From positions 25,301 through 89,300 of the forward strand of contig CAWDZT010000010.1 in NCBI GenBank assembly GCA_963807025.1: a stretch of 64,000 nucleotides of DNA. The letters run 5' to 3'. Below the pieces are notes generated by a model that saw only the letters and a program-made list of their open reading frames with translations, ran no database searches and had not been told where the DNA came from. Below, piece after piece: positions 1 to 64,000 of this stretch; within the stretch, counting starts at the first letter, position 1, and the number at the start of each line of letters is the position of its first letter. Both the position numbers and the translations under genes were made by a program. The DNA comes from an uncultured Candidatus Saccharibacteria bacterium (GTDB lineage Bacteria; Patescibacteriota; Saccharimonadia; Saccharimonadales; UBA4665).

Positions 1-451
1 ACTAGCCTGGGCGACATATTCGTCAAGAGCGCGCCGTCCCTGCCAGCCAACGCCAAGAAGATAATCGTCGAGTATCTGCCATACATCAACCTTGTGCTCG
101 GAGTGCTTACCTTGCTGACAGCCTGGGGACTTATACGATGCCGCGCGCACCGTCAATTTCCTTGTCGCCGGCTACGGTGTAGCCGTGAATCACCTTACTT
201 TCGTGATCTGGCTGTCCATAGCCGTACTGGTCGTGGAAGCCCTGCTATACATAGCGGCTTTCAACCCCACCAAAGCCCGCAAAAAGTCCGGCTGGGATCT
301 GCTGTTCTACGCCCTGCTGGTCAACGTGGCCTACGGCATAGTCGTTGCGTTCACCTATTACGGCGGTATAGGCCGTCTGCTAGGTTCACTTATAGGCTCA
401 GCCATCGGCTTTTATTTCCTGTTCCAGATCCGCGCCAGTTACAAAAAATAA
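1..451 (+). CDS. multi-pass membrane protein, 5'-truncated by the window edge; frame switches near nt 118-135
   Basis: Frame 1 (nt 1 to ~130) and ORF 185..451 both give TM-like sequence (LVLGVLTLLTAWGL; LTFVIWLSIAVLVVEALLYIAAF). They join only with a 1-nt shift. Confidence 0.35.
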
Positions 452-452
452 C

Positions 453-822
453 TTATTCCAGCTCGCGGATGCGTCCGTGGTCCAGACCGTAGTAATGGGC
501 GATCTCGTGCCAGAGCGTGTGCTTGATTTCTTCTTTCAGCCCTGCCTCGGTATCAGCCTGGCTGGATAGCGGCAGTTTGAAAAGGGTTATCTTGTCTGGC
601 AGGAGCCGGTCCATTCCCTGGCGCTTGCTCAGCGGCGTGCCTTCATACAGCCCCAGCAAGGTCTGGTTGCCCCGGAGTTTCAGTTTCTGGCGCTGTTCGG
701 GCGTAGGCTCATCTTCATACAGAATCGCGACATTCTTAATATTTTTGACATGCTCGCCGGGCAACTCGCTCCAGAGCCTGGTCGATCAGCCGCTGGAACC
801 CATCGTCGCTGACCTGGATCAT
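453..822 (-). CDS. small zincin-like metallopeptidase family protein (DUF1025-like), frameshifted near 765
   Basis: ORF 453..764 has an HExxH motif (WHEIAHYYGLDH). The N-terminus MIQVSDDGFQRLIDQALE is encoded at 767-822 in another frame. Confidence 0.55.
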
Positions 823-824
823 GG

Positions 825-2356
825 CTAGGCCTCTAGCTGCAGGCGTTTGACGAGCCAGTCGCGCGGCAGGATGCTCAGGAACCAGCCGGCGCGCGGGCCG
901 GATTCCTTGCCTATGAGCGCCTGGTAGAGCGTCGTGAATAATTCCTTGGGCGGCAGGCCGGAACTGTCTTTGAACTCGTAGATCGCTTTGTGGAACCAGT
1001 CGCCGCCAGCGTCCTTGGGAGCCTTTTCGACCTTGGCGGCCAAACCGGCTAGGAACTTCTTCTGAGTTTCGCTGAAACTACCCCGATCGACCTTATCCGC
1101 CAGTGAGAACTTGACATCTTCCGGAGCCTGCTTTTCCAGCCAGGCGTCTATGAATTTCAGCTCGGCCCTGATGGTGTCGGCGTCTTCGTCTACCGTCTTG
1201 GCGTGCTCTGTGCGGCGTATGATGTCGAGTGTCTTATCGACGTCCTTCAGTGCGGCCTGATAGCTGGCCACCAGGTGCGAGAACGGCACGCGGCTGACGG
1301 TCGGCTTCTCTATGCCGTGCAGGCATAGACCTATGAGCCGTTCGTCGGCATCTGTCTTGCCCGGCTTATCTAGCAATTCGCTGAATTCATCGACCAGCCT
1401 CATGAGCGTAGGGCCTTCATCAAAGAACAGCTGTTTGTCCGGCGGATAACGCAGTACGAAGAACCATACGACCTCTGCCGGCAGCATTTCCAGCAGGTCT
1501 GACGCAGTAATGGTATCGCCTGCGCTCTTGCTCATCTTCTTGGTATCGCCGGTGCGGTTAATGAAGTTATACGGCAGAGGTATAGGCGGTTCGGCGCCAT
1601 AGACTTCCTTTATAAGGACCGCGCCCGTATCGTAGGAGCCGCCTTTGGTGGCATGGTCGCGTCCGAACGGTTCGGCGTCCACGCCGAGCAGCCACCAGCG
1701 CGCCGGCCAGTCTATGCGCCAATTAAGCTTAACTTCGCCGCTGGCATAGCCGGTGCTGCGCTCATCGCCATGCTTGTCTTTGAATACCAGCATCTTGTCG
1801 CCGGTATCGATGCTGACGAACGGCCGGTTCTTAAGATACCCGTCCTCTACCACCTGGATGGGCGACCAATGATCATCCACCTTATGTCCGGATATGTTTT
1901 CAAGGATTTCTTTGATTTTTCCCTTGTTATCCAGCGCCTTTTCTATAGCTTCGGTGAAGAAGCCTTCGCGGTACTTCCCATGGGCGCGAAGGATATCCAG
2001 CTCCATGTGCATCTTTTTGGCGGCCACGAACAGGTCCTTTACGTAATAATCGGCGTACGAGCCCTCGGAACCGTCGGGCGCCGGCACGTCGCATAGCGGC
2101 CGGCCCAGATATTGCTTGAAGTCATCCGGAATGCCGGCAGGTACCTTGCGGAACACGTCCAGGTCGTCCACCACGTGCACATGCCTGGCCTTGCGCCCGC
2201 GCCGGCGCGCTTCGTAAGCTATGGCCTCCGCGGTCAGTATCTCGCGGAGCGTGCCCAAGTGATACGTGCCGGACGGCGACACGCCGGACGAAACCGTGAT
2301 CCCGCCCTCGGGCTGTCTTCTTCAAGTTCATCAACTACTTTGTTCAACCATTGCAT
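825..2356 (-). CDS. lysK: lysyl-tRNA synthetase, class I (frameshift near 2300)
   Basis: 485-aa ORF with SPSGTYHLGTLREI (class I HIGH-region equivalent) and an exact KMSKS (TKKMSKSAG). The first ~25 aa (MQWLNKVVDELEEDS...) lie in another frame at 2283-2356. Confidence 0.85.
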
Positions 2357-2379
2357 GACTCCCCAAGTATAACCCAGGC

Positions 2380-2613
2380 CTACTCATCCATACCAAAGAC
2401 TTCCAACCAGGCGTCTTTCAGCGCCTCATCCCAGACCATCTTCACATCATTATAAGATTGTTTGACAGTGTCGTCGTGTATGGCCTGTCCGGGCCGGCGA
2501 AGAACCAGCCGGCCGCGCCTGACCTCCAAGTCCAGCTTGTCGCCCGGTTTGATGCCGCTTAGCTCCAAGGCTGACTTGGGTAAACGGACGCCACTATTAC
2601 CTATCTGAACCAC
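2380..2613 (-). CDS. AbrB/MazE/SpoVT-type DNA-binding protein (antitoxin-like), no partner toxin seen
   Basis: 77-aa ORF. VQIGNSGVRLPKSALELSGIKPGDKLDLEV resembles a looped-hinge-helix AbrB domain. Confidence 0.45.
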   Translation of the reverse strand: MVQIGNSGVRLPKSALELSGIKPGDKLDLEVRRGRLVLRRPGQAIHDDTVKQSYNDVKMVWDEALKDAWLEVFGMDE

Positions 2614-2647
2614 CTTTATGTTAGGCGCATATGTAATTACATTGTAA

Positions 2648-3175
2648 TTACAAAATTAGGTTCATGCAAGCGACCTCCAGCATGCATAGCCTAAGACAAG
2701 CATGTTGCGAATCGTTAGCTATGCTGGCGATCTTGTAGGCGTGGGTTTCGGTGGGGGTGTTGATTTCTACGGTTTCGCCGACCTTTTTGCCCAGCATCGC
2801 CTGCCCTATGGGTGATTCATCGGAAATCTTGCCGCTAAGAGGATCGGCCTCTACGGTGCCGACGACCTGGAATTCCTTGGCCTTGCCGCCGCCGCCCTTC
2901 AGTTTGACGGTGGAACCTATCTGAACCTTGCTGTCGCCGCGCGGCTTGCGGATAATCTCGGCGTTCTGGATGATGTTCTCGAGCTCGGAGATGCGGGCCT
3001 CGTTGCGCTCCTGGTCGGCGCGGGCGGACTGGTATTCGGCGTTCTCGGTAAGGTCGCCCTGTTCGCGGGCGCTTTTAATAGCGTCGGCAATACCGGCGCG
3101 CTTGGCCACCAGCGCGTCGAGTTCGGTCTGCAGTTCATCGACACCTGCGCGGGTCAATCGAAATAACTTCTTCAT
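2648..3175 (-). CDS. greA: transcription elongation factor GreA
   Basis: N-terminal coiled coil (GDLTENAEYQSARADQ) and C-terminal FKBP-like domain (ISDESPIGQAMLGKKVGE), as in GreA. Confidence 0.85.
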   Translation of the reverse strand: MKKLFRLTRAGVDELQTELDALVAKRAGIADAIKSAREQGDLTENAEYQSARADQERNEARISELENIIQNAEIIRKPRGDSKVQIGSTVKLKGGGGKAKEFQVVGTVEADPLSGKISDESPIGQAMLGKKVGETVEINTPTETHAYKIASIANDSQHACLRLCMLEVACMNLIL

Positions 3176-3220
3176 CGGTCTTCCCTCCTTCTTAGCGTCG
3201 CCCCTATTATAGCAAACGCT

Positions 3221-4477
3221 TTAGTCGCTAATACCTAGTGTTTTATTCAGTTTTTCTCTGGAAACCTGCTCGGCGTGTTCACCGGAACGGGGCTTAAGTT
3301 CAAACGTACCGGCGGCCTGCGTCTTTGTGCTGACGACCACGCGGTACGGTATGCCCAGAAGGTCGGCGTCGGCGAACTTCTCGCCGGGCCGGGCGTCCCG
3401 GTCATCATATAGTACCTGAACGCCTTTGGCTGTCAAGGATTCATACAGCTCGTCGGCCTCTTTCACGACTTTTGGGTCGTCGCCCAGCCGCGCCAGATAC
3501 ACCTTGAACGGCGCCACCGCTTCCGGCCAGACCAGTCCCTTATCGTCGGCGAACTTCTCGGCTATGACACCCATCAATCTGGATATGCCGATGCCGTATG
3601 AGCCCAGATGGACGTATTGACGCTCGCCGGATTCATCCGTGAACGCCAGCCCCAGCTTCTCGCTCTTATCGGTCCCGAAGTTGAATATGTTGCCGACTTC
3701 GCTGCTCTTAACTTCTTCTAGTTCGTCGCGCTTGACGCCCAGCTTCTTCAGGCTTTCTTCGTCCAGCACCTCTTCGTTGATAGCGATGTCCTTGCCCTTA
3801 TGCAGATAGATGACGTCCTCACCAACGTCGCATAGCGTCTGGAATTCGTGGCTGAACTTTGTGAACGCTCCCCCGCTCGCGAATGTCACGTAGGTATCCT
3901 TGCCGATGCCAAGCCGGTCGTAGACCTTCTTATAGGCCTCGATGACCGAGTCATAGTATTTGTCGTGCTGTTTGGCGTCGGCACTCAGCGAGTACATATC
4001 CTTCATCAGGAATTCGCGGCCGCGCATGATGCCGCTCTTGGCCCTCAGCTCGTTGCGAAGCTTGTTCTGGAACTGATATACGCTTACGGGCAAATCTTTA
4101 TAGCTGCTGATCTGCTGGCGCATCATCTGGACGATCGGTTCCTCGTGCGACCACGCCAAGCCAAGATCCTGGCCGTCCTTGAGCTTGGTCTTGAACCAGA
4201 TATCGACGGTTTTGTCGTCCCAACGGCCGGTCTTTTCCCATAGCTCCTTGGACTGCAATGTAGTCATGGAAAGCTCCTGGCTGCCGACGGCATCCATCTC
4301 TTCGCGCACGACCCGCTTGATGTTCTCCAGAACACGCAGGCCCAGCGGCAGGTAGGCATATACGCCGGCCATTTCTTTGTGGATGTAGCCAGCCCGTATC
4401 AACAGCTGTGCGTTGCGCGCCGTCTCGTCGGCAGGCACGTTCTTACTGGTCTTGGTGAATAACTGGGATAGCCTCAT
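3221..4477 (-). CDS. proS: prolyl-tRNA synthetase, short form without INS editing domain
   Basis: Intact 418-aa ORF with class II motifs (RNELRAKSGIMRGREFLMKD; GSYGIGISRLMGVIAE) and a C-terminal anticodon-binding domain. Confidence 0.85.
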   Translation of the reverse strand: MRLSQLFTKTSKNVPADETARNAQLLIRAGYIHKEMAGVYAYLPLGLRVLENIKRVVREEMDAVGSQELSMTTLQSKELWEKTGRWDDKTVDIWFKTKLKDGQDLGLAWSHEEPIVQMMRQQISSYKDLPVSVYQFQNKLRNELRAKSGIMRGREFLMKDMYSLSADAKQHDKYYDSVIEAYKKVYDRLGIGKDTYVTFASGGAFTKFSHEFQTLCDVGEDVIYLHKGKDIAINEEVLDEESLKKLGVKRDELEEVKSSEVGNIFNFGTDKSEKLGLAFTDESGERQYVHLGSYGIGISRLMGVIAEKFADDKGLVWPEAVAPFKVYLARLGDDPKVVKEADELYESLTAKGVQVLYDDRDARPGEKFADADLLGIPYRVVVSTKTQAAGTFELKPRSGEHAEQVSREKLNKTLGISD

Positions 4478-4501
4478 AGACTACCCTATTCTACTATGTA
4501 A

Positions 4502-5270
4502 TCAGCGAGGTACGAAAAGCGTGCCGGTATCGCCCGCGCGTATGGGTTCGAAATCATGTCCGGCATAGGCTATATGGGCTGTGCGACCCTTGCCGGCCGC
4601 TTCCCACGCGGCGTCCACTTTGGTACGCATACCGGCCCCGGGACCGGGCACGCCGGCTTCTCCCACCACATCAAGCACTTCTTCGATATTGTTCTCATCG
4701 ACTACTTCTATGACGTTGCCGTCCCGCCCTATCACTCCCTCCCTTTCGGTCAGGAAATATATCCTATCGGCGCCTATCCGGTCCGCCACGTCTTCGGCCA
4801 GGCCATCGTTGTCGCCGCCATAGACCAGCTTCTTGGTTTCCTTATCGTCCGTACTGCCGTTCTCATTTATGAGAGGCACCCATCTCATGTCCATATAACC
4901 TTTGACCGTCTCATCGAACGATTCCAGCTCCGGCTTGTAACCGAGCTCATGGTGGGTGACCAGGAACCCGCCGGACCTTATGCCCGCCCTGTCGAACGCC
5001 GCTATCCAGGAGCCGAAGAATGCGTCACTACCACGCGTGGCCCGCATCTGCGGCGTGATACGTTCGTCGTCTCTCTCTTCCTCGCTGAGCAGTACGGCAG
5101 TCGCCATAGCTATGGCTCCGGAAAGCACCATGGCGATGCGGTCGCCTCCGCGGCGGCGTTCGAGCCACCTGGCCGACTATATGCCGTTGGCGGTCGGCGC
5201 GGACACCGTCGCCATTCATATTACTCTCAGTGCCCAGCTTGACCACTGACTTCTCTACATTGAAACTCAT
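4502..5270 (-). CDS. amino-acid kinase family protein, glutamate 5-kinase-like (frameshift near 5140)
   Basis: VVKLGTES start in ORF 5028..5270. GGDNDGLAEDVADRIGADRIYFLTEREGV and GMRTKVDAA in ORF 4502..5131 match ProB-type motifs. Confidence 0.5.
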
Positions 5271-5288
5271 TGAGGGGTAACTATACCA

Positions 5289-6109
5289 CTATTTGATGTG
5301 TAATACAAACAATAACAGGAACGCGATGCCGTTCTTGGAAGCATGCAGGGTTATGGAAGCCCACAGGCCGCCCGTCTTTTCGCGCAGATAGATCAGTACC
5401 AGGCTGAGTATGAAGGTATCGAGCGCGGCGATGTACAACGGGCCGGCCGCCCCGCCCTCCGGCAGGTGCGCCGCCGCGAACAGCGCGCTAGTAAGAATGA
5501 CGGCGCCTATGGGACGCATGGCCTTCTTGAGCGTGCTGTAAAGGAAGCCGCGGACCATTATCTCTTCCGCCAGCGGCGGCAGAATCACCAGGCTGATGAA
5601 GGTCAGCGCCAGAGCCGCCTGGCCGTGCACGTCGTTGAACCCTATCTGCTGTTGTCTGGTCCACGTTCAGACCAGGCACGAAGTGGCTGACCACGCCGAC
5701 CGTCAGCGCGTACAGCAGGAAATAAGCCGGTACGGCCAGAACGCCATAAGCCACGTCGCTCCAGCGCGGCCGCCTCAGGCCTATCAGCGAAAATCCGGCT
5801 CTTGTAGCGCTTAAGGAACAGGTAGATGGCGCCGATGACGAAAGTTTCGGCCAGCAGGACAAAGACGAACTGGGCCCAGACCGAGCTCGGAAACCCAGTT
5901 CTGAATCCGTAGAATGCGGCCAGTGCCTGACGGCCGGATAGATCGATACCAGCAACCCGGCCGCTAACTGGGAAGCATAGTAGACGACGCACGGTGAACA
6001 GGACGCCCAGCCACGGGTTCCAGGGCACGGGCGGCACTGCCGGCTGCCCGCGCCCGTTGCCGGCCGCTGCCGCGGCGGCCGCCGGAGCGTTAAAAGAATC
6101 GCTTAACAT
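5289..6109 (-). CDS. CPBP family intramembrane glutamic endopeptidase (several frameshifts in the N-terminal half)
   Basis: ORF 5289..5630 has EEIMVRGF (EExxxR) and FAAAH motifs. Upstream hydrophobic pieces are spread over two other frames. Confidence 0.6.
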
Positions 6110-7233
6110 CCACCGATGGTGATGAGGATTATCAGCCCCAGCAGCAATGCGAAACCGGTGGCATTGATAGCTTCTTCGCGCCTGGCCGAGAGCGGCCTTT
6201 TAAGGCCGCGGAATATAAGCGTGAGCCACAGCCGGCCGCCGTCCAGCGCCGGTATCGGCAGGATGTTCATGATCGCCAGCATCAGCGATATGTAGGCGAC
6301 GATGAACAGCATGAACTGGTAGCCTATAAGACTGCCGTTCTTAAGTATGACGATGATGCCCACCGGCCCCGCCACCTGGTCGCTGGCGGCGGTCTGCCCG
6401 TGCTCGCGGGCCGTATGGTTGCCGGTGACGGCACCGGCTATCAGACTGCCCAGGCCGCCCAGGGCATGACCCAGGCCCTGGAAGGTCAGGCCCGTCAGCT
6501 GGGCGCTAAGCCCCACCGCCACCACGGGCGCCGACCAGGTGGAGCGCTGAAAGCTGAAATCGGTCGGTATAACGCCCAGGTAACCGTTCGAGCCGGATGA
6601 CCTTAAGGTGATGTGCGCCTCGTGGTTGTGCCCCGCCCTGGTGTAGTAGACGGTTACCGGCTTGCCGGCGAAATTCTTGGTAATCTTAGGCAGGTTCTTG
6701 GCACTGTCTATGCTGACGGGGCTGTGGCCGGCGATCGCTATGTCGTTTATCTCGTCCTGGGTCCGTAATCCGGCCTTATCCGCCGGCGAACCCGGCTCCA
6801 CGTAGCTTATGAGCGTTTCGCGGGCCGCCAGCTCTGGTGTCCGATTTGACTGTGAACTGGTTATCAATCAGCTTGGGCATGCCTACCAGCGCGATTATAG
6901 TGAACAGTACCAGCGCCGCTATCAGGTTCATGGCCACGCCGGCCGCCATTATCTTGCTTTTGGCCCACAAGCCTGGCGGCGCCGAACGTACCGCGGCCGG
7001 TATCGCTGTCGTGCTCGCCCCTTAAGCCTGACGAAGCCGCCCAGCGGTATGGCGTTCACGGTGAATAACCAGCCGTCCTTCATCTTGCGCTTATACAGTC
7101 TGGGCGGAAAAAATATGCCGAATTCCTCTACCTCTACCCCATTACGCCTGGCCATGACAAAGTGGCCGAACTCATGGATGACCACCAGCCCTATAATCAG
7201 CAGAATCCCCGTTACGAATAAGATGACAGACAT
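6103..7233 (-). CDS. rseP: RIP metalloprotease RseP / M50 site-2 protease (in three frame pieces)
   Basis: HEFGHFVMAR (HExxH) in ORF 6949..7233. PDZ-like middle section and LPIPALDGG motif in ORF 6103..6867. Confidence 0.75.
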
Positions 7234-7340
7234 CTAATCATTGTAGCAAAGCTTTACACCAGCGGAATGTCGCATATAATAAAAACTGTTGCTGCTTAAG
7301 CAAAAAAGACAAAGAGACTTGAGGGATAGAGGGTATTAAG

Positions 7341-8394
7341 GTGAGCCGGACATTTCCTAACATATTGGCGAAGACCGCCGTACTTAAATCGGTAGATGAG
7401 CGCAAAGATAAGACGCCTCACGGGCTGTCTAAGTTCATAAGGCGCCACTCAGTCATAGTGGCCGCGCTGGTATTATTGTTGGTGGGCGCAGCCGCCATTC
7501 AGCTGGGCGGCGCTTACTGGCTCTCCAAGCATACGGTAGCGGCCAAGCCCGCCGCCGTAGCCAAACTGCCCGCCAGATCCATAGCCGGATTCAATACCAC
7601 AGTCCCGGCGGATAAACTCCAGAGCAAACTCCAGGCCCTTACGCCACCAGCCTATGACACTTACGGTCGGCACCCTGCCGACGCAGGTCGACAGCGGCAC
7701 CATCAAAAGCTGGCTGCAGATTACGGCCAACAAGCAGAAGACCGAATATTATATACATGTGAACGAAGCCGCCATGAGCAATTCGCTGGTCAAGCTGGCC
7801 GGGCAGTACGCCCAGGACCCGGTAAACCAGGTAACTGTCGACGAGGACGGCGCCAAGCGAGTGGTAGTGAACGGCCAGGACGGCATATACCTGAGCGATC
7901 CCGACACTCTCAAGACCCAGGCCAAGGAATCGGCCAAGAACGTCCTATCCGGCAAAGGTCTTAAGTTCACTACTCCGCTAGGCACTAAGAAATTCGAAGC
8001 CGTCACCCCGGCCGCCTTCGACAAAGTGATAGTGGTCAACCTTACCACCAAAAAGATGTGGCTGTTCCAGAACGGCAAGCAGGTCAAAAGCTATCTGGTC
8101 AGCGCTGGCGCACCCGCCACACCGACACCCCAGGGCCTGTTCCACGTTTACGCCAAATTCGCCTCCCAAGACATGCGCGGCCTGAATACCGACGGCTCAC
8201 GCTACTTCCAGCCGCACGTCTATTGGGTGAATTACTTTACCGCCGGCAACGCCATCCACGGAGTATATTGGCATCCTTTGAGCTGGTTCGGCGCCATCAA
8301 CAGTTCTCACGGCTGTGTCGGCATACCCGACGATGAGGCCGAGTGGGTCTACAACTGGACGCCCATCGGCACCACGGTCATCACCCACGCCTGA
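7341..8394 (+). CDS. L,D-transpeptidase (YkuD domain) with N-terminal membrane anchor; frameshift near 7650
   Basis: TM segment VIVAALVLLLVGAAAIQL in ORF 7341... Catalytic HG...SHGCVG in ORF 7654..8394. Confidence 0.75.
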
Positions 8395-8426
8395 CCAGCA
8401 CCTTTATCAACGGATTTTACAACGTT
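8395..8426. repeat. solo end of the CCAGCACCTT palindromic element family
   Basis: ccagcacctttatcaacggattttacaacgtt starts directly after the ldt stop codon and overlaps the last codons of frr. It shares CCAGCACCTTT...ACAACGT with the other copies. Confidence 0.5.
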
Positions 8427-8982
8427 AGGATATCGGCTTCTTTGGCCTTGGCGGCGGCTTCGGCGTCGCGCGCGGGCCTTGAACCCATGGCGTCTTCCAC
8501 CTGCCCGACAGCCGTTTGGCGTCGTCCTCGCCTATATCTTTGTCTTTCTTGAGCTTGTTGATGGCGTCCATGGCTTCATGCCGGACGGCCCTTAGCTTAA
8601 TCATGCATTCTTCCTGCTTGCCGCTGATATTCTTGGCCAGCTCGCGGCGGCGTTCTTCCGTCAGGGCCGGAATCTGTACGCGCACCACCTGGCCGTCGTC
8701 ACTGGGGTTCAGACCCAGGCTCTGGTCGTCGCGAATGGCGTTGGATATGGCCTCCAGGTTGTTCGGATCGAAAGGCGTGATCTGGATCAGCTGGGCATCA
8801 GGCGCGGTTATGTTCGCGACCTGCTTGAGCGGCATGGGCGTACCATAAGCCTCGACGGTGACACCGTCGAGCATCCCGGCATTCGCCCTGCCGGTCCTGA
8901 GCGTCTTAAGCCCATCCTTAAAATGCTCAACCGTTTGGTTGAATTTCCCTTCCGCGTCTTTGACTATCTGATTCGGGTCCAT
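8417..8982 (-). CDS. frr: ribosome recycling factor (frameshift near 8500; the ORF track ends at 8425 in the wrong frame)
   Basis: The N-terminal 150 aa are typical RRF. A tail ...AKAKEADILTL* is read after a 1-nt shift. Confidence 0.85.
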
Positions 8983-8996
8983 GGGTCTAGTATAAC

Positions 8997-9593
8997 CTAG
9001 CTTACTTCGCCGAGGGCCATGCGCTCAAAGCGGCGGACGACGACGTTCTCGTTCATGCGGGCGGCGTTCTCTTTGACGTGGTCGGCCACGGTGATGTCGG
9101 GATTCTTTACGAAGGGCTGGTCGAGCAGGCAGCGTTCAGCGAAATGCTTCTTTACCTGCCCTGCCACGATCTTGTCGACCATGTCCGCCGGCTTGCCTTC
9201 GGATTTGGCCTTGTCGGCGAATTCCTTTTCGGCCTTCTTGCGTTCGGCGGCCGGGACGTCATCCACAGAAACATACTGCGGCGCCGAAGCGGCTATATGC
9301 ATGGCCAGATCTTTGACCAGTTCGCCGAAGGTCTCGCCGCGGGCGACAAAGTCGGTCTCGCAGTTGACTTCCACCAGGACGCCGATGCGGCCGTCGTGGT
9401 TATACGACCCTACCAGGCCGGCGCGGGCTTCGCGCTCGCCGCGCTTCTCGGCCTTGGTCAGGCCTTTCTTGCGCATGGCGGCCAGGGCTTTGTCGAAGTC
9501 GCCACCGGCTTCTTCCAGCGCTTTCTTGGCGTCGGTCAGACCGACGCCGGTCAGACTCTTAAGGCGCTTGACCTGTTCGATATCAACTTTCAT
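8997..9593 (-). CDS. tsf: translation elongation factor Ts (short form)
   Basis: MKVDIEQVKRLKSLTGVGLTDAKKALEEAGGDFDKA matches the UBA-like N-terminus of EF-Ts. The ATG at 9593 is preferred over the upstream GTG at 9602. Confidence 0.9.
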   Translation of the reverse strand: MKVDIEQVKRLKSLTGVGLTDAKKALEEAGGDFDKALAAMRKKGLTKAEKRGEREARAGLVGSYNHDGRIGVLVEVNCETDFVARGETFGELVKDLAMHIAASAPQYVSVDDVPAAERKKAEKEFADKAKSEGKPADMVDKIVAGQVKKHFAERCLLDQPFVKNPDITVADHVKENAARMNENVVVRRFERMALGEVS

Positions 9594-9594
9594 C

Positions 9595-9652
9595 CCCAGC
9601 ACCTTTCTTGTCCTTATTCACAACGTTACTCGTACTATTTGAAGGGTGCTGG
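9595..9652. repeat. palindromic element copy (CCCAGCACCTTT ... GAAGGGTGCTGG) in the rpsB-tsf spacer
   Basis: Inverted 12-nt arms with a 34-nt loop. One arm ends 2 nt before the tsf ATG. The first 32 nt are 28/32 identical to the solo copy at 18327-18358. Confidence 0.6.
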
Positions 9653-10397
9653 TCGTCTTTCTTGTCGTCGTCTTGCTTGTCGTCGTTCGGCGGCGCTTGG
9701 TCTTAGCCTTTGCCTTGCCCGTCAGGATGGCGTCCTTCACGTAGCCGACCATGAGTTCGATGGTCTTCACGGCATCATCGTTCGACGGTATGGGGTAAGT
9801 AACCAAGGTGGGATCGGCGTTGGTGTCGACCAAAGCTACGATGGGAACCTTCAGCTTGGCGGCCTCGCGCAGGGCGTTGGCATCGTGGACGACATCCACG
9901 ATAAATACCGCGCCCGGCTTGGCGTTCAGTTCCTTCACGCCGCCGTACATGTAGTTCATGTGGTCGATCTCTTCCTGGAAGCGCTGAACCTCGAGCTTGT
10001 TGTACTTGTTGGCGAGTTCGCCGCCGGCCATGCGGTTTTCCAGATCCTGCAGGTGCTTGACCCGGCCGCCCATGGTGTTCCAGTTGGTGAGCATGCCGCC
10101 CAGCCAGCGCTCGGTCACGTATGGCATGCCGGTTTCCTGAGCCGCCTTTTTAACAATGTCCTGGGCCTGGCGCTTGGTGCCAACCAGCAGGATCTGCTTG
10201 CCGTCTGCGGCCGCTCCCGTAAGGAAGTCCAGGGCCTCGCCCAGCTTCTCGACCGTCTTGGTCAGATCGATTATGTGCGTGCCGCCGCGCTTGCTGTGGA
10301 TGTACGGCGCCATCTTGGGGTGCCAGCGCTCGGTCTTATGTCCGAAGTGCGCTCCGGCCTGCAATAATTCTTTTATATCTACCTGTACGGCAGCCAT
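9618..10397 (-). CDS. rpsB: 30S ribosomal protein S2
   Basis: MAAVQVDIKELLQAGAHFGHKTERWHPKM is a typical S2 start, preceded by GGAAGGAG. The basic C-terminal tail frame is uncertain. Confidence 0.9.
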   Translation of the reverse strand: MAAVQVDIKELLQAGAHFGHKTERWHPKMAPYIHSKRGGTHIIDLTKTVEKLGEALDFLTGAAADGKQILLVGTKRQAQDIVKKAAQETGMPYVTERWLGGMLTNWNTMGGRVKHLQDLENRMAGGELANKYNKLEVQRFQEEIDHMNYMYGGVKELNAKPGAVFIVDVVHDANALREAAKLKVPIVALVDTNADPTLVTYPIPSNDDAVKTIELMVGYVKDAILTGKAKAKTKRRRTTTSKTTTRKTTSTLQIVRVTL

Positions 10398-10522
10398 GTT
10401 TGCTCCTTCCTCTTCAGCCAGGGAGCTCCGTGAAGTCCTGCGCGGATCATTCGCGGAGAGGATCAAACCCCTAGCCTGCTTGATTGATAGTGCGGATAGT
10501 GTAACAGATAAGGCGCACGGGT

Positions 10523-11818
10523 TCAAGCCGCAACCAGATCGCCGCGCAGACTGCGTATATGTTCCTTGTAGGCAATTATGGAATTAGGCATTTCCGTGTA
10601 GCGTTCGGGCACCTGGCGAAGTTCGGCCAATTGGGCGCTGTTGTCCACCACTATGCCCGTACCCTCTTCTATAACTTCGGCAAATTTATCCGGCGAGGCA
10701 GTCGATACTATGACGTCGCCCGGCCCGCTGGCGGCCCAGCCTACCGCGGTGTGCGGATCTAGCACATATCCGGTCTCGGCATGCACCGCCTTGATGGTGC
10801 GGAAGGTTTCATCATCGCTGACGCTCTTAGCTCTGAGTACTGAGCGCATCAGCTCCATGTCACCGCCGAAAATCCATTGCAAACGCGGACCGTTCTTAGG
10901 ATTTCCTATGTCCATGGCGTTTGACGGCGTAGGAACGCTGTCAGTAGGTTCATAAAGGCCGGTCTTCCAGTAACGAGTAAGCATGTCGTTCCTGTTGTTA
11001 GCCATAACGTATCCGCCCGATGGTATGCCCATGGCACGGCCCAGCAGGCCTGCCGTCAGGTTACCGCCATTACCGCTAGGTACTACGTTCCAGGTGTGTG
11101 CGGCTTCATCGCCGAGTTCGCTGAAGATCTTGGCATGATAAGTGATCTGTGGCAGAAGGCGGCCGATGTTGATGGTGTTGGCGGTGGTAAGATTGATGCC
11201 TTCTTGCAGCTCATCATCCTTGAAGGCTTCATCCACAAGCGACAGGCAGTCATCGAACGACCCGTCTATTTCAAGAGTGTGTACGTTGTCCGCGACCCGC
11301 CTTAGCTGTTCCTGCTGGAGCTGGCTGACACGGCCTTTGGGATACCCCATCAGCACGTCCACGCCGTCCATATCGCCCAGACCCGCGGCCACGGCACCGC
11401 CAGTATCGCCGCTGGTCATTACCAGCACCAAGGAACGACGGCCCGTCTGCTGGTAGAAATAGTTCAGGAACTGGCCGAGGTATTGCGCCGCCACGTCCTT
11501 GAACGCGCCGGTCGGACCGTGGAAGACCTCCAGCACCTTGCGATCGCCGACGTCTACCAGCGGCACATCGAACGTCGTGGACTCGCGCACTATGCGGTCC
11601 AGGTCATCCTCAGGTATCTCGTCGCCTATGTAAGGCCTCAGCACCGCCCTGCCTATCTCTATGGGATCTCCGCTACTTATTCGCTCGATATCGTGCGGGT
11701 CCAGCCTGGGTATGTGTTCAGGCACATAAACGCTGTGGCCGTCCTGCGGAGCGCCTTGTTCGATGGCACCTTGGAAAGAAACGGCATCTTCGGGATTAGC
11801 TAGACTGACAAACCTCAT
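10523..11818 (-). CDS. thrC: threonine synthase
   Basis: Intact 431-aa ORF with the PLP-lysine motif FHGPTGAFKD. Confidence 0.85.
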   Translation of the reverse strand: MRFVSLANPEDAVSFQGAIEQGAPQDGHSVYVPEHIPRLDPHDIERISSGDPIEIGRAVLRPYIGDEIPEDDLDRIVRESTTFDVPLVDVGDRKVLEVFHGPTGAFKDVAAQYLGQFLNYFYQQTGRRSLVLVMTSGDTGGAVAAGLGDMDGVDVLMGYPKGRVSQLQQEQLRRVADNVHTLEIDGSFDDCLSLVDEAFKDDELQEGINLTTANTINIGRLLPQITYHAKIFSELGDEAAHTWNVVPSGNGGNLTAGLLGRAMGIPSGGYVMANNRNDMLTRYWKTGLYEPTDSVPTPSNAMDIGNPKNGPRLQWIFGGDMELMRSVLRAKSVSDDETFRTIKAVHAETGYVLDPHTAVGWAASGPGDVIVSTASPDKFAEVIEEGTGIVVDNSAQLAELRQVPERYTEMPNSIIAYKEHIRSLRGDLVAA

Positions 11819-11949
11819 AAGGAACTACGCCACCCCTTTTCAAAAAAATAGACTGGGTGAACACTATCACCTTTCTACACAAATAGCAAATTTTGTGCTA
11901 TAGTAGGCTTCAACGAAAAATTAGTTAGTTTAAGAGGCTCCGTAACCCT

Positions 11950-12933
11950 ATGCCCTTAGTCACCGACCCAGTAATGTACCCGCAGTTCGCCAGACGCCTG
12001 GACGCCGAGGGCATTCCTCATATAGATGAGGCCACGGCGGAAGAACAGGAAATCCATACCCTAGACAGCGGTTTGGCCAACCTGATGCCAGCCGCTGCCA
12101 TGAAGGCCACTGAGCTGCAATGGTACCGTTGGATTGGTGGCGACACCGTGGTCCAGATCCGGCCGCATTTTATTAAATTCGACGATGACCGCCGCGAGCG
12201 CGAAGGCGCCAGCCGCAGTGAAATACTTAGCCGCTACACACCTCTGTCAGCGATACGCGATAATGGCTTAGACACGCTGGTGATAACCGGCGACAACCTG
12301 GAGACGCGGGAGGTGGTAGGCATGTCGACCGGCCGAGAGCCGTTGGAGCTTCCGGAAATCAACTACAGAGATCAACTAGAGGAACTCATAGCTTTCTCGA
12401 AGGAAGTACCGGTAACTATCTTCTCCTGTCTGGCGGCCCACTTCGCCCTGAACCACCTGCACGGCTTGAATCGCAAGATACTGGACCGAAAAATCAGCGG
12501 CGTATTCCAGCATGACGTGTTTGATACCAGCGCACCCTTGATGCGAGGCATGGGAGACACGATGGTTTCGCCCCACTCACGCTGGGGAGACATCAGCGTT
12601 GAAGAGGTTGATGAGATAGACGATCTGAAAATTCTGGCAGCCAGCGAAAGAGCCGGGTGGCTTGTACTGCAGGAGGAACTGCCTAATGGCAACTTGAGGG
12701 TGTACCTGCAAGGACACCCTGAATACGACAAGCACGATCTGGACGCGGAGTATAAACGTGACCGCGAAAAGGATGGCGTAGGTCTTCCCTACGGTTATTA
12801 CCCCGATGATGATTGTTCACAGTCACCGGATTGCAACTGGCCGCCTTATGCCAGGGTATTGCACGAAAACATATTGGGTGAGACCTACAGGATAGTAGAG
12901 GCTAGACGCCTAGAAAGACAGGGCCAGAATTAG
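11950..12933 (+). CDS. metA: homoserine O-acyltransferase, MetA family
   Basis: Intact 327-aa ORF with LANLMP, VITGDNLE, GVFQHDV and SPHSRWG motifs of the MetA/HTS family. Confidence 0.8.
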   Translation: MPLVTDPVMYPQFARRLDAEGIPHIDEATAEEQEIHTLDSGLANLMPAAAMKATELQWYRWIGGDTVVQIRPHFIKFDDDRREREGASRSEILSRYTPLSAIRDNGLDTLVITGDNLETREVVGMSTGREPLELPEINYRDQLEELIAFSKEVPVTIFSCLAAHFALNHLHGLNRKILDRKISGVFQHDVFDTSAPLMRGMGDTMVSPHSRWGDISVEEVDEIDDLKILAASERAGWLVLQEELPNGNLRVYLQGHPEYDKHDLDAEYKRDREKDGVGLPYGYYPDDDCSQSPDCNWPPYARVLHENILGETYRIVEARRLERQGQN

Positions 12934-14471
12934 CTAGACAAGGCTTGCTCGTAGCGGTCGATTAGCCAGGACGGGTCTTCGGTGCCCACAGAAACCCGTA
13001 TCATATTCGGGGACAGACCGGTACGCCTACGCAGCATATCGCTGGAGAACTTATCTATTATGTCCTGCGGATATACTATTCCTACGAAATCGGTGTTGAT
13101 AGTAAACCGCGTGCCGAAGCTGGGACCCTTGGAAAGGTCCAAAGCATCGTAGGTAGGCCGCGCACTGCGTTTTATGTCAACAGTTATGAGGCCGGGGGGT
13201 ACCAGAGGATTACGCGCAATATCAGCATACCTTTCGTGTCGCGCCCTCGATTCCCCAGCCCAATGGGTATGCTTGACCTTAGGGTGGGACTCAAAGAAGT
13301 CCGCCAGCCACCGGGTGTTATGACCTATCCTTAATGCGCGCGCTTTCCAGTCCGAAAGCTCATGGGAAATCCTTTGTACATCGCGTGCGTAAGGATGCTC
13401 AACGGCGCCGGGCAGTACCCCGCTTAGCTCGGCAGCGTATCCACTATCCGGGTTTATAGCTACAGAGCCCATCATTATGTCCCCATGGCCCGACGCGAAC
13501 TTGGTCAGACTTTCTATTACTACGTCAGCGTACGGCATGGCGTCTACTAGCATGGAGCCGGCCGATGAAACGTCAACTACCAGTGGTATATCGCCCAACG
13601 TCTCTTTCACCTGCTCCAATTCAGGGATATCAAGCAAAGGGTTCGCGGGCGCCTCGGTTATGACACCTATGACCTTGTCGCCCAATCCTTCGATTGCCTC
13701 TTTGAGGCCTTCTGTGTCGGTCGGGTCGCGCACTACACGTGTCCTGCCCTTATATTTTGACATGACCATATCCTCGGTATCGCGGTATAGGTTGCCCAAG
13801 AGAATCCATGTGTCCCGTCCGCTTTCACCATTAACGCGGCCTTCATTGCGGATAGCATCAAGCGCCTCGACCGTAGCCGTTACTGCGCTCATGCCGCTAT
13901 TCGCTAAAATAATTTCCGGCCTTGAAGGCGCGTATACAGCCTGTAAATCACGTGCTACGGACGCTTCGTCGGCCTCTGGCACCGTAACTTCCTCAAAAGG
14001 CTCATCACGGACCCCATGCTCAATCAGGAAATCTTCGGCCCGCCTCGACGACGGTACGTCGCCCCTTACCTTCCTAGCGACCGTTAATATGTCCAAAGCC
14101 TGTTCCGTACCCGGTTCGAATGATAAGAAAGTCATGGGGCCATCAACCCCGATAGTCGGCTCCAATAGTTGCTCCGCCGGTACATCATCAAGCAACCTTT
14201 CGGCGGCGGCTGGTGAACTTACGACAGACTGTACGCGACCTTCCTGTGGCAGACGTAATGCTACGCTTTCCCTTATGAAGGGATGCTCTCCGAACCGCGG
14301 ATAAGTAGTTTCCAGTTCCGACCAGGCCGCAGGATCGCGATCGCGGAACAAAAGTCGCACGTCCTGGCGGGTTGGCAGACTTACCGACACTGCGTGCGGA
14401 TTACCCGACGGTATAGCTTCGCCGAACGGTGCGCTATGTGAAACGTAATTTTCTATTGCCATAGGTCTCAA
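12930..14471 (-). CDS. PLP-dependent trans-sulfuration family enzyme (cystathionine gamma-synthase / O-acylhomoserine sulfhydrylase-like) with N-terminal extension
   Basis: 513-aa ORF with SLTKFASGHGDIMMG (PLP lysine context of the Cys/Met metabolism family). Confidence 0.65.
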   Translation of the reverse strand: MRPMAIENYVSHSAPFGEAIPSGNPHAVSVSLPTRQDVRLLFRDRDPAAWSELETTYPRFGEHPFIRESVALRLPQEGRVQSVVSSPAAAERLLDDVPAEQLLEPTIGVDGPMTFLSFEPGTEQALDILTVARKVRGDVPSSRRAEDFLIEHGVRDEPFEEVTVPEADEASVARDLQAVYAPSRPEIILANSGMSAVTATVEALDAIRNEGRVNGESGRDTWILLGNLYRDTEDMVMSKYKGRTRVVRDPTDTEGLKEAIEGLGDKVIGVITEAPANPLLDIPELEQVKETLGDIPLVVDVSSAGSMLVDAMPYADVVIESLTKFASGHGDIMMGSVAINPDSGYAAELSGVLPGAVEHPYARDVQRISHELSDWKARALRIGHNTRWLADFFESHPKVKHTHWAGESRARHERYADIARNPLVPPGLITVDIKRSARPTYDALDLSKGPSFGTRFTINTDFVGIVYPQDIIDKFSSDMLRRRTGLSPNMIRVSVGTEDPSWLIDRYEQALSS

Positions 14472-14625
14472 ATCCTGTTTATATAATACTCTTTAAGGTG
14501 TTAGAATTCAAGCTAATGTGCACACTAATTATAGACAAAATAATTTAATTGTGTTAATGTACTTAAATTAATTGCCAATAAATCCGGGAGATACATGGCG
14601 GCAGAGTTATTCGTGGGCAGTACCA

Positions 14626-15198
14626 ATGTCCAACACGTCCAGCAACCTGAAAGACAGTGAGCAGTGCTACGCGGCCATGGTTTCTGCCGTCAGCGGTGTG
14701 CCCATACATGCAGCCCAGGCCGCCCTTTACGGGAGCGGCAGGGTCCAGGAAGACGGCTCCGTAGGCATCAGGTTGTCCAGTACCCGCCTGGAAATGCCCG
14801 ACACCGTTTCTCCGGTTTCGGTGGTCGAGATAGATCCCCTGGAGCAAGTCGAGGATCCGCAGGAAATCTTGCGGCTGATGGATGTCGCTTTCAAGGCCGG
14901 GCGAGCGGTCACTTTCCTGCACCGGAAAGTATTGGATGAGCAAGAGATCCTCGAAGAAGCCTCCAGAGACCCTGAAGAAAATTCGGGCGTCAAATATCAC
15001 TGGATGCTATTCACCGGATACCCCGTCATACACGGCAAGCCAGGACCCGTACATACCATCAATCCCCTGCGCGAAGAAGCGGGGTATACCAGCCGTTCCG
15101 CGATAATAGACATCATCAACCGCTCCAACGATTATGAAACCGGCGGCCAGGGCGTCTTCCTTGAGGCCATAAGCAACGGATTAGCTTCCGGTACCTAG
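14626..15198 (+). CDS. hypothetical protein, possibly papain-like cysteine peptidase fold
   Basis: ORF 14572..15198, with a likely start at MSNTSSNL. EQCYAAMV (Q..C) and YHWMLFTGY (H...GY) resemble Cys/His catalytic contexts. There is no firm family match. Confidence 0.35.
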   Translation: MSNTSSNLKDSEQCYAAMVSAVSGVPIHAAQAALYGSGRVQEDGSVGIRLSSTRLEMPDTVSPVSVVEIDPLEQVEDPQEILRLMDVAFKAGRAVTFLHRKVLDEQEILEEASRDPEENSGVKYHWMLFTGYPVIHGKPGPVHTINPLREEAGYTSRSAIIDIINRSNDYETGGQGVFLEAISNGLASGT

Positions 15199-15848
15199 AG
15201 ACGCTCCAGCAGATTAGAGTCAAATTCCTCTAACGAACCCAGCACCGCGTCAGCGGTTTTGATGAACTTATTGTCATGATTGCCGCGTTCCGGCACGGCC
15301 ACGCAGACCATGCGGGCCGCTTTGGCCGCTAACACTCCGTTCGGGGCGTCTTCAAACACCACGCAATCCTGCGGCTTGACCTTAAAATGTTTGGCCACGC
15401 TCAGGAACACGCCCGGGTGAGGCTTGGCGTGCTCTTCGTATTGAGCTGAATATATGTGGTCGAAGTGTTCGCGGATTTCTAGCGTATCGACCACGGCATC
15501 TATCATCGAGGCTCTCGCCGACGAAGCAATGGCCACCGGAAGACCGGCCTTTTTAAAAATTGATAGTACGTGGTGTACGCCGGGCTTCAGCGTTATTTCT
15601 TTTTTGATCAGCCTGGCGGCCTCTTTTTCGACGTCGCGGGCCACTTCGGGTACGGATCTGCCCTGCCACGGCTGGCCGCGATAAACAACCTCCACAGCTT
15701 GCTCGCTCCTAAGACCGGTGATAGCTAAGTGTTGCTGGCGCGAGAGTGTAACGCCCAGGGGCTTATAAACTTTGTTGTGGGCCTTCAGCCAAAGCGGTTC
15801 GCTGTCAATCAGCAGGCCGTCCATATCGAATATCGCCGCTTTTATCAT
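15195..15848 (-). CDS. HAD-superfamily hydrolase (beta-phosphoglucomutase-like subfamily IA)
   Basis: AAIFDMDGLLIDSE (DxD motif I) and VVFEDAPNGVLAAKAA (motif IV). Confidence 0.8.
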   Translation of the reverse strand: MIKAAIFDMDGLLIDSEPLWLKAHNKVYKPLGVTLSRQQHLAITGLRSEQAVEVVYRGQPWQGRSVPEVARDVEKEAARLIKKEITLKPGVHHVLSIFKKAGLPVAIASSARASMIDAVVDTLEIREHFDHIYSAQYEEHAKPHPGVFLSVAKHFKVKPQDCVVFEDAPNGVLAAKAARMVCVAVPERGNHDNKFIKTADAVLGSLEEFDSNLLERL

Positions 15849-15905
15849 GTATTCAATTGTACTACGTCTTGCCGCGCGCTAACAGATGTGATAAGATGAA
15901 CCGAC

Positions 15906-16265
15906 ATGAAAAAAGGACTGCACCCGGATAACTACCAGCTGATGGTGTTCGAGGACCTGAACAACGGGTTCCGTTTCCTCACGCGTTCGACAGCCAAGGC
16001 CGAAGAGACCACCAAGTGGGAGGACGGCAAGGAATATCCTTTGGTAAAGGTCCACATAACCAGCGCCTCGCACCCCTTCTTCACCGGCGAGGAGCGCATA
16101 CTCGACATCGAAGGCCGCGTAGACAAGTTCAAGGCCCGCGCCGCCGCAGGCGCCGCATCCAAAGACAAGCGCGCCAAAGCCGCCGCCAAAGCCTCCAAGC
16201 GCCAGGCCGCCAAGGTCGCCAAAGCCGAAGCCAAAGCCGAGAACACCAAGCCCCGCTCTAAATAG
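15906..16265 (+). CDS. rpmE: 50S ribosomal protein L31 (type B-like, Lys/Ala-rich C-terminal extension)
   Basis: MKKGLHPDNY ... SASHPFFTGE is typical of L31. Confidence 0.9.
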   Translation: MKKGLHPDNYQLMVFEDLNNGFRFLTRSTAKAEETTKWEDGKEYPLVKVHITSASHPFFTGEERILDIEGRVDKFKARAAAGAASKDKRAKAAAKASKRQAAKVAKAEAKAENTKPRSK

Positions 16266-16271
16266 CTGATT

Positions 16272-17328
16272 ATGAACGATAAGGAAAAGGCTCTCCGCGA
16301 AGAGCTCGCCGACCTGGAAGAAAAACTCCAGGATCCGGCTGTTTTTGGCGCCAAAAATTATCCGAAGCTGGCCAAGCGAAAAGCCGAGCTTGATGATATC
16401 GTTGCCCTGTTCGACACCAAGCTAAAGCTGTCCAAAGACAACTAGGCGAAGCCAGCGACCTGGCTAAGATCCTGATCCGGCGATGGCAGAGATGGCCGGG
16501 AAGAGCTGGAGGAGCTGGAAGGCAAATCGCAGCCGGCGAGACAGCAAACTCGCGGCGGCGCTAACGCCGCAGGATCCGAACGATGAGCGTGATGTAATAA
16601 TAGAGGTAAGGGCCGCGGCCGGCGGCGACGAATCTTCCCTGTTTGCCGGCGAGCTGTACCGGATGTATTCGCGCTGGTCCGAAAAACACGATTACAAGTT
16701 GGAGCTCATCAGCGAAAGCCCGTCCGAGGCCGGCGGCTTCAAAGAAATCGTCTTCGCCGTTCGCGGCGGCGACGCCTATAAGAATCTTAAGTTCGAAGCC
16801 GGCGTACACCGCGTACAACGTATACCCGTCACCGAGAGCCAGGGACGCGTACACACCTCCACCGCCACCGTAGCCGTACTGCCGGAGGCCGAAGAGACGG
16901 ACGTGGAGATCGACCCGAACGATCTTAGGGTAGACGTTTTCCGTAGCGGCGGCCACGGCGGCCAATCCGTCAACACTACCGACTCGGCGGTACGTATCAC
17001 CCACCTGCCCACCGGTCTGGTCATAACCAACCAGGACGAGAAATCCCAGATCAAGAACAAGGCCAAGGCCATGAGCGTCCTGCGCTCGCGGCTCTTGCAG
17101 ATGAAAATCGAAGAAGGGCAAAAGGAACTCTCCGACGCCCGCCGCAAACTTATCGGCTCCGGCGACCGTTCAGAAAAGATCCGCACTTATAATTTCCCGC
17201 AGGACCGAATCACCGACCACCGCATCGGTTACAGCCGCTCAAACATACCCGGAGCCCTAGACGGCGACATAGACGACCTGATAGAGAAACTCCAGGCCGC
17301 CGAGCACGACCTGATAACCAAGGATTAA
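16272..17328 (+). CDS. prfA: peptide chain release factor 1 (several indels between 16430 and 16560)
   Basis: GGQ motif ([24 protein letters not shown]) and PVT tripeptide ([14 protein letters not shown]). The N-terminus [19 protein letters not shown] starts at 16272. Confidence 0.85.
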
Positions 17329-17332
17329 GACC

Positions 17333-18199
17333 GTGAAGACCGGGCACTGGCTGGACTCGGCCACTCGCAAACTGGAGCAGGCTGGAGTTGGAACGGCGCG
17401 CCTGGACGCGTTAGTCCTGCTGGAAGACGTCACGGGCCGAGACCGGGCACGGTTGTTGGCTAACCCGGAGCATGGGCTATCGCGCGAAGAGCTAGCTAAA
17501 CTCACAAAATTGCTCAATAATCGGGCCAAGCACACCCCCCTTGCCTACGTCCGCGGCAAGACCGAGTTCTATGGCAGAAATTTTGTGATCACACCTGCTG
17601 TTCTGGAGCCCAGGCCCGAATCCGAGACCATGATCGACCTTTTGGCCGGCTTGGCGGCGGACGGCGAATTGCCTCCGGATGACGGCAAAAACGGCATCCG
17701 CGGCCAAAAAACGCTGCAGATAGCGGACGTCGGCGCGGGTAGCGGCGCACTGGGAATCACAGCTAAATTAGAGCTTCCGCAGGACCGGGAAGCCGTCGTT
17801 GACCTGTTGGAGATCGATCCGAAAGCCGCAAAAATCGCCAAAATCAACGTAGAAAAACACACAACAAACATAAGCGTCATCGAGGGCGACCTGCTGGAAG
17901 CTTCCGACAAGGACTATGACGTCCTCCTCTGTAACCTTCCCTACGTGCCTGATAACCATACGGTTAACCAGGCGGCCATGCATGAACCTAAGATAGCCAT
18001 CTTCGGCGGCCCGGACGGCCTTGATATATATAGAAGACTGTTCAGCCAAGTCAAGAAACTCAAGGCTAAGCCGTTGTATATTTTAACTGAGTCGTTGCCG
18101 CCCCAGCATGGCGCCCTGGAAGGTATAGCGGACGCCAGCGGCTACGTATTGGAGCACGAAGACGACTTTATCCAGGTTTTTAGACGCGACGGGAATTGA
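17333..18199 (+). CDS. prmC: release factor glutamine N5-methyltransferase
   Basis: Immediately downstream of prfA. SAM-binding DVGAGSGALG and NLPYVP (NPPY-type) motifs. Confidence 0.8.
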   Translation: MKTGHWLDSATRKLEQAGVGTARLDALVLLEDVTGRDRARLLANPEHGLSREELAKLTKLLNNRAKHTPLAYVRGKTEFYGRNFVITPAVLEPRPESETMIDLLAGLAADGELPPDDGKNGIRGQKTLQIADVGAGSGALGITAKLELPQDREAVVDLLEIDPKAAKIAKINVEKHTTNISVIEGDLLEASDKDYDVLLCNLPYVPDNHTVNQAAMHEPKIAIFGGPDGLDIYRRLFSQVKKLKAKPLYILTESLPPQHGALEGIADASGYVLEHEDDFIQVFRRDGN

Positions 18200-18326
18200 A
18201 CCGGCAAACCGCCCGGCCGTACGCGCCAAACACCAATAAAACCGCGCCTGGCCAGTGACTTGGCCAATCCACGGAATCAGGGCTTAAAATGTCCGCTGAA
18301 TAAAAAGTTGGTTTTTGCGCGTCGCG

Positions 18327-18358
18327 GACGTTGTGATAAAGGTCAAGAAAGGTGCTGG
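18327..18358. repeat. solo end of the CCAGCACCTT element family
   Basis: The reverse complement, ccagcacctttcttgacctttatcacaacgtc, is 28/32 identical to 9596-9627. It lies 1 nt after the stop codon of the 18360..19109 gene. Confidence 0.55.
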
Positions 18359-18359
18359 A

Positions 18360-19109
18360 TCAGACGACCTTGTCGCCCCAGTCCGAGAACGCCAGCACTA
18401 CCAGCACTATCGCCAGCATTACGAATATGAACTGGCGCCGCAGGCCCCTGTTGAGCTTGCCGGTGTGATCAAGGTAGTACAGGACCGCTATACCGTAGCC
18501 TAGCGTGCTGAGCAGAAGCGTAGGCAATGCCACGCCGCGGTAGAACAACAGCCAATGGCTTAACAGCCAGGCCAGCGCCGCGCCGAAATAACCCCATACA
18601 TAGGACAGCATCTTGGCGTAAGGCTCGTCGAACGCGTCCAGGAAATGCCTGGCCGTCCAGAAGCAGAACAGGCCCGTCAACAGGGTCAGCGCCCATGTGG
18701 GGCCGTCGGCCCAGGCAAGGTAGAGCGCGCTCAGGGCCGCCAGCTGGCCGATGAAGGCCTGGACGGTGATCGTGAGCATATCCGTCCCGGGCTTGATAGC
18801 CGTAAGCCAGATACCATAAGCCACTACCAGCATTATCTGAAGAAGCAGGCCTTGGTAGTGGGTCATGAACAGAACTACCGACAGACCGACCATCAGGTCG
18901 ATGGCATTGGCCCGGATATTGGCCGCCCAGAAACGCGGCCTGACGGCGAACATACGCCACTTGCTAAGAACTATGATCACGGCCGCCACTATGCTCAGAT
19001 TCAGCCGTATCAGCACGAACACCGCGGCAGGCAGTACCAACAGCAATCCCGTATGCAGGAAGTGGGATACGCCGCTAGTGGGCTTGAGATTGCGCAGGAG
19101 TGGTCTCAT
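18360..19109 (-). CDS. polytopic membrane protein, unknown function
   Basis: 249-aa ORF with about 7 hydrophobic segments. Confidence 0.5.
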   Translation of the reverse strand: MRPLLRNLKPTSGVSHFLHTGLLLVLPAAVFVLIRLNLSIVAAVIIVLSKWRMFAVRPRFWAANIRANAIDLMVGLSVVLFMTHYQGLLLQIMLVVAYGIWLTAIKPGTDMLTITVQAFIGQLAALSALYLAWADGPTWALTLLTGLFCFWTARHFLDAFDEPYAKMLSYVWGYFGAALAWLLSHWLLFYRGVALPTLLLSTLGYGIAVLYYLDHTGKLNRGLRRQFIFVMLAIVLVVLAFSDWGDKVV

Positions 19110-20810
19110 CGCTGCCTACTATGATAACAAAGTCTGCGCCGTTCGTCTGGATGGTCTGGTCCGGCATCTTAGTGGCGGCCGTTACGCCTATGTTCTGCTC
19201 CAGGACATTCCTGGTATGTTTCTTGGTGCCATTGCTCAGGTCTATCAGCTTGGTCTCGTGCCAGCCGCCGCCAGGCGTATTGCCTACGCCCGATATGTTA
19301 TAGCCGTACTTCTTCAGTTCCTTCGCCTTCTTTGGCCGCCAGATCCGATATCAGGGTGCCGTTCAGCACCAGTACCTTGGCCTTCTCGTGTACCAGGAAC
19401 GGGTCCTTAAGCTTAAGTTTGACGAACTTATGAATGGCCTCGTATCTGAACAGGCCGGCCTTGGGCAATACCACCGACTGGCCGTCGATGTTGCCGGTGG
19501 TAACCAAGGGGTTATTGCCGCCGTCAAAGCCCACCGATTCCGGTAGCGGAGGATTTTATGTCCTTTATCAGCTCGTACAGCCTCTGTGCGTTCTTCACCG
19601 ACAGGTCGGAATCCACGTTGTCGCCGAAACTGTTTATAAGATGCGACAGCTTGAGCGGGTTGCTGAGCGTACCCAGACTGACTATCTTGGACTTCAGCGC
19701 TACCAGCACGGCGCGCTGGCGTTCGGCCCGCGAGAAGTCGCTGGTGGTTTCGCGGGAACGCACGTAGCGCAGGGCTTGTGCGCCTCCGAACTTGTGCTCA
19801 CCGGCCTTGGCTATGACGGCGCTGTTATTGTTCTCCCAGGCCATGGTCGGGTCCACAAGGGTCTTGGGCACGTTGACGTCAACGCCGCCTACGGCGTTGA
19901 CGGCCTGATCGAAGGCCTGGAAGTTGACCATAAGATTGTAGTGCACGTCCACGCCCAGAACGTCTTCCACCGCCTGGTCTACCAGATCATAGCCGGCCTG
20001 TATGGCCTTAGGGTCGGTAGTACCGGGCTGCCTGTTTGCCCATATAGTTGAATTCGCCCGTCTCGAAGACAGCGTTAAGTTTCATCACGCCGGCGCCGGG
20101 CACGTTCACCCACATGTCGCGGGGCAGGCTTATAAGCGTGGAGTTATGGTTGACGACGTCCACGCTGGCCAGCATCATGGTATCGGTCAGGTCCGGGGCT
20201 TCGTGCCCGGCTCCGCCGCGGCCCATACAGCAATATGTTGACGCGGCCGGTATCCTCGCCCTTCAGCAGATCCGGGTTCTGATCAAGGGCCGCGGCGGAG
20301 CCCCGGAATGCCTTGTGCAGTTTGAAATAACCCTGGGTGAACAACAGTCCGCCCAGCGTTATCACCAGCACCATCATCACGGCCGCGCTCGCGGAAAGCC
20401 CGGCGCCGGACCCTTTCCCACTTCGTTTCCGCGAACAGCGCTTCCAGCCGCGACGGGCTTTCCTCGCCCGGCAGATCCATATCTATAGGAGTGTGCCGGG
20501 CCAGCTGTTCGGGCGGCAGTTCCGCGGAACAGGGACCAAAGGCTCGACTACCGCAGCTACCGCCAACGCCGGCAGGGTGCGCGCGGCCCGGACTGCGGCC
20601 GGAACCTTGGATGCTGGTACGTATGCGGCACGCGCAGCGCGTGGCCTGGGCCGTATATGCGGGAGACGGCATGGGCCGTGGCCCGGTCACCGACCGGCCG
20701 CAGGGCGTGCGGGCAGAGCCTTCGGCACAGGTCAGGATTTCCAAAGGTTTGTTTTGGTGTTTGGCGCGGTGTTTGTGTTCCCGGCCGTCTGTACCTTGAC
20801 GGTTCCATCT
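19075..20810 (-). CDS. LytR-CpsA-Psr (LCP) family protein with LytR_C-like tail (at least 4 frame pieces; start uncertain)
   Basis: LCP core in ORFs 20008..20226 and 19524..19970 (DTMMLASVD...LISLPRDMWV; RYVRSRETTSDFSRAERQ). TM segment MMVLVITLGGLLF. C-terminal KVLVLNGT... continues to 19075 after a shift. Confidence 0.7.
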
Positions 20811-20915
20811 CTTTTTTTGTATCGAGTCTTAGTTTATACCTATTATGCTTTCCTGTAAAGGCTTTTTGACCCGTACGGATCCGACACCGTAGCGTGTGGT
20901 ATAGTAAGGCGTTGT

Positions 20916-21590
20916 ATGGCAAACAAAACTGATTCGAAAAACCCCGGGCAGGTACGCCGCGTTTCCAGCCAAGCACCGGATCCAGACGCTGATAAATCAG
21001 GGACTGAGCACCGCCATTCCGGCTGGCGCGAGTTCTTCTCTACCGCCGCCATACTGATAGGCGCCTTGCTGGTGGCTCTGTTCATCATCACCTTCGTATT
21101 CCGCTCCTACCAGGTGGACGGACCGAGCATGGAAACCACCCTGCAGAACGACGACAAGCTCATCATCTGGAAGGTCCCGCGCACCTGGGCCCGGATAACC
21201 GGCCACGACTACATACCGGACCGCGGCGACATCATCGTCTTCACCGAGAACGGACTGGGCCAGTTCGGCCAGGAAGACAGCAAACAGCTTATAAAACGGG
21301 TCATCGGCCTGCCGGGAGACCGGGTGGTCGTGCAGCGACGGCAAGTACACCATATATAACAAGGCGCATCCCAAGGGCTTCAATCCCGACGCCACCCTGC
21401 CCTATGGCAACGACATACCGAACACACCCGGCAACGTGGACGTCACCCTGGGCCAACACCAGCTGTTCGTATCCGGCGACAACCGGCCGGATTCGCTGGA
21501 TTCCCGCACATTCGGTCCGATCAACGCCGACCAGGTCATCGGCAAGCTGGTCGTGCGCGTCTTTCCGCTAGGCGGCTCCAAGATCTTTTA
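20916..21590 (+). CDS. lepB: signal peptidase I (frameshift near 21350)
   Basis: GPSMETTL (Ser box), KRVIGLPGDRV and, after the shift, SGDNRPDSLDSRTFGP. Confidence 0.8.
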
Positions 21591-21614
21591 GCGAATCGTG
21601 GTATATTGAAGCCT

Positions 21615-22485
21615 ATGAGCCAAACACCAAAGCGGGGGTTGGGCCGCGGTTTCGAATCGCTTCTGCCGGCCGACTTCGATGACAGCATCCTCCTGACGGC
21701 CGACGACCGTATAGAGAAGATTCCCGTCGGCAAGCTGGAGCCGAACCCTTACCAGCCGCGCAAACACTTCGACGACGCCGCGCTCAGGGAGTTATCGGCC
21801 TCCATCAAACGCCACGGCGTGCTTCAGCCGCTTGGTAGTCACCCCTGGAAAATCAAAAGGCGCGTACATACTGATAGCCGGCGAACGCCGCTGGCGCGCC
21901 TCCAAGCTGGCCGGCCTCAAAGAAGTCCCGGCCATCGTCCGCAGCCACAAGGAGCTGGAACAGCTGGAAGTCGCCCTGATCGAGAACGTCCAGCGCATCG
22001 ACCTTTCGCCCCCTGGAACAGGCCGTCAGCATCGAACGCCTGCACGAGCAGTTCAACCTGGGGTACGAAGACATAGCCAAGCGCCTGGGCAAGGCCAGCT
22101 CCACCGTGCAGAACACCGTGCGCCTGCTGCGTCTGTCCGAGGCCGCGCAGCGACGCCCTGGCCAAGCGCAAGATAAGCGAAGGCCACGCCCGCGCCATCC
22201 TGGCGCTCAAAGGCGACGCCGAACGCCAAGCTTATCTGTTAAAGACCATCATTGAACAGGGGTGGAGCGTCCGTCAGGCCGAGCGCTTCGTCACCAGCGT
22301 GAAGGCCGGCACCAAGGACGTCAAAAAGACCCACGAACACGTTTCGACGGAGACGCCCGAAACCAAGACAGCTGAGCAAGAAGCTCGGCGCCCCCGTTAA
22401 TATCCGCCGCACCGCCAAAGGCGGCAAGCTCGAAATCACCTTCACCTCCGACGAAGAACTTAGGCGCCTTATAGACTTTTTCTGA
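21615..22485 (+). CDS. parB: chromosome partitioning protein ParB (about 4 frame pieces)
   Basis: KRGLGRGFESLL start, GERRWRASKLAG and ALIENVQR motifs, and an HTH segment YEDIAKRLGKASSTVQN. Confidence 0.8.
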
Positions 22486-22505
22486 ACCTGAATCTATCGG
22501 CTCTA

Positions 22506-23599
22506 TCAGCCGGTTATGGTCACGGCCGTCCCGACCGACGCCCATCCATAAAGCCATGACATAGCCGCCGGTGGTACATGGACACAACCATGAGAACCCT
22601 GGGAGGCGTACTGGGCAGAGCCATAAGGGAACGTCTGCCAGGAAGAGTCATGGAATCCATAATCGGAATAAAAAGGCATCCAGTAGCTTACCGCGTAATT
22701 CCAAGAAGGGCCTACCAGCCGGGTATTAGCGGTTTTGCCATATATATACCAACTGCCAGTGGGCGTAGCGGTGCCTTGGGCATAGGCGCCGGTAGTAATG
22801 GCCGTATCATATACGGCAGACGGGCCGCTGCAGGCCCACAGGTGCTGGCTGCTTATGCTGACCAGTATCAGATTGCGCCCCCGGGGATTATCAGCGCAAG
22901 TCCGCGGGACCTGTACAGGCGCGGGGGCGCCGGTGTGCGGCGTCGCCAATGCGGCTTGCCGGGACTTAAGCTGATTCAGGCGCGGCTTAAGGCTTTTAGC
23001 CGTGACCTTCAGGGGCCACCCTTGTTACAGGAATGTTAATAACGGACTGGTTTGCCGCAAGAGCCGCGCGTACGGACCTGAAGGCCCGCGCCATATTTAT
23101 ATGGCGGCCCGGCCGCGCCGGGCTGATAGCATAACTTCCCTGCTTTTTGATAATCCGGGCATTGACCGGCGCCTTCTTCGTCTGTTCCGCAAGTTTAGAC
23201 AGGCGCGCATGAAGCACGCGGTCGTTGAGTGTGCGTGTAAGCAGGGATTTCCTGTTTATCGAAAAAGCTGAGCTTACCGCAGATAACCGACCGTGCATCG
23301 GTCAAGGACAAGGCATTATCTACAGGCAAAGCCTTGCGCTCAGCGGCCTTGCTTATCTTTTCTCCGTCCAGTTCCCACCCCAGTTGAGCAGGCGTCAACG
23401 AAAAGGTGCGGCTATTTACCGTCAGCTTGACGTCAGATGGCAGTTCCGGCCTCTGGTTAGCCTGGTCTGCCAGGTTTGAGTAAGGAGTGGCCGGCCGGGC
23501 CTGCTATGATCGGTCGCCAGCCCTACTAGAGCTATCATACCGAGCCAACAGGCCTGCCGCCGACAATATAAATACTCGCTTTTTGAGTAAACCGTCCAT
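22506..23599 (-). CDS. L,D-transpeptidase family protein with N-terminal signal/anchor (frameshifted)
   Basis: YkuD motif GFHDSSW...GSHGCVHVP in ORF 22506..22949. Upstream pieces 22996..23398 are in other frames. Start MDGLLKKRVFIL at 23599. Confidence 0.6.
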
Positions 23600-23656
23600 T
23601 TGTATTATTCAAATATAAATATGATTTAAAAGCAAGTTTAATTTATAGTTTGGTAT

Positions 23657-24417
23657 CTAGGCCAGGCGGTCTTGCACCTCTTTGGCCAGCGCCTTGTAGG
23701 CGCGGGCGCCCTTGCTCCAGCGGTCGTGCTCGTAGATGGTGCGCCCGTAACTGGGCGCCTCGGCCAGGCGCACGTTGCGCGGCACCATGGTCTTGAACAG
23801 CTTATCGCCGAAGTAGTTGGCAATTTCGGCCTGCACCTGTTCGCTCAAGGAGTTCCGCTTATCGAACATGGTCACGGCCACCCCTAACAGTTCCAGATGA
23901 GGATTGGTGCTGGAGCGCACCGCCTGAATGGTGTTAAGCAGCTGGCTCAGACCCTCCAGCGCATAATATTCGGCCTGCACCGGTATTATTACGCTGTCGG
24001 CGGCCGTCAGGCCGTTGATGGTCAGCAGACCCCAGCGACGGCGGGCAATCTATTATGACTACGTCGTGGCCGGCCGCCTTCCAACACCTTGCGCAGGGCG
24101 AATTCACGGTGTTCGCGCCCCACCAGCTCGACTTCGGCGCCGGCCAGGTCGGAATTGGCCGGCAGGACCGATAACTTCTTTATATGCGTCTTGTGCATGG
24201 CGTTTTTCAGGGGTGCGCCCTTGCACAGGACGTCATATGTGCCCTGTCCGCCATGCTCCTTGGAAAGCCCTAGGCCGCTGGTGGCATTGCCTTGCGGGTC
24301 CAGGTCGACAAGCAGTACCCGCATGCCTTCCGCGGCCAACTGGGCGCCGACGTTTATGGCCGTGGTGGTCTTGCCCACCCCGCCTTTCTGGTTCACCACC
24401 GCGATAGTTTTTGTCAT
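23657..24417 (-). CDS. parA: ParA/Soj chromosome partitioning ATPase (1-nt insertion near 24005)
   Basis: [19 protein letters not shown] (deviant Walker A). [14 protein letters not shown] is restored by removing one T. GGAGGG lies upstream of the ATG. Confidence 0.85.
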
Positions 24418-24921
24418 AACCCTCCGGAACTCAGTCTTCGGCCTTAAGTATAGCACCGCCCGAGCGCCACCTCCTATAGCCTATCTATAGTACTAAATGG
24501 CTAGCCTTGTAGTACTAGTTACTAGATTACAGGGGTAGACTACCCGCTTATTGGCCTGTAATACCCTCGTTTTAGGCGCTTTCAGGGGTAATATAAGCAC
24601 CTCCCGGTGTCTCCTACCGGTAGTATCTATAGTGTTTATGTATCGGAAACTCTACGACGCACAATATTGATGTACGGTGGCGTCATATGGTCTTGAAGAG
24701 CGGATCGCCTTGGATCATGCGGCGCAGCTGTTCCTGCTGCCGGCGCTCTTTGCGCGACAATCGTTTGAGCAAACGGTCGTCCTGTTGTTTCCTGACTTTT
24801 TGCGTTTGCATTTTAAAATTTCAAGGTTCAAGTTAATGATGGTTGGCCTGCCACCATGCCGCCTGGCTGTAGATCCGGAAGGCCGTAGCCGGCGTGCCGC
24901 GCCGCGTCTACGATCAACGAC

Positions 24922-25146
24922 AAAAAACACCCGCTAAGGCAAAAGCCTCATGGGTGCCAGTTGGCTGCTTGCGCCGGTATGTCGGTAATGTCGGCATTGG
25001 TTTTAGGGTTTTTGTATTGGTTAAGTACCGAAACTCCAGTTTTGGTGGCTCCCGGGCCTTTCAGCCCGGAAGCCAGTTTGGCTTTTTGTTTGGTTTAACC
25101 AATTTTTGTTGGTTAAGGGCCGAAGCCTTTACGGGCACCAACCCTA
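24922..25146 (-). ncRNA. candidate structured non-coding RNA of about 225 nt (identity unknown)
   Basis: TTGCAT-17 nt-CATACT promoter-like element at 25154-25182 (minus strand). Hairpins include TTAACCAAcaaaaaTTGGTTAA and CCGGGCugaaagGCCCGG. The ends can pair (CAUAGGGU..UGCC with GGCACCCAUG). A T-run follows a weak stem near 24922. There is no long ORF. Confidence 0.25.
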
Positions 25147-25397
25147 TGAATGCAGTATGAACCTTCGCCCAGAGGCATGCAAGGGTTTTTGAACAAAAAA
25201 GATATGCATTTTTTGGGCGCCTTTTTGCGGTTTATTTACGCCGAAAATCGTTGTTTATAAGTCTATGGTTCGGCAGATTTACCCTATAAACCAAGGTGTT
25301 ATATGGGGTTGTGGCCGTTGTACCCTGCCTATAGCCCTTGTTGATTTAATTATAACGGGCCTGAAAATCAGGCTAAAGTTATCCACAACCGCTTTGG

Positions 25398-25718
25398 TTA
25401 GGCTGCTGCTTTGCTGATCTTGGATATCTTGATGACTGTCTGATGCTGGCGGTGGCCGCGGGTCTTGCGTACGCGCTTCTTGGCCTTATAGCGGATGGAC
25501 GTGACCTTCTCGGCCCGGACGTCGGCCTCTACCACTTCCGCGGTAACCTTGGCCTTGGGCACGGTAGGCGTACCGACTCTGTTTTGTCGCCGTCCATGAC
25601 CAGCAGGGCCTCGAAGCTCAAGCTTCTTACCGGCGTCCTTGATGCGCTCGACATTAAGCGTCTCGCCTTCGGACACGAGATACTGTTTGCCACCGGTCTT
25701 GATTACTGCTTTTTTCAT
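25398..25718 (-). CDS. rplU: 50S ribosomal protein L21 (two compensating frameshifts around 25540-25610)
   Basis: MKKAVIKTGGKQYLVSEGETLNVE ... KTRGHRQHQTVIKI is typical of L21. The middle ~20 aa are out of frame. Confidence 0.85.
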   Translation of the reverse strand: MKKAVIKTGGKQYLVSEGETLNVERIKDAGKKLELRGPAGHGRRQNRVGTPTVPKAKVTAEVVEADVRAEKVTSIRYKAKKRVRKTRGHRQHQTVIKISKISKAAA

Positions 25719-25783
25719 ACGTTCATAGGAGCATATCAGAAAGCCCCGCCCCTGTAAAGGATGCCGACCATTAACCGATTATC

Positions 25784-25993
25784 GCGGATATGACATTCCC
25801 ATCCTCTGTTACAACATGTCAACATGTAGCTCGACGTTTTTGACCCCCAGAGGACATGTATGCCAACCTTCCCCTTAAACAAAACCACTAACACACCGCA
25901 AGGTACGCCTACTATTCACCTTACTCCTAACCCTAAAAACGTCGAGCTACATGTTGACATAGAACCGCCCCTGTTAGCGAATGTCATATCCGC
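25784..25993. repeat. MITE-like element, copy 1 (GCGGATATGACAT termini; inverted relative to copies 2 and 3)
   Basis: Outer inverted repeat gcggatatgacattc and inner inverted repeat atgtcaacatgtagctcgacgttttt. The interior matches the flanks of copy 3, with about 205 nt missing. Confidence 0.7.
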
Positions 25994-25998
25994 AACGA

Positions 25999-28899
25999 TC
26001 AAGAGGTCTGCGTGGTTCTAGCCAGACTGATGGTCAGCTCGGCGCTGTCGATCTTGACGGTGGCGCTATAGCCGTCCTTAACAGCCTCGTCCGAGGCTGG
26101 TAGCCAGGGTTTCCTGTTTGATAACATCAGCCAGGCCGGTATCTGTCAGGACGGCCTGCAGGTCTTTGTCGGAGGTTTCCAGCTGAAGATGGATGCGGTT
26201 GTCGACGTCCAGGCCGGCGTCTTTGCGGGCCTTCTGGACATGCCGCACCACTTCGCGCATCAGGCCTTCGCGTTTAAGAACAGGGGTAGCTTCGGTGTCC
26301 AGCTTGACCGCCTTGCCCCATTTGACCTCTTTGACATTGAGTTCCTCGGCGATGATATCGCGGTAGAGCGCCGGCAGTTCCGGTACGATTACGCCGGCAG
26401 AGGCTGGCGGACCTTGACCTTGGCTTCGGCGCGCTGGGCCAGGCCATCGACTATATAAGCGCGGGCGCGCTGGCCATCTCAGCGATCAGCTTCTTGTCGG
26501 CCTTGCCGGATTCCGGCCAGTCGCTTAGGTGGACGGACGCTGGCAGATCGGTACCTTCGGCCAGCTGTTGCCAGATGTGGTCCGGCAGGAACGGCGAGAA
26601 CGGAGCCAATAGCTGACAAAGGCGCAGCAAGGTGTAATGCAGGGTGGCATAGGCCTGCTGTTTGTCGGCGTCGTCTTCGCTCTTCCAGAAACGGCGGCGG
26701 GAACGGCGGACGTACCAGTTGGAAGCGTCATCCAACAACTCTGCGATGGGCCTGGTGGCCTTGTCCAGCCGATAGGCGTCCATGGCCTCCGTCACGGCCG
26801 CCGTAGCCTCGTTCAGGCGCGAGAGCATCCACTGGTCCAGGATGTTATCGCTCTTGGGTTCTACGAGCGGCTCGGAGGGCTTGTAGTGGTCCACGTCGGC
26901 GTAGAGCTTGTAGAAGTTGAAGATGTTGTTGAGCGTCATGAAGATCTTACGCTGGACGTCGCGCAGGAAGTCGGTGCTGAAGCGGGTATCTTCCCCGTTG
27001 ACCAGCGGGCTGGAAGCCATGAAGAAGCGCATGCTGTCCACGCCGTACTGGTCGAAGATGTCGTCCATGGGGGCGTAGTTCTTCTTGCGTTTGGACAGCT
27101 TTTCGCCGTCGGCGGCCACGATCCAGCCGGAACAGATGACGTTCTGGAAGGCCGGTTTGTCGAACAGCGCCGTGGCCAGCACGTGCAAGGTGTAGAACCA
27201 GCCGCGGGTCTGGTCCACCGCCTCGGCGATGAAGTCCGCCGGGAAGTTCTTCTCCCATTCGCCTTGTTCTCGAACGGATAGTGGTCCTGGGCGTAGGGCA
27301 TGGCGCCGCTCTCGAACCAGCAGTCGAACACTTCCGGTATACGCTTGGCGATCTTGCCGGAATCAGTCTTGATCTCGACGTCGTCTATGGACGGCCGGTG
27401 CAGATCGCCCACCTTCTGAGGGGTCGACGGCCCGTTTCTTAAGCTCTTCCACGCTGCCGACGACGGTGACTTCGCCGTCGTCGGTCACCCAGACCGGCAG
27501 CGGCGCGCCCCAGAAACGGTTGCGGCTGACGGCCCAGTCGCGGGCGCCACCCAGCCAGTTGCCGAAGCGGCCCTCCCTTATGTGTTCAGGTATCCAGTTG
27601 ATCTTGTCGTTATTCTTGACCAGGCGGTCGCGTACGTCGGTGACTTTGATCAGCCAGGAGTCGGTGGCGTAGTACAGAAGCGGCGTGTCACAGCGCCAGC
27701 AGAACGGATAGGTGTGCTTGATCGTCTCGGCGGCGTAAACCATGTCGCTTCTTGGTCAGGTGGGCGATTATCCGCTTATCGGCCGTTTTAAAAAATACAC
27801 CGGCTATGTCTTCGGGCAGGCCTATATCCGTAGAAACCTTGCCGTTGTCATCAATACTCAGCACAACGGGTATGTTGTGCTCTTTACCTAGCGATAAATC
27901 GTCCTCACCGAAGGCCGGCGCCACGTGCAGTATACCGCTGCCGTCCTCAATGCTCACGAACTCCGCCGGCCAAACTTTGTAGAGATTACTACGGTTTGAA
28001 TACGAATCGAGGCCTTTCAAATTGAACAAAGGTTCGTAACTGCGTCCGGCCAGCTCGCTGCCCCGCACTTCTTTGACGATGCTGTAAGTTTCGACATCCA
28101 GCGCCTCCAGCCGGTCGCGGGCCACGACCACGGTCTCTTTTTTGCCATCGTCGTCCTCCAGCTCCACGTATACGTATTTGGCGTCCGGCTTCACGGCGAT
28201 GGCGGCGTTGCCCGGCAGGCTCCACGGCGTGGTGGTCCAGCCTAACAGATAGGCGTCTTCGTCGGCCAGCTTGAACTTCACGAACAGGCTGGGGTCTTCG
28301 ACCCCGTCCTGGTAGCCCTGGTTAAGCTCGAAGTTGCTGAGCGGCGTGGCACAGCGCGGGCAGTACGGCGCACTGCGGAAGTCCTTGTACACCAGACCCT
28401 TGTCGTAGATGGTCTTGAACACATGCCAGACGCTCTCGATGTAGCTTTCGTCCAGCGTGGCGTAGGTCTTGTCGTAATCGGCCCAGCGGCCTACCCGGCG
28501 GAACATCGATCCTCCCAGAGGTCCTTGTACTTGAATACAGATTCGCGGCACTCGGCGTTGAACTTATCGATACCGTACTCGACGATGTCCTGTTTGCCCT
28601 TGAAACCGTGTTCCTTTTCGATGGCGTATTCCACCGGCAGGCCGTGCGTATCCCAGCCGATGCGCCGCGGCACGTAGTAGCCGCGCATGGTCTTGTACCG
28701 GGTGACGGTGTCTTTGATGGTAGTCTGTAACAGATGGCCGTAGTGCGGCGTGCCGTTGGCGAACGGCGGGCCGTCGTAGAAACTGAAGGTCTTGCCTTGT
28801 TCGCGCTGTTCTCAGGCTCTTTTCGAAGGTATGGTCGGCCTCCCACTCCTTGAGCAGGTCTTCCTCAATCTCGGCCAGGAAGTGTTTCTTACCTTTCAC
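25999..28899 (-). CDS. ileS: isoleucyl-tRNA synthetase (at least 6 frame pieces)
   Basis: [18 protein letters not shown] and the KMSKS variant [11 protein letters not shown] in ORF 26451..27218. Editing and N-terminal pieces are in ORFs 27363..28899. The C-terminus reads ...[13 protein letters not shown] after a shift. Confidence 0.85.
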
Positions 28900-28963
28900 G
28901 ACAGGTGTAAGTATATCACGCGACCAGGGTCGGATGGCACCTGCCCTTTAGAGCTGAAACGTA

Positions 28964-29230
28964 TTAGGCGCTGGCGTAGGCGGCGACTTCGTCCATCAGG
29001 GGCAGGTGGCCGCCCTCCCAGACTTTCTGGGGGTAGCCGTCGGTCTGAAGCACCAGGATGGCCGGATATTGGACGACATCGTACAGGCTGGCCGTGGCCG
29101 AGCCGTCGCGGGTGTCTATATCGAGTACTTCCAGCCGCCAGTCCCTGTGGCGGGACTGGAAATCGTGTATGAACTCCTCGACTACGCGGCCGTGTTCGGA
29201 TCTGGGCCGATAAAGCACAAGCACTTTCAT
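28964..29230 (-). CDS. hypothetical small protein, possibly thioredoxin-like fold without CxxC
   Basis: 88-aa ORF. A beta-alpha-beta pattern is suggested (MKVLVLYRP...). No catalytic motif. Confidence 0.3.
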   Translation of the reverse strand: MKVLVLYRPRSEHGRVVEEFIHDFQSRHRDWRLEVLDIDTRDGSATASLYDVVQYPAILVLQTDGYPQKVWEGGHLPLMDEVAAYASA

Positions 29231-29411
29231 AACGGCTTAAGTGTAGCACAAGTAGCACAAGATTTGATTAACTAATAAAAATATCATAACGACGTTAACT
29301 TATGCTAATATGGCGTTTATCATATTATTATTTAATGATTTATATCGTGACGCGCAAACATAGACCCCTAACTGCACCCGCACATTGTGCGTGCATACGG
29401 GCAAGCCAGGT

Positions 29412-29440
29412 TTGCATGCGCGACGAGGCTGTGGTATAAA
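29412..29440 (+). promoter_or_regulatory. sigma70-like promoter of the leu leader (TTGCAT-17 nt-TATAAA)
   Basis: ttgcat at 29412-29417, a 17-nt spacer, and tataaa at 29435-29440, 8 nt before the leader ATG. Confidence 0.45.
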
Positions 29441-29447
29441 CTTACGC

Positions 29448-29528
29448 ATGGCAAAAACCATGAAGCACATACAAGGACTTCTCCTCCTCGGCCTTACGGG
29501 GTTGTGCTTCAGCATGGTTGAAGCCTAG
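29448..29528 (+). CDS. leucine-rich leader peptide (26 aa: MAKTMKHIQGLLLLGLTGLCFSMVEA)
   Basis: Short ORF with 6 Leu among 10 consecutive residues (ctt ctc ctc ctc .. ctt .. ttg), upstream of leuA. It ends inside the antiterminator arm. Confidence 0.6.
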   Translation: MAKTMKHIQGLLLLGLTGLCFSMVEA

Positions 29529-29573
29529 CCCGCCCTCGCCGACCGAGAGCGCGCCCAGCACGACCCGCAACTT

Positions 29574-29609
29574 AAATCAGGCTTCAACCGAAGCCTGATT
29601 TTTAATTTT
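29574..29609 (+). terminator. rho-independent attenuator terminator upstream of leuA
   Basis: AAATCAGGCTTC-aacc-GAAGCCTGATTT followed by TTaaTTTT. GGCTTCAACC (29580-29589) can pair instead with GGTTGAAGCC (29515-29524). Confidence 0.65.
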
Positions 29610-29630
29610 GAGAGAATTGAGAGGAAACAA

Positions 29631-31151
29631 ATGTCAGAAATACCAACACCTGAATATGTAAATCTGTTCGATACTACGCTTAGAGACGGCATCCAGTCGC
29701 CAGGCATCGCGCTCACGACCGAGCAAAGTCTGCATATAGCCCAGCAGCTGGACCGCATGGGCGTAGATATCATCGAGGCCGGGTTCCCGATTTCGTCGCC
29801 GGGCAACTTCGAGGCGGTGCAAACTATCGCTCAAGAGGTACCTGGGCCTGTCATCGCCGCGTTAGCCCGGGCCGAATCCGAAGATATCAAGGTAGCGGCT
29901 GAAGCGTTGCACGATGCTGAACGGCCGCGGATACATACCTTCATATCCACATCTGACATCCATATCGAGCACCAGATGCAGACCACGCGCGAGGACGTCA
30001 AAAGGCTGGCGCGGGCCGCAGTCGCCCAAGCTAAGGAGTATGTCGACGACGTACAGTTCTCGCCCATGGACGCCACCCGCGCCGACGAGGAGTTCACTGC
30101 CGAGGTCGTCAGATTGCCATAGACGAAGGGGCTACTACCATAAATTACCCCGACACAGTCGGCTATACTGAGCCGGATGATTCGGTGATTACCTTACCCG
30201 TCAACGCCAGTACGTGCCGGCTGCTGGGTACGGCCGGCGTGGTATGCCCGGTTCACCGCCTACTACGACCTGGGCATGGCGGTCGCCAACACGTTGTTCG
30301 GCGTGAAAGCCGGCGCCGGGCAGGTCAGGGAGCCGTTAACGGTCTTGGCGAACGGGCCGGTAACGCCTCATTGGAAGAAATCGGCATGGCGCTAAGGGTC
30401 AGGCCCGACGTATACGGAGTCGAAATCGGACTCAACAGCGAAGCCATAGCCCCGACCAGCCGGATGGTCGCCCGCTATACCGGCTATCCCGTGCCTAAAA
30501 ACAAGGCTATCGTGGGTGAGAACGCCTTCGAACACGAGTGCCGGTATCCATCAGGGCGGCATATTGCGCGAGATCCGCAGTACGTTCGAAATCATGCGCG
30601 CCAAAGATGTCGGCAGGGACACCGACGGCATCGCCTTGGGCAGGCAGTCCGGCCGGTCCGCGCTTAAGCACGTATTGGAACAGGAAGGTACCTTCGATCC
30701 GGCCGTCATGAACCCGACCTTCGTGATGTTCAAGGAGCTGCCACCGGGTCGGCGGCGTTTCCCGGGAGCAGGCGGTCGAGATACACGAAGAAGCCGCGCG
30801 GCGGCAGAACAACCTACGCCCTGGACAAATATGAAGTTTCTGCCTCAGGCAACGGCAAAGAAGGTGAATATGAGCCACTGGTCACCATCAACGATGGCTC
30901 GGCCAGCAACGGAGATCGACGTGTTCTCGCTTGAGGAAGGCCATGAAGCAGGAGCCGGCGCCATCGCCGTAATTGAAGAGGACGGCCACCGCTTTACGGC
31001 TTACGGTAGGAGCGGCGGGAGTGAGAACGAAGCAAGTTTTGACGCCTACGTCAATGGCTACAATATGATCCAAAGGATCAAGGCCAGAGAGGCTGCACCT
31101 TCAAGACCTTACTTTGAACTGATTGACAGGCGGCCTGTCCGAAATCCTTAG
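29631..31151 (+). CDS. leuA: 2-isopropylmalate synthase (about 4 frame pieces)
   Basis: LFDTTLRDGIQSPG and HTFISTSDIH motifs in ORF 29631..30122. The C-terminal LeuA dimerisation/regulatory region is in ORF 30516..31151. Confidence 0.8.
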
Positions 31152-31262
31152 CTACAGCCGGTGGTGGAGCCGCAGGCGGTGCAGACGTAGTCAGCTGCCT
31201 GAGCGCTGGGTCTGGTTGCCGCAGTTGTAACAGCTTCCGGCTGGGCCTATCTGGACGCCCTG
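31148..31262 (-). repeat. degenerate tandem duplicate of the nrdJ 3' end (zinc-ribbon tail)
   Basis: 31148-31240 is about 90% identical to 31280-31370 with one indel. It would encode ..SCYNCGNQTQRSGS(C)YVCTACGSTTGCS*. The leuA stop codon lies inside it. Confidence 0.6.
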
Positions 31263-31279
31263 CGACAGGGCTTAGAGGC

Positions 31280-34228
31280 CTAGCTGCAGCCGGTGGTGGA
31301 GCCGCAGGCGGTACAGACGTAGCAGCTGCCGGAGCGCTGGGTCTGGTTGCCGCAGTTGTAGCAGATGGGCGCGGTGTCGTCCTTCTTGGCGGCTTTAGGA
31401 GCCGCCTGGGCGGCCACAGGGGCGGTCTGGACGGGTTTCGGTGCCGAAGCTGCAACCAGGGCCGGTTCGGGCTTCGGCGCCCAGTAACGGCCGGTTGCGG
31501 GTTTGCTGCATGGCCGCGGTTTCTTCGGCGGCGCCGTCGTCTCAGCACGGTCTCTCTTCGCCCAGCAGGCTGGTCTGTTCGTCGGGCATGTCGTCGATGG
31601 AAGCCAGGCCCAGCTCCAGGCGGTCGTCGAAGCTCAGGTAGCTCATCGCCAAGCGGCGGAAGATGTAGTCTACCAGGCTGGAGGCCGTGCGGATCTCCGG
31701 GTCGTCGGTGATGCCGGCGGGCGCGAACGACATGTTGGTCAGGCCGTGGACGTAGCTCTTCAGCGGTACGCCGTACTGCAGGCCGTAGCTGACCGATACG
31801 GCCAGGGCGTCCATGACGCCGGCCAGGGTGGAGCCCTGCTTGGCGATCTTCATGAAGACCTCGCCGGGGGTGCCGTCTTCGAACTCGCCTACGGTGACGT
31901 AGCCCTTGGAACCGGCCACGCGGAAGCTGAAGGTCTTGGCGTTGCGGTGCTTGGGCATCTCGCGGCGCTGGGCGCCCTTGGGTATGATCGGCGGTCCGGC
32001 GGTGACGGCCAGCGGCGGGCGCAGCGGGAGCGGCAGGCGCGGTGGCGGCCGCGGCAGCGGCCACGGGCACCTCGACCTGCGCGGTAGCGGGAACGGCCTT
32101 GTGGACGCCCGGATACGGGACGGACTGCTTTTTCGGCGTCGCCGCCCTTCTTAGCCATGCACAGCGGCTGGGCGACCTTGCAGTTGTCGCGGTAGATGGC
32201 GATGGCCTTCAGGCCCATCTGCCAGGCGTCTATGTGCAGTTGTTCGACGTCTTCGACGGAAACGTCCTCGGGCATGTTGACCGTCTTGGATATGGCGCCG
32301 CTCAGGAAAGGCTGTACGGCGGACATCATCTTGACGTGGCCCAGGTAGTGGATGGCGTTGTCGCCCATAGAGCAGGCGAAGACCGGTTCGTGCTCCTTCT
32401 TGAGGCGCGGCGCGCCCAGGATGGTCTTTTCTTCGTCGATGTAAGCCACGATGTCGTCGATCTCCGGCTGTTTGTAGCCCAGGTTCTTCAGGGCGCGCGG
32501 TACCGTCTGGTTGACGATGTTCATGGTGCCGCCGCCGACCAGCTTCTTGTGCTTGACCAAGCCCAGGTCGGGCTCGATGCCGGTGGTGTCGCAGTCCATC
32601 ATCAGGCCGATGGTGCCGGTGGGGGCCAGCACGCTGGCCTGGCTGTTGCGTACGCCGTAAAGCTCGCCCAGTTCGACGGCCTCGTCCCAGGCGCCGGCGG
32701 CCGCGCTGAGCAGGTCTTCCGGTACCAGCGAGGCGTCGATCTTGGAAACTTCGGCGCGGTGCATGCTTAAGCACGTTCAGCATGCCTTCGCTGTCTTTGG
32801 CAAAGCCGGCGAACGGACCGATGCGGTTGGCTATCTTGGCGCTCACGGCGTAGCTGTGGCCGGTAAGCAGCGCCGTTATGGTGGCGGCTATGGCGCGGCC
32901 TTCGTCGGAGTCGTACGGCAGGCCCAGGGCCATCAGCAGGGCGCCCAGGTTGGCGTAGCCTATACCCAGCTCGCGGTAGGCCTTGGCGTTCTTGGTGATG
33001 GGTTCCGTCGGGTACGAGCTGTAGCCTACCAGGATCTCCTGCGAGGTGAAGATCAGTTCCACGGTGTGCATGAAGGCCTTGATGTCGAAGGTGTCGTCGT
33101 CCTTCAGGAACTTGAGCAGGTTGATGCTGGCCAGGTTACAGGCCGAGTTGTCCAGGTGCATGTACTCGCTACAGGGGTTGGAGCCGTTGATGCGGCCGGC
33201 TACCGGGCAGGTGTGCCACCGGTTGATGGTGGAATCGTACTGCATGCCGGGGTCGGCGCACTCCCAGGCGGCCTCGGCGAACTGGCGGAACAGCTCGCGG
33301 GCCTTGACCTTCTTGACCGATTTGCCGGAGGTGACGGCGCGCAGGTCCCAATCGCTGTCGTTCTGGACCGCTTCCATGAATTCGTCGGTGACGCGCACAG
33401 AGATGTTGGCGTTCTGGTACTGGACGCTGAAGCTGTCCTTGCCGTCCAGGGTCATGTCCCAGCCCAGACGTTCCAGGTCGCGCGCCTTGCGCTCTTCTAT
33501 AGCCTTGCTCCAGATGAATTCCTCGACGTCGGGGTGGTCGGAGTTCAGGATGACCATCTTGGCGGCCCGGCGGGTCTTGCCGCCGCTCTTGATGGCGCCG
33601 CGCCGAAGCGTCGGCGCCGCGCATGAAGCTAAGCGGACCGCTGGCCGTGCCGGCGCTCTTGCCGAGCGCTTCCACGCTGGAGCGTATCGGGCTGATATTG
33701 ATCCCTGAACCGCTGCCGCCCTTGAAGATCATGCCCTCTTCGACGTACCAGTTAAGGATCGCGGGCATGGTGTCGTCTATGCCCAATATGAAACAGGCGC
33801 TGGCCTGCTGGGCGCGGTCGGCGGCGCCGATGTTGAACCACACCGGGCTGTTGAAGGCGGCGCGCTGGGTGGCCAGCACGTACTTGAGCTCTTCGCGGAA
33901 ATCATCGGCCTCGGCCTCGTCCGCGAAATAGCCTTCCTGCAGACCCTGGCGGACGATGGTGTCGGCCACGCGGTCCACCAGATGCCTTAAGCGACTTCTC
34001 GCGGCCCCGGGTGCCCGGCGTGCCGGTAAAGTACTTCTGGGCCACGATGTTGATGGCATTGAGCGACCAGCTGTCCGGAAACTCGACGCCTTTCTGCTCG
34101 AACACGGCCTTGCCGGTCATAGGATTCTTGATGATCGAATCGCGCTTGACCCACTTAAGCTGGTCGTAAGCCTTGGATTTTTTGGGGGTAAAAAGTCGCT
34201 CCACCCCCAGACTGGTAGTTTGTGACAT
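31280..34228 (-). CDS. nrdJ: adenosylcobalamin-dependent (class II) ribonucleotide reductase (at least 5 frame pieces)
   Basis: Long class II RNR similarity across ORFs 33902..34243, 33169..34059, 32151..33557, 31889..32764 and 31542..31958. C-terminal tail ICYNCGNQTQRSGSCYVCTACGSTTGCS. Confidence 0.85.
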
Positions 34229-34293
34229 GGTTTGGTCCCTCACTTATTTTATTGATTTTGTAGTGTTGGTTTTAGGTATTTCCTAATGAATGC

Positions 34294-34761
34294 CTAAGTC
34301 GCTATATGCTTGCCTTTCTTGACGAGCGAAAGTTCCTGCTCGAAACTGGCAATGTCCTTGAAGCGCCGGTAGACGCTCGCGAACCGTACATAGGCTACTT
34401 CGTTAAGCCGGGCCAGATGATCCATCACCAATTCGCCGATGCGCGCGGATTTCACCTCCTGATCTCCGCAGGCGTACAGTTCCTGCTCTATGGCGTTCAC
34501 CATCTTTTCCAGCTCCAGGCTGGTGACGGATGTCTTCTCGCAGGCCCTATAGAGGCCGGCAAGGAGTTTGGCGCGGTTGAAAAGTTCGCGCTTACCGTCT
34601 TTTTTGATGATGATCAACTGCGGCCGTTCCAGACGTTCATACGTGGTGAAACGGTAGCCGCAGGAGTTGCACATGCGTCGGCGGCGGATGGCCTGGCCCT
34701 CTGCTACGTCGCGAGACTCAATGACTTTGATGTCGTCGCTGGAGCATTGGGTGCATTTCAC
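34294..34761 (-). CDS. nrdR: transcriptional repressor NrdR
   Basis: VKCTQCSS...CNSCGYRFTTYE zinc ribbon plus ATP-cone. GTG start at 34761 preceded by AGAGGAGG. Confidence 0.85.
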   Translation of the reverse strand: MKCTQCSSDDIKVIESRDVAEGQAIRRRRMCNSCGYRFTTYERLERPQLIIIKKDGKRELFNRAKLLAGLYRACEKTSVTSLELEKMVNAIEQELYACGDQEVKSARIGELVMDHLARLNEVAYVRFASVYRRFKDIASFEQELSLVKKGKHIAT

Positions 34762-34775
34762 ATTAGCCTCCTCTT

Positions 34776-34842
34776 CCCAGCACCTTTGTTGGCGGTTTTT
34801 ACAACTGGCACTGTTGGTAAAAACTGGCAATAAAGGTGCTGG
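34776..34842. repeat. palindromic element copy (CCCAGCACCTTT ... AAAGGTGCTGG) in the nrdR 5' leader
   Basis: 11-12-nt inverted arms with a 44-nt loop containing tttttacaac. It lies between the NrdR boxes and the nrdR SD. Confidence 0.6.
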
Positions 34843-34861
34843 ACTTACCATTAAATGTGCT

Positions 34862-34897
34862 CACAATATATGTTTGGATTTTTACTACATATAGTGC
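34862..34897 (-). promoter_or_regulatory. two NrdR-box-like palindromes
   Basis: cacaatatatgt (about 34862-34873) and ctacatatagtg (about 34885-34896) resemble the acaCwAtATaTwGtgt consensus. They lie just downstream of the predicted -10. Confidence 0.5.
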
Positions 34898-34908
34898 TGT
34901 CTTAGTCC

Positions 34909-34937
34909 ACTATACCCCCACGGGTGGTGGTTTTCAA
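34909..34937 (-). promoter_or_regulatory. sigma70-like promoter of nrdR-nrdJ (TTGAAA-17 nt-TATAGT)
   Basis: Reverse complement of 34932-34937 is TTGAAA, spacer is 17 nt, and reverse complement of 34909-34914 is TATAGT. Confidence 0.45.
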
Positions 34938-35074
34938 GGCATTTATCGCTGTAGAATTTAATACGGAGCTGTCCGATTAACAGGGGAAATCAGCTGTCTT
35001 CGTCATCGGAATCGTCATCTTCGGAACCGGATTTTTCCGTCCCGGTTCCGTCTTCAGAACTTTTCAGATCGGCT

Positions 35075-36481
35075 TTATCCGGTTCTTTGCCGGGCTTTCG
35101 GATCGGCGTCGTCGGCTTTGTCGTCGGCTTCGTCGTCGGGGCTATCTTCGGTATCGCTTCCTTTGGGCTTATCGTCTTCGATGATCTCGTGCTCGGGCAG
35201 TTCTTTGGATTTGCGGCGGCGGCCCAGACGGCGCAGGAAGGAGGGCTTCTCCAGGTCATCTTCTTCGGTGTCGCCGAATCGTCTTTGCTCTTCTTTGTCG
35301 GCATCTGCATCTTCTTCATCACCGTTGATGGACCAAATATTGGGCATGGGGCGGTCATCCGCGAAGTCATGAGGCTTAGGCTTATTGTCATCGTCCAGGT
35401 TCATGTCGATTTCGGACAGGGCCTTCTCATCCTGCTTGGTGGTGTTGGTGTTAGCCAGCACCGGACTGCCATCAGGCTTATTGGAGGATGCCGATGCCGG
35501 TTTTTGCGGGCGGTGTTTATGATACGACGCGTCGAAACCGGTAGCGACCACGGTGATTATGACCTCGCCTTCCAGCTCCGGATTGACGGTGGCACCGAAG
35601 ATAATGTTGGCTTCCGGGTCCGCCGCGGCGGTGATGGCCTCGGCGGCGGCGTTGATCTCGTGCATAGCCAGGTCGTTGCCGCCGATGACGTTGAACAGGA
35701 TGCCGCGGGCTCCGTCTATGGATACTTCTAACAGGGGTGATTCTATGGCCTGCTGGGCGGCCGTGACGGCCCGGTTCTCGCCGGTGGCGCGGCCGATGCC
35801 CATAAGGGCCGAGCCGGCCTTGGCCATGACGGTCTTGACGTCGGCGAAGTCCAGGTTGATCAGGCCGTGTACGGTTATAAGGTCGGATATGCCTTGGACG
35901 CCCTGCCTTAAGACGTCGTCCGCGACCTTGAAAGCCTCGGTAAGGGGGGTGTCGCGGTCGATGGTCTCTAGCAAGCGGTCGTTAGGTATGACTATGAGCG
36001 TATCGACGGCATCGCGGAGTTTTTCGATGGCAACCTCGGCATTGCGCCGACGCTTTTCTCCTTCGAACGCGAACGGCTTGGTTGCGAACCCGACAACCAG
36101 GGCCCCGGAATCCTCCGCTACCTTGGCCACTATGTGGCCGCCGCCGGAACCGGTGCCGCCGCCGGCGCCGATGGTCACGAAGACCATGTCGGCCCCCTGT
36201 ATGGCTTTCGTAATCTCGTCGCGCGATTCCTCGGCGGCCTGCTGGCCGACCGTGGGATCGGCGCCGGCGCCTAAGCCGCGGGTAGCGTCCTTGCCGATGT
36301 GTATCTTCTTGCCGGCCTTGCTGTGATGGAGTGCCTGGGCATCGGTATTGACGGCTATGAACTCGACGTTCTCTATACCTGCGTCTATCATCCGATTGAT
36401 AGCGGCGCCTCCAGCGCCACCCACGCCTACGACCTTTATGTTAGCGAACGTCTCTATAGCCGGCTCAACAACTTCTGCCAT
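35075..36481 (-). CDS. ftsZ: cell division protein FtsZ with long acidic/basic C-terminal linker
   Basis: [13 protein letters not shown] and GGGTGSGGG tubulin signature. ATG at 36481 preceded by GAGGGAAAA. An alternative frame would extend the tail to 34990. Confidence 0.9.
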
Positions 36482-36670
36482 GATTTTCCCTCGCAAAAAG
36501 CTCAAATTGTATAGCTGTCAGTATACCCCAGCGCCTTCCCCAAGTCCAACAAATTTATACGGTAGTTTTCTGCAATTTCGCCGCCACGTCCGGGCAGACC
36601 GATTTTTTACGCGGCGCCTTGGCTGTGCGCATGAACCTTAAGCAATTTTGTGTTCGAGCACCGTACCGTT

Positions 36671-36864
36671 GCGGATATGACATTCCCTAACAGGGGTGAT
36701 TTATGTCAATATGTAGCTCGGCGTTTTTAAGGTCCAAGGTAAGGTATGCGTCATTGCCGTGTGTCTTCGCTACGATGCTGATATAGGTGCAGGGCTGTTG
36801 AAGGTCAAATATGCCGAGCTACATATTGACATGTTGTAACAGAGGGCAGATATGTCATATCCGC
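36671..36864. repeat. MITE-like element, copy 2, in the ftsA-ftsZ spacer
   Basis: The same outer (gcggatatgacat) and inner (atgtcaa(c/t)atgtagctcg(a/g)cgttttt) inverted repeats as copies 1 and 3. It starts 12 nt downstream of the ftsA stop. Confidence 0.7.
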
Positions 36865-36876
36865 GGGCAAAGCCGT

Positions 36877-38136
36877 TTAGCTTTTGAAACGGCGGAACAT
36901 ACCGTCCAATATGGCGCGGGCGTGCCGGCCGCCGGCCCCGCCCAGGCCTTTGGCGCCTCCCCTGCCGTGCGCAGGAGGTAACTGGGGCAGCAGAAGCATA
37001 TCCAACAGCATCAGGCCCACCACGGTTACGTAATCCTGGCCTTCCACGGTGTCGGCCAGACCGCCGACGTTATGGAGCTTGCCGACGCGGGCCGGCAGTT
37101 CCAGATGATCGCGGGCGAATTCGTCTATGCCCGGCAAGGCGGACGTGCCGCCGGTGATGACCACGCCGCCAGGCAGTTTGCCGGCCCGCTTGATCTTCTG
37201 AAGTTCCTTGTTCACGTATTCCAGCAGTTCTTCGACCCGGGCGCCGGTTATCATGGATATCTCTTCGAAGTCATAGTGGTGCGTCTTGTGGCCGATCTTG
37301 ACGCTGACGTTCTGCCGGTGCGGACCGCCCTCTTTTAGGCTGGCGTGCTGAAGTTTGACGGCTTCGGCTATGTCCAGGTCGGTGCGCAGGCCGATGGCCA
37401 AATCGTTGGTAATGTGCTGGCCGCCCATGGGTATGACAGCTACGTGCTGGACCTCGCCGTCCTCGAATACTATCAGGTTGGTCGTGCCGGCGCCGATGTC
37501 GATAAGGGCCGTGCCGGCTTCTTTTTGCTGGCGCGTGAGCACGGCCTCGGCGGCCGCCAGGCCGGATACGGTGTGGTGGTTGGGCGCGATGCCGGCCTTG
37601 TCGAGCGTCATGTCCAGATTGCGCAGGTTCGGCGATGACGCGGTGACAATATGGGCATCCACCTCCAGGCGCACGCCGTGCATACCTACCGGGTCCTTGA
37701 TGTTCTTCTGGCCGTCCAGACTGTAATTCTTGGCGAAGAACTGGATGATCTCGCGATTGGGCGGCAGACTGACGATGGTGGCGGCCTCCTCTACCCTCAG
37801 GCGGTCCTCCGGGGTGATTTCCCGGTTGGCCGCGGATATGGCGATGACGCCTTCGGAGTCCTGGCCGCTGACGTGCGCACCGTTGACGTTGACGGTGGCA
37901 TTCCTTATATGCACGCCGGAGATACGCTCGGCCTCGGTAACGGCCTTGGTTATGGCTTCGGCTACTTCGTCCACGTGCACCACGGCGCCGCGGCGCATAC
38001 CCTGGTTGGGCGCCTGGCCATGGCCTATTACCGAAGGCAGATTACTGCCGTTAGGGTCGAAGCCGCCTACCACGCATCGTACCGTGGAGGTGCCTATATC
38101 AAGGCCTATGAAATGCTCTTGGTTTTGGTTGTTCAT
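36877..38136 (-). CDS. ftsA: cell division protein FtsA
   Basis: Intact 419-aa ORF with actin-like ATPase motifs (IGLDIGTSTVRCVV; DIGAGTTNLIVFEDG). Confidence 0.9.
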   Translation of the reverse strand: MNNQNQEHFIGLDIGTSTVRCVVGGFDPNGSNLPSVIGHGQAPNQGMRRGAVVHVDEVAEAITKAVTEAERISGVHIRNATVNVNGAHVSGQDSEGVIAISAANREITPEDRLRVEEAATIVSLPPNREIIQFFAKNYSLDGQKNIKDPVGMHGVRLEVDAHIVTASSPNLRNLDMTLDKAGIAPNHHTVSGLAAAEAVLTRQQKEAGTALIDIGAGTTNLIVFEDGEVQHVAVIPMGGQHITNDLAIGLRTDLDIAEAVKLQHASLKEGGPHRQNVSVKIGHKTHHYDFEEISMITGARVEELLEYVNKELQKIKRAGKLPGGVVITGGTSALPGIDEFARDHLELPARVGKLHNVGGLADTVEGQDYVTVVGLMLLDMLLLPQLPPAHGRGGAKGLGGAGGRHARAILDGMFRRFKS

Positions 38137-38190
38137 GTTGGTGTTGCAACCTTATGGCATAGTATAGCGCTTTTGCTTGGATATAAAAAA

Positions 38191-38219
38191 TTGACTTTAA
38201 ATCCGCTTTTCCGTATTGT
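38191..38219 (+). promoter_or_regulatory. sigma70-like promoter (TTGACT-17 nt-TATTGT)
   Basis: ttgact at 38191-38196 and tattgt at 38214-38219, upstream of ORF 38259. Confidence 0.4.
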
Positions 38220-38258
38220 AGTTAACAGAGGTTCCGAACAAAAAAGCAAAACCAAACA

Positions 38259-38459
38259 ATGGGCAACGTTCCTCTACATAGCCGGCTGGTCCGGCGATTA
38301 ACCAGAAACAGCAGCGGCACGGTGAGTGTGAGCATTCCTATTGAACACGCCATTCAACTGGGGTGGACCAAGGGCCAGCAAGTAATCGTAGAGCGGCGCG
38401 GCAAGAAAGTTGTCATAAAACCGTTCGACATTGCCGGCGGCAGAAGGCAGAAGCTATGA
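38259..38459 (+). CDS. small AbrB/SpoVT-like domain protein
   Basis: 66-aa ORF. GTVSVSIPIEHAIQLGWTKGQQVIVERRGKKVVIKP resembles an AbrB-type swapped-hairpin domain. Confidence 0.4.
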   Translation: MGNVPLHSRLVRRLTRNSSGTVSVSIPIEHAIQLGWTKGQQVIVERRGKKVVIKPFDIAGGRRQKL

Positions 38460-38479
38460 TACGGGCTACCTGGCTGCCA

Positions 38480-41400
38480 ATCGCTGAAGCCCGCCCGCGT
38501 TCCGAAGCGCCTGCGTGGCCACGCTTCTAGCGCTATTCGGCCGATGCCTTCTTGCTGGTTCTGCCCCACCAGGCCTACGCAGCATCGTATACCTGGGACG
38601 GCGGAGGCGCGACCAATAACTGGAGTGATTGCGACAACTGGAGCAGCAACATCTGTCCCGTTTCCGGCGATACGGTAACGTTCAACGGCACTTCTACAAA
38701 GAGCGCGACGGTCGATGCTTCATTCACCGGTACCATAACGACCATTAACATCAACTCCGGATATACGGGTACTATCAGCCTGAGCCGCAGTCTGACCGTC
38801 TCTTCCACGTTCTCTCAGGCGGCCGGCACGTTCAGCGCCGGCAGTCAAACGCTACATGTGGGCGGAGCCCTTACGCTGTCTGGCGGCACATTCAACGCCG
38901 GAACCGGGACAGTGGACTTCAATGGCACGACCTCGGCTACCATAAGTTGTAACAATGCAACTTTCAACAATGTAACCTTCTCCCACACCGGCGGGACTAA
39001 GACTGTCGGCAGTGATTGTAGTTTGCCGATGGGATCCGGCCCCAGCGCCAATAGCGGCGGATCGATAGCCTTGGAAGGTACTTTTAGCGGCAGCGGCACG
39101 TTGACGACCGGGGGGACTTTGACGCTGAGTAGGCGGATCATGTCCCGGTGCCGCAGGCGGTAATGCTATCGGGTTATGACTCCGGCCATGACGGCGGGAA
39201 CGCATCCGGCTTCGGTTGCGGTGGCGGTGGTGGCGGTTGGTACGGCGGCAAAGGCGGAAACGGCTTGTACGGTGGAGGCGGCGGTGGTGCCGCCGGAGGC
39301 CAGTTAGCCCATGCCGGCGGTACGGGCGGCCAAGGCGTCGTAGCCATCAGCCCTGATAGCGGTTCAAACGTGGTAAAGACTTCTGGCACTTCCTGGACGG
39401 TGCCAGCCGGGGTTACAAGTATAAAAGTATGGGCTATCGGTGCAGGCGGCGGCGGGGCGGGAGTCAGTACATCAGACTCAAGTGCAGGCGGCGGCGGTGG
39501 GGCGGGCGGAGTCGTATATCAAACATTTTCTGTTACGCCAGGCGATACCGTCTCGTATAGTTTAGGGAGCCGGCGGGAGCCGGCGGATCCGGCGCCAGCA
39601 ACGGCTCTAACGGCGGCAATACGACGGCTACGGTAGGCGCCACCACGATAACCGGCGGCGGCGGCACGGGCGGTAAGTATAATACCGCGCGCTACGGCCG
39701 CAGGAGGCAGTTATACCGGCGGAGACGGCGGGACCACCGGCGGGAGCGGTTCCGGCGCTTCAGCGGCGACAACGGCGGCGGCGGTGGCGGCGGTATCGGC
39801 GGCGGCAACGCCACTCAAACGCGGCAACACCGGCGATGACGGCGGCCAGAGCAGTGACGTCTCCGGGCTATTCGCTGTGCATCTCCGACCAAGGCTATCT
39901 TTCCACCGGTTCTTTGTCGGGTTTTTCCGGCTTGTCGGCAACAATTTGACCGTTAACAGCACCGCTAAGTTTCGGCTCATACAGCACGTTTACCGTCAGC
40001 GGCGCATTTTCGCTTGAGTGCCAGCCGGCAGTTTCACCGCGCCATCGGGAACGGCTTCAGTTCTGCCGGCACATTCACTCTAGATTCCAGCGCCACTTTC
40101 AGCGCTAACAGCGGGACGATAAACTTCAATGGCAGTACGGCCACGTTGTCGTGCGGTAGCCAGACGTTCAACCGTGTTACCTTCACGCACACCATCGGCA
40201 CCAAGACCGTAAGTACTGACTGCACCTTGCCTATGGGGTCCAACCCTAGCGCCAACAGCGGTGGGTCGATCGACCTGCAAGGTACTCTGAGCGGTAGCGG
40301 CACGCTTACTACCAGCGGCCTTCTGACCCTGGGTACCTCCAGCAGTACGTCAAACAACATAAACGGCGAGGACGCTTCGGGCTTCGGCGACGGGGGTGGC
40401 GGAGCCGGTTATTATGGCGGTAACGGCGGAGCCGGCCTTTACGGTGGTGGTGGTGGTGGCGCAGCCGGCTATACAACCACGAACCGAGTCGGCGGTGATG
40501 GCGGCGGCGGCGTGGTAGTGCTCTCGCCCGATGTAGGCGCTGACTCGGTGAAGACTTCCGGCACTTCCTACACGGTGCCGGCCGGAGTTTCAAGCATCAA
40601 AGTCTGGGCCATCGGCGCAGGCGGCGGCGGCGCCGGATCCACCAATAATAACAGCGGGGCCGGTGGCGGAGGTGGGGCCGGGGGAACCGTTTATCAGACA
40701 TTTTCGGTCACGCCGGGCGATACGATCACTTATAGCCTGGGTACAGCCGGTAGCGGGGGTACGGATACCAACGACGGCAGTGACGGCGGAAACACCACCG
40801 TCACGGTAGGCGCTACTACCATAACCGGCGACGGCGGCTCCGGAGGTACCTATAACGACGGCAGCAATGCCAACGGCGGCAGTTATTCCGGCGGAGACGG
40901 CGGCTATGACGGCGCGCCTGGCTTCGGCGCTTCCGGCAACACGGGCGGTGGCGGTGGCGGTGGTATCGGCTCGACCAACGTTCCGCCATCACTGGCGACA
41001 GATAGCGTAGGCAGTGCTGATGGCACACCGGTTAATAGCCCTGATACTACCGCTTCACCCGTCAAGCTAGGTAGTCATGCGGGCGATTTTACCGGCTCGA
41101 ATGATTATCTCGCCATAGACAGCGATCTGATCGACCTGACAAGCGACTGGTCATTTGAAACATGGCTTTACCTGACTACGACCAGCGGCACGAACCCCCG
41201 TATTTTCGGGATGGTGGACAACACTCACAGCCTAAACCTACAGGTCGGCTATACCAGTTCGGGCATACCGTATATAAGAGTAGGCAACACGCTACATTCT
41301 TTTACTCCGACTTTCAGCACCGGCGGCTGGCAACACGTCGTCTATAAGTATGACAGCGGCTCGTACTACCTGTATATCAACGGTACAAAATACAGCGTTA

Positions 41401-43236
41401 CCGGAAGTTCCGGGCCAAGCGCCAACACGTCTTTCGCTGGCATAGGGGCGGCCGGCAGTTCCACTTACCAGATAACCGGCTATCTTGACGATGCGGTGTT
41501 ATACGACGGCGCTTTGACCGATGCCGAAGTGACAGACCGATACAATAGCGGTTCAGGAACGGAAGCCTTGTCCGGTGGCGGCTGGGATGTTTCAGACAGA
41601 GCCATATCGCAATGGCACATGAATGAAAGTGCCTGGGATACCTCAAGCAGTTACAGCGCCGGGCCTACGGAGGGCGGTACCGCCGGTGATACCGGCGGCC
41701 AGGGCCAGGACGTCTCAGGCCTGTTCGTACAGTGTCTCCGGACTGGGCTACGCCACGACGGGGCCTGGTGACGGCGGTGGCTCCAGCACCGGATCCTCCG
41801 GCTCTACCGGTGTATTGTCCGGCTTTTCCGGCTTGGCGGCCAGTTCGATTGACCGTCAACAGCACTCATAATTTCGGCTCGTACAGTCCGTTCACGGTCA
41901 GCGGCAACTTCTCGTTGAACTCCAGCGGCAGTTTCACCGCGCCATCGGGTACGGCCAGTTTCGGCAGCAATTTCACGCTTAAGAGCAATTCGACTTTCAG
42001 CGCCAATGGCGGCACGGTTAATTTTAACGGGGGAACAGCCGCGTTGTCGTGCGGTAATAAGACGTTCAACCGTGTCACTTTCACCAATGCTTCCGGCACG
42101 AAGACAGTAGGCACTAACTGCAGTCTGCCGCTAGGCAGTAACCCGAATGCCAACAGCGGCGGATCAATCAGCCTGAACGGTACCCTGTCGGGCAGCGGCA
42201 CGCTGACGACCGCGGGGACTTTGACGCTGGGCGGAGCCGGCAGTCTATCCGGCCTTACCGGTTTGGCGACAAACGCATTGACTGTGAACGGATCCTATGA
42301 CTTCGGCTCGTACAGCCCATTCACGGTCAACGGCAACTTCACTCTTGGCGGCAGTCTCACTGCTCCGTCAGGCAGTTCGACGTTCGCGGGCAACTTTACT
42401 AACAACGGTTCCTTTGCTGCCAATGGCGGCACCATGTCGGTGGCCGGTAACTTTGCCAACAGCGGTACCTTCAATCGCCAACGGCGGCACGGTGGTGCTG
42501 AACGGCTCCGGCCAGACCCTTTCCGGCAGTACGGCCTTCTATAACCTGACCAAGACGGTGTCTTCCGCCGATACCCTGACCTTCGCCGCCGGCAGTACCC
42601 AGACCGTCTCGGGCAAGCTGACACTCCAGGGAGCAGACGACAATCTGCTGAGCCTGGTCTCGGGTACGCCAGGCACACAATGGCTGGTCAACGCCGAGGG
42701 TACGATCGGACGTGTCTTATGTCGACGTGTCGGACAGTTCCAACACGGGCAATACCATCGACGCCTGCTTCAGCACCGACAGCGGCAACAACAGCGGCTG
42801 GAACTTCAACCCCACGTCATGCTACCCCGACAACGGTGGTAGCGCGACCTCCACGATAACCAATTTCCTGCTCGCACAATCCGCGCTAATCAACAATATC
42901 CGGGGTGGCAACAACGGGGCCTTCACCCTGCCCGACAACACCAGCAACGGTCTGCCCTCCCAGATCTTCAGCTTCCTTAAACAGCTGCCGGCTGGCCAGA
43001 GCCTACTGGCGGCTGCCAAGGAATTCTTAAAGGCCATGCTGTACGGCTTGGTGATAGGCATACTGCTGGGCATGCTTCTGGTCTGGCGGCACCGGCGTCT
43101 GGAGGCCCTGGCAGAAAGCGAAGGCCTGATTGATGTACCTAACAGCGTGATTCCTGATGAACCTATGGACGGCATATCCGTACGGAGCGCCGGCCGCAGC
43201 AGGCAGTACCGTCACTCCAACCAAGAAGAAACATGA
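38480..43236 (+). CDS. mosaic cell-surface protein of about 1,550 aa: three beta-helix-like modules, two glycine-rich domains, a LamG-like domain and a C-terminal TM anchor (at least 7 frame pieces)
   Basis: ORFs 38552.., 39148.., 40014.., 41732.., 42297.. and 42712..43236 continue one another after +/-1 shifts. Signal-peptide-like end LLVLPHQAYA|ASYTW. Paralogous modules start near 38891, 40098 and 41996. Gly-rich domains contain TSGTS(W/Y)TVPAGV(T/S)SIKVWAIGAGGGGAG. LamG-like region DWSFETWLYL...YLYINGT. TM segment LVIGILLGMLLVW. Confidence 0.6.
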
Positions 43237-43258
43237 TGTATACTAACGGAAAGCGCTT

Positions 43259-43945
43259 ATGGCAGAACAACCGATAATCGAGTTAAAAAAGGTCAGCCGC
43301 ATGTATAACCTGGGCGGCGAGACCATATATGCGCTTAATAATGTCGACTTCAAGGTCAAGCAGGGAGAGTACGTATCCATCACGGGATCCAGCGGTTCCG
43401 GCAAATCTACCCTTGTCAACGTCATCAGCGGACTCGACACGCCCACAAAAGGCAGCGTCGTAGTCGGCGGCCGGGACCTATCCAATATGCGCGACGACGC
43501 CCTTTCGGTCTACCGCAACCAAACCATAGGCTTCGTGTTCCAGTCTTTCCATCTTCAGTCGGCCTACAACATACTGGATAACGTTATGCTGCCCTTGGTT
43601 CTGCAGGGCGTAAGCATCCACGAAAGAAAGAAACGCGCCATCGAATATCTGCAGATGGTGGGCCTGGCCAAACGGATGGACCACAAGCCCAGCGAGCTGT
43701 CGAGCGGCCAGCAACAGCTGGCGGCCATAGCCAGAGCCCTGGTAGTACATCCCAAGATCATAATCGCCGACGAGCCTACCGGAAACCTGGATTCCGCCCG
43801 TACTTTCGAGATCTTTCAGCTCCTGCAGAAAATCAACGACCAGGGCACGACCCTGGTGGTAATCACGCATGACCCCAACATGGCCCATCTGGCGGACCGG
43901 ATAGCACAGATGAGCGACGGCAAGCTAACGGAGCTGAAGGTGTAG
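43259..43945 (+). CDS. ABC transporter ATP-binding protein (MacB/LolD-like)
   Basis: Walker A GSSGSGKST, signature LSSGQQQ, Walker B IIIADEPT. Confidence 0.85.
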   Translation: MAEQPIIELKKVSRMYNLGGETIYALNNVDFKVKQGEYVSITGSSGSGKSTLVNVISGLDTPTKGSVVVGGRDLSNMRDDALSVYRNQTIGFVFQSFHLQSAYNILDNVMLPLVLQGVSIHERKKRAIEYLQMVGLAKRMDHKPSELSSGQQQLAAIARALVVHPKIIIADEPTGNLDSARTFEIFQLLQKINDQGTTLVVITHDPNMAHLADRIAQMSDGKLTELKV

Positions 43946-43948
43946 ACC

Positions 43949-45400
43949 ATGGGTGTGCGATCCACCGACTACGTACGGCTGGCTTTCAGGAACATGGTGA
44001 ACCAGAAAGTCGCGCAGTGTGCTGGCCATCCTGGCCATAGTCATAGCCACCACCAGCGTGACCATACTGGTGGCACTGGTCATGGGCACCAAGGGTTTTT
44101 ATTACGACCAGTTCAAGGCCACCGACAAGCTGTCGCAAGTGGTGGTCAACCCCCAACCCGGCCTTAGCTTCGAACAGGCCCAGCAGGGCTCGCCCGTGTC
44201 AGAGCTGTACCAAACTGACCAACGACCTGGCACAGCAGATCTCGTCGATCAGGCATGTCGTCGGCATAAGCCCGACGGCCAACGTGAACATCTTTGAATC
44301 GGCTACGTTGGACGGCCACAAACAGACCGACCACGGCACCAAGAGTTACGCGCCGAACGGGATTATCAAGCATATATTCGTGGCCGGCAATGATTTTGGG
44401 TCCGACAGTGGCGCCGGACAAGATCATCATCGGCCAGCATTACGCCGACAAATGGGGCTACAAGCAAAGATACGGGGACATAATCGGCAAACAGGTCGAA
44501 CTTACTACCGGCAGCGACTTCACCGGCCAGGGCGCTACCCTGCCCAAACCGCTCATCCAGTTCAAGAAGTGCCAGAACGGCTGCCAGGCCGATGAGATAG
44601 CGGGCCAGCAGAAGCCCAGCACACTTAAAGCGACCATAGTAGGCGTAGAATCCGATGATAGCGACGCCTTGTTCGTACCCCTTAAATGGGCCCAGGGCCT
44701 GCTAAAGAACCAGTTCTACGAGATTACCAAAGCCCGACCAGGCGACCTACATACAGGCCTACACGACCTGGAAGTACGGCGACCAGCAAGGGGCGGAGAA
44801 CCGACGCCGCACTTTACCCTGGCATCGGATAGTCTGCTGGCCAGAAACGGTTATTCTACCTTAGTAATCAAGGTCGATAACCCAGACAACGCCGAAGCCG
44901 TAGCCAAGCAGATACGCCGGTTAGGCATCGGCGCCGTCACCGCCAACAGCTACGTCAACGACCAATTGCAGGTCTTCAACGTGATCAGCTTCATCCTGGC
45001 CGGCATCGGCAGTATAGCGCTGGTAGTGGCCGCCATAGGCATCGTCAACACCATGGTGATGGCCGTGCTGGAGCGGACGCGCGAAATCGGCATCATCCGG
45101 GCGATTGGCGGCAAGCGTTCCACCGTGCGCCGCCTGTTCACCGTCGAAGCTTCCATGCTCGGCTTCCTGGGCGGCGCAATCGGTATAGGCCTGGGCTACG
45201 GGCTCATATTGCTAGCCAATATCTTCATAAATGAACAGCTGGCAACCAATGCCGTGATAGGCCGGAACATAATCCACTTGCCTATATGGCTCATCTTCAC
45301 CGTGGTAGGGTCCACCACCCTTATAGGCATGTTGGCCGGCCTGTATCCGGCCAACAGGGCCGCCAAACTGAACCCAGTGGAGGCTCTGCGGCACGAGTAG
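43949..45400 (+). CDS. ABC transporter permease, FtsX/MacB-like (about 3 frame pieces)
   Basis: N-terminal TM segment, a large periplasmic-type domain, and a C-terminal FtsX fold (RTREIGIIRAIGGKRSTV... 3 TM) in ORF 44294..45400. Confidence 0.75.
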
Positions 45401-45406
45401 GCCCTG

Positions 45407-46175
45407 TTAGCTGACTACGGTCAGGATTTCGGCGCCGTCTTCGGTAATGAGCACCGTGTGCTCGAAGTGGGCGGACCGTTTGCTGTCGTTGGTAAGCACC
45501 GTCCAGCCGTCGGGAGCCATGTGCACCTTCTCGGTTCCCAGCGTGACCATGGGTTCAATGGCGATGGTCATGCCCTTGGACAGCCACGGACCGGTGCCTT
45601 TGCTGACCATAATTGGGGATGTTAGGGTCTTCGTGTACCTGGTGGCCGACGCCGTGCCCGACCAGGTCGCGCACGATGCCGTAATGGCGGCCTTTGAGCT
45701 TGGTGAGCGAGTCCTGGATAGCGGCGCCGATGTCGCCGGTGCGCACCTGGTCGTGCACGGCGGCGATGCCGGCTTCCATGGCCTTCTTGGTGTCTTCCAG
45801 GAGCCTTATGTGCCCCCGGGTCTTAGGCTTGCCGGCTATGACGCTTATGGCCGAATCGGTAATCATGCCGTTATAGGTGACGCCGAAGTCCAGGCCGACG
45901 ATGTCGCCGTCGGCAATCATACGGTTCGGGTGCGGTATGCCATGGACGACTTCGTCGTTAAGCGATATGCAGATGACGTCCGGGAAGCCCTGGTAGCCCT
46001 TGAAACTGGGGATGCCGCCGAGCTTCTCCAGTTCTTTCGCCGCGATCACGGCCAGGTCCTTGGTGGACATGCCCGGTTCCACCTTCTTCGTAAGCATGTC
46101 CAGTACCGTAGCCAGCATGCGTCCGCCTTCGCGCATGGCGGCGATCTCCGATTTGGTTTTTACGCGTGTGGTCAT
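45407..46175 (-). CDS. map: type I methionine aminopeptidase (frameshift near 45600)
   Basis: EVVHGIPH, DFGVTYNG, GHGVGHQVHEDP, and after the shift AIEPMV...HFEHTVLIT. Confidence 0.85.
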
Positions 46176-46690
46176 AGGTGCTTGATTATGTCGGTGTTGA
46201 CCTCTTCAGGGGTGCGCTCGGCATTGATTTCGAGGACTTTGACGCCGTGCTTGGACAGCCATTCGATAAGCGGCGCGGTGGAGCGTTCATATTCGTTGAA
46301 ACGCTCTTCTATGGCCGATTCGACGTCATCGATACGGGCGCGCTTCATCAGGCGGTTCTTCACGGCTTCGCGCGAGGCTACCAGATGGAAAGCGGCCTTA
46401 AGGTCGAACCGGCCGGCTTTGACCTGCTTAATCAGCCACTCGGCTTGGGCCACGGTCCGCGGGAAGCCGTCCATGAGCACTTCTTCCTCGTCGTCCAGCG
46501 ATTCGAGTACCCCGTCGACTATCTTGATGATCTCCTGGTCGTCCAACAGGCCGCCAGCCAGCATCCTTTCGCGCTGTTTACCGGTGACGTACATGCGCAG
46601 GACCTCGCCCATGGATACCAGATGGTAGCCGCGCGTGTCGGCCAGCATCTTCCCCTGGGTGCCCTTGCCCGACCCGGCTATGCCCATCAT
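46172..46690 (-). CDS. adk: adenylate kinase (short, lid-less form)
   Basis: MMGIAGSGKGTQ P-loop and LMDGFPRTVAQAE. The N-terminal part of ORF-track 46172..46789 belongs to the upstream yqeY-like gene in another frame. Confidence 0.8.
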   Translation of the reverse strand: MMGIAGSGKGTQGKMLADTRGYHLVSMGEVLRMYVTGKQRERMLAGGLLDDQEIIKIVDGVLESLDDEEEVLMDGFPRTVAQAEWLIKQVKAGRFDLKAAFHLVASREAVKNRLMKRARIDDVESAIEERFNEYERSTAPLIEWLSKHGVKVLEINAERTPEEVNTDIIKHL

Positions 46691-46695
46691 CAGTA

Positions 46696-47160
46696 TCACT
46701 GCAGTTTCTCCTTGGCTATGCGGGCTATCAGTGGCGCCGTCAGCTGCGGCGCCGGCCTTGCCTTTGACCTGGCCGATCACCTTGCCCATGTCCTGCGGCG
46801 CCGATGGCGGCGGTCTCTTTGATGGCTTCGTCCACCATTGCTGGCTATCTCGGCCTCGCCGAGCTGTTCGGGCAGATATGAATCGATGACGGTCTTTTCG
46901 GTCAGTTCGGCCTCGGCCTTGGCCTGGTTGCCGCCCTGCTTATAAAGATCGGCGCTTTCCTGGCGTTTCTTGGATTCCTTGGTCAGCACGGCCTGGACCT
47001 CTTCGTCGCTCAGACCCGATTCGCGCTTGCCTTTGGCCACCTTCTCGTTCAGCAATACGGCCTTGAGCGTGCGCAAGGTGGTGGCGCGCACCTTGTCGCC
47101 GGACAACAGGGCGTCCTTGATATCCTGTTCCAGCTTCTGCTCTAGCGTGAGGTCCGGCAT
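46696..47160 (-). CDS. GatB/YqeY domain protein (frameshifted C-terminus)
   Basis: MPDLTLEQKLEQDIKDALLSGDKVRATTLRTLKAVLLNEKV and MGKVIGQVKGKAG... are typical of the YqeY family. Confidence 0.7.
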
Positions 47161-47209
47161 GTTAATCCGCGGCTACCTCAAGCCTAGCGGATGCCGAGCT
47201 TGATCTTCT

Positions 47210-47398
47210 TTAGTTTGAGGCCTTCCTATGCTGGCGGATGATGGCCTTCTTGCGGCGCTCCGGCTTGCTGGGCGGCTTCTGAAAATGCTGGTTCTGCTTG
47301 ACGATGGCGATGGCGCCGGATTGCTGGACCTTGCGGTTGAACCTCCGCAGGAGGTTCTCAGTCGATTCTTTGCCGTCTTTGCGGGTCACTTGTATCAT
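47210..47398 (-). CDS. rpsU: 30S ribosomal protein S21
   Basis: 62-aa basic ORF. VTRKDGKESTENLLRRFNRKVQQSG is typical of S21. Confidence 0.85.
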   Translation of the reverse strand: MIQVTRKDGKESTENLLRRFNRKVQQSGAIAIVKQNQHFQKPPSKPERRKKAIIRQHRKASN

Positions 47399-47441
47399 AG
47401 GTTGGCTATTGTACTACAACAGAGGTTAAATTTGCAACTCT

Positions 47442-47732
47442 TTAGCTGGATATCCGCTTTTGCTGGTTAGCGCGTTGTGATTTCAACACTATACTTTGGA
47501 GCTCACGGAAGATCGGGAACTGTTTATTGGTGGAATATACTTTGGTGTTGCCCTGGCGTTCGCTGGTCAGGAATCCGACCTTCTCGAGCCGCTTAAGTTC
47601 ACGCTGGATGTTGCCGGCGTCCTCTTTGATAAGCTTGGCCAGCCCCCGTACATGGGTCTTAAAATCAGGGTATTTGGCATAGATGACGATGATCTTGCGC
47701 CTCACCCGTGATGTTATGAATACGTCCAGCAT
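47442..47732 (-). CDS. winged helix-turn-helix transcriptional regulator (ArsR-like)
   Basis: 96-aa ORF. HVRGLAKLIKEDAGNIQRELKRLEKVGFLTSERQGN has an HTH-plus-wing pattern. Confidence 0.5.
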   Translation of the reverse strand: MLDVFITSRVRRKIIVIYAKYPDFKTHVRGLAKLIKEDAGNIQRELKRLEKVGFLTSERQGNTKVYSTNKQFPIFRELQSIVLKSQRANQQKRISS

Positions 47733-48056
47733 TTAAAACTTGCCTCTAAGCATTATTGTTATCCAAACAACGTTGATAAGTAGTATAGCGTCCGAAATAA
47801 AATTTGGCAACAATCTTTTTGAATTACTTTTTTAATTAAGCCCGGTGGCTTTAATCGGCCACGAATGATCGATATGCGTCCTCAGGGGGTTTATGTCGAG
47901 TGTAACGTTACAATGGTACTGCTACATTGTACTTACACCTTCGGATTAAGAGCAGAGTGGCATGAGTCTAGCCGGCAGCAGGTGCCGGCCAACGGCTTCG
48001 GCAAGCGCGATTGAAGCGGTCCTGCATGACGAGCATGCCTATGCCCGGCGAGTACA

Positions 48057-48422
48057 TCAACAGCAGGATATATGAGCGTGTTGTCTGCGCTCGGTGCCGG
48101 TCACGCGCTCGACGGCCTCGCAGTAAGGCACCAGCCACCTCAGGCTGAACCAATAGATAGCCGCCAGCACCGACAGGCAGACGAAGAATATCAGCAGACT
48201 TCTGAGCTGGTGGCCGCCTTCGTAGTAGCTGTCTACGGCCTGGCGGCAGGCCGGATCCGTATCGTACCGGCCTATGCAGGCAGCCGGCGGCTTCTCGACG
48301 GCGGGGCGAGGCTTCACGGCTATATACAGATTCCAGGCCGCCAGCAGGAAGACGGCCACGGCCAGGAGCCTGAGTAATACCAGCTTCCCCACGCCCGGTA
48401 TACGGCGCCGGCTGAGCCGCAA
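48057..48422 (-). CDS. hypothetical membrane protein
   Basis: 121-aa ORF with two hydrophobic segments. It overlaps other-frame ORFs, so the call is weak. Confidence 0.3.
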   Translation of the reverse strand: MRLSRRRIPGVGKLVLLRLLAVAVFLLAAWNLYIAVKPRPAVEKPPAACIGRYDTDPACRQAVDSYYEGGHQLRSLLIFFVCLSVLAAIYWFSLRWLVPYCEAVERVTGTERRQHAHISCC

Positions 48423-48549
48423 TCAGTTCCTTACGGTCGTGAGCGACAACCACCGGAACTCGTACAGTCCCAGGGTCAATAGATTAAATGCGACGATTTT
48501 CACCAGCGATCTTTGCTTCACGCCTACCAGTTTAGCCTATACTGAAAGC

Positions 48550-50491
48550 ATGCACTACTATTCGGTACTGGTGAGGAGCAGCCGCTACCACGGCAAGGAG
48601 GCGCTGACATACGCCTCGGAGAAGCGTCTGGGGCGCGGCCGGATCGTGCGCGTCCAGCTCCAGCAACACACTGTCCTGGGCATCGTAGCGGATACCGCCG
48701 GCAAGCCCCGCTTCAAGACCAAGGCCATCACGGAAGCGTTGGATCTGCCGCCTCTGCCGGCGCATCTGCTCAAGCTAGCGGAATGGCTGTCCGCCTATTA
48801 CCCGGCGCCCCTGGGACTGATTGCCCAGCAGTTACTGCCGGCGAACTTTCCCGCCAAACTGCCCGGGACCAAACCGCCCGGCGCCGGCCCGGCCAAGCCG
48901 GACCTGGGCGATCTGCCGTCGCCCACCAAGGAGCAGAAGGCCGCCCTCAAAGCCATGGAGGGACGCAATACCTACCTTCTGCACGGTGTGACCGGCAGCG
49001 GCAAGACCAGGCTTTATATAGAATTGGCCGCCAAAGCCGTGAGCGGCGGCAGATCCGCCATCATCCTGACCCCCGAGATCAGCCTGACCTCACAGCTGGC
49101 CGCTCGTTTCCGAGAAGTCTTCGGCGACAGGGTGGTCGTACTGCACTCCAAACAGACCCCGGCGGAGCGCCGAAACGCCTGGCTGGACATCTTAAGATCA
49201 GACGGGCCGTCGGTCGTCATTGGGCCGAGGTCGGCCCTGTTCAGTCCGGTCAAGGACCCCGGCCTCATAGTGCTCGATGAAGCCCACGAAGCCGCTTACA
49301 AGCAGGAACAGGCCCCTCAGTATCAGGCTGGCCGCGTAGCCGCCTACCTAGCAGGCGCTACCCGGGCGACGCTAGTGCTGGGTTCTGCCACACCTTCGGT
49401 CAGCGATTATTATCTGGCTGAGCAGAAAGGCCGACCGGTAATCAGGCTCACCGAACTGGCCCGCGAACACAGCCATGCCGCCACCAGAGTAAGCGTGGTG
49501 GACCGCAAGGACCATTCCCTGTTCAGCCGCTCGCCTTACCTGAGCCTGGAGCTAGTAAAGGCCGTGGAAGCCGCGCTGGCCAAGGGTGAGCAGAGCCTAC
49601 TGTACCTGAACCGGCGCGGCACGGCCCGCCTGGTGCTGTGCGAGAACTGCGGCTGGCAGGCGGCCTGTCCGCACTGCGACGTGCCGCTCACCTACCACGG
49701 CGACCGCCACGAACTACGCTGCCACAGCTGTAATTACCACGCCAAGGCGCCTGCCAGCTGTCCTGAATGCGGCCATCCGGACATAATGTTCAAGACCGCC
49801 GGCACCAAGGCCATCGCCGACGAGGTCAAGCGTCTTTGGCCGCAGGCCCGCATAGGCCGTTTTGACACGGATAACCCGCAGCGCCGAACGCTTCGAACAG
49901 CAGTACGAAGCCGTTGCCAAAGGCGACGTGGACGTGCTGGTAGGCACCCAGATGCTGGCCAAGGGCCTGGACCTGCCGCGCCTTAGCACCCTGGGCGTCC
50001 TGCTGGCCGATACCAGCCTGTACATGCCCGACTTCTCGGCCGAGGAACGCACCTTCCAGCTCATAAGCCAAGTGCTGGGCCGAATCGGCCGCGGACATGT
50101 CGCCGGGCACGCCGTAATCCAGACCTACCACCCGGACCACCCCGTCATCAAGGCCGCCGTAAAAGGCAATTATGAGGGCTTTTATAAGACCGAGCTGGCC
50201 TCGCGCAAGCAATTCGTATTCCCGCCGTTCTGCTACCTGCTAAAACTGACCGTGCGCCGCGCCAGCATCGATGCCGCCCGTACGGCCGCCGAAACTCTTA
50301 AATCAGATATAGAGGAGTCCGGTGCACACGTGCGCATAGAAGGCCCCGCACCGTCGTTCTACGAGCGTCTTCAGAACAAATACCAATGGCAACTGGTGGT
50401 CAAATCCCGCCAGCGCCCCGAATTACTCAAGATAATCGAGGACCTGCCCTCCGGCTGGTCCTACGACATCGACCCCCTAGACCTGCTTTAA
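48550..50491 (+). CDS. priA: primosomal protein N' (PriA helicase; frameshift near 49880)
   Basis: Walker A GVTGSGKT, VLDEAHE, a Cys4 zinc-binding region (CENCGWQAACPHCD...CHSCNY...CPECG), and C-terminal helicase motifs in ORF 49862..50491. Confidence 0.85.
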
Positions 50492-50517
50492 AAAAACAGG
50501 GTATACTTGACCAGAGT

Positions 50518-51090
50518 ATGACCAAAGAAGACATCATCGCCCTGCCGAACCCCCACCTCAGGCAGAAATCCAAGCGTGTAGGCATCATAACCGGCGATAT
50601 AAAGCGGATAGTCGAGGATATGCAGGAGGCTACGCTGGACTGGGACGCCAGCCGCGCCCACGAGACCGGGGTGGCACTGGCCGCCGTCCAGATCGACCGG
50701 CTTTATAAGATAGTGGTAGTGCGCGATGACTACGGCGACAAGGACAACCACGACTTCACGGTGTTCATCAATCCGGAGATAACCAAGCTGGAGGGCGAGA
50801 TCAAGGCCGACTTCGAGGGGTGCCTGAGCGTACCCGACGTGTACGGCAAGGTGCCGCGGCACACCAAGGTCAAGGTGAAGGCGCTCGACCTGAACGGCAA
50901 ACAGTTCCGCGTGACGGCCGAGGGCTTCCTGGCGCGCATCTTCCAGCACGAGATCGACCACTGCAACGGCACGGTGTTCGTCGACCGCATCAAGGGCGAC
51001 CCGGAAGCTTTCTATCACCTTGGCAAGGACGGCAAACTGGAACCGCTGGATTATGAAAAAGATGTCAAAGACAATAGTATTCTTTGGTAG
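50518..51090 (+). CDS. def: peptide deformylase
   Basis: GVALAAVQI, EGCLS and HEIDH motifs. Confidence 0.9.
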   Translation: MTKEDIIALPNPHLRQKSKRVGIITGDIKRIVEDMQEATLDWDASRAHETGVALAAVQIDRLYKIVVVRDDYGDKDNHDFTVFINPEITKLEGEIKADFEGCLSVPDVYGKVPRHTKVKVKALDLNGKQFRVTAEGFLARIFQHEIDHCNGTVFVDRIKGDPEAFYHLGKDGKLEPLDYEKDVKDNSILW

Positions 51091-51954
51091 CGGCCCGGTA
51101 GCCGCCGCCAGCCTGCGCCTGCTGGCCCGCGACTTCGAGGTCGAAGCGGTGGTCACCAAGCCGCGCCCGCCCCATCATAAATACCCCTTCCCTGTGCTGG
51201 CGCTGGCCGAAGAGCTGGGCCTGAAGACCTTCACCGCCAGCAGCACCAAAGAGGCCTCCAAGCTGTTCGCGGACCAGTCCGTTCAAGAGCGAACTGGGCG
51301 TGATCATCGACCACGGCATCATCCTGGCGCCCGACGTCATCAATTACTTCCCTTTCGGTATCGTGAACAGCCACTTTTCCCTTCTGCCGCTTTGGAAAGG
51401 CCCCGACCCCATAAGTGCCGTCATCCTGAACGGCGACCGCGAAACAGGGGTCAGCCTGATGCTCATAGCCAAAAAGCTGGACCAGGGCCGGCTTATAGCC
51501 CAGGAACGGGTACCGGTTCCCGGCGACATCACGACCCCTGGGCTGACAGACCGGCTGATATCCGCCAGCCATGACCTTTTGGTAAAGACGCTGCCCGCGC
51601 TACGTCGCCGGCCAGGTACAGCCCTACCCCCAACCCGACATAAAGCCGACGTTCTCGCGCAAGCTTTCGAAGGCGGACGGCGCTGTTGACTGGTCGAAGC
51701 CGGCCCTGCGCTTGGAACGCGAAGTGCGAGCCTATGCCGACTGGCCGAAGAGCCACGCGAAGCTAGGTGCCACCGACGTGATAATCACCAAGGCACGCGC
51801 CGTTGACGAAGATTTTCAACCCGGCTCGATACACGCCGAGAATAAACGTCTAATGGTCGGTGCCGGTAAGGGCTCTTTGGAAATCATGGAGCTGAAACCG
51901 GCCGGCAAGCGCGAGATGACAGCCGCGGCCTTCCTGGCCGGCCACAAATTCTAA
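51053..51954 (+). CDS. fmt: methionyl-tRNA formyltransferase (2 frameshifts, near 51290 and 51600)
   Basis: IVFFGSGPVAAASL start, NSHFSLLPLWKGPDPI motif, and a C-terminal domain in ORF 51712..51954. It overlaps the end of def. Confidence 0.85.
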
Positions 51955-51963
51955 CCATTCGTT

Positions 51964-52377
51964 GCAGATATGACATTCCCTAACAGGGGTGATTCTATGT
52001 CAACATGTAGCTCGACGTTTTTAGGGTTAGGAGTAAGGTATATGTTAAAGCGTACCTTGCGGCTTGTTAGCGGTTTTGTTTAAGGGGGAGGTTAGCAGAG
52101 TCCGAGTGGTTTTAGCGCTGGCCGGGTGGTTGCGCGGCAGGGTCTTAGCGCCAAGTAGCCCTGACTGTAAGTGTAAGTAGGACCATGCAGGAATCTAGTA
52201 GGATCCTCCTTTCATCATCCATTAAACATACCCTTAGCATACCTATGGTTAGGCATACGGTATTACATGGGTACCCGGCTTACGCCCATGGGGCTATGCA
52301 TACATAACGCCTGGAGGTCAAAAACGTCGAGCTACATGTTGACATGTTGTAACAGAGGGCAGGAATGTCATATCTGC
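51964..52377. repeat. MITE-like element, copy 3 (longest, 414 bp), between the convergent fmt and DUF5663-like genes
   Basis: gcagatatgacattccctaacaggggtgattctatgtcaacatgtagctcgacgttttt ... aaaaacgtcgagctacatgttgacatgttgtaacagagggcaggaatgtcatatctgc. No ORF of 60 aa or more inside. Confidence 0.7.
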
Positions 52378-52385
52378 AACGATCA

Positions 52386-53095
52386 CTAAACTAAATGGCT
52401 ACTGACTGGGCTGGGGCCTGCCGGAGGCTGTTGCGGAGGGAGTGGCGGCTGCGGAGCAGGATCAGGTTGCGGGGGTAGCGGAGCCGGTTGGGCCGGCGAT
52501 TGAGGATTAAAAGGTGGCTGTGTGGCCGGGCCAGGGGCCGGTGACGAACCAGGCAGGGGCTGGGTAGGAGGCGGCGCAAGGCCGGGACCTGGAGCAGGCG
52601 GCGGAGACGGAGCCGGTTGCGATTGTGGTTGAGGCGGTGCGGCTGGAGGACCCGCAGATGGTGTCTGCTCCGGCGCTTGTGGCGCTTGTGGCGCAGGAAC
52701 GCCAGTGGTACCGACTGCGGGAGCACCCGAGGGAGCGCCCGGCATTCCGGCAGGAGCCTGGCCCTGGCCGGCTTGGCCGGCCGCCGCCTTATCTTGAGAA
52801 GCGGCCAATATCTGGGGCGCGGTCTGGGCGACTTCGGCCTTGAGCTTGTCGAATTCCTGCTGGACTATCTCTTTGTAGTTAGGGAAGTTGGCTTCCAGCC
52901 ACTTGAAAGCGCCGGCATCGTCCTTGGCCTCGAAGTATTTCTCGAATTCGTCCAACTGCTGGTTGGTCATCTGATCGGCCAGGCGGATACCCACGCGCAT
53001 CTCGAGTGTCTCGTAGATGTGCTTTAAGAAGCTGTTCTTCTCTGAAGCCGGCAATGATGCCAGTCCCACTTCTTCCAGCAAGCTATTATCAATCT

Positions 53096-53102
<7 letters not shown>
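52386..53102 (-). CDS. DUF5663-like protein with long Pro/Ala/Gln-rich C-terminal tail
   Basis: The N-terminal 100 aa (LLEEVGLASLPASEKNSFLKHIYETLEMRVG) resemble a domain I recall from Saccharibacteria-type genomes. The tail is low-complexity. Confidence 0.5.
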
Positions 53103-54937
<1,835 letters not shown>

Positions 54938-54952
54938 CGACACTCCTTTCCG

Positions 54953-54980
54953 CCCAGCACCTTTGTCCAAAGGTGCTGGG
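54953..54980. repeat. minimal hairpin CCCAGCACCTTT-gtcc-AAAGGTGCTGGG in the rpsA-infB spacer
   Basis: Perfect 12-bp stem with a 4-nt loop and no U-run. It lies 8 nt after the rpsA stop and 16 nt before the infB ATG. Confidence 0.7.
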
Positions 54981-54987
54981 CCGATCC

Positions 54988-56076
54988 TTATTTACTCATC
55001 GGACTTCTTGCCTTGGCTTTGGCTTCTTTGAGGCTCAGGGCAATCTTGCGGTTGTCGGTATCTATGTCGAGCACCTTGAACTGCTTCTTCTCGTTGAGCT
55101 GGAACAGCTTTTCGGGGTCGACATCTTCGTCGTCGCTCATCTCGGAAACGTGGACCAGGGCTTCGACGCTGGGGCTGATCTGTACGAAGGCGCCGAACGG
55201 CGTTATGCGCGTGACCTTACCCTCTACGATGTCGCCCTTGCTGAAGGCCTTGACCTGCTCCAGCCACGGATCTTCGCTCATCTGTTTGAGACTGAGGCTC
55301 AGGCGGTCCTTGTCGATGGCGATAATCTTGGCCTTGCGGGTTTCGCCCACCTTGACGTAGTTGCGCGGGTTGTCCACGCGCTCCCAGGAAATCTCGGAGA
55401 TGTGGATCAGGCCCTCTATACCGTCGACGTTGACGAACGCGCCGAAGTCTATGACCCCAGTTACGATCCCCTCTACCTCGTCGCCGACCTTAAGCTTGGC
55501 GAAGCGCTCGTGCATCTCGTCTTTGACAGCTTCCTTCTCGGACAGGATGAGTTTGTTGTCCTTGCGGCTGACGTCCAGCACGCGGACCTTGAGCGGCTTG
55601 TCGGTAAGGGCGTGGAGCTTCTGCAGTATCTCGTCCTTGTCGGCGCCGGATACGCGCGGGTAATGCCCTGCGGCCAGCTGTGATACGGGCAGGAAGCCGC
55701 GTATGCCTTCCAGCTCGACCAGCAGGCCTCCCCTGTTGGCGTCGTAAGGCGCGACCTCTACTATCTCGTTGGCCTCTTGTATACGCTGAATTTCGTCCCA
55801 GCCGCGGTCCTTGGCGGCCCGCTTCATGCTAAGAAGGGCGTAGCCTTCTTCCATTTCCGGATCGATGACACTGACGGTGACCGTCTGGTCTTGCTCTAGC
55901 TTCTGGCCGTAGCCGATCTCGCGCCTAAGAACCACGCCTACGCCCCGCGCGCCCAGGTCTATCCAGACCTCGTTCTTCTTTACGTCCGTGACCTTGCCTT
56001 CGACGACCTCGCCGGCGGCCAGACCTTTGATGTCACTGCTTTCAAGCAGTTCATCCATAGTGATTGCTTTTGACAT
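54988..56076 (-). CDS. rpsA: 30S ribosomal protein S1 (four S1 domains)
   Basis: Intact 362-aa ORF with repeated S1 OB-fold motifs (G.VV.G.V..V...G..V.L). Confidence 0.85.
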   Translation of the reverse strand: MSKAITMDELLESSDIKGLAAGEVVEGKVTDVKKNEVWIDLGARGVGVVLRREIGYGQKLEQDQTVTVSVIDPEMEEGYALLSMKRAAKDRGWDEIQRIQEANEIVEVAPYDANRGGLLVELEGIRGFLPVSQLAAGHYPRVSGADKDEILQKLHALTDKPLKVRVLDVSRKDNKLILSEKEAVKDEMHERFAKLKVGDEVEGIVTGVIDFGAFVNVDGIEGLIHISEISWERVDNPRNYVKVGETRKAKIIAIDKDRLSLSLKQMSEDPWLEQVKAFSKGDIVEGKVTRITPFGAFVQISPSVEALVHVSEMSDDEDVDPEKLFQLNEKKQFKVLDIDTDNRKIALSLKEAKAKARSPMSK

Positions 56077-56247
56077 GCTCTACATGCCTCCTTCGAATGT
56101 ATTTCCCAGAAGCTACCCCGGGCGGTGTCCCGTAAGCGCCGCCGCTTAAATTGCTCCAAGATTACCACTATTGTATCTGATAATCCCCTGGCACGCAACG
56201 CCACCGGGTGTACCGGCGCATAGCGGCGGTTGTGATAAACTCATAAC

Positions 56248-57081
56248 ATGTATTTGGGGATTGATATCGGGGGTACGAAGACGCTGGTGGCCACCCTGTC
56301 GGACGACGGCAAGATAACCGACAGCCGCCGTTTCCCCACCGATAAGGATTACGAGCGGTTCTTGCATGATCTGGCAGACAACCTGTCACAACTGAAGCTG
56401 GAGGATGATTACAAGATATGCGCCGGTATACCGGGATTGCTGGACCGCACCGCCGGCATCGTCCATTCGCTTGGCAACCTGCCCTGGCGCGACAAACCCA
56501 TAAGGGGCGATATCTCCAAGCTCGTGAACGATAAGCCTGTGACCATAGAAAACGACTCCAGGCTAGCCGGCCTGTATGAGGCCCTGCTTATCAAAGACCG
56601 GTATAGCGACCGCGTACTGTTTCTGACCATAAGCACAGGCATAGGTGGCGCCCTCGTGCATGACGGCCGCCTGGTCACGGCCCTGCAGGACACCGAGATG
56701 GGCAAAATGCCCCTGGAACACAATGGCAAGGTAATCCACTGGGAAGATTTTGCAGGCGGGCGGGGAGTAGTAGACAACTTGCACAAACGAGCCGAACAGA
56801 TTACCGATCCGGAGGAATGGCGCAAGGTAGGCGAACCTATAGCCTACGGATTAGGCGCTGTATGTTCGGTGCTTCAGCCGGAAGTCATAATCCTGGGCGG
56901 CAGCGTCGGCGCTTACGCCGACCGGTACAAAGACGTTATCACGGATTACCTGGCGGAACATCTGCATTCCAACGTCCGCCAGCCCAAAGATGTACTGGCG
57001 GCAAAGGATCCGGACGAAGCCGTTCTCCACGGTTGTTACGAATTGCTTAAACAGGCCGGCGATGGAAAAGACAATAGTTGA
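56248..57081 (+). CDS. ROK family sugar kinase (glucokinase-like)
   Basis: LGIDIGGTKT and the ATPase fold. The classic ROK Cys motif was not checked. Confidence 0.7.
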   Translation: MYLGIDIGGTKTLVATLSDDGKITDSRRFPTDKDYERFLHDLADNLSQLKLEDDYKICAGIPGLLDRTAGIVHSLGNLPWRDKPIRGDISKLVNDKPVTIENDSRLAGLYEALLIKDRYSDRVLFLTISTGIGGALVHDGRLVTALQDTEMGKMPLEHNGKVIHWEDFAGGRGVVDNLHKRAEQITDPEEWRKVGEPIAYGLGAVCSVLQPEVIILGGSVGAYADRYKDVITDYLAEHLHSNVRQPKDVLAAKDPDEAVLHGCYELLKQAGDGKDNS

Positions 57082-57559
57082 ACTGCGGGCGAAGTTCCCT
57101 GAACTCAAGTTTAAGGCCGGCAACCAGTTCTATTGGTCTCCGGAGACCGGCGAGATCGTCTACGAAGCCGCCGCCAAAGGCAGGAAGGCCAAGTGGTCGG
57201 TATTGCACGAGACCGGCCACGCGCTGGCGGGCCACAAGTCGTACAGGGCCGACTTTGAACTGTTAAGGCTAGAGATTGACGCCTGGGAACGGGCCCGGCG
57301 CGTGGCCGGCGAACTCGGCCTCTCCATAGACGAAGACCACATCCAGAACAGCCTGGACACTTACCGCGACTGGCTGCATAAACGTAGCATCTGCCCTTCA
57401 TGCGGAAATAAATCACTCCAACAGGGGGATTTTGTCCACTACCGTTGTTTTAATTGCCACGCAATATGGCGAGTGACGGCCAGCCGTTTCTGTCGCGCTT
57501 ACCGCCGGAGCAAAGGGATACCCCAGTCGGAAGATTCAGCCCAGGCGGTTAATCGCTGA
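57062..57559 (+). CDS. HExxH metallopeptidase-like protein with C-terminal zinc ribbon
   Basis: LHETGHAL (HExxH) and CPSCGN...CFNCH. Confidence 0.45.
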   Translation: MEKTIVELRAKFPELKFKAGNQFYWSPETGEIVYEAAAKGRKAKWSVLHETGHALAGHKSYRADFELLRLEIDAWERARRVAGELGLSIDEDHIQNSLDTYRDWLHKRSICPSCGNKSLQQGDFVHYRCFNCHAIWRVTASRFCRAYRRSKGIPQSEDSAQAVNR

Positions 57560-58203
57560 TCGGCTCAAAGCCGGTATCGGGATCAAGCTCCCCCAGCAGG
57601 GTTATGTTGGGTAGCAGAGGTCCGTCCGCTCTTTCCCGCTCGTCACCCAGCATACGTTTAAACTTCAGCAGGAGCTGGAATTGCTCTTCGCTGTCCGAAG
57701 ACGCCACAGTGATCGGCGCTATCCTTTTGGACCGGCTGAACCAGCCTTTTGGTATTTGGCCAGGGTCCAGATTCAGGTAACCCAGGATGGTACTCTGGAC
57801 TATCCGGCGTTCGGCTGCAATCTCGGGGCTGTATGCCACGTCCAGCTTGAACCGCGGCCTTTTCCCCCAACGCCCTAACTCGGCCGGCAGTGTCGGAACC
57901 CGCAGTGATCCCGGCCGGTCTAATAGCGCTTCGGCCAGCCTGTCCTCCAGCGTCTCGATGTCGGCCTCGTTCATCCTGTCGTCACCAAGCCTGCGCTGTA
58001 CCCTTAGGAACTCTCCCTTGCTCAGTACCAGTGCCTTAAGCTGGTCGGCGTGCTTGAACAGGCCGTCTACGGCTATCTCCTCTTCACTGCCGCTGATCTT
58101 GGCCCTCGTAGCCCAGCAGACGACCCCGGGCCAAGTCAATGCAGTCCTGGCTTACGTTCTGCACGTGCCGGTGGACGGTCATATAAGGTACGGTCTCGGA
58201 CAT
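57549..58203 (-). CDS. hypothetical protein (frameshift near 58130)
   Basis: ORF 57549..58139, plus the N-terminus MSETVPYMTVHRHVQNV at 58203 in another frame. No recognisable motif. Confidence 0.35.
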
Positions 58204-58282
58204 TATGCTCCTATCTTAATAATTCCTATGGAAAATCTCCGCCCTTAAAGCGGAGATTTTCCTGCGAGATTAACCCTTAAGG

Positions 58283-58480
58283 TTAGGCTGCCTTCTTGGT
58301 GCGCCGGCTGATGCGGCCGCCCATGGCGCCGGCCTTGCGGGCCAGTTCGCGGTTGGCGTAGAAGCCGCCGGTGCGGCCAATCTTGCCACCCTTGGCACCG
58401 ATCTTGGCGTAGAAGTCCTTGCCGTACTTCGTCTTGTTGGTTGTGGCGGCGGCTTGGCCGCCAGCTTTGGTTCCTGCCAT
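58283..58480 (-). CDS. KGG-repeat general stress protein
   Basis: 65-aa Gly/Lys-rich ORF with GAKGGKIGRTGG / KAGAMGG repeats typical of KGG stress-induced proteins. Confidence 0.7.
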   Translation of the reverse strand: MAGTKAGGQAAATTNKTKYGKDFYAKIGAKGGKIGRTGGFYANRELARKAGAMGGRISRRTKKAA

Positions 58481-58607
58481 TGCGTAAGCTCTCCCTTATT
58501 ATTTATAAGTCTGCTCCCGAGAGGTATAAAAAAAGGCTCTCCCTTGCGGGAAAACCCTCTGATTTCTCTCGAAACTATGCTTATGATATCACGCTACTGG
58601 TTACCTG

Positions 58608-58642
58608 TCAATAGAAAAGGGCCCTCTTTCGAGGACCCTTTT
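58608..58642 (-). terminator. rho-independent terminator of the 23S-5S operon
   Basis: Minus-sense sequence AAGGGTCCTC-gaaa-GAGGGCCCTT followed by TTTCTATT, directly after the 5S gene. Confidence 0.6.
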
Positions 58643-58647
58643 CAAAA

Positions 58648-58762
58648 TTTGGCACCGTGCTATCTTCCCAGGGGTGAACCCCAAGTATTGTAACCGCTTC
58701 GAGACTTAACTGCTGTGTTCGGCATGGGAACAGGTGTTGCCCTCGGGCTATGGGCACCAACC
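58648..58762 (-). rRNA. rrf: 5S ribosomal RNA
   Basis: Minus-sense sequence contains CCCATGCCGAACACAGCAGTTAAG and closing helix I (UUGGUGCC / GGUGCCAA). Confidence 0.85.
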
Positions 58763-58796
58763 CGGCCACCTTTCCGTAGAAAGGTGCTGGGCCGGC
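58762..58796. repeat. hairpin with the family core (CACCTTTC-cgta-GAAAGGTGCTGGG) in the 23S-5S spacer
   Basis: ccggccacctttccgtagaaaggtgctgggccgg. The stem flanks are GCCGG/CCGGC. Confidence 0.5.
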
Positions 58797-59168
58797 ACCC
58801 AAGCGGGCGGCGGCACGGTTCTTAAGAAGCTAATGAACGTACTGGTGCTACGATGCTTCGTAAGCACCGACGACCGGTCAATTGCGCGTAAAAAGTCAAT
58901 GCCTCTATTAGTACGCTTCGGCTACACATGTCGCCATGCTTCTACCTTGCGCCTATCAACCTGATGGTCTTTCAGGGAGGTCATAGGGAAATCTTATCTT
59001 AAGGGAGGCTTCGCGCTTAATATGCTTTCAGCGCTTATCCCGTCCGCACGATAGCTACTGGACAATGCTCCTGGTGGAACAATCCATACACCAGAGGTGC
59101 GTTCGACCCGGTCCTCTCGTACTAGGGCCAACTCCTCTCAAATTTCCTTGCGTCCACAGCGGGTATAA

Positions 59169-59239
<71 letters not shown>

Positions 59240-59253
59240 AAGGTGCTCCCCCT

Positions 59254-59288
<35 letters not shown>

Positions 59289-59573
59289 AGCGCCGTCTAT
59301 GTGAACTATTGGGCGCTATAAGCCTGTTATCCCCGGCGTAACTTTTATCCGAAAGCGCTGCCGATACCACTCTCATGTACATGAAATGTACGGACAGCGG
59401 AAAACTTACTCCTACTTTCGTACCTGCTCGGCTTGTAGGCCTCACAGTCAAGCTGGCTTATGCGTATACACTATCACTACGATTTCCATCCGTAGTTAGC
59501 CAACCTTTGAACGCCTCCGATACTCTTTAGGAGGCAACCGCCCCAGTTAAACTACCCACCAGACACGGTCCCA

Positions 59574-59768
59574 GAACCAGAAACATCCACGAATCCGTTT
59601 AGGCGATATCAGATACATTCGCGCCGAGACCTAATTTACGGTCTCTTGCGAACGTACCTGAATCGCTTTACTAGCGACTCGCGCATATTTCTGAGACACC
59701 GTAATTTAGGTGTCGGGGAAATATGCGACGATGTCGCTAGAAGCGGTTCATGGGCAGTTTGTGGTCCT
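59574..59768 (-). other. rRNA expansion of about 170 extra nt at the position of 23S helix 79
   Basis: Only about 23 nt separate GACACNGUC and GUUAGAACA in E. coli, against about 195 nt here. It contains the hairpins GCATATTTC..GACACC-taaattac-GGTGTC..GAAATATGC and GAGACC-gtaaatta-GGTCTC. It has no CCAGCACCTT ends. Confidence 0.6.
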
Positions 59769-60212
59769 GGTAAGAACAAGATCATGACAAGGGTGGTATT
59801 TCACTGATGGCTCCACCGCCGACTAGCGCGGCGGCTTCAAAGCCTCCCACCTATGCTACACATGTCATAACCCGGCTCAATGCCAAGCTGTAGTAAAGCT
59901 GCACGGGGTCTTTTCGTCCTGCTGCGGACAGACGGCATCTTTACCGCCAATGCACTTTCACCGAGCTCTTCGTCGAGACAGTACCCATATCATTGCGCCA
60001 TTCGTGCAGGTCAGAACTTACCTGACAAGGAATTTCGCTACCTTAGGACGGTTATAGTTACCGCCGCCGTTCACCGGGGCTTCAGTTTGCTGCTAAACAC
60101 AGCTCACCTTAACCTTCCGGCACCGGGCAGGCGTCAGCCCGTATACATCCACTTTCGTGTTAGCACAGACCTATGTTTTTGGTAAACAGTTGCATGGGTT
60201 CCTTAGCTGCGG

Positions 60213-60272
60213 CCCAGCACCTTGCTAACCACGAATTACATCGTTGTAAATCATGACCAGAAAGGTGCTGGG
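60213..60272. repeat. 60-nt palindromic element copy within 23S (helix 63 region)
   Basis: cccagcaccttgctaaccacgaattacatcgttgtaaatcatgaccagaaaggtgctggg lies between conserved AAGTTACGG.. and ..CAACTGTTTACC blocks. Confidence 0.65.
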
Positions 60273-60760
60273 CAGGCCTTATTCCGAAGTTACGGCCGCT
60301 GTTTTGCCGAGTTCCTTGACGAAGAATCACTCGTACACCTTGGTCTTCTCGACCTGAGCACCTGTGTCGGTTTGCGGTACGGATAGCATAGTCCACGCGC
60401 CGGAATGCTTTTCTAGTCAGCACTTTTACTGGAATCCGACCATAAGGTCGTCTCATTCGCAGGCGTTCCTCCTGCTTAGACGGGTATAACCGTGAACCCG
60501 CTCCAACTAATATGCCGCGCACATCCGGCAAGACTACGCTAGTACGGGAATATTAACCCGTTGTCCATCGCCTACGCTACGCGCCTCGGCTTAGGACCGA
60601 CTAACCCTGGGACGATTATCGTGGCCCAGGAAACCTTGCTCTTTCGGTGGGCAGGATTCTCACCTGCCTTATCGTTACTCGTTCCAGCATTCTCACTTCC
60701 TAACGCTCCACGGAATCTCGCGATTTCGCTTCGGCGCGATAGGAACGCTCCTCTACCGCC

Positions 60761-60829
60761 CCCAGCACCTTACTTAGCATTTTTTACATACATACGCGAT
60801 GTTGTAAACAATGCTAAGTAAGGTGCTGG
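60761..60829. repeat. 69-nt palindromic element copy within 23S (helix 45 tip)
   Basis: cccagcaccttacttagcattttttacatacatacgcgatgttgtaaacaatgctaagtaaggtgctgg replaces the H45 hairpin between GAAGNU..GG and GGTAGAGGAGCGTTC. Confidence 0.65.
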
Positions 60830-61444
60830 AGACCCATATCTTCGGTACTACGCTTGAGCCCCGTTACATTTTCCGCGCGGGATCTCTTGACGAGTGAGCT
60901 GTTACGCACTCTTTAAATGAATGGCTGCTTCTAAGCCAACATCCTCGTTGTCGAAGAAATCCCACCTCGTTTCCCACTTAGCGTAAATTTAGGGACCTTA
61001 GATGATGGTCTGGGCTGTTTCCCTTTTGAGCGACGAGCTTAGCCCCGCCGTTCTAACTGCCGTAGTTCCACTGACCGTATTCGTAGTTTGTCAAGGGTGG
61101 GTATCCGTAAGGACCCCATTCCGAAACAGAGCTCTACCCCAGTCAGCTACCGTACGACGCTAGCCCTAAAGCTATTTCGAGGAGAACCAGCTATCTCCAG
61201 GTTCGATTGGCATTTCACCTCTAACCACAGGTCATCCGGGCATTTTGAAACATGCTGCGGTTCGGTCCTCCACGCAGTTTTACCTGCGCTTCAACCTGCC
61301 CATGGTTAGGTCACCTGGTTTCGGGTCTAATCCATACAACTAATTCGCCCTATTCAGGCTCGCTTTCACTATGCCTACGACAAATGTCTTAAGCTTGCTG
61401 CATGAATTAACTCGCTGGATCGTTCTACAAAAAGCACGCCGTCA

Positions 61445-61865
61445 CCCAGCACCTTTACCATCAACATTTACAACGGTCCGGTTCAATCGAATGAACGATT
61501 AAACTGGTCTATGGCCTTCGGGAAACCAAGCTGTTTCTTAAGCTTAGTTCTCGCTTGGCCGTAATGTTTTAGCTGCTTCTCTCTTGCTAACGCTAATCTT
61601 CGTGAGGTATATGCCTCATAATAAACGATTTTCCAGGGGCGCAAACGTCTCGTTGAAACGTTTTCGCCGGCATTATGCTGACCTAATCTTCTCTTTAGAT
61701 TGTTGGTCTGACCATAGTAGATATGTCGCTTATTCCGAAGACTCTGCAGAATATAGACGTAAAGCACAGCTCCACTGTATATTCCACCCATCTCCGTTCA
61801 AAGAAATTTAACATTAGTTTAAGAAGCAACCAGCCGTTGTCAAATTTGATGACAAAGGTGCTGGG
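61445..61865 (-). mobile_element. 421-bp element with about 33-bp imperfect terminal inverted repeats, carrying a GIY-YIG ORF, inserted at 23S helix 25
   Basis: Left end cccagcacctttaccatcaacatttacaacggt. Right end (reverse complement) cccagcacctttgtcatcaaatttgacaacggc. The ends are 27/33 identical. The flanks correspond to E. coli GGGAG|..H25..|UGACUGCGUACC. Confidence 0.65.
61483..61791 (-). CDS. GIY-YIG nuclease family protein (102 aa), same strand as the rRNA
   Basis: VLYVYILQS...HIYYGQTNNLKRRLGQHN...RPWKIVYYEAY...ALAREKQLK matches GIY..YIG, the conserved Arg, and the catalytic Glu context. Confidence 0.8.
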   Translation of the reverse strand: MGGIYSGAVLYVYILQSLRNKRHIYYGQTNNLKRRLGQHNAGENVSTRRLRPWKIVYYEAYTSRRLALAREKQLKHYGQARTKLKKQLGFPKAIDQFNRSFD

Positions 61866-62290
61866 CTCCGACTCCTTGTACGCACACAATTTCAGGATCT
61901 ATTTCACTCCCCTTCCGGGGTTCTTTTAACCTTTCCCTCACGGTACTTGTACACTATCGATCGTAAGATATATTTAGCCTTGGGAGGTGGACCTCCCGGA
62001 TTCAGTCAGGGTTTCACGTGTCCCGACTTACTCGACTCTGCAAGTGATAAAGTTCGTAAAACTTGGTATACCAGGCTTTCACTGTCTGTGGCCCCACTTT
62101 CCAGAGGGTTCTACTCGCATTACGTATTTATGACTTTATGCCGATTGATGGTAGCATCGGCGCCTTTTGCAACCCTTCATAAAAAGGGTAACAAAAGGTT
62201 ACTTGCAGGTCACAACCCCTTAATAACATTCGTCTACCAACTTATCCATCCGGCAAATTGCCAGATGAAAGTCATTAAGGTTTGGGCTGA

Positions 62291-62321
<31 letters not shown>

Positions 62322-62853
62322 ATTGGTTATTTTCTCTTCCTCAGGGTACTAAGATGTTTCAGTTCCCCTGCTTACCACTACCCGACCCTATATATTCAGG
62401 CCAGTGTGACCAGGTATGACCCTGGCCGGGTTTCCCCATTCGGACACCTCCGGATCAAAGCATATTTGGCTGCTCCCCGGAGCTTTTCGCAGCTCATCGC
62501 GTCCTTCGTCGGTATCTTACGTCAAGGCATCCGTTATGTGCGCTTGAGTAACTTTTTACGATTTGACTTGGCTACCGTTCGGTGAAGATCGGCACCAAGC
62601 CTAAAGTGCAATTGACCGGTCATCGGTGATTACCTAAGTAACTCCGACTCCGTCGTCCATTGCTTCTCTTTGAATCACCCTGTTAAAGGGGTGATCCGTC
62701 GACCTAATTGTTAAATTGCTAAACTCGGAAACTTGCTGATACGCGGTGGTGCCTAAAAGCACCCTCCCTATCATTCAAGCTTGAGTTTACGTTCAACTTT
62801 TCTGCCTAATTGCCCGGCTGACTAGCCTGGACCTAAACTCAAGCGTTCATATA

Positions 62854-62882
62854 ATTATACGCTTCTTAACAGGGGCGGTCAA
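62854..62882 (-). promoter_or_regulatory. near-consensus sigma70 promoter of the 23S-5S operon (TTGACC-17 nt-TATAAT)
   Basis: Reverse complement of 62877-62882 is TTGACC, spacer is 17 nt, and reverse complement of 62854-62859 is TATAAT. It lies about 290 nt upstream of the 23S 5' end. Confidence 0.6.
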
Positions 62883-63014
62883 GCCCCTTGTGCTGTCTGA
62901 TTTGCAACAGTCTGGTATCTAGAAACGGTTCTCTGACGTGGGGTTTTAGCGCAGGGTAAGCCTCCTGTACGTACAGGCTTGGCCCCCTTGTGTGCCTGCT
63001 GCATCCGCATTGCC

Positions 63015-64000
63015 TTACTGGGCGATGAAGTAGTCGAACTTGTAGGTGGTGTTCGCCTGTGGCGCATCCAGGGCGTTGAACATGAAGTCAGTGGCAGAGG
63101 TCGAGCCCTTGAAGAACTTAAGGCCGGCGGCCTTGCCGTTGGACGCGCTCAGGACGATGTGCGGCGCCTGGCCGTAGGTCTTGCTGAACAGTATCTTGGC
63201 CAGGTCGCCCGCCGAAGGCGCGTAGCCGGTGGTTATGGTAATCGTACCGGTGGTGTCGGTACCGTCCACGGATACGTCGGCGCCCGTGCCGCCCGCCGCA
63301 GTCTGGGCCTGGGCCGTCGGCTGGCCGCCGGCGGTGATGATATGCCCGCCCACGGTGATGTTGCCGGCGAACTCGGCCGAACCGGTGACGCTCAGCGTGC
63401 CGATGGTGGCCGTACCGGCATTGAAGGTGGTAACCGTCAGGTCGTTGATGGTGGCCGTGCCGGAAGCGTTCAGGTCGGCAAAGTCGGCCGAACCGCTGAC
63501 GGTCAGGCCCGCCAGAGTGGCATTGCCGCCGTTCTGGATGTAGCTGGTCTGGCTGGGACCGGGCCAGTAGCCCGGCTCGACGAAGACCATCACCTGGGTC
63601 TTGCCAGAGCCCGGATCCCAGGCCTCCAGCGCCTTACCTATGACATAGCCGGCGCCGGTGGCCTTCATGGCCTTACCGCTATCGCCGGAGGTCGTCAGGT
63701 AGTCGCCCGGCGCTATCGCATCGGAGCCGGGCGAGACGTTGACCGGTACGCGGCCGTTCAGGGCCACGGGCATGGGGTTATCCGCACGGCTTGATGTTGT
63801 TACCGGCCGAGGTGAAGTTATTGTAGTTCTTGGAAACGATACCGACGGTGCTGGACTGGTACGGAGCGGACGACTTGACCAGCTGGGTGACCTGGCCGTT
63901 CACGTCATTCCAGTCTACCCTGCCCTCGGAGTCTTCGCCGTAGGTGTTGACCGTATTGGTGCCGGTAGCCACGATATCGCCATAGCTCGCGCCGCTGGCT
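63015..64000 (-). CDS. large secreted/surface repeat protein, C-terminal part (continues beyond the window; frameshift near 63775)
   Basis: ORFs 63015..63773 and 63778..63972. Repeated beta-helix-like LTVSGSADFADLNASGTATINDLTVT / LSVTGSAEFAGNITVGG segments. Confidence 0.5.

Follow-up and report, generated by a model that had tools for sequence, protein, structure and literature searches.

The leader peptide leuL of Escherichia coli contains four consecutive Leu codons. The same number is found in the leader of leuA in Corynebacterium glutamicum (PMC4046766), and the ilvBNC attenuator of that organism combines a terminator, an antiterminator and an anti-antiterminator (PMC11857589). In style, these two corynebacterial elements are the closest described relatives of the leader reported here. 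A further point of reference is provided by the leaderless polycysteine short ORFs of mycobacteria (the "Cys ribulon"), for which translational control has been described: the ribosome-binding site is sequestered until a ribosome stalls (10.1101/834739). In the library searched we found no paper on amino-acid attenuators in Saccharibacteria or in the wider Patescibacteria, and none that connects Saccharibacteria with leader peptides or attenuation.

The leader that we analyzed comes from an uncultured Candidatus Saccharibacteria bacterium. It lies in a 64,000-nucleotide stretch of DNA, hereafter the window, which represents contig C10 of a genome of 884 kb in 10 contigs with a completeness score of 67% (genome G000). 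An earlier note, made from the sequence alone, had read it as a leucine attenuator. The conserved alternative pairing, the conserved ORF and codons that track the downstream pathway support that reading, and we consider it highly probable that the element is a ribosome-mediated leader-peptide transcription attenuator sensing charged tRNA-Leu.

The leader and the gene behind it

The leader occupies a divergent intergenic region, with a small conserved ORF (28964-29230, minus strand) followed by ileS on its 5' side; it is intact in the window and near-identical to the leader of a genome of the same genus (G001). Its features are collected in Table 1. The promoter is as the earlier note had described it, with a spacer of 17 nt between the two hexamers, and additionally displays a TG extension of the -10 box. 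Comparable elements recur in related copies: in 68 of 82 the leader ATG is preceded by a -10-like hexamer whose end is 4-11 nt away (mode 7-8), and among these 68 the TG extension is present in 29 and a TTG... -35-like hexamer, 16-18 nt 5' of the -10 box, in 42. In the window the leader ATG is 7 nt 3' of the -10 box and thereby coincides with the predicted transcription start; no SD-like motif precedes it, either here or in any of the 68 copies with a -10 box. On account of this spacing and the lack of an SD, the leader ORF is probably leaderless; the promoter geometry would place the start of the transcript on or beside the ATG at 29448.

The ORF is as long and as rich in Leu as had been claimed, with six Leu among residues 11-19 (CTT CTC CTC CTC .. 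CTT .. TTG). Tandem codons of this kind characterize the trpL/leuL class, and runs of Leu or Ile codons are found across the 87 distinct copies that we analyzed in all. In the long ORFs of the genome only 12% of the Leu codons are CTC, compared with 48% that are CTG; among the Ile codons ATT is likewise minor (12%). A tRNA-Leu(GAG) was not found in the assembly, from which no conclusion is drawn because the assembly is only 67% complete.

Table 1. Features of the leader and its downstream gene, with positions counted from the first nucleotide of the window
Feature	Position	Strand	Basis or remark
-35 hexamer TTGCAT	29412-29417	+	Read from the sequence
Extended -10 box TGgTATAAA	29432-29440	+	TG at 29432-29433, TATAAA at 29435-29440
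Leader ORF, 26 codons and TAG, MAKTMKHIQGLLLLGLTGLCFSMVEA	29448-29528	+	Sequence and comparison
Segment 1 (AACCATGAAGCACA), anti-antiterminator 5' arm	29456-29469	+	MFE pairing with 29503-29519
Leu codon run CTT CTC CTC CTC (four Leu)	29478-29489	+	Sequence
Additional Leu codons CTT and TTG	29493-29495 and 29502-29504	+	Sequence
Segment B1 (GGGTTGTGCT), 5' arm of the extra helix, overlapping segment 2	29499-29508	+	RNAalifold consensus
Segment 2 (TGTGCTTCAGCATGGTT), anti-antiterminator 3' arm	29503-29519	+	MFE structure, duplex test
Segment C (GGTTGAAGCC), antiterminator 5' arm, final ORF codons	29516-29525	+	TAG next at 29526-29528
Hairpin H, sequence-variable, directly 3' of the stop	29528-29554	+	Fold compared with shuffles
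Segment D (AGCACGACCC), 3' arm of the extra helix B1:D	29557-29566	+	RNAalifold consensus, 87-copy alignment
Intrinsic terminator, 12-bp stem and U-run: AAATCAGGCTTC-AACC-GAAGCCTGATTT (29574-29601), then TTTTTAATTTT (to 29609)	29574-29609	+	Stem 29574-29585 with 29590-29601
Segment E (GGCTTCAACC), antiterminator 3' arm	29580-29589	+	Inner terminator 5' arm and loop
SD GAGAGGA of the downstream gene	29619-29625	+	GAGAGG or GGAG after the U-run in relatives
LeuA-like gene (2-isopropylmalate/citramalate/homocitrate synthase family)	29631-31151	+	NCBIfam, tblastn; 3' end uncertain

The terminator stem and T-run of the earlier note are likewise present, the distance from the U-run to the ATG of the downstream gene being 21 nt rather than the 22 nt given there; this gap holds the SD and no promoter-like site. 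A role for CUCCUCCUC as an anti-SD pairing with the GAGAGG of the downstream gene was considered and rejected, since Ile-type copies (AUUAUUAUU) lack the complementarity and keep the rest.

The naming of the downstream gene as leuA needs to be qualified. In the window its sequence is distributed among three or more frames (29631-30122, 30185-30667 and 30516-31151), with the frame changes seen by tblastn with the intact homologue L050; ileS and nrdJ are split over frames in the assembly too, and assembly indel errors or gene decay are the likely causes. The best NCBIfam matches of the window fragments are indeed isopropylmalate synthase (IPMS) models, with all scores below the cut-offs, and the intact proteins of relatives also fall short of the IPMS cut-off (e.g., 431 bits vs. 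532). We found no leuB in G000, and no leuC in G000 or in four relatives, among which are one 100%-complete genome and two complete chromosomes. Because of the sub-threshold scores and the failure to find leuB and leuC, we call the gene only LeuA-like: its affinity to the IPMS models stands, with the provisos that it is divergent, unaccompanied and, in this assembly, split over frames. Since neither leuB nor leuC was found, the LeuA-like enzymes appear to be orphans of an otherwise missing leucine pathway. Among the genomes checked for the pathway (G000 and the four relatives), an ilvC-like gene was seen in only one and a class-IV aminotransferase-like gene in three. The orphan state of the LeuA-like gene clouds the physiological logic of control by Leu.

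Competing helices and the proposed switch

The 173-nt leader folds with -60.7 kcal/mol, as against -42.9 +/- 4.0 kcal/mol for 200 dinucleotide shuffles, none of which was as good (z = -4.5); this, together with the recurrence of the arrangement in relatives, indicates more than chance. Every helix is retained across the copies with compensatory changes. At the center of the arrangement is the antiterminator, in which GGTTGAAGCC (segment C) is the exact reverse complement of GGCTTCAACC (segment E), with 10 bp in all. As in the trpL/leuL class, it has bases in common with the 5' arm of the terminator, and the stop codon of the ORF adjoins segment C. In the 87-copy alignment C:E is 97.3% paired, a value that drops to 30-48% on sliding the partner by 1-3 columns; four of its pairs change on both sides, the compensatory replacements including GGTTGGAGCC with GCTCCAAC and ATGATTGAAGCC with GGCTTCAATC.

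Opposed to the antiterminator are the terminator itself and the anti-antiterminator formed by segments 1 and 2. The terminator is followed by a run of at least four T in 85 of the 87 copies, which is the form of an intrinsic terminator expected of the trpL/leuL class. For the 1:2 duplex, scored in 82 copies, the mean energy is -14.3 kcal/mol as against -8.6 kcal/mol with shuffled 5' segments, with z < -2 in 66% of the copies; in the MFE structure the Leu codons sit in the loop of this hairpin, in keeping with the anti-antiterminator of that class, which is disrupted when a ribosome stalls at the sensor codons. Two further structures accompany these. The extra helix B1:D shares TGTGCT with segment 2 and no bases with C:E; together, B1:D and C:E would make an H-type pseudoknot with loops of 7, 31 and 13 nt. 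In the 87-copy alignment B1:D is 97.2% paired, with three pairs changing on both sides (one of them CG<->UA in 26 copies), and the terminator stem is 91.7% paired, with 8 of its 12 pairs changing on both sides, counts which lean toward structure because the alignment was fitted to a search model containing these two helices, C:E and 1:2 being outside that model. Finally, the segment of hairpin H ranges from 13 to 34 nt in the 87 copies and folds with a mean z of -3.1 against shuffles (z < -1.5 in 89%).

Briefly, we advance the following mechanism for these parts. Transcription would begin at or beside the ATG at 29448, and a ribosome would load on the leaderless message. With leucine plentiful, this ribosome would reach the TAG at 29526 and cover segment C, upon which the terminator would form and transcription would stop 21 nt before the LeuA-like gene. 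With no translation, segment 1 would pair with segment 2 and tie up the GGTT of segment C, so that the terminator would form in this case as well. With leucyl-tRNA scarce, the ribosome would stall on the run CTT CTC CTC CTC, a CTC codon occupying the A site. The usual ribosome footprint is about 30 nt, and on this basis the stalled ribosome would cover the 3' half of segment 1, thereby disrupting 1:2, and would end just 5' of 29499, leaving both B1 and C free. B1 would then pair with D and C with E, the terminator would lose E, and polymerase would read through. The helix B1:D may serve as a helper in this process, both keeping segment 2 off segment 1 and bringing C beside E. From this geometry we infer the disruption of 1:2 by the ribosome; stalling and termination in vivo are inferred steps of the scheme as well.

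Folding agrees with this scheme in part and constrains it in part. An RNA running from 29497 to the end of E stands for a transcript whose 5' portion is hidden under a stalled ribosome and whose terminator still lacks its 3' arm; its MFE structure is the antiterminator. The full-length RNA at equilibrium prefers B1:D plus the terminator, and hence antitermination would have to be kinetic, as in the classical systems. The alternative pairing over the last ORF codons that the earlier note had pointed out is corroborated by the exact complementarity, by its upkeep in relatives and by the fold of the masked RNA. The attenuator parts that it named are all there; the 1:2 hairpin, the B1:D helix and hairpin H had escaped it.

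Distribution, reading frame and codon type of the leader family

A covariance model built from eight leaders (R1) matches 76 of 151 genomes of the same family and 71 of 151 genomes of the order Saccharimonadales, the latter spread over many families; it matches none of the approximately 144 genomes sampled from other orders of the phylum (Patescibacteria). A scan with the exact pattern over one genome per species returned 83 loci, nearly all of them in Saccharibacteria. The pattern matches in Collimonas (three) and Eggerthellaceae (one) were rejected as chance because none of them has a covariance-model match. Contigs labelled Limnocylindria, Dormiibacterota or Verrucomicrobiia carry true copies and are presumably mis-binned. 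LeuA-like genes are present in only 6 of the 36 sampled genomes of the family, and a homologous leader precedes the LeuA-like gene in seven of nine relatives, L003 and L004 being without one. About 45% of the copies precede small, poorly conserved ORFs (ORFans), many of which encode a (P/S)Y(A/G)G(E/D) motif and a C-terminus in ..LPA; neither these small downstream ORFs nor the divergent 5' neighbor in the window (28964-29230) have a match in Pfam or NCBIfam.

Membership in known RNA families was also considered. At E <= 10, Rfam returned no leader-related match in 29100-29750, T-box and Leu_leader included; snoR31 and an S15 leader were the only two matches, both scoring far below gathering and located outside the leader or on the opposite strand. 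At E <= 0.1 there was no match in six loci carrying the element. Leu_leader (RF00512) and T-box (RF00230), the two families that the earlier note had singled out, were therefore rejected for want of any match in the window or the six loci. The mini-ORF and the alternative pairing, on whose conservation in relatives it had staked its reading, are both conserved in the 87 copies. Its leuA attenuator thus holds as to the place of the element upstream of a LeuA-like gene and has to be widened as to scope: the element is not specific to leuA and is one member of an order-wide family.

The copies also speak to the mini-ORF as a reading frame. An ATG is in frame with the core ..GGG YTG TGC TTC NNN ATG GTT GAA GCC in nearly all of the 87 copies (82 scorable). 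In a frame-blind test, which looked for the first ATG within 3-15 nt 3' of the top-scoring -10-like hexamer, this ATG fell in frame 0 in 57 of 60 cases, in frame 1 in 3 and in frame 2 in none. The spacing from ATG to core clusters at 42, 45, 48 and 51 nt, with the length thus varying by 3-nt steps. The stop follows ..VEA immediately in 43 copies, with a range of 0-6 codons over the 87, and in the copies with a later stop it falls within the loop of hairpin H. These patterns would fit a translated mini-ORF.

The identity of the codons in the run varies between copies, and it does so with the downstream pathway. Paralogous and related copies hold ATT (Ile) at the positions of the Leu run. G000 itself carries both types, the Leu leader before the LeuA-like gene and, in a second copy (G000:C6:101893-102016), an Ile leader reading ATG ATT ATC ATT before a threonine-dehydratase-like gene. 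Leaders were scored by the numbers of Leu, Ile and Val among the five codons 5' of the conserved (G/S)-L-x-G-L-C-F. Those having two or more Ile codons, nearly always ATT, precede ilv-only operons in 12 cases and a LeuA-like gene only in one; for those with fewer than two, the numbers are 0 and 31, respectively. Two further leaders precede operons that hold LeuA-like and ilv genes together. The ilv operons encode threonine dehydratase (IlvA), a Rid-family deaminase (ridA) and acetolactate synthase (IlvB/IlvN), with NCBIfam scores of 688 bits for IlvA, 739 for IlvB and 62 for IlvN, all above cut-off, and 104 for the Rid family. The association has a Fisher p of 6e-10, a value that is inflated and not relied on because the tree of the element offers few independent contrasts (one supported, five when unsupported branches are counted). 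The weight of the association lies in the direction of the match: codon type tracks pathway, as ribosome-mediated attenuation predicts. The tree of the element is too short for a phylogenetic correction of this association to be resolved. The copies belong to a single homologous family of the Saccharimonadales, with Leu codons before LeuA-like genes and Ile codons before ilvA/ridA/ilvBN.

Could the product of the ORF, rather than the act of translating it, be what matters? TnaC arrests the ribosome at the stop codon in response to tryptophan, and GLCFxMVEA-stop might comparably be functional, as an arrest peptide answering to a small molecule or as a small hydrophobic peptide acting in its own right, nascent or in trans, with the Leu/Ile run being a hydrophobic segment and not a sensor. 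The strong conservation of the final nine residues and of the stop position, together with a run that exchanges L, I and V as a hydrophobic segment would, is in keeping with this, and there is precedent for leader peptides with functions in trans, such as peTrpL (PMC7298713). We nevertheless hold it to be very unlikely, as all of the conserved codons of GLCFxMVEA are inside B1:D, 1:2 or C:E, with changes in them being compensated in the RNA partner, whereas the sole codon outside these helices (x) varies non-synonymously between S, T, D, N, I and V; moreover, the choice of Leu or Ile codons follows the downstream pathway, and the stop is shifted by 2-6 codons downstream in many copies. The conservation of GLCFxMVEA is inseparable from the RNA constraints acting on the same bases.

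Conversely, the RNA by itself might be the sensor, in the manner of a riboswitch or T-box, with the CUC/AUU run as the specifier, the UGGU of segment C contacting the 3' end of the tRNA and the ORF being incidental. The high conservation of the RNA, which has an extra helix and a hairpin beyond the needs of a minimal attenuator, a codon-type run that changes with pathway as T-box specifiers do, and the invariance of UGGU in nearly all copies could all be accommodated in this way. An RNA-only sensor, however, has no need of an in-frame ATG, of length steps of 3 nt or of an in-frame stop at or after segment C, all of which are conserved, nor of 3-5 tandem sensor codons in place of one. The leader is only approximately 155 nt long and by eye has no likeness to the T-box Stem I, and with the negative Rfam searches in the window (E <= 10) and the six loci (E <= 0.1) also to be explained we judge such a sensor extremely improbable. 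That there is no switch whatsoever, the promoter, ORF and strong terminator amounting to a complete small transcription unit for a hydrophobic protein, and the LeuA-like gene being expressed from elsewhere, is almost certainly wrong: the 21 nt behind the U-run hold an SD and no promoter-like site, the competing helices are conserved with covariation, and the element is always directly 5' of a gene on the same strand. Ribosome-mediated attenuation thus remains the reading that we adopt.

Implications and comparison with known systems

Although Rfam has no model for these elements, they are present in about one in two of the genomes sampled from the order; hundreds of loci would gain an annotation from a covariance model of the family. 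Beyond annotation, their existence bears on the biology of these reduced genomes in three ways: (i) the element implies that transcription is tightly coupled to translation and that initiation is probably leaderless; (ii) in epibionts reliant on a host for amino acids, it could serve as an intrinsic reporter of the supply of leucine and isoleucine; (iii) it marks the orphan LeuA-like and IlvA-like enzymes, along with many small ORFans, as starvation-induced, and so provides a lead to their function. A bolder proposal, which we put forward as a possibility that may well prove mistaken, is that the chassis is retargeted by swapping the codon run (Leu, Ile or mixed), that the B1:D/C:E pseudoknot pre-organizes the antiterminator, and that the copies constitute a starvation regulon (a "ribulon") in host-dependent bacteria unable to make leucine. 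Such a regulon would report the Leu and Ile supplied by the host and induce the orphan LeuA-like/IlvA enzymes and fast-evolving small proteins that might act in host interaction.

Set beside the enterobacterial attenuators, the element shares with leuL (RF00512) and with trpL, hisL, thrL and ilvL a short ORF with tandem codons for the sensed amino acid and the alternative helices 1:2, 2:3 and 3:4. It further resembles them in the intrinsic terminator just 5' of the first structural gene and in a stop so placed that a terminating ribosome masks segment 2. It differs from the enterobacterial leu attenuator in having no match to the Rfam model, in sequence or structure, and in regulating an orphan LeuA-like gene instead of a leuABCD operon; unlike these attenuators, the ORF in Saccharibacteria lacks an SD and is positioned at the predicted transcription start, and the RNA adds the B1:D helix and the hairpin after the stop.

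With T-box riboswitches the element has in common a terminator/antiterminator switch reporting tRNA charging and the possibility of retargeting by codon change; in contrast to them, it has no Rfam match, conserves an ORF frame and uses 3-5 tandem codons rather than the single specifier codon of Stem I. The mycobacterial Cys ribulon (10.1101/834739) is alike in having a leaderless sensory short ORF as first cistron, in the alteration of downstream RNA by a stall on a run of codons for one amino acid, and in serving several loci by one sensing principle; its control is translational, unlike that of the saccharibacterial element, in which the competitor is an intrinsic terminator with a U-run and the downstream SD lies outside the hairpin.

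The likeness is greatest with C. glutamicum. There, as here, a monocistronic leuA stands behind a Leu-rich leader peptide (PMC4046766), and the ilvBNC attenuator provides both the three-hairpin logic, with overlapping terminator and antiterminator, and a branched-chain version on ilvBN(C) (PMC11857589). This likeness is one of style, and no sequence homology to the corynebacterial leaders has come to light. Unlike the corynebacterial systems, those of the Saccharimonadales act in an incomplete pathway context, and a single homologous RNA chassis accommodates both the Leu- and the Ile-type leaders. The proposed mechanism is a classical one, and the element is a new family of a known kind of attenuator.

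Split genes and the surroundings of the leader

Several genes of the window, the essential ileS among them, are spread over at least two reading frames (see table), a pattern which, as read from the sequence, points to indel errors of the assembly rather than to widespread decay. For the LeuA-like gene downstream of the leader, the C-terminal part is further complicated by a repeat: 31233-31319 (+), in the leuA frame, aligns with the C-terminal 27 residues of an intact LeuA-like protein, that of L050, and 31152-31187 (+) also matches its last 12 residues. On the plus strand these two stretches can be read as a duplicated LeuA C-terminus, so that it is uncertain where leuA really ends. On the other side of the leader lies a small divergent ORF without a Pfam match, which keeps its place beside the leader in five relatives (L002, L005, L006, L007, L008).

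Coordinates of the features discussed (window positions unless another contig or locus is named)
Feature	Position	Strand	Remarks
Region	20916-22076		split over at least two frames
ileS	26451-28900	-	split over at least two frames
Small ORF	28964-29230	-	starts MKVLVLYRP
leuA-like	29631-31151	+	split over at least two frames
nrd	31078-34059	-	split over at least two frames
Paralogous attenuator	G000:C6:101893-102016 (locus L043, 1501-1624)		same genome, outside the window
Second element of locus L113	1092-1223	-	Ile-type leader, TCC ATT ATT CCC CGA ATT

Related putative attenuators and tRNA genes

The genome carries a paralogous attenuator on another contig, whose leader peptide, MTMRSTAQTRMIIISPAGLCFNMVGALRT (then stop), has the codon run ATG ATT ATC ATT; directly downstream is a gene for a 365-aa PLP-dependent threonine/serine-dehydratase-like protein, scoring below the NCBIfam cut-offs. 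In the related locus L113, an Ile-type leader stands upstream of a LeuA-like gene, which makes this gene a candidate for the citramalate synthase in an isoleucine route. An aragorn search of the whole genome, in an assembly only 67% complete, recovered tRNA-Leu with the anticodons CAG, TAA, TAG and CAA, neither tRNA-Leu with GAG nor a tRNA-Ile of any kind being found. Should the GAG anticodon really be missing from the genome, decoding of the CTC and CTT sensor codons would depend on wobble.

Small ORFs downstream of the elements

In about 45% of the elements, the first ORF past the element is a small one of 50-170 aa (e.g., in L057, L123, L059, L038, L105, L099, L080, L106 and L046). These ORFs have no Pfam or NCBIfam match and are weakly conserved; in many of them the motif (V/I)(P/S)Y(A/G)G(E/D) occurs within the sequence and the C-terminus ends in (L/Y)PA. 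They may belong to an as yet uncharacterised, starvation-induced family of small proteins.

Follow-up and report, generated by a model that had tools for sequence, protein, structure and literature searches.

Three non-coding stretches in a 64-kb window (the whole stretch of DNA that was analyzed) share nested inverted repeats, which enclose two spacers that carry one motif on the same strand. What kind of element do these stretches represent, how might it have reached its positions, and does the shared motif speak for a strand-specific function, as the initial annotation had concluded? The window was assigned to Candidatus Saccharibacteria (Saccharimonadales) by FtsA, FtsZ, and neighboring genes, with FtsA identities of 86–87% to the best species-level relatives and of 92% to the best match in a larger protein collection. 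All genes in the window are housekeeping genes.

Copies and anatomy of the repeat family

We found a dispersed repeat family with three copies in the 64-kb window. The 26-nt inner repeat ATGTCAACATGTAGCTCGACGTTTTT had five matches at up to three mismatches, every one of them within the three copies (0.00 in shuffles), and a sixth arm, on the right side of copy 2, had four mismatches. The outer repeat GCGGATATGACATTCC was present at 6/6 copy ends, with 0.45 occurrences expected in the whole window. A family of three copies with nested inverted repeats, as proposed from the first reading of this DNA, was recovered through both repeats. The boundaries first given for it require an adjustment: at the A end, which is the side of CTAACAGGGG, all three copies read CGTTGC(G/A)GATATGACAT, and the family extends 4 nt further there than initially stated, which gives the following coordinates for the copies, listed with the parts of copy 3 and with a matching site in ftsZ.

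25784–25997, minus strand: copy 1 (214 nt), running from A end to B end on the minus strand
36667–36864, plus strand: copy 2 (198 nt), running from A end to B end on the plus strand
51960–52381, plus strand: copy 3 (422 nt, the longest), running from A end to B end on the plus strand
51960–51979, plus strand: outer inverted repeat of copy 3, A arm CGTTGCAGATATGACATTCC, pairing perfectly with 52362–52381
51980–51996, plus strand: A spacer of copy 3 CTAACAGGGGTGATTCT, 17 nt, not complementary to the B spacer
51997–52022, plus strand: inner inverted repeat of copy 3, left arm, 26 nt, with GTAG within
52023–52319, plus strand: central region of copy 3, 297 nt, non-coding, without an Rfam match, about 205 nt of which are missing from copy 1
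52320–52345, plus strand: inner inverted repeat of copy 3, right arm, 26 nt
52346–52361, plus strand: B spacer of copy 3 GTTGTAACAGAGGGCA, 16 nt, with TAACAGAGG, which shares its strand with the motif of the A spacer
52362–52381, plus strand: outer inverted repeat of copy 3, B arm GGAATGTCATATCTGCAACG
35728–35747, plus strand: 20-nt stretch in ftsZ (gene on the minus strand) at the AIESPLL codons, the plus strand of which equals the copy 3 A spacer, as its probable source or as its target

Read from A to B, the element consists of an outer repeat of 13–20 nt, a 17-nt spacer, a 26-nt inner repeat, a center whose length varies among copies (about 60–300 nt), the second inner repeat, a 16-nt spacer, and the second outer repeat. 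Perfect terminal inverted repeats span 13 nt in all copies and reach 20 nt in copy 3 (CGTTGCAGATATGACATTCC/GGAATGTCATATCTGCAACG), where the A-end extension is mirrored at the B end; the B end of copies 1 and 2 terminates at ...ATGTCATATCCGC (...CATATCCGC). The CGTT at the A end lies outside the 13-nt repeat, before GC(G/A)GATATG, and is conserved in 3/3 copies. As it is also mirrored at the other end of copy 3, CGTT could equally belong to a terminal repeat of 17–20 nt, whose B-end version was shortened in copies 1 and 2.

The A spacer of every copy contains TAACAGGGG and the B spacer contains TAACAGAGG, such that TAACAGRGG is carried on the same strand by two spacers that are not complementary to each other, a feature that the initial annotation had described correctly for all copies. 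Both ends represent the same unit, TGACAT-N4-TAACAGRGG-N6/7-ATGTCA, in direct orientation, with 6-bp stems and 20-nt loops, and the long inverted repeats run through these end units because the unit edges are inverted hexamers. Outside the copies, TAACAGRGG occurred four more times on the plus strand, with 0.66 occurrences expected in the whole window. Additionally, the outer edge of the inner repeat bears GTAG (ATGTAGCTCGACG), and the 26-nt inner arm had no internal palindrome.

The alignment of copies 1 and 3 agreed with the view that copy 1 is an inverted copy 3 from which about 205 central nucleotides were lost (about 203–205 nt by our alignment), while copy 2 had the arms and ~20 nt of the center in common with copy 3 and nothing else. 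Between copies, arm identity was 89–95%. The G+C content of the element was 46–48%, vs. 57% for the window. None of the three copies contained an ORF of at least 60 aa, as had been reported before, and six-frame reading revealed stop codons in every frame; a coding remnant in the 297-nt center of copy 3 was ruled out by stops in all frames. The 422-nt copy 3 is closest to the source form, and the 214-nt and 198-nt copies are internal-deletion derivatives.

Insertion sites and distribution

Each copy occupies a tiny neutral gap that separates a stop codon from the functional signal following it. Copy 3 lies between the convergent stops of fmt (TAA, 51952–51954, 5 nt away) and of a DUF5663 gene (52386–52388, 4 nt away). 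The A end of copy 1 is located 1 nt past the ileS stop (25999–26001), and this copy is upstream of an intact, conserved rplU promoter and gene. The B end of copy 2 is 12 nt from the ftsA stop (36877–36879), and on the other side of this copy lies the conserved region upstream of ftsZ. Copies 1 and 3 are co-oriented with ileS and fmt, and copy 2 is opposite in orientation to its neighboring genes. Outward or internal promoters in the element were represented by one weak hybrid candidate, no more than in shuffles.

The initial annotation had pointed to empty sites in relatives as informative, and all three positions were short and empty there, which favors a mobile element. The stop-to-stop distance between fmt and the DUF5663 gene was 0–25 nt in most of 37 relatives (1 nt in L013), vs. 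431 nt here, and the longer gaps of some relatives were filled by small genes and not by the element. Three further relatives, with DUF5663 N-termini that were 95–97% identical, also had this site without the element. The ftsA–ftsZ spacer had ~175–210 nt in most relatives, vs. 396 nt here, and 396 nt minus the 198-nt element equals the usual length. Copy 2 falls precisely where the ftsA stop is followed by the conserved CGAACACAAAATTGCTTAAGG block, a spot at which the closest relatives, L013 and L092 (the latter 92% identical), had different, lineage-specific sequence. Similarly, the ileS–rplU spacer was 40–110 nt in most relatives, vs. 280 nt here. Because relatives have all three sites in a short, empty form, the element represents a lineage-specific insertion, and as it is missing there from these essential-gene junctions, it cannot represent a conserved host function. 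The comparison was made with other species only (FtsA identity of 92% or less), without same-species strains, such that exact insertion boundaries cannot be read from the empty sites.

No further copies were found in ~1.3 Mb from ~85 related genomes by blastn, nhmmer arm profiles, or an arm covariance model, and an exact 18-mer of the inner repeat had 0 matches in GTDB, represented by one genome per species. The same 18-mer had 11 single matches in JGI metagenomes, which were judged to be due to chance because, in all 11, the 18-mer was alone and the second arm was missing; two matches in IMG/VR, obtained with three patterns, were also judged to be chance. Blastn of plasmid and phage collections revealed no similar DNA. 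Concatenated six-frame peptides of the copies were searched against a set of 5.8 billion proteins, under the rationale that gene callers might have called ORFs in other copies, and nothing scored. The 64-kb window contained no transposase, recombinase, or reverse transcriptase, and no RAYT or TIRYT (Y1) gene was found in it; an autonomous insertion sequence with matching ends was found neither in the window nor in ~1.3 Mb of relatives.

At gathering thresholds, no Rfam match overlapped any copy, in line with the previous statement that the family could be assigned to no known ncRNA class, and a search with copy 3 only at E up to 10 returned two chance-level matches (15 and 13 bits vs. thresholds of 60 and 44). 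No consistent target-site duplication of any length was detected among the three well-preserved copies under every plausible end definition. Candidate duplications were GAT (copy 1), AT, and TGCA/CGCG within the repeat, none of which was valid for all three copies. An integron attC site was rejected because the R'/R'' consensus was unmet and there were no cassettes, and there was no resemblance to parS, dif, or DnaA boxes.

The A spacer, ftsZ, and the predicted fold

The A spacer of copy 3, together with 3 nt of the inner repeat (CTAACAGGGGTGATTCTATG, 51980–51999), was identical at 20/20 positions to the plus strand at 35728–35747, which is the antisense of host ftsZ at the invariant AIESPLL codons. 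The BLAST E value of this match was 0.011, and the longest exact match of shuffled copies to the window was 17 nt in 200 trials, typically 12–13 nt. All 70 relatives checked had the same or nearly the same 10-residue FtsZ peptide, with D for E in a few. The 20-mer includes six synonymous sites at which 70/70 relatives differ, with 18/20 identities in the best relative and 12–16/20 in most; because relatives diverge at these sites, the spacer matches the ftsZ of its own lineage. The 20-mer had a 1-nt deletion in copy 2 and two changes in copy 1, one of which still allows G-U pairing. The predicted duplex between the 20-mer and ftsZ had −36 kcal/mol, vs. −25 to −29.5 kcal/mol for the best matches of 15 shuffles, an approximate control in which shuffles were made from a different, 25-nt sequence (the B loop). 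The B spacer had no outstanding match in the window compared to shuffles, and had only the TAACAGRGG core in common with the 20-mer (~11/19 nt).

The A spacer could be filler DNA that was copied from ftsZ via template switching, maybe seeded by a pre-existing TAACAGGGG, and the overlap between the 3' ATG of the 20-mer and the inner repeat could reflect microhomology. A derivation of the A spacer from ftsZ, of which it is a 20-nt antisense copy, would give the spacer a different origin. To conclude on a strand-specific function from the same-strand motif, as the initial annotation did, went too far: motif conservation across three copies was statistically indistinguishable from background.

Each copy was predicted to form one long hairpin, with the two spacers as an internal loop (z-scores of −5.3 to −9.5), and the 20-mer was located within this mostly unpaired loop of the predicted fold. 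Comparison of the three copies revealed three base pairs that were altered on both arms with complementarity retained: outer pair 7, which is A-T in copy 3 and G-C in copies 1 and 2, and inner pairs 8 and 19, which changed in copy 2. No uncompensated changes were present across the three copies in outer pairs 5–17 or inner pairs 1–20. In a shuffle control, the observed covariation was reached in 24/500 shuffles, which is weak with three sequences. Arm covariation as a sign of selected complementarity is suggestive only, and arm-to-arm gene conversion would yield the same compensated pattern. The G-U pairs in the arms were confined to the A-to-B strand.

Probable nature and inferred movement of the element

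The three copies probably represent a mobile DNA element that is non-autonomous and restricted to its lineage (a broadly defined MITE). The element is small (<~600 bp) and non-coding, and has terminal inverted repeats and dispersed copies with empty sites in relatives; low G+C content compared to the host, a series of internal deletions, and the lack of ORFs of 60 aa or more inside the copies are further MITE-like traits. A target-site duplication at each copy, also characteristic of MITEs, was absent. The initial designation as MITE-like therefore held for repeats, size, and dispersal, but neither for target-site duplication nor for an autonomous partner, which was sought in the window and in ~1.3 Mb of relatives. 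This family of palindromic elements is new, with features that are unusual but have precedents, and it differs from each specific known family in defining traits; we found no report of miniature mobile elements in Saccharibacteria or other CPR bacteria.

While mobility itself is well supported, the mode of movement is what we infer. Given mobility, our tentative preference is for single-strand, hairpin-dependent transposition. The element would be transposed in trans as single-stranded DNA by a strand-specific, hairpin-recognizing enzyme. The gene for this enzyme, an HUH/Y1 transposase of either RAYT/TIRYT or IS200/IS605 type, would lie in another part of the genome. Recognition would involve the folded arms together with the TAACAGRGG units that both ends carry on the same strand, and insertion would occur beside CGTT without duplication of the target. 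After insertion, copies 1 and 3 must become part of the ileS and fmt mRNAs, at whose 3' ends they would form a very stable hairpin. The absence of a duplication, the fixed CGTT, the like-oriented end units, and the compensated arms fit this single-strand model better than classical cut-and-paste, although none of them is proof. Also fitting are GTAG at the inner-repeat edge and a preference for positions shortly past ORF ends, where the adjoining genes are co-directional or convergent. Points against it are the perfect terminal inverted repeats, which are more typical of DDE elements and unlike those of IS200/IS605, the small end units, whose 6-bp stems and loops of 20 nt set them apart from known TnpA or RAYT hairpins, and the lack of a Y1 gene in the 64-kb window. 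The remaining probability belongs to other duplication-free mechanisms (IS110-like, serine recombinase) or to none of those named.

Among known systems, the element acts most like REPIN/REP-type or TIRYT-associated repeats and looks most like a MITE. REP units are local palindromes of 20–40 nt with a 5' GTAG tag, two of which in inverted orientation form a REPIN (PMC3733652; Bertels & Rainey, PMC3337134). REPs have been reported downstream of ORFs, between co-directional or convergent genes (PMC3733652), and Y1 transposase genes flanked by long TIRs and moderately abundant repeat families have been described (Di Nocera et al., 2013; PMC3733652). Similar to REPIN/RAYT and TIRYT “TIRtron” repeats, the element in our window is non-coding and has long hairpins, complementary arms, and no target-site duplication, and similar to REPs, it has GTAG at the outer edge of the inner repeat, is found downstream of ORFs, and is expected to be recognized strand-specifically. 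In contrast to a REPIN, its 26-nt arm is not a palindrome and its end units are direct rather than inverted; it also has three copies in the window, 2–4x the typical REPIN length, and no RAYT/TIRYT gene in the DNA examined. The TIRYT-associated motif GGGGWSAS was not convincing, as GGGGTGAT fits at 7/8 positions in two copies and at fewer in copy 1.

IS200/IS605 elements have single-stranded intermediates and subterminal structures (PMC6006769). This family, which includes IS608 and ISDra2 and has miniature derivatives, inserts 3' of a fixed tetra- or pentanucleotide without target duplication, and the candidate for such a tetranucleotide would be CGTT here. Similar same-strand units at both ends are a further likeness, and a dependence on the folded strand would explain the compensated changes. 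IS200/IS605 elements have no terminal inverted repeats and have tight subterminal hairpins with short loops, whereas our element has 13–20-nt terminal and 26-nt inner repeats, and its end units have loops of 20 nt on stems of 6 bp.

Correia elements (NEMIS) of Neisseria are 100–155 bp long, have one pair of 26-bp repeats and a duplicated TA target, and occur as full-length and internally deleted forms near genes, where they are co-transcribed and form long RNA hairpins. The element described here is likewise miniature and gene-adjacent, with terminal inverted repeats and deleted forms, but its end sequences are not known to be related to theirs, and there was no TA duplication at the three copies. 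QMITE1 and QMITE2 of Coxiella burnetii are also MITE families of 150–400 bp in a reduced genome, often located in 3' untranslated regions, with direct repeats of 2–3 nt and 7–11 nt and ~50 copies each (PMC5896051). One of them has a GTAG palindrome in its long terminal repeats, and some copies yield small RNAs (PMC5896051). Unlike these QMITEs, our element has no direct repeats at its copies, and the sequences are unrelated.

The main alternative mode of movement would be that of a classical MITE, in which an internally deleted derivative of a DDE insertion sequence is cut and pasted via its terminal inverted repeats, with the inner repeat as an additional, subterminal binding site for the transposase. 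We regard this as rather unlikely, even though perfect terminal repeats of 13–20 nt, small size, the deletion series, intergenic sites, and empty sites in relatives would all be accounted for, and such elements are the commonest type among described bacterial MITEs, including Coxiella QMITE1/QMITE2 (PMC5896051). Three well-preserved copies without a target-site duplication argue against it, as do the direct spacer motif, where transposase sites at two ends are normally inverted, and the three compensated arm changes, which are unexpected if two protein-binding sites decay independently; a partner IS was also missing from the window and from ~1.3 Mb of relatives. It is very improbable that the copies represent a host-encoded DNA site spread by recombination, either an invertible or excisable segment between recombinase sites or a binding array for a host protein. 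Two direct TGACAT-N20-ATGTCA units with dyad edges and an asymmetric core do resemble paired recombination sites, and the excess of TAACAGRGG on the plus strand outside the copies (four vs. 0.66 expected window-wide) points in the same direction. However, the asymmetric cores of known tyrosine or serine recombinase sites are far shorter than the 20 nt observed here. Furthermore, the center had the same orientation relative to the arms in 3/3 copies, revealing no inversion, there was no recombinase gene nearby, and relatives lacked the element at essential-gene junctions. As to chance similarity or an assembly artifact, which is scarcely credible, the window does resemble an error-prone long-read assembly in which many housekeeping genes are frameshifted. 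Nevertheless, six arms of a 26-nt repeat were found where 0.00 were expected, and fold-back errors lead to large palindromes at contig ends, not to dispersed copies of 200–420 nt. Because the copies are at three distinct loci, each with its own substitutions and unique flanks, they do not represent an assembly artifact.

The match to ftsZ raises another reading, in which the element would be an RNA device, acting as a trans antisense regulator of cell division or as a cis hairpin terminator or stabilizer. In its favor are the 20/20 identity to the antisense strand of host ftsZ, including the six lineage-specific synonymous sites, the predicted duplex of −36 kcal/mol with the 20-mer in a mostly unpaired predicted loop, the A ends of copies 1 and 3 at 1 nt and 5 nt past co-oriented stop codons, and G-U pairs exclusive to the A-to-B strand. 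We nonetheless consider such a device improbable: it corresponds to no Rfam family, copy 2 is opposite in orientation to its neighboring genes, the 20-mer is imperfect in copy 1 (two changes) and copy 2 (1-nt deletion), the window offers the B spacer no conspicuous target, and the ftsZ target is mid-gene, away from the ribosome-binding site. Template switching that captured 20 nt of filler accounts for the identity without function. Slightly more doubtful still is the specific proposal that the A-spacer loop would be kept complementary to ftsZ mRNA, as an antisense seed in the 3' ends of ileS and fmt transcripts. The same low likelihood applies to the element as a mobile carrier of anti-ftsZ RNA, with the nested repeats as a scaffold presenting the seed, and to the second loop as a degenerate copy of the seed. 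DicF of E. coli is a prophage-encoded antisense RNA of 53 nt that pairs at the ribosome-binding region of ftsZ. Under this speculative reading only, our element would resemble DicF as a mobile-element-borne RNA complementary to ftsZ mRNA, with the differences that complementarity is mid-gene and that the RNA is a prediction from sequence.

In a phylum that has received little study, a new miniature element is useful but not surprising, and the ftsZ match is the one unexplained detail. If this antisense match were functional, the family would be a rare case in which a regulator of host cell division resides on a mobile element, and if the anti-ftsZ reading were true, a selfish or domesticated element would have a DicF-like handle on the division of an ultra-small episymbiont. 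Apart from ftsZ, the family could be used as a marker for strain tracking and, under the preferred single-strand model, would be a compact system in which strand-specific transposition that depends on hairpins could be tested outside Proteobacteria. Genomes of Saccharibacteria and other CPR bacteria have ~1 Mb and almost no spare intergenic DNA. Insertions only 1–12 nt from the stops of ileS, ftsA, and fmt indicate that non-coding mobile DNA is still active, or was so until recently, in genomes as compact as these.

Split reading frames

Several essential genes in the window are broken across two or three frames, as listed here.

Genes with split reading frames
26000-28600, ileS
51020-51954, fmt
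53096-54970, infB
21600-22200, parB
23900-24460, parA

The pattern suggests indel errors in a long-read assembly, not true pseudogenes, and calls for caution with single-base differences among the three copies of the nested-inverted-repeat element, for example the 1-nt gap of copy 2. Beside copy 3, comparison with a close relative (L097) revealed a 1-nt deletion in the DUF5663 gene (window 52386-52410) immediately ahead of the ancestral stop codon, which makes the ORF 7 codons longer and brings its end to 4 nt from the element. This deletion could be either a genuine change or an assembly error.

A second palindromic family in the 23S rRNA gene and elsewhere

The 23S rRNA gene (58887-62558, -) is about 750 nt over the length of the Rfam model and carries the following insertions.

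Insertions in the 23S rRNA gene (gene on - strand)
60212-60273, insertion
60762-60831, insertion
61445-61865, insertion

In a partial alignment, at least one of these insertions, located in a helix loop, was made up of a second palindromic family with the structure CCCAGCACCTTT-N~18-ACAACG / CGTTGT-N-AAAGGTGCTGGG, and two more copies of this family lie inside the gene. The arms of the largest copy in the gene are 357 nt apart and enclose an ORF of 102 aa (61483-61791, -) that matched a GIY-YIG nuclease domain (E = 3e-17). Further representatives of the CCCAGCACCTTT...ACAACG hairpin family occur across the window, at gene ends and possibly within genes.

Further copies or half-copies of the second family
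8395-8424, copy or half-copy
9596-9626, copy or half-copy
18328-18360, copy or half-copy
34773-34845, copy or half-copy
54659-54718, copy or half-copy

The inner boundary of this family, ACAACG/CGTTGT, resembles the CGTTGC at the end of the element under study, though the likeness may be due to chance.

The TAACAGRGG motif outside the element

Apart from the element copies and the ftsZ match, TAACAGRGG occurs at three additional sites on the + strand (34978, 38223, and 62867), against an expectation of 0.66 for the whole window. The site at 62867 has 13 nt (TAACAGGGGCGGT) in common with the spacer variant of copy 1, and the rplU promoter (25725-25757, -) has in its -35 region TTTACAG(G/A)GGCGG, which is kept across relatives and is similar to TAACAGRGG. 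It is possible that this lineage uses TAACAGRGG as a regulatory word, or the recurrence may reflect chance.

Apparent recurrent insertion spots, and extra DNA in the window

The distance from ftsA to def-fmt is approximately 12 kb in the window versus only approximately 6 kb in relatives, and the extra DNA (38500-42600) includes tandemly repeated genes encoding large glycine-rich or LamG-domain proteins with internal repeats. Exactly at the spot occupied by copy 2, the two closest relatives carry differing inserts of about 130-150 nt (L013, 11230-11390; L092, 3663-3800), each with its own hairpins and located between the ftsA stop and a conserved CGAACAC block. This position is a repeated landing site for lineage-specific DNA. 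At the fmt|DUF5663 junction, about one-third of relatives (among them L031, L035, L066, L085, L024, L025, and L039) have 290-1900 nt of other DNA, which in several of them looks like a small gene; two of these, L031 and L035, have in common an upstream TATTGACA...promoter-like leader. The junction appears to be a hot spot of gene gain.

Follow-up and report, generated by a model that had tools for sequence, protein, structure and literature searches.

The locus considered here raises the question of whether a 60-nt palindrome at the tip of a 23S rRNA helix is part of that helix or a copy of a dispersed repeat and, if the latter, where it came from and what may become of it in the RNA. The window, that is, the whole stretch of DNA that was analysed (64,000 nt), derives from a metagenome-type assembly with at least one frameshifted gene. 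On its plus strand, positions 60213-60272 read CCCAGCACCTTGCTAACCACGAATTACATCGTTGTAAATCATGACCAGAAAGGTGCTGGG, and the block reported there in an initial annotation of this DNA is indeed present. It is a near-perfect palindrome of 58-60 nt (core 60214-60271; rRNA sense, on the minus strand, CCCAGCACCUUUCUGGUCAUGAUUUACAACGAUGUAAUUCGUGGUUAGCAAGGUGCUGGG) made of two arms of about 29 nt and a 4-nt loop, which gives 58 nt, or 60 nt with the flanking C/G. In rRNA sense the 5' arm (60243-60272, minus strand, CCCAGCACCTTTCTGGTCATGATTTACAACG) lies near the consensus of the repeat family described below, and the 3' arm (60213-60242, read on the plus strand as an inverted repeat, CCCAGCACCTTGCTAACCACGAATTACATCG) is more diverged.

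The block is embedded in a 23S rRNA gene of 3672 nt (58887-62558, minus strand; Rfam RF02541, 2535 bits, model positions 1-2925), after which a 5S gene is found at 58647-58761. The minus-strand orientation of the rRNA gene corrects a point of the initial annotation. No 16S gene and no tRNA gene were found in the 64-kb window. The 23S gene exceeds the consensus length (2925-position model) by about 750 nt because of several insertions, and relative to E. coli rrlH large extra segments are located after position ~278, at 540-549 (helix 25, H25), at 1163-1180 (helix 45, H45), at ~1708 (helix 63, H63) and at ~2212 (H79). Pairwise alignment to rrlH puts the block directly after E. coli position ~1708. 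When the sub-region alone was aligned to the Rfam LSU model, the outer 12 bp of the block fell on the consensus stem straight after the H62 hairpin, leaving 37 additional nt in its loop. The block therefore sits in H63, as had been proposed from a by-eye alignment. Its description as lying between conserved 23S blocks holds as far as location within 23S is concerned, but not as a clean insertion, since the element takes the place of the native tip: at the same site of a relative (L024), just CUGCCAGGUAUAAAACCCUGGCCACAG, an 18-nt native hairpin, stands between identical flanks. Intron covariance models gave zero matches at gathering threshold across the window, 23S included, and an intron reading of the block was rejected, as neither group I nor group II models matched it.

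Several lines of evidence place the block in a dispersed family. The 10-mer CCAGCACCTT, with at most one mismatch, was found 35 times in the window versus 4.0 +/- 2.3 times in shuffles, and its occurrences at 60214 (plus) and 60271 (minus) are the conserved 11-nt terminus of the H63 copy at both ends, inverted. In 13 arms of the window the termini share one register, CCAGCACCTTT-N11-TnACAACG. A position matrix (PWM) was built from 29 arms, all from related metagenomic loci and without window sequences, and with the full arm 13 window positions scored higher than anything in 30 simulated windows. Scored on inner positions 12-30 alone, with the 11-nt stem left out, the 5' arm of the H63 copy (full PWM 38.8, inner 18.2) ranks 7 and the 3' arm (full 25.1, inner 9.0) ranks 37 among 127,938 window positions. 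In the same way, a covariance model (CM) of ten small copies from relatives, which contains no window sequence, matched the H63 copy over its full length (model 1-62) on the rRNA-sense strand with 65.2 bits (E 2.4e-17), while the best non-family match in the window reached 13.7 bits. The H63 arm cccagcacctttctggtcatgatttacaacg is identical to the arms at 9596 and 18358 at 26 and 23 of 30 positions, respectively, in line with the match that had been noticed by inspection, and the two H63 arms share 24/30 and 21/30 positions with the right terminus of a 421-nt element at H25.

The initial annotation had allowed that the likeness might be confined to the 11-nt stem; the inner-arm ranks and the full-length CM match show that it reaches beyond it. 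As judged by these sequence comparisons, the H63 block is a genuine, lineage-specific member of a family of dispersed hairpin repeats, and the miniature copy recognised at the outset is borne out as such. Two size classes occur among the copies, one of 58 nt (centre ACAACGTTGT) and one of 66-68 nt. In a genome collection of species representatives, the pattern CCAGCACCTTT-N11-TNACAACG gave 20 matches, about the chance expectation, from which the family is taken to be absent from that genome set; the one genome that was matched twice (L006/L008) has no rRNA there, and its matches are a coincidence within the coding region of an integrase-like gene. The large 23S insertions after E. coli position 278 (143 nt) and at H79 (176 nt) were considered as degraded family copies and are treated as unrelated because the CM gave nothing above 13.4 bits there.

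Two further members are located in the same rRNA gene, which bears out the earlier count of three. The H45 sister copy (68-70 nt; 60761-60830, minus strand; CM 66.6 bits) occupies the tip of helix 45 at E. coli 1163-1180 and folds at -50.4 kcal/mol (z -9.6). The long member at the tip of helix 25 (421 nt; 61445-61865, minus strand; E. coli 540-549) was delimited from its inverted-repeat pair and the E. coli alignment. Its termini are inverted repeats of about 30-32 nt, 84% complementary and the same as those of the family, and they flank a nuclease gene. The suggestion that the small copies are two fused terminal repeats is essentially right for H63, which is made of two 29-nt arms and a tetraloop and whose arms both align with the inverted repeats (~32 nt) that bound the H25 element. 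In the 23S-5S spacer, a truncated 29-nt copy consisting of termini only (58762-58790, minus strand; CM 19.2 bits on the plus and 17.4 on the minus strand, E 0.0025) retains the terminus CCAGCACCTTTC at 58790 (minus), and the equivalent region of L024 contains two full copies.

The gene carried by the H25 element encodes, in rRNA sense, a GIY-YIG nuclease (61483-61791, minus strand; Pfam PF01541, E 3e-17). Its longest ORF is 102 aa, and the true start is likely the GTG at 61767, giving about 94 aa as in orthologs. The ORF carries the motif YxYxL...Y.G.T....RR...HN, and its nearest solved structures are UPF0213 BH0048 (1zg2, E 3e-4) and SLX1 (4xlg, E 9e-4); NCBIfam assigned no family to it. SLX1/UPF0213 is a structure-specific branch of the GIY-YIG superfamily, and the H25 product, with its best solved-structure matches in this YhbQ-like group, is a predicted nuclease. 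To our knowledge, no SLX1/UPF0213 repair or structure-specific nuclease has been seen on inverted-repeat elements. Among five orthologs, pN is 0.09-0.20 for a pS of 0.8-0.9 at which synonymous sites are saturated, and since pN is so far below pS the protein must be under purifying selection.

The family is not confined to rRNA, as copies also occur in spacers and in infB. A 66-nt copy (34777-34842, plus strand; CM 65.2 bits) lies in the ftsZ-nrdR spacer immediately upstream of the nrdR ribosome-binding site. Another, of 58 nt (54660-54717, minus strand; CM 43.1 bits), is located within infB and is translated in frame in the IF-2 linker (...STFAGSNNNVVTGDGKGTG...); homologs are 11 aa shorter at exactly that point, and the window IF-2 is 66-75% identical to named homologs of Candidatus Saccharimonadales/Saccharimonadia (CPR), whereby the organism is placed in that group. 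An exact-sequence look-up of one window protein gave no entry. The spacer between rpsA (S1) and infB contains a perfect mini-palindrome of 26 nt made of two termini only (54954-54979, no strand assigned; CM 32.4 bits), and that between rpsB and tsf a 57-nt copy with a full arm and a 12-nt inverted terminus (9596-9652, plus strand; PWM 38.9, CM 25.8 bits). Solitary arms were found filling the spacer of the convergent ykuD-like and frr genes (8395-8424, plus strand; PWM 35.9) and at convergent gene ends downstream of prmC (18329-18358, minus strand; PWM 35.4).

Occupancy of the sites varies among relatives. Four metagenomic loci (L022 to L025), reached through close homologs of the nuclease, represent the same 23S-5S locus in related species, and for L024 and L025 this identity is backed by ROK and S1 synteny. 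All four have the GIY-YIG copy at H25 and, wherever the region is covered, the small copy at H45. The site near E. coli 278 holds a family copy in L023 and L024 and none in the window or L022, and that near 1557 is occupied only in L025. Copies were also observed in the 23S leader of L023 and L024 and in the trailer and spacer of L024, and a small copy is nested within the H25 element of L024. The 23S gene of L025 carries a group I intron at E. coli position 2593. Among the close relatives that cover H63 (L024 and L025), the family copy is found in the window only, and L025 has an unrelated segment of about 97 nt there. Scanning metagenomes with the H62/H63 flank yielded 120 further Saccharimonadia-like 23S loci, in which the H63 tips are unrelated and no family copy was found anywhere; apparent family matches in them correspond to the conserved 23S segment TCAGCACCTTCA... 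and were discarded, and the loci served as a negative control and for comparison with empty sites. Across related CPR 23S genes, H63 ranges in length from a tetraloop hairpin of about 12 nt up to about 300 nt.

L146, a more distant relative in which the nuclease shows 52% identity, repeats this architecture with a sister terminus, CGAGCAC...GTGCTCG. Its locus has a GIY-YIG copy at H25, one copy in the 23S leader and more small copies within 23S, among them a 77-nt sister-family copy at exactly the H63 site of the window. H63 is thus a recurrent landing site, given the identical position, and the existence of this sister family indicates that the termini of nuclease-bearing and small copies change jointly between lineages. 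The association of nuclease and termini is not universal for the protein family, since two distant GIY-YIG homologs (L148 and L149) are free-standing, beside a tRNA gene and without inverted repeats. Target-site duplications were absent from 16 of the 20 copies examined; the other four have short flanking repeats (5 nt at infB, 4 nt at H45 of L025, and two of 2 nt), and the H63 copy is flanked by merely a 2-nt GC repeat. Several relatives without the element have the terminus 9-mer AGCACCTTT as part of their native H25 (GGAGCACCTTTATGGTGTGAC), and for this reason part of the H25 terminus may be host-derived.

At the RNA level, the H63 copy is predicted to fold in rRNA sense at -34.7 kcal/mol (z -8.2), versus -26.5 on the opposite strand. 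The predicted hairpin has 11 + 10 + 5 bp (about 26 bp), two 1x1 mismatches and a tetraloop, and stacks on the host stem CUGC/GCAG. Over 29 positions, the arms form 22 Watson-Crick pairs, 4 G·U pairs and 3 mismatches, and the strands differ in energy because, in rRNA sense, the arms depart from each other by G·U pairing at four positions. Such a bias is general: among 12 copies in rRNA-operon transcripts, G·U outnumbered A·C in the transcribed sense by 28:8 (p = 6e-4), or by 27 to 4 without two poorly aligned copies (p = 2e-5), although strand-biased mutation could add to this excess. Over a set of 14 small copies, compensatory changes affect 12 of the 27 pairs, and 42 double-change cells were counted versus 17.2 +/- 3.1 in shuffles, none of 500 shuffles reaching as high and all slid registers scoring far lower; palindromes can nevertheless be complementary by origin. 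The 11-bp termini are invariant across sites and species in which synonymous sites are saturated, and the inner arms vary with compensation. Because the arms covary and the mismatches are biased to G·U in rRNA sense, the RNA hairpin is considered to be under selection. The sequence data thus indicate that the hairpin is maintained and that, in the rRNA operon at least, the constraint acts on RNA.

The element has features in common with several known systems. The classical intervening sequences (IVSs) of helices 25 and 45 of 23S rRNA, found in Salmonella, Yersinia, Leptospira and Coxiella, are excised by RNase III and some carry an ORF. Like them, the H63 copy is an extended stem-loop in place of a variable helix tip, and the family has sister copies at H25 and H45, one with a rRNA-sense ORF, and a patchy distribution among relatives. 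Unlike them, it lies off the classical sites; the ORF of the family encodes a GIY-YIG nuclease instead of the S23p/23S_rRNA_IVP four-helix protein, and the window family also occurs in spacers and in a protein gene. The Coxiella IVS, for comparison, measures 428 nt and carries an S23p ORF (PMC4990558). In a survey of CPR rRNA genes, Tsurumaki et al. (2024) found that insertions in Saccharibacteria are for the most part short and lack introns and homing endonucleases, that GIY-YIG ORFs occur in non-intron insertions at poorly conserved sites, and that short CPR insertions at the H25 and H45 sites may be RNase III IVSs; only insertions of at least 100 bp were counted, and inverted repeats or MITEs are unmentioned (PMC11270868). 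The host of the window is likewise Saccharimonadia-like, but its short insertions belong to one dispersed palindromic family that has its termini in common with a GIY-YIG insertion.

Among palindromic repeats, the RPEs of Rickettsia and the MITEs of Coxiella are short and insert between genes, into RNA genes and, in frame, into protein genes (PMC5896051). The present family inserts similarly in spacers, in an RNA gene and in frame in infB, also in a small-genome bacterium. Its elements are shorter (58-68 nt) and cluster at rRNA helix tips, and a long, nuclease-encoding partner can be identified for them. For insertion in frame and in RNA genes, the closest functional counterparts are the RPEs and the MITEs of Coxiella, the likeness being functional only. 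With classical MITEs, the family has in common small size, terminal inverted repeats, multiple copies and a longer element with matching termini. It differs from them in having no consistent target-site duplication, in that the whole element is one hairpin, and in that the partner at 61445-61865 carries a GIY-YIG nuclease in place of a known transposase. As for REP/REPIN sequences, no IS200/IS605-like Y1 transposase (RAYT) was found among the window ORFs searched.

Helix 63 is also the site of the eukaryotic expansion segment ES27L (PMC11346433, PMC7102955), which resembles the H63 copy as extra helical RNA emerging from H63; the window host is bacterial, and its segment is far smaller and a putative part of the mature ribosome. 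MITEs are mentioned as known in the rDNA of Nosema bombycis in a work cited in PMC10946416, and there too repeats are tolerated in functional rRNA genes. In the literature searched, no prior description was found of a bacterial GIY-YIG gene with terminal inverted repeats or MITEs, or of MITEs in bacterial 23S, which is not proof of novelty. The H63 hairpin element thus combines features of known kinds, namely 23S IVSs, MITE/RPE-like palindromes and CPR rRNA insertions.

The palindromic family is dispersed with variable occupancy and shares its termini with a conserved nuclease gene. In the reading that we favour, with a probability of roughly 80%, the H63 block is a non-autonomous, MITE- or RPE-like hairpin copy of a mobile element that replaced the H63 tip and whose hairpin forms in the 23S precursor. 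The copy would amount to just the two inverted termini (~29 nt each) of the longer, nuclease-encoding element at H25. At the DNA level, it would have landed on a short native H63 tip and replaced it in one Saccharimonadia (CPR) lineage. At the RNA level, it would be transcribed within the 23S precursor and fold into a hairpin of about 26 bp stacked on the remaining base of H63, where, we propose, the variable and solvent-exposed character of the H63 tip allows it to be tolerated. The GIY-YIG protein may mobilise the family, perhaps by cutting hairpin or cruciform DNA, after which repair of the structure-specific cleavage would copy the hairpin from another locus. The hairpin might then be kept as a bacterial expansion segment or be removed by RNase III like the classical IVSs.

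Some observations fit this account less well. No consistent target-site duplication accompanies the copies, and a classical DDE-type MITE mechanism is not supported for that reason. The elements at rRNA sites substitute for the native tip, which recombination or gene conversion would explain too. We know of no GIY-YIG protein that acts as a transposase, and with free-standing homologs that lack inverted repeats (L148 and L149) the nuclease could be a passenger. The native occurrence of AGCACCTTT at H25 in some element-free relatives also complicates the picture; it makes an H25 origin possible, and the family may, on sequence grounds, have arisen from an H25 intervening sequence or native H25 hairpin. 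A bolder version, which is doubtful as a whole, would have an SLX1/UPF0213-type nuclease element of about 420 nt with 30-nt termini, itself perhaps stemming from the native H25 hairpin, spawn hairpins of 58-68 nt that replace hairpin tips without target-site duplication. If so, its targets would be rRNA helix tips, terminator-like spacers and flexible protein linkers, and it would build expansion segments at H25, H45 and H63, where eukaryotes carry ES7, ES15 and ES27.

The alternatives differ in whether they concern the origin of the block or its fate. That the block is simply a native, lineage-specific helix 63 whose likeness to the family is due to chance or convergence has hardly any credibility left: its outer stem does align to the consensus H63 stem, and GC-rich CC...GG stems are common at H63 in relatives, but such a helix would not account for a full-length match (E 2.4e-17) to a model without window sequences, for inner-arm similarity far above chance, for its absence from all of the ~120 related H63 tips or for family copies at non-rRNA sites. 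The inner-arm ranks and the relatives-only CM match effectively refute it. Ectopic recombination between similar hairpins, or gene conversion between them, could also have spread the copies among helix tips in place of any mobility encoded by the element, the GIY-YIG gene being an unrelated passenger of an H25 IVS. Native tips replaced without target-site duplications, an outer terminus resembling native H25 sequence and the free-standing state of some homologs would all fit such a process. It appears improbable in view of the copies without common flanking homology (rpsB-tsf, ftsZ-nrdR, the infB coding sequence and convergent gene ends), of the copy nested inside another copy and of the termini of nuclease-bearing and small copies that co-vary between two lineages.

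Concerning its fate, the hairpin may behave as a classical-type IVS, with RNase III cutting out the duplex of about 26 bp without religation, so that mature 23S would be fragmented at H63, H25 and H45. With 26 bp, two 1x1 mismatches and stacking on the host stem, the duplex is long enough for this. H25 and H45, where the sister copies lie, are the two classical RNase III sites, and selection on RNA pairing is what a dsRNA processing signal needs. An equal pairing constraint is predicted for a retained helix, and the literature searched does not record H63 as a site of IVSs or of fragmentation, which leaves this outcome tentative, at somewhat less than even odds. That the hairpin stays in mature 23S and forms a small bacterial expansion segment, analogous to ES27L, seems a similarly tentative prospect: H63 is the ES27L site (PMC11346433, PMC7102955), its range of ~12 to ~300 nt in related CPR 23S indicates that it tolerates large retained or removable extensions, and the G·U bias points to long-term upkeep of an RNA helix, but CPR rRNA insertions are generally treated as removed (PMC11270868). 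It is very unlikely that the invariant 11-bp termini are an RNA-level signal for an intron-like excision with religation that would render copies harmless in rRNA and mRNA. Termini invariant across sites and species beside inner arms that vary with compensation would suit such a signal, as would the copy inside infB; yet that copy reads through in frame, and its precise excision would shift the infB frame because 58 nt is not a multiple of 3. The 23S gene of the window also lacks any intron-model match.

CPR rRNA genes are known to be laden with insertions, and many short ones without introns or ORFs had been unexplained. In one Saccharimonadia clade, short 23S insertions turn out to be copies of a single dispersed hairpin family. 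Its termini tie this family to an insertion that bears a nuclease gene, it still varies among relatives, and selection on the RNA helix shapes it. In practical terms, such copies lengthen and vary 23S in MAGs, and the repeat can lie in frame within essential genes such as infB. Through this family, selfish DNA would also have a possible and testable way of seeding expansion segments or IVSs in rRNA, including at H63, the site of ES27L.

The 23S-5S unit appears to be unlinked from the 16S gene in the window's clade, since neither 16S nor tRNA genes were found in the 1.4 kb upstream of the window's 23S gene (62559-64000) and since, in the loci L022-L024 from related species, protein genes lie upstream of 23S (toxin-antitoxin, FG-GAP and a 1503-aa protein). 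A processing stem of 26 nt with 92% complementarity flanks the window's 23S gene (58860-58885 / 62608-62633).

By comparison with E. coli, this gene also contains two large non-family insertions, namely 143 nt forming three hairpins after E. coli position ~278 (62132-62274) and 176 nt at helix 79 (59582-59757), the latter being shared with L024, in which it reaches 207 nt. At position ~278, a family copy was found in both L023 and L024 at the exact place of the window's 23-nt hairpin TCATCTGGCAATTTGCCGGATGG. In the related locus L025, the 23S gene harbors a group I intron (2524-2839, at E. coli ~2593; Rfam RF00028, 52.5 bits) that is missing from the window's 23S gene. A conserved H63 expansion of ~190-300 nt is common to many Saccharimonadia 23S genes (L039, L042, L055, L061, L079 and many others). 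It reads CCCCCTCACTGTGTTAATCACAG...GCCAGTTTTCTTT...AAGTTTTTAACTTCTT...GATAGAGTGAGGGGG, differs from the palindromic H63 copy of the window and represents a distinct family of H63 expansions that is apparently widespread.

The family copy in infB (54660-54717) is in-frame and translated, and it falls in the linker that joins IF2_N to the G domain of IF-2. It is bracketed by the 5-nt direct repeat GCTTC; of the 20 copies compared, no other shows a convincing candidate target-site duplication. In the same gene (53096-54970, minus strand), ~80 residues of IF-2 (about aa 467-545) are out of register with all homologs before the frame is regained, the window reading RFARVQPQPGLARQDKRTHVQ... where the homologs read PASSRQQASRDKISVRLYKVIYEL..., and the final ~10 residues at the C-terminus are likewise unlike the homologs. 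The disturbance looks like two compensating frameshifts, whose source would seem to be either indel errors in the assembly or a gene in decay. Mini palindromes made of two 11-12-nt family termini and nothing else, such as CCAGCACCTTTGTCCAAAGGTGCTGG, occur at 54954-54979 and 58762-58790; they could be deletion derivatives of full family copies or footprints left by their excision.

A sister family, with termini CGAGCAC(C/G)T.C...G.A(G/C)GTGCTCG, was observed in the more distant relative L146. Its copies (2992-3066, 3479-3572, 3969-4260, 5684-5760 and 6215-6310) are located in the 23S leader, at E. coli ~227, in H25, in H63 and within a 371-nt insertion at E. coli 1931, and the H25 copy carries the GIY-YIG gene. 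Distant GIY-YIG homologs with ~50% identity are free-standing in L148 (4001-4349) and L149 (4001-4354). Both are positioned after pyruvate kinase in conserved synteny, with a tRNA gene 3-7 nt beyond their end, and inverted repeats flanking the nuclease gene are absent in both.

In the element-free Saccharimonadia compared (L050, L073, L090, L100, L112, L032 and L102), native H25 is a hairpin of ~12 nt that, together with its flank, contains AGCACCTTT (GGAGCACCTTTATGGTGTGAC) or CCAG...CTGG, identical to the outer stretch of the family's terminus. Such a terminus-like native sequence hints that H25 may be the birthplace of the family.

Follow-up and report, generated by a model that had tools for sequence, protein, structure and literature searches.

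The window, a 64-kb stretch of Candidatus Saccharimonadales DNA, contains a 23S rRNA gene of 3672 nt, as against the 2925 positions of the Rfam model (Table 1). Within this gene, helix 25 (H25) holds an element built around a GIY-YIG nuclease gene, and helices 45 (H45) and 63 (H63) each hold a small hairpin. In the cmscan alignment, the H45 hairpin appears as a 55-nt insertion in the hairpin loop at model positions 1211-1218, bounded by ACCGAAG and GGUAGAGGAGCGUU; this site is helix 45. Folded in the rRNA sense, it forms an almost uninterrupted stem of ~24 bp and an inner one of 10 bp, with a minimum free energy of -50.4 kcal/mol vs -17.5 ± 2.9 for 200 dinucleotide shuffles (z = -11.5, 0/200). 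Placement and fold bear out the initial annotation, which had described a near-perfect hairpin on the H45 tip with interior arms that also pair (ACTTAGCATT/AATGCTAAGT); its span was right except at the start, since 60761 (69 nt) takes in one flanking C. The annotation had also seen termini common to the hairpin and the GIY-YIG element, and these are confirmed as CCAGCACCTT/AAGGTGCTGG: over 10-12 nt, the termini of the hairpin, CCCAGCACCTT/AAGGTGCTGGG, are identical to those of the H25 element.

Table 1. Features of the 23S rRNA gene and the repeat family in the window (CM, covariance-model score).
Feature	Coordinates	Strand	Remarks
23S rRNA gene	58887-62558	-	Rfam LSU_rRNA_bacteria, 2535 bits
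H25 element, 419 nt, around GIY-YIG gene	61446-61864	-	sequence; fold z = -12.6
GIY-YIG nuclease ORF, 94 aa	61483-61767	-	same sense as rRNA; Pfam PF01541
H45 hairpin, long subfamily, 68 nt	60762-60829	-	takes the place of the 23S helix 45 tip
Short-subfamily copy, 58 nt	60214-60271	-	in place of the 23S helix 63 tip; CM 71.5 bits
Degenerate minimal copy	58762-58790	-	23S-5S spacer, just 5' of 5S; CM 23.1 bits, E = 1e-4
Minimal 26-nt hairpin CCAGCACCTTTGTCCAAAGGTGCTGG	54954-54979		CM 33.6 bits
In-frame copy, 58-60 nt	54660-54717	-	IF2 linker; CM 61.8 bits
Long-subfamily copy, 66 nt	34777-34842	+	directly 5' of nrdR ribosome-binding site; CM 69.4 bits
Decayed copy, 57 nt	9596-9652	+	rpsB-tsf junction; CM 47.3 bits
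Truncated left half CCAGCACCTTTATCAACGGATTTTACAACG...	8395-8440	+	between convergent ykuD-like and frr genes
Truncated right half ...CGTTGTGATAAAGGTCAAGAAAGGTGCTGG	18320-18358	+	between convergent genes

The H25 element carries 32-nt inverted ends, CCCAGCACCTTTGTCATCAAATTTGACAACGG and CCGTTGTAAATGTTGATGGTAAAGGTGCTGGG, that bracket the nuclease gene, and folds with -171.5 kcal/mol. Relatives and Gammaproteobacteria have the identical junction, with GGAGC on one side and GTGAC on the other; at this position the E. coli gene has a tip of 14 nt, and the empty site aligns to the junctions. A group I intron reading of the element was rejected, the window holding no intron family at Rfam gathering thresholds; the same method does detect a group I intron elsewhere in the 23S gene of a relative (L005). 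The longest ORF begins at 61791, and a GTG start at 61767 gives the 94-aa protein, a start supported by homologues that begin at an aligned M. Pfam matches PF01541 alone (E = 3e-17), NCBIfam gives no significant family for the nuclease, and an exact-sequence look-up of the protein returned no record. The exact sequence of the neighbouring ROK gene product has a sole match, in a 1.4-kb Logan contig.

The aligned homologues all retain the catalytic residues Y, Y, G, R, H and E. In the AlphaFold2 model (pLDDT 88), the protein consists of a single GIY-YIG domain, for which the best Foldseek matches are SLX1, HIGLE and UPF0213, and among PDB entries UPF0213 BH0048 and SLX1; by its predicted structure, the nuclease is SLX1/UPF0213-like. 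The dN values of 0.09-0.30 lie far under dS, which is saturated, and ratios are uncomputable for most pairs, so that purifying selection on the nuclease is a qualitative conclusion drawn from the aligned coding sequences.

The terminal motif of the H45 hairpin recurs throughout the window. With up to one mismatch, CCAGCACCTT occurs 35 times vs 4.0 ± 2.3 expected (0/100 shuffles), an enrichment of about ninefold, and the exact 8-mer is found 21 times outside the rRNA operon vs ~3 expected from composition. The copies have a common architecture: on the left, CCCAGCACCTTT, ~10 variable self-complementary bases, TTACAAC and a loop; on the right, GTTGTAA, the complementary variable bases and AAAGGTGCTGGG. 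The small copies have the inner TTACAAC/GTTGTAA motif in common with the H25 element's ends. Trained on 16 copies, a covariance model scores the H45 hairpin at 70.8 bits (E = 2.5e-19) and recovers seven small copies at E <= 1e-4, at 23S H45, H63, the 23S-5S spacer, the nrdR and infB leaders, the rpsB-tsf junction and IF2; truncated copies are present besides. A weak match of the model at 25819-25957 is a different inverted repeat, outside the family.

The individual sites differ in the state of the copy and in what relatives have there. The H63 copy occupies cmscan model positions 1752-1777, where the relative L004 has the native CCAGGTATAAAACCCTGG; L004 has, at the place of the degenerate spacer copy, a full 63-nt copy. 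The 26-nt hairpin lies between the stop codon of rpsA (S1) and the ribosome-binding site of infB, and is missing in the corresponding spacer of L005. Within IF2, the copy is translated as PSTFAGSNNNVVTGDGKGTG and leaves the ORF unbroken; it has Pfam domains on either side and forms an extra segment absent from IF2 of L004 and L005. In the rpsB-tsf copy, 13 of 27 pairs are Watson-Crick. The family is thus spread over rRNA genes, intergenic DNA and protein-coding DNA in this genome. A stem shared by two rRNA helices, as first annotated, is present, but its motif is found well beyond two helices.

Two subfamilies can be distinguished, a 'long' one of 66-68 nt that includes the H45 copy and a 'short' one of 58 nt exemplified by the H63 copy. 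When the ends of the H25 cassette are fused (30+28 nt), a 58-nt sequence results that is 76-90% identical to the short subfamily, with 83% identity to the H63 copy; the short subfamily looks, from these comparisons, like a precise internal-deletion derivative of the H25 element. Identity between the H45 copy and the fused cassette ends of this genome is only 68%, and the window holds no coding partner for the long subfamily. Descent from the resident H25 element, as the initial annotation had proposed for the H45 hairpin, therefore suits the short subfamily better than the H45 copy itself.

Fairly close relatives have a 23S identity of about 78-86%; those designated L002-L005 are metagenome contigs of presumed taxonomy. 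The window, L003, L004 and L005 have a filled H45; in other Saccharibacteria (the L006 group, L018, L024, L027 and L038) it is empty, with 24-28 nt. In L038, the empty site reads GGGTCT-ATGCATTAGCAT-GGGC, where the window has the element between GGGTCT and GGGC. In place of a lineage-wide H45 extension with no similarity elsewhere, which had been set against insertion at the outset, the comparison with relatives' 23S genes thus finds empty sites and copies at other loci. The filled sites carry different subfamilies, long in the window and L003 and short in L004 and L005, and the nearest neighbours of the relatives' H45 copies are copies at other sites, not the H45 copies of other genomes. Unrelated H45 inserts are seen elsewhere, of 155-160 nt in Alteromonadaceae and 296 nt in L039.

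Across the window and L002-L005, six sites are polymorphic: the 23S leader, domain I, domain III, H63, the 23S 3' end and the spacer. In L004, copies lie in the 23S leader, at the 23S 3' end and just 5' of 5S, and one is nested inside its own GIY-YIG element. Alignment of these loci shows that gains and losses of copies have taken place at orthologous sites in the relatives, and that one copy has inserted within another element. The six filled/empty site pairs show no target-site duplication, and no target consensus emerged. Copies in RNA genes replace the native helix tip and do not interrupt it; in structured RNA genes, as judged from the alignments, the copies stand exactly at the positions of former short helix tips.

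Within the rRNA operon, the hairpin also bears the marks of RNA structure. Double-sided changes are found in 12 of 27 pairs, 84.7% of cells are paired, and the observed covariation score is reached in 0/500 shuffles; on the rRNA-sense strand, G·U outnumbers A·C by 29 to 7 (p = 3e-4). These compensatory changes, and the excess of G·U over A·C on the transcribed strand, show that the rRNA-operon hairpin is maintained as an RNA helix.

Beyond the window, the CCAGCACC stem and the same H25 junction occur together in 35+ Saccharibacteria MAGs and in Alteromonadaceae and Arenicellales. The locus search for nuclease homologues was made with the 12 closest sequences; a GIY-YIG nuclease lies at precisely this H25 junction both in Saccharibacteria and in some members of the Gammaproteobacteria. 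Many of the homologues are enclosed by inverted repeats of 16-25 nt. An Arenicellales locus (L055) has two separate ~100-nt hairpin elements, one on each side of the gene, and an Alteromonadaceae locus (L050) has a complete element upstream of the gene only. Related hairpins are located inside a 16S gene (L050) and an RNase P RNA gene (L155), and related GIY-YIG cassettes also adjoin tmRNA and tRNA genes. A metagenome scan for the repeats comprised at least 120 stretches; many metagenome copies have no 23S similarity nearby, and most of 16 loci checked with Rfam have no RNA gene at the copy. Throughout, the terminal stem is much more conserved than the interior, across phyla too.

In the 12-kb loci of other GIY-YIG clades, the inverted-repeat arms have mostly not spread, and proliferation is therefore a trait of the CCAGCACC family in particular. 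Within 12-kb loci, host-associated Saccharibacteria retain the H25 cassette but have no small copies, which indicates that the nuclease has long been maintained without proliferation and fits a domesticated or rRNA-linked role too. Viral contigs yielded three pattern matches only and no sign of a phage vector. A literature search found no description of these repeats, and across 8 million papers the letters of the motif turned up in unrelated primer sequences only.

The closest known system appears to be Ssn/NTS, by architecture and description and not by a sequence match to SsnA. Ssn nucleases are 94-aa single-domain GIY-YIG proteins flanked by dispersed hairpins that are cut as ssDNA (Chenal et al., Nat Commun 2025, PMC11893778). 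NTS/SsnA modulates natural transformation or recombination in Neisseria, SsnA does not act on RNA, and its authors remark on the resemblance of NTS-ssnA-NTS to an insertion sequence (PMC11893778). The present system likewise has a single-domain GIY-YIG protein of 94 aa with its active-site residues intact, a hairpin repeat on both sides of the gene (the 32-nt inverted ends in the window, the two elements in L055), one hairpin in many copies (seven small and further truncated ones in 64 kb) and nuclease clades that appear to have cognate stems. The Ssn family is CDD cd10448 (GIY-YIG_unchar_3); the nearest solved structures of the window nuclease are UPF0213 and SLX1. The present system differs in several respects: its stems span 11-27 bp vs about 7-9 bp in Ssn; the Saccharibacteria gene lies within the loop of a single split hairpin; and the elements here are found within rRNA and RNase P RNA and in a protein gene, locations unmentioned in PMC11893778. 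The SRM-rich genomes of that study include Rickettsia (PMC11893778). The SRM consensus, HGTCWYN(0-2)YYVSBRHN(0-5)WNVSBRGN(0-2)RNCYNB, matches nowhere in the window, where 0.75 matches are expected from shuffles, and in none of the 85 loci that contain a GIY-YIG homologue; a reading of the repeats as SRM was rejected on these grounds. A tblastn search with the nuclease against 72,556 plasmids, aimed at SRM-rich Sphingomonadaceae, gave no match at E <= 1e-3.

Classical 23S intervening sequences (IVSs) are found in Salmonella, Yersinia, Campylobacter, Leptospira and Coxiella. The insertions described here resemble them in lying at H25 and H45, in replacing the helix tip, in having ends that form a long duplex suited to RNase III and in being sporadically distributed among relatives. 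H25 and H45 are the classical RNase III IVS sites, and some IVSs also carry an ORF, as do the S23p types of Leptospira and Coxiella (PMC11270868). Unlike them, the inserts in this genome are copies of a genome-wide repeat found outside rRNA too, and the ORF encodes a GIY-YIG nuclease, not a four-helix-bundle IVS protein. Brown et al. reportedly noted GIY-YIG-encoding non-intron insertions in CPR rRNA genes in 2015, and the H25 cassette is the same phenomenon. A later survey found that CPR rRNA insertions encoding GIY-YIG are not introns, and recorded short non-intron insertions at the two IVS sites as well as short ones typical of Saccharibacteria (Tsurumaki et al., J Bacteriol 2024, PMC11270868). 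The words palindromes, hairpins and inverted repeats have 0 occurrences in that survey, which connects the short insertions neither with the GIY-YIG cassette nor with copies outside rRNA (PMC11270868).

Among dispersed repeats, the Rickettsia palindromic elements (RPEs) are similar in being short palindromes, in frame in protein genes and also present in RNA genes, tolerated at surface-exposed positions; their sequence is unrelated and they belong to another phylum. We know of no report of a coding element inside rRNA linked to RPEs. REP/BIME with RAYT, IS200/IS605-derived PATEs and the Correia elements of Neisseria are dispersed intergenic hairpin-forming miniature repeats as well. REP and PATE are tied to an enzyme that recognises DNA hairpins, a Y1 transposase there and a GIY-YIG hydrolase here. 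Correia transcripts are cut by RNase III; the elements themselves go with an unknown enzyme and a TA duplication, whereas no target duplication is seen here. The copies share with MITEs their short, non-coding form, terminal inverted repeats common to a longer coding element, and insertion polymorphism at orthologous sites (six sites and one nested insertion), but differ from them in the absence of a target-site duplication.

Taken together, these observations suggest, with a probability of about 0.7, that the H45 hairpin is a non-coding member of a palindromic, MITE-like family, of which the H25 nuclease cassette is a protein-coding relative. Insertion of a non-autonomous relative of the GIY-YIG element, one of the possibilities raised by the initial annotation, fits the empty H45 sites, the copies at unrelated loci and the two subfamilies. 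By analogy with the Ssn/NTS hairpins and with structure-specific SLX1, the conserved terminal stem would be the recognition site of the GIY-YIG nuclease, and the nuclease together with host repair or recombination could seed new copies in trans. The enzyme linked to the repeats is a GIY-YIG hydrolase, outside the known transposase classes; such enzymes hydrolyse DNA and are incapable of strand transfer, so the chemistry of transposition is missing. In the 23S precursor, the ~24-bp duplex may be retained as a solvent-exposed H45 expansion or cut out. Excision by RNase III, as at a classical H45 IVS, is probably the more likely fate, and would leave a fragmented but functional 23S rRNA.

The conservation of the stem could instead reflect rRNA maturation. 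On this account, which we regard as unlikely, the CCCAGCACCUU/AAGGUGCUGGG duplex is not mobile but has been selected independently at several rRNA helices and spacers as a shared processing stem, recognised by RNase III or by a different maturation factor, for which the GIY-YIG protein itself is a candidate, and the similarity among sites is due to convergence or to gene conversion within the rRNA operon. The G·U bias and compensatory changes of the rRNA copies agree with it, as do the typical processing positions of the L004 copies (23S leader, 23S 3' end, upstream of 5S), the far better conservation of the terminal stem than of the interior, even across phyla, and the use of H25 and H45 as classical RNase III IVS sites (PMC11270868). 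Copies also occur where no rRNA is processed, however, namely in IF2, the nrdR and infB leaders, the rpsB-tsf junction and the truncated halves; many metagenome copies lie away from 23S, most of the 16 loci have no RNA gene, one copy is nested in the L004 cassette, two subfamilies occupy H45 in different genomes, and the characterised analogue SsnA is inactive on RNA. A processing function, the other possibility named in the initial annotation, may nevertheless hold alongside insertion, because the rRNA copies have the RNA-strand G·U bias and relatives' copies lie at the 23S leader and trailer and upstream of 5S.

Slightly less probable again is a domesticated Ssn-like system, in which the hairpins serve as ssDNA-nuclease target sites modulating transformation or recombination, and the rRNA copies are immobile fossils of an old expansion. 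The shared architecture (a 94-aa single-domain GIY-YIG protein flanked by genome-dispersed hairpins), a nuclease at a fixed site under long-term purifying selection, the retention of the gene by host-associated Saccharibacteria with no small copies nearby and the many decayed or minimal copies all point this way. The SRM motif is absent, however, and the differences among relatives, the nested copy and the turnover of H45 subfamilies argue for activity during the divergence of the clade. H45 is a variable helix extended in many bacteria, as by the inserts in Alteromonadaceae and L039, which might suggest that the hairpin is a palindrome of chance origin or an ordinary extension of this lineage with no relation to the H25 element. 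This explanation is refuted, and hence extremely improbable, since the fold has z = -11.5, both termini are identical 10-mers, the window shows an enrichment of the motif of about ninefold, the hairpin matches the covariance model with E = 2.5e-19, and H45 is empty in relatives while the family is present at other loci.

The reading of the H45 hairpin as a member of a mobile palindromic family can tentatively be widened, though the wider claim is doubtful. Helix-tip replacement is seen at 23S H25, H45 and H63, in 16S and in RNase P RNA, and there could be a cross-phylum hairpin family, driven by a small structure-specific GIY-YIG nuclease, that swaps the helix tips of RNA genes for its own palindrome. 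If so, IVSs and expansion-like inserts would be miniature non-autonomous offspring of an H25-homing element, the nuclease would recognise the conserved CCCAGCACC stem as a hairpin in DNA, and in the transcript the stem would act as an RNase III handle that renders the insertion harmless.

Bacterial 23S rRNA has been known to contain IVSs since about 1990, and these are thought to spread horizontally; to our knowledge, neither a vehicle nor an enzyme has been identified. The small GIY-YIG genes that CPR rRNA insertions contain have been recorded and left unexplained. The locus described here joins the classical IVS sites, palindromic repeats dispersed also in frame within genes, and a conserved SLX1/UPF0213-type GIY-YIG nuclease, and the same terminal stem and H25 junction are present in two phyla. 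In conclusion, the classical rRNA intervening sequences of this genome have the appearance of miniature mobile elements. Should the nuclease recognise the stem, it would be a new small sequence- or structure-specific nuclease, IVSs and some bacterial rRNA expansion inserts would gain a testable origin, and Ssn-type nuclease-plus-hairpin systems would reach into Patescibacteria and RNA genes. The tolerated sites H25, H45 and H63 correspond to the eukaryotic expansion-segment sites ES7, ES15 and ES27, so that the system also reports on the surfaces of the ribosome that accept extra RNA.

The palindrome lies in the minus-strand 23S rRNA gene as an apical-loop insertion between ACCGAAG and GGUAGAGGAGCGUU, within the hairpin that the cmscan alignment identifies as helix 45 (H45). 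On the rRNA-sense strand, the surrounding 80 nt fold into a single long stem of -50.4 kcal/mol, a value reached by none of 200 shuffles, which average -17.5 kcal/mol (z = -11.5). The ends of the hairpin, CCAGCACCTT and AAGGTGCTGG, are identical to those of a 419-nt cassette at helix 25 (H25) with a GIY-YIG open reading frame inside (PF01541, E = 3e-17). The initial annotation had described an H45 hairpin with the termini of the GIY-YIG element, and alignment, fold and identical ends bear this out.

At 3672 nt, the host 23S gene exceeds the 2925 positions of the model by about 750 nt of extra sequence. The 5S gene follows it; no 16S gene is found upstream within the window, so that 23S and 5S are unlinked from 16S there. 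The upstream region (62600-64000) holds a minus-strand ORF of 252 aa (63015-63773), rich in G, T, S and A and with no Pfam match. The 3' half of the 23S gene includes a further segment (59584-59752; minus strand), about 190 nt long and strongly structured, around which 207 nt fold at -110 kcal/mol. It is not an element of the CCAGCACC family; at its site, the relative L004 has a different-looking insert and L005 none.

The H45 hairpin belongs to a dispersed repeat family and is not a peculiarity of two rRNA helices. In the 64 kb, the 10-mer occurs 35 times with at most one mismatch, where 4.0 are expected, and the copies fall into size classes of 58 nt and 66-68 nt. Their left side consists of CCAGCACCTTT, about ten variable self-complementary bases, TTACAAC and the loop; their right side consists of GTTGTAA, the bases complementary to the variable ones and AAAGGTGCTGG. 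The cassette ends are built on the same architecture (CCCAGCACCTTTGTCATCAAATTTGACAACGG ... CCGTTGTAAATGTTGATGGTAAAGGTGCTGGG). Searched with a covariance model made from 16 copies, the window yields its seven small copies, with E values from 1e-19 to 1e-4, and nothing else convincing. The copy inside infB adds PSTFAGSNNNVVTGDGKGTG to IF2, a segment absent from the IF2 of two syntenic relatives.

Repeat copies and the genes around the H45 hairpin, in window coordinates
Feature	Position	Location	Remark
Truncated half copy	8395	between convergent genes	
Paired copy, hairpin	9596-9652	rpsB-tsf junction	decayed
Truncated half copy	18349	between convergent genes	
Paired copy, hairpin	34777-34842	nrdR leader	adjoins nrdR ribosome-binding site
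Paired copy, hairpin	54660-54717	inside infB	in frame, IF2 linker
Paired copy, hairpin	54954-54979	infB leader	between S1 stop codon and IF2 ribosome-binding site
5S rRNA gene	58647-58761		
Paired copy, hairpin	58762-58790	23S-5S spacer	directly upstream of 5S
23S rRNA gene	58887-62558		minus strand
Paired copy, hairpin	60214-60271	23S helix 63	substitutes for helix tip
Paired copy, hairpin	60762-60829	23S helix 45	
GIY-YIG cassette	61446-61864	23S helix 25	

A separate set of nested inverted repeats, unrelated to the family, is located at 25783-25994; the surrounding 2 kb or so (24490-26451) lack any ORF reaching 120 aa. GCGGATATGACATTC and GAATGTCATATCCGC form the outer pair, and the inner one is a perfect 24-nt repeat (GTCAACATGTAGCTCGACGTTTTT / AAAAACGTCGAGCTACATGTTGAC) whose arms are separated by about 90 nt.

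In the alignment of the 16 copies, pairing holds in 84.7% of cells; both sides have changed in 12 of 27 pairs, and the covariation score is reached by 0 of 500 shuffles. Sliding the partner by 1-3 columns lowers pairing to 37-48%. When the 13 rRNA-operon copies are oriented in the rRNA sense, 29 G·U pairs stand against 7 A·C mismatches (p = 3e-4), and the rRNA-sense strand folds better than the antisense strand. This excess and strand preference indicate that the helix is maintained in the transcript, and the alignment thereby reveals a structural constraint at the RNA level on the rRNA-operon copies. The IF2 copy has no such G·U-over-A·C bias.

The history of the H45 site is visible in its relatives. 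The host, judged from its FtsZ neighbours, is a member of Candidatus Saccharimonadales, and four metagenome contigs (L002-L005) encode GIY-YIG proteins 63-85% identical to its own. L004 and L005 share synteny with the window (ROK, S1, IF2) and have 23S genes about 78-83% identical to its 23S; across all pairs the identity is 76-86%. The GIY-YIG gene lies in H25 with an identical junction in all four contigs, and the cassette is present in 5 of 5 aligned rRNA regions, L004 having a 68-nt copy nested within its left arm. The H45 element is present in the window, L003, L004 and L005, and presence varies among the five at the 23S leader, one site each in domains I and III, helix 63, the 23S 3' end and the 23S-5S spacer. 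Other Saccharibacteria have insert-free H45 tips of 24-28 nt: the empty site of L038 reads ACATGGGTCT-ATGCATTAGCAT-GGGC, and the window reads ATATGGGTCT, the 68-nt element and GGGC at the same place. The element was therefore inserted at a formerly short H45 tip and is subject to turnover among relatives. In RNA genes, a native tip of 4-16 nt is substituted by the element rather than interrupted, and no target duplication is seen at these sites.

Other insertions occupy these 23S genes as well. In domain I of the window's gene (62132-62279), two of 41 and 64 nt lie close to model positions 283 and 313. L004 and L002 have a full CCAGCACC element at the first of these, where the window's own hairpin is short and unrelated, matches the covariance model only weakly (E = 0.15) and may be a remnant. 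The 23S of L005 contains a group I intron (2524-2839; Rfam RF00028, 52.5 bits) that is absent from the window and L004. At H45, the Saccharibacteria MAG L039 has a different ORF-bearing intervening sequence (IVS), 296 nt long with its own inverted ends (ATATGCCAGAAACAAAG... / ...TTTGTTTCTGGTATAT); its small ORF begins MNKKTLILLVATVLALFAILVIV and resembles a signal peptide or membrane protein.

The origin proposed for the H45 copy, insertion of a non-autonomous derivative, is supported by the empty sites, the turnover and the dispersed family, but the link to the resident cassette is looser. When its first 30 nt are joined to its last 28, the cassette gives a 58-nt sequence 76-90% identical to the short subfamily, so that the short elements look like products of an internal deletion in it. 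The same fused ends are only 68% identical to the window's H45 copy, whose nearest relative is a domain I copy in L004. Copies group by subfamily rather than by site, and H45 itself holds the long form in the window and L003 and the short form in L004 and L005. On these identities, the H45 copy is placed in a sister subfamily that has no coding partner in the window. With this caveat, the initial observation as a whole is confirmed and its main interpretation stands.

The related H25 cassette carries a conserved, selected SLX1/UPF0213-like nuclease. The GTG at 61767 is the most likely start codon of its ORF, with a product of 94 aa like that of the homologues. The catalytic residues are invariant, and orthologue pairs show dN of 0.09-0.30 with saturated dS, which indicates purifying selection. 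The AlphaFold2 model is confident (pLDDT 88), and its best solved-structure matches are the structure-specific nuclease SLX1, At-HIGLE and UPF0213 BH0048, the match to UvrC being far weaker. No intron ribozyme surrounds the ORF, in agreement with a CPR survey that places all GIY-YIG proteins in insertion sequences resembling neither intron class (PMC11270868).

Among GTDB genomes, a scan yields 456 relatives of the nuclease. In more than 35 Saccharibacteria MAGs, a compact 317-nt H25 cassette has arms AGCCCAGCACCTTTGAAATCGAGT, with no small copies found nearby. Alteromonadaceae (all three sampled rRNA operons) and an Arenicellales MAG (L055) have a 47%-identical gene whose H25 junction is the same, GGGAGC|CCAGCACCT...AGGTGCTGG|GTGAC, where E. 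coli has a 14-nt tip; as read from these sequences, stem and junction are the same in two phyla. In L055, a separate hairpin element of about 100 nt lies on each side of the gene; in the Alteromonadaceae locus L050, a complete element precedes it and only a short GCTGGGTTTACCCAGC hairpin follows. An 86-nt CCAGCACCTAAA...TTAGGTGCTGG element is located within the 16S rRNA gene of the Alteromonadaceae loci L050-L052 (3494-3579). L050 has a further motif copy in the 3' half of its 23S (~7791), and helix 45 of L050-L052 holds an unrelated insert of 155-160 nt.

Other Patescibacteria homologues lie outside rRNA and are enclosed by inverted repeats (16-25 nt) that differ in sequence; several adjoin tmRNA or tRNA genes. 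In further Patescibacteria and Gammaproteobacteria, a GIY-YIG cassette enclosed by hairpins lies directly against, or overlaps, a tmRNA gene (L054, 5973-6610) or tRNA genes (L048, 172-546; L063, 5967-6382). A metagenome scan for CCAGCACCTT-N30-60-AAGGTGCTGG returns at least 120 stretches. Among the matches listed, most are on AT-rich contigs, have varied interiors and fall outside long ORFs; a minority that lie in long open reading frames of GC-rich contigs are probably due to chance. Many AT-rich contigs in the metagenome loci L087-L202 have CCAGCACC elements whose flanks are oriented (TTTAT|element|ATTTATTT) and whose interiors recur, for example CTGCGGGGTATTGAA / ACCCCGCAG; together with the T-rich tail that follows it, the hairpin resembles an intrinsic terminator. 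Three CCAGCACCTT...AAGGTGCTGG elements, each 75-80 nt long, lie within the bacterial RNase P RNA gene of L155 (1600-2156), which spans 557 nt against 367 model positions.

The inserts at H45 and H25 count as classical IVSs in position and shape, and the in-frame IF2 copy parallels the Rickettsia palindromic elements. The CPR survey records short non-intron insertions at the two IVS sites and sparse GIY-YIG genes, and is silent on palindromes, a link between insertions and GIY-YIG genes, and copies outside rRNA (PMC11270868). Literal motif and keyword searches of the literature found no earlier description of these repeats. Among described systems, the Ssn family comes closest: 94-aa single-domain GIY-YIG nucleases with genes between hairpin repeats (NTS/SRM), whose likeness to an insertion sequence its authors remark on; rRNA and Patescibacteria are not mentioned (PMC11893778). 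The architecture of gene and hairpin repeats is the same here, but neither the window nor any of 85 homologue loci contains a match to the published SRM consensus; the system would thus work like Ssn/NTS without being assigned to the family. By inference, the nuclease would recognise the stem and promote the spread of the elements, and the copies in rRNA would be removed by RNase III.

Follow-up and report, generated by a model that had tools for sequence, protein, structure and literature searches.

A GIY-YIG nuclease gene in helix 25 of a Saccharimonadia 23S rRNA gene lies between inverted repeats shared with a dispersed hairpin family

In the 23S rRNA gene of a Saccharimonadia (CPR) bacterium, the tip of helix 25 (H25) is replaced by a hairpin-bounded insert that encodes a small GIY-YIG protein. 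The new observation is that the termini of this element are common to hairpins dispersed over rRNA, spacer and mRNA sites, and to solo half-sites, within the window (the whole 64-kb stretch of DNA that was analysed). We put at about 50% the probability that the insert is the protein-coding master of a family of small palindromic mobile elements, which resembles an intervening sequence (IVS) in its setting and REP/RAYT systems in its organization.

Results

A hairpin-bounded element at the tip of H25

The window contains a 5S rRNA gene and a complete 23S rRNA gene, which hosts three members of the hairpin family, and it lacks a 16S rRNA gene. The rRNA genes and the parts of the H25 element are as follows.

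58887-62558, minus strand: 23S rRNA gene, complete bacterial LSU (Rfam RF02541, 2535 bits, model positions 1-2925)
58647-58761: 5S rRNA (Rfam)
61445-61865, minus strand: ORF-bearing element of 421 bp, replacing the H25 tip
61834-61865, minus strand: terminal inverted repeat, arm on the 5' side in the sense of the rRNA, 32 nt, arm PWM score 42.1
61445-61476, minus strand: terminal inverted repeat, arm on the 3' side, which pairs with the 5' one when the insert is folded to minimum free energy
61483-61791, minus strand (the rRNA strand): GIY-YIG ORF, 102 aa as listed (PF01541)
61816-61843, minus strand: promoter-like TTGACA-16-TAAACT, found by a consensus scan only (10/12 positions), which is not evidence of function

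Alignment with E. coli rrlH by MAFFT placed the insert at E. coli 541-552, between the flanks ..GGAGTCGGAGCC and GGTGACGGCGTGC.., and thereby bore out the insertion at the H25 tip that the initial annotation had claimed. Its view that an ordinary group I intron is less likely also held: group I and group II covariance models, including RF00028, gave no match in 61380-61930 at the gathering threshold, nor even at E<=10, and the same tool did detect a group I intron in another genome (L005). The H25 insert is an IVS-type, hairpin-bounded element and not an intron. A chimeric 23S assembly had been named as a possible objection. However, GIY-YIG inserts at H25 occur in eight other independent assemblies (L002-L007, L011 and L161), and a further one (L135) carries a 454-nt insert at the same point. 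Because the same architecture recurs in independent assemblies, the insert is not an assembly artefact.

The repeat search gave arms of 32 nt that are 84% complementary (27/32) and lie 357 nt apart, so the earlier description of 33-nt ends with 27/33 identities was essentially right. The minimum-free-energy fold includes the terminal stem (z = -11), and the insert combines an H25 location with a terminal complementary stem that extends the host helix, as IVSs do. The 5' arm holds the inner motif TTGACAAC, and the -35 hexamer of the promoter-like site is the inner conserved arm motif.

The encoded GIY-YIG protein

The 102-aa ORF had been assigned to the GIY-YIG family from its hallmarks, and the profile search supported this assignment (PF01541, E=3.1e-17; 63.1 bits against a cut-off of 22.6). 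Because homologues begin 8 codons later, the true product is probably of 94 aa, starting at GTG 61767; Shine-Dalgarno signals 5' of the GIY-YIG ORFs are weak or absent. The homologues are 63-85% identical, and all those with a fetched contig sit at H25. Comparison of the ORFs, with pN of 0.09-0.25 and pS of 0.8-0.9, showed the pattern of a nuclease kept by purifying selection, and Y3, Y5, Y17, G19, R27, H31 and E51 are invariant across 42 GIY-YIG sequences.

The AF2 model of the protein had a pLDDT of 89.2. Foldseek ranks 1-12 were all SLX1, At-HIGLE or BH0048 (probability 0.99-1.00), with UvrC at E=2.6, and phmmer against the PDB agreed with this SLX1-type assignment. The best matches in both sequence and fold are thus SLX1, At-HIGLE and UPF0213 (BH0048), and the protein models as a predicted SLX1-type structure-selective nuclease of the SLX1/UPF0213 minimal branch. 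It consists of the catalytic domain only, without a DNA-binding or NUMOD domain, and the profile search found no transposase domain in it. Like the prokaryotic Slx1-like proteins described earlier, it is a minimal catalytic domain that lacks the C-terminal Asn (PMC1564403). SLX1 of eukaryotes carries a RING domain and depends on SLX4, whereas the protein described here is a bare domain inside a palindromic element. Two homologues (L163 and L164) have no inverted repeats and lie in conserved synteny, so members of the protein family also occur outside such elements. Bacteroidota homologues (L012, L015 and L025) were set aside, as the inverted repeats that flank them are terminators or duplicated tRNA sequence and their architecture is different.

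A family of hairpins with the same termini

The family unit is an arm of ~30 nt, CCAGCACCTTT-N11-TT(T/G)ACAAC, and two inverted arms make a hairpin of 58-68 nt. The motif CCAGCACCTT occurs 16 times in the window in exact form, versus 0.15 expected, and 35 times with at most one mismatch, versus 4 expected. The arm PWM found 13 of its own 14 training arms again at scores of at least 34.7; the rest of the window scored below 14 throughout, and ten shuffles of the window gave no hit. The arms of the ORF-less copies (minis) and those of the ORF-bearing copy score alike. Together, the motif counts and the PWM substantiate the claim that miniature copies with the same termini exist in this window. 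They are listed below with the solo half-sites.

60761-60830, minus strand: tip of H45 (E. coli 1163-1180), hairpin that has these termini and lacks an ORF; z = -11.4 for a fold of -50.4 kcal/mol
60212-60273, minus strand: further hairpin without an ORF, again with these termini, in place of a 14-nt native tip at E. coli 1708-1740 (about H63)
58766-58795, minus strand: 23S-5S spacer, short hairpin that is degenerate but carries the terminal motif (motif search and fold)
54953-54980, minus strand: 28-nt hairpin, termini only, in the gap between an S1-domain gene and infB, just 5' of the infB Shine-Dalgarno
54659-54718, minus strand: 60-nt in-frame hairpin in infB, encoding PSTFAGSNNNVVTGDGKGTG
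34776-34843, minus strand: hairpin in the nrdR leader (arm PWM and fold)
9595-9653, minus strand: partly decayed hairpin between rpsB and tsf, with the rpsB stop codon inside the hairpin
8395-8423, plus strand: solo half-site of one arm (PWM 43.4)
18330-18358, minus strand: solo half-site directly next to the stop codon of a gene for a membrane protein (PWM 38.9)

The half-site at 8395-8423 fills the space between two genes that converge, and it directly adjoins the stop codon of the one on the plus strand. The central 11-13 nt of the mini copies are highly divergent; given this divergence, most minis are old and do not stem from a recent burst. At variable positions the arms still pair, using several types of base pair. 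We do not favour a genome-wide promoter reading of the repeat (GTTGTAA-N11-AAAGGTG 5' of genes) as the main explanation, since copies lie in coding sequence, in convergent gaps and in rRNA helices. In the master copy, the inner arm motif may still serve as a -35-like element.

The insertion in infB comprises 20 codons and is in frame. It is absent from all 10 IF-2 relatives aligned, one of them 90% identical, and the IF-2 of this genome has 613 aa, while most relatives among those listed have 589-602 aa. These alignments show, at the level of sequence, that one member of the hairpin family entered infB in-frame in this lineage.

Empty sites and occupancy in related genomes

Related genomes were compared using one contig per genome. 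Two of them (L157 and L158) are syntenic with the window, with 95.9% and 93.1% identity, respectively, over a 365-nt 23S segment. Both have a 9-nt native H25 loop, the empty site reads GAGCC-GGCTTGTCC-GGTGAC, and the DNA sequence of the empty H25 is GAGCCGGCTTGTCCGGTGAC. The family motif was not found in 21 kb of these two genomes, which lack the H25 element and the hairpins, whereas genomes more distant than these carry both, at differing sites. In the occupancy comparison, H25 is filled in all genomes, H45 in four and the site at about H63 only in the genome studied here. A hairpin at E. coli 272-289 is present only in L004 and L002, and one at E. coli 1498-1557 only in L005. The same comparison shows leader and spacer copies at 23S, with 23S-5S spacer copies also in L004 and L005, and in L004 one copy is nested within the H25 element. 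Judged from these alignments, family members are shown to occupy different sites in related genomes, and in rRNA they replace the tips of the variable surface helices H25, H45 and about H63.

The presence/absence polymorphism with intact empty sites that marks mobile elements was found at infB and, against L157 and L158, at H25 and H63. No target-site duplication was seen in comparisons of filled and empty sites; the native tips are replaced, not simply interrupted. The distribution of the H25 element is patchy relative to 23S similarity, and distances of the 23S genes and of the ORFs favour neither gain nor loss at H25. One of the two genomes with an empty H25 (L157) has a diverged H45 hairpin (CCCCAGAACTT...) that may be a relic; if so, it would favour loss of the H25 element in that lineage.

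The same design in further lineages

Five further lineages combine a small GIY-YIG ORF between inverted repeats with mini hairpins that have the same lineage-specific termini. In L161 (termini CGAGCACCTT) the GIY-YIG element is at H25 and there are at least three minis, and L011 (termini GAGCACTCAA) again has it at H25, while its minis lie in V1 and V3 of the 16S rRNA and at H45 of the 23S rRNA. L011 bears the label Actinomycetota UBA9087; if that label is right, the family would reach beyond CPR. The elements of L008 (termini CCGCACTTTT) and L021 (termini CCCCGCCCTTTC) are intergenic, and that of L010 (termini TCCCCTCTTTTT) lies in the 16S helix 44 region. A motif-by-locus matrix for all six lineages is essentially diagonal, with two single off-diagonal hits and expectations of at most 0.02; the termini therefore co-vary with the protein lineage. 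A metagenome scan with the half-site TTGTNA-N11-AAAGGTGCTGG (16 specified bases) returned 120 single hits, about the number estimated by chance, among which only L135 is a real H25 element. When viral contigs were scanned with the palindrome, a single conserved prophage hairpin came up 13 times, always with the same flanks; it has 37% GC and lacks the inner motif, and we judged the match coincidental.

Discussion

If the H25 insert is the master copy of a mobile family, the predicted nuclease would act on the DNA hairpins or cruciforms into which the arms fold, or on short palindromic targets. This action would lead to copying of both kinds of element, master and mini, with the ends joined by host repair, in analogy to the mobilisation of REPs by RAYT. 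Within rRNA, inserts may be tolerated thanks to their long perfect stems, which could either extend the host helix or let RNase III cut the insert out, as it does with classical IVSs, and the GIY-YIG ORF could be expressed from pre-rRNA read-through and/or from the promoter-like site with the arm-motif -35. From the co-occurrence of nuclease and hairpins and the co-variation of their lineages, we infer that the nuclease mobilises the hairpins. The initial annotation had proposed a self-mobilising palindromic family. The family itself is supported by the gain in infB, the empty sites, the variable occupancy and the five further lineages, whereas "self-mobilising" keeps the conditional standing that this argument gives it. 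GIY-YIG enzymes cut DNA, and we know of no strand transfer by this fold, so the "paste" step must be assumed. The replacement of tips without target-site duplications, the age of most minis, the homologues that lack inverted repeats and the poor Shine-Dalgarno signals likewise count against the master-copy reading. The minis could also be deletion derivatives of a passenger-carrying hairpin moved by host recombination. Somewhat more tentatively than the master-copy reading itself, we propose a new class of prokaryotic mobile element with autonomous units of ~270-420 bp, made of two inverted arms of ~15-32 nt and an 82-94-aa SLX1-like structure-selective nuclease, which would mobilise itself and its ORF-less derivatives preferentially into short palindromes such as the DNA of rRNA helix tips.

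The insert might instead belong to ordinary RNase III-type IVSs or expansion stems that spread by gene conversion or recombination, the GIY-YIG ORF being a passenger, selfish or neutral, that has no part in this spread, comparable to S23p in the IVSs of Coxiella and Leptospira. H25 and H45 are the canonical IVS sites, a 428-nt ORF-bearing IVS has been published in Coxiella (PMC4990558), and short CPR insertions at the H25/H45 sites have been interpreted as IVSs. Furthermore, perfect stems of 20-30 bp are plausible RNase III substrates, and the copies at the 23S leader, trailer and spacer occupy the normal places of processing stems. We nevertheless consider this explanation unlikely, though worth serious attention. 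It does not account for the arms that lie beyond the rRNA genes, one pair of them in-frame within infB and others unpaired as solo half-sites, or for GIY-YIG elements with inverted repeats and matching minis in purely intergenic DNA (L008 and L021). Strong purifying selection on the ORF across saturated synonymous divergence is unlike a decaying passenger, and in all six lineages the termini co-vary with the protein.

Homing endonucleases classically include the GIY-YIG fold, and the occupation of H25 in three diverged lineages (the clade of this genome, L161 and L011), like the patchiness relative to 23S similarity, would suit a free-standing homing endonuclease that cuts the empty H25 allele, whereupon double-strand-break repair copies the insert and the minis arise as unrelated by-products. 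This is improbable for a protein of just 82-102 aa in the SLX1 branch: it has neither the added domains nor the conserved target sequence of I-TevI-type enzymes, its target being a variable helix tip, and its match to the group I intron endonuclease model TIGR01453 (E=0.078) is far below the cut-off. Homing would also leave unexplained the minis that share lineage-specific termini, and related elements lie in 16S H44 and in intergenic DNA. A published survey also places CPR GIY-YIG ORFs outside homing (PMC11270868). We hold it still more improbable that the hairpins are cis-acting processing or stability signals in rRNA and mRNAs, in a host-beneficial RNA system with the GIY-YIG protein as its dedicated RNA-level factor. 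Such a role would fit hairpins at rRNA ends and spacers, hairpins directly 5' of Shine-Dalgarno signals or after stops in ribosomal and translation operons (rpsB-tsf, S1-infB, nrdR, frr), and the fact that arms still pair, by several types of base pair, where their sequence varies. However, no GIY-YIG RNase is known to us, neither the solo half-sites nor the in-frame copy within infB would be explained, close relatives manage without the whole system, and site occupancy is erratic.

The preferred reading, a mobile family with a protein-coding master, shares features with several known systems. Like the 23S IVSs of Salmonella, Campylobacter, Leptospira and Coxiella, the H25 element has an H25/H45 site, a non-intron nature, a terminal stem and a patchy distribution, and like that of Coxiella (428 nt with an S23p ORF, against 421 nt here; PMC4990558) it carries one small ORF on the rRNA strand. 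Unlike in these IVSs, the ORF encodes a GIY-YIG nuclease and not the four-helix bundle of S23p, and the termini are common to many hairpins outside rRNA, one of them in a coding region. With REP/RAYT systems it shares dispersed palindromes, one protein gene bracketed by inverted copies, and a repeat that co-varies with the protein lineage. RAYT, on the other hand, is an IS200/IS605-like HUH/Y1 transposase, and REPs lie between genes, whereas the copies described here are also inside rRNA and protein-coding genes. Because the protein is GIY-YIG, SLX1-like, and not HUH/Y1, the resemblance is functional only and implies no family membership.

By description, the minis can also be likened to Rickettsia palindromic elements (RPEs) and to MITEs such as the Neisseria Correia elements, which are small palindromic elements without an ORF. 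RPEs are found in RNA genes and, inserted in-frame, in protein genes, and Correia transcript hairpins are RNase III substrates. RPEs have no dedicated encoded protein. MITEs share terminal inverted repeats with a protein-coding element, as the minis do here, but they derive from IS transposases and make target-site duplications, which were not seen here.

CPR rRNA genes are rich in insertions; introns make up about half of these, and where the others come from still lacks an explanation. If a single mobile family is involved, it would explain the origin of many short rRNA insertions and IVSs, and would be a source of CPR rRNA insertions, of "IVSs" and of in-frame peptide insertions in proteins. 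It would also give a concrete role to the widespread, function-less "minimal" bacterial SLX1/UPF0213 nucleases, add GIY-YIG to the few enzyme classes that drive palindromic repeat families, and may represent the smallest autonomous element yet described.

The initial annotation knew of no description of such a family, which stands in part. GIY-YIG ORFs in non-intron CPR rRNA insertions have been published by Tsurumaki et al. 2024 (PMC11270868), which cites an earlier study for their presence, counts 64 of 66 Saccharibacteria rRNA insertions as short and without an intron or HE gene, and treats the GIY-YIG ORFs as sparse homing-endonuclease-family genes "outside homing". The insertions resemble ours in their CPR host, their GIY-YIG ORFs and the lack of an intron model match, with short ORF-less ones at H25/H45 (23IS2 and 23IS4). 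In its accessible text, the account mentions no inverted-repeat termini, matching minis, extragenic or in-frame copies or lineage-specific termini like those seen here. Our literature search found no description of a dispersed hairpin family linked to a GIY-YIG ORF. A single mobile family, if confirmed, would also matter for rRNA fragmentation in Saccharibacteria, and for the design of primers and the phylogenies that rely on their 16S/23S genes.

The H25 insertion and its nuclease gene

An Rfam search of the window recovered a complete bacterial 23S rRNA gene with the 5S rRNA downstream and found no 16S gene within the 64 kb, leaving the 23S-5S operon without a preceding 16S gene inside the window. 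The 23S gene measures 3672 nt, compared with 2904 nt in E. coli, and its extra sequence was located by MAFFT alignment with E. coli rrlH:

58887-62558, minus strand: complete bacterial 23S rRNA gene
58647-58761: 5S rRNA
62132-62274: 143-nt expansion after E. coli 278, without family termini
61445-61865: 421-nt block at H25, E. coli 541-552
61483-61791, rRNA strand (minus): GIY-YIG ORF of 102 aa within this block
60761-60830: family hairpin at H45 (insertion of about 68 nt, E. coli 1163-1180)
60212-60273: family hairpin at about H63 (insertion of about 60 nt, E. coli 1708-1740)
59582-59757: 176-nt expansion after E. coli 2212, without family termini

The 176-nt expansion holds its own 19-nt inverted repeat (59682-59727). 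The 23S 5' end is preceded, at a distance of about 300 nt, by a strong sigma-70-like promoter match (TTGACC-17-TATAAT; 62854-62882, minus strand).

The initial annotation, made without database searches, had described a 421-bp insert at H25 with inverted-repeat ends and a GIY-YIG ORF, and this observation held in all particulars. The alignment with E. coli places the block at H25, its 32-nt arms are 84% complementary, and the ORF, the only GIY-YIG gene in the 64-kb window, matches PF01541 (E=3e-17). Because the homologues start eight codons later, translation probably begins at GTG 61767 and gives 94 aa. The element also contains a promoter-like site (TTGACA-16-TAAACT, a consensus match only), whose -35 hexamer is the inner arm motif. 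The ORF runs in the direction of the rRNA in 9/9 rRNA-borne loci whose strand was read.

The insert recurs in other assemblies. The closest ORF homologues, proteins P0001-P0014 from metagenome contigs, are 63-85% identical, and in all four contigs fetched (L002-L005) the GIY-YIG ORF lies inside the 23S gene between E. coli 540 and 553 and has the orientation of the rRNA. One genome per GTDB species was also scanned, which gave the same site in two unclassified MAGs (L006 and L007) and, at 54% identity, H25 in a genome labelled Actinomycetota UBA9087 (L011). Homologues below 53% identity lie outside the 23S gene, apart from P0017 of contig L161 (52%), which is also at H25. Nine independent assemblies, window included, thus carry a GIY-YIG insert at H25, which rules out a chimeric 23S assembly. 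Other 23S insertions, missing from the window, are an Rfam-confirmed group I intron in L005 (L005:2524-2839), about 760 nt at E. coli 1931 in L011 (L011:6639-7400), and 319 nt and 781 nt near E. coli 2593-2657 in L157, a 950-kb contig (L157:2691-3855).

Among the H25 copies compared, non-synonymous differences are 0.09-0.25 per site and synonymous differences 0.8-0.9, which is saturated; this pattern indicates that purifying selection maintains the ORF. The N-terminus of the L007 copy looks damaged. The GIY and YIG tyrosines and Arg, His and Glu, among others, are invariant across 42 homologues. Among solved structures, those nearest in sequence are UPF0213 BH0048 and SLX1. The AlphaFold model (pLDDT 89) matched SLX1, BH0048 and At-HIGLE, a plant resolvase of the SLX1 lineage, at probabilities of 0.99-1.00; its match to UvrC was non-significant, and the NCBIfam group I intron endonuclease model gave E=0.078 against the ORF. 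Together, these matches indicate that the predicted protein is a bare "minimal" prokaryotic Slx1-like domain as described by Dunin-Horkawicz et al. (PMC1564403), without the DNA-binding module that I-TevI-type homing enzymes possess. The SLX1-type nuclease is conserved.

A family of hairpins with the same termini

The initial annotation had also claimed miniature copies with the termini of the H25 element, and several searches of the window agree. Exact matches to CCAGCACCTT number 16, against 0.15 expected. The arms were also used to derive a weight matrix (consensus CCAGCACCTTTnTnAnCAnnnTTnACAAC), which re-found 13 of these 14 training arms at scores of at least 34.7, gave no other score of 14 or more, and had no matches on ten shuffles. 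Besides those at H45 and about H63, the copies are:

58766-58795: short degenerate copy in the 23S-5S spacer
54953-54980: 28-nt copy between an S1-domain gene and infB
54659-54718: 60-nt copy inside infB
34776-34843: copy upstream of nrdR
18330-18358, minus strand: solo unpaired arm abutting a stop codon
9595-9653: decayed copy between rpsB and tsf, with the rpsB stop codon inside
8395-8423, plus strand: solo unpaired arm abutting a stop codon

The outer 10-11 bp of the hairpins are invariant and paired; positions 12-24 differ among copies and pair at 55-85%, with several pair types per position.

The window holds a second, unrelated MITE-like palindromic family of three ORF-less copies (25783-25995, 36671-36866 and 51968-52378), in which an inner inverted repeat, ATGTCAAYATGTAGCTCGRCGTTTTT (6 arm matches against 0.07 expected), is nested in an outer one, GCGGATATGACATTCCC...GAATGTCATATCCGC, with 130-349 bp between the inner arms. 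Thirteen related IMG/VR prophage contigs (L165-L177; about 37% GC) each carry once, with identical flanks, the same 35-nt palindrome CCAGCACCTTTCGATATTGATAGGAAAGGTGCTGG; it shares an 11-nt terminus with the family and lacks the inner motif, and we rejected it as a member, the likeness being probably coincidental.

The design, each time with termini of its own, was found at further GIY-YIG loci:

L161: 23S H25; termini CCGAGCACCTTC; minis in the 23S leader and near E. coli 230-270, a variant near 1854-1932
L011: 23S H25; termini CCGAGCACTCAACTG; minis in 16S near E. coli 72-97, replacing 16S 454-472, at about H45 of 23S and inside the large insertion at 1931
L010 (Patescibacteria): region replacing 16S E. 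coli 1409-1491 (helix 44); termini TCCCCTCTTTTT; one nested mini
L021 (another Saccharibacterium): purely intergenic, between a holB-like gene and an unknown gene; termini ACCCCGCCCTTTCT; one mini between murA and mreB
L008 (unclassified MAG): purely intergenic; termini CCGCACTTTT; at least three minis

Complete units in L008 and L021 measure only about 270-290 bp, with no more than a few bases between arm and ORF start. Every motif is found 3-16 times within its own lineage and is all but missing from the others (two single off-diagonal matches); the shuffle expectation for these loci is at most 0.02. Each locus examined has one protein-coding member. These comparisons reveal a palindromic element family with lineage-specific termini. 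The association of nuclease and hairpins appears frequent and not universal within the protein family, because two Patescibacteria homologues (L163 and L164) have no inverted repeats and lie in conserved synteny after pyruvate kinase, and the repeats around Bacteroidota homologues between tRNA genes are terminators or tRNA duplicates. Small GIY-YIG homologues lie a few hundred bases from tRNA genes in Bacteroidota and unclassified MAGs (L012, L015, L024, L034); in Sediminibacterium goheungense (L015) tandem tRNA copies flank the gene, and one of them seems to carry insertions. About 100 nt downstream of an L008 mini hairpin, in a non-rRNA context, an ORF (L008:5981-6376) resembles by eye S23p, the four-helix-bundle "23S rRNA intervening sequence protein".

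Filled and empty sites

Three lines of evidence speak for movement of the hairpins: the copy in infB, empty sites in close relatives, and differing occupancy among carriers. The infB copy is in frame, and the peptide that it encodes, PSTFAGSNNNVVTGDGKGTG, falls in the linker that precedes the G domain. This insertion is absent from 10/10 aligned IF-2 relatives, one of them 90% identical; IF-2 has 613 aa here and 589-602 aa in most relatives listed. The IF-2 search returned one identical protein (P0121, from a 93.9-kb contig) and many 75-90% identical, with named sources mostly Candidatus Saccharimonadales or Saccharimonadia. The window also encodes class I LysRS, ProRS, FtsZ, FtsA and PriA, among others, and its sequence identifies the genome as Saccharibacteria (TM7, CPR). 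Set against every relative, this IF-2 has a stretch of about 70 residues that reads as out of frame, and its C-terminus differs (infB, 53096-54970), and several other genes give partial family-model matches, including priA (48274-49986), nrdJ (32151-33557) and frr (8425-8982); these anomalies may be assembly indel errors or genuine pseudogenisation.

Two syntenic relatives, L157 and L158, whose 23S segments are 95.9% and 93.1% identical to that of the window, have a compact native H25, GAGCC-GGCTTGTCC-GGTGAC, with no GIY-YIG ORF at H25 and no exact motif copies in 21 kb. The element is present in the more distant L002-L006 (79-89% identity). At H25 it may have been gained in the window lineage, or L157 and L158 may have lost it. 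Every carrier has H25 filled, and four have H45 filled; among the carriers compared, the copy at about H63 occurs only in the window, E. coli 272-289 is filled only in L004 and L002, and 1498-1557 only in L005. Leader and spacer copies are also present among carriers. The family is thus polymorphic for presence and absence in these sequences. Comparison of filled with empty sites shows that native helix tips were replaced (9 nt at H25, 14 nt at H63), with no target-site duplication. A complete 68-nt hairpin (L004:5787-5854) nested in the 5' part of L004's H25 element indicates that the family inserts into itself. L157 has a diverged 94-nt H45 hairpin (L157:1215-1308; CCCCAGAACTT...). Its termini, GCCCCAGAACTTATTT, are similar to the one that the family shows at H45 of the window, CCCCAGCACCTTACTT, and the hairpin may be the decayed remnant of a family copy.

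Possible mechanism and relation to known systems

We propose, with a probability of about 0.5, that the substrate of the nuclease is hairpin or cruciform DNA, formed either by the arms or by short palindromic targets, and that its action would set off repair, through which master and mini elements would be copied; nuclease and hairpins would then correspond in function to RAYT and REP. Enzymes of the SLX1 lineage are reported to cut both branched and stem-loop DNA. The tips of rRNA-gene helices are short DNA palindromes, and nowhere else are insertions into rRNA tolerated; consequently, targeting and survivorship could each explain the helix-tip pattern. The hairpins form perfect RNA stems of 20-30 bp, which could extend the helices, or the inserts could be removed by RNase III, by analogy with classical intervening sequences (IVSs).

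Several known systems were weighed against this proposal. The initial annotation had doubted an ordinary group I intron with a homing endonuclease, and rightly so: the defining tests failed, and group I and group II intron models found no match in the H25 insert, either at the gathering threshold or with the limit relaxed to E<=10, the same search having found the intron in L005's 23S gene. REP/RAYT systems, with the Rickettsia palindromic elements, are nearest in their working; the enzyme differs, being GIY-YIG here, and the defining test failed. IS-derived MITEs likewise failed theirs, the present family showing neither duplication nor transposase. An IVS of similar size, 428 nt with an S23p ORF, lies at H45 in Coxiella (PMC4990558). 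PMC11270868 reports GIY-YIG ORFs in non-intron CPR rRNA insertions and takes short insertions found at H25 and H45 to be IVS-like. The earlier statement that no such family was known is thus superseded for the ORFs; a link between them and a family of hairpins dispersed over rRNA, intergenic and coding positions, with lineage-specific termini that match, was not described in the open-access papers and preprints searched. That the family is a new class of minimal mobile element is a tentative proposal, to which we give slightly less than even odds. The reading first suggested, a self-mobilising palindromic family, is partly supported and now considerably extended by the other lineages, infB and the empty sites: the family, its lineage-specific termini and its polymorphism stand, and mobilisation driven by the nuclease is the part that we infer.
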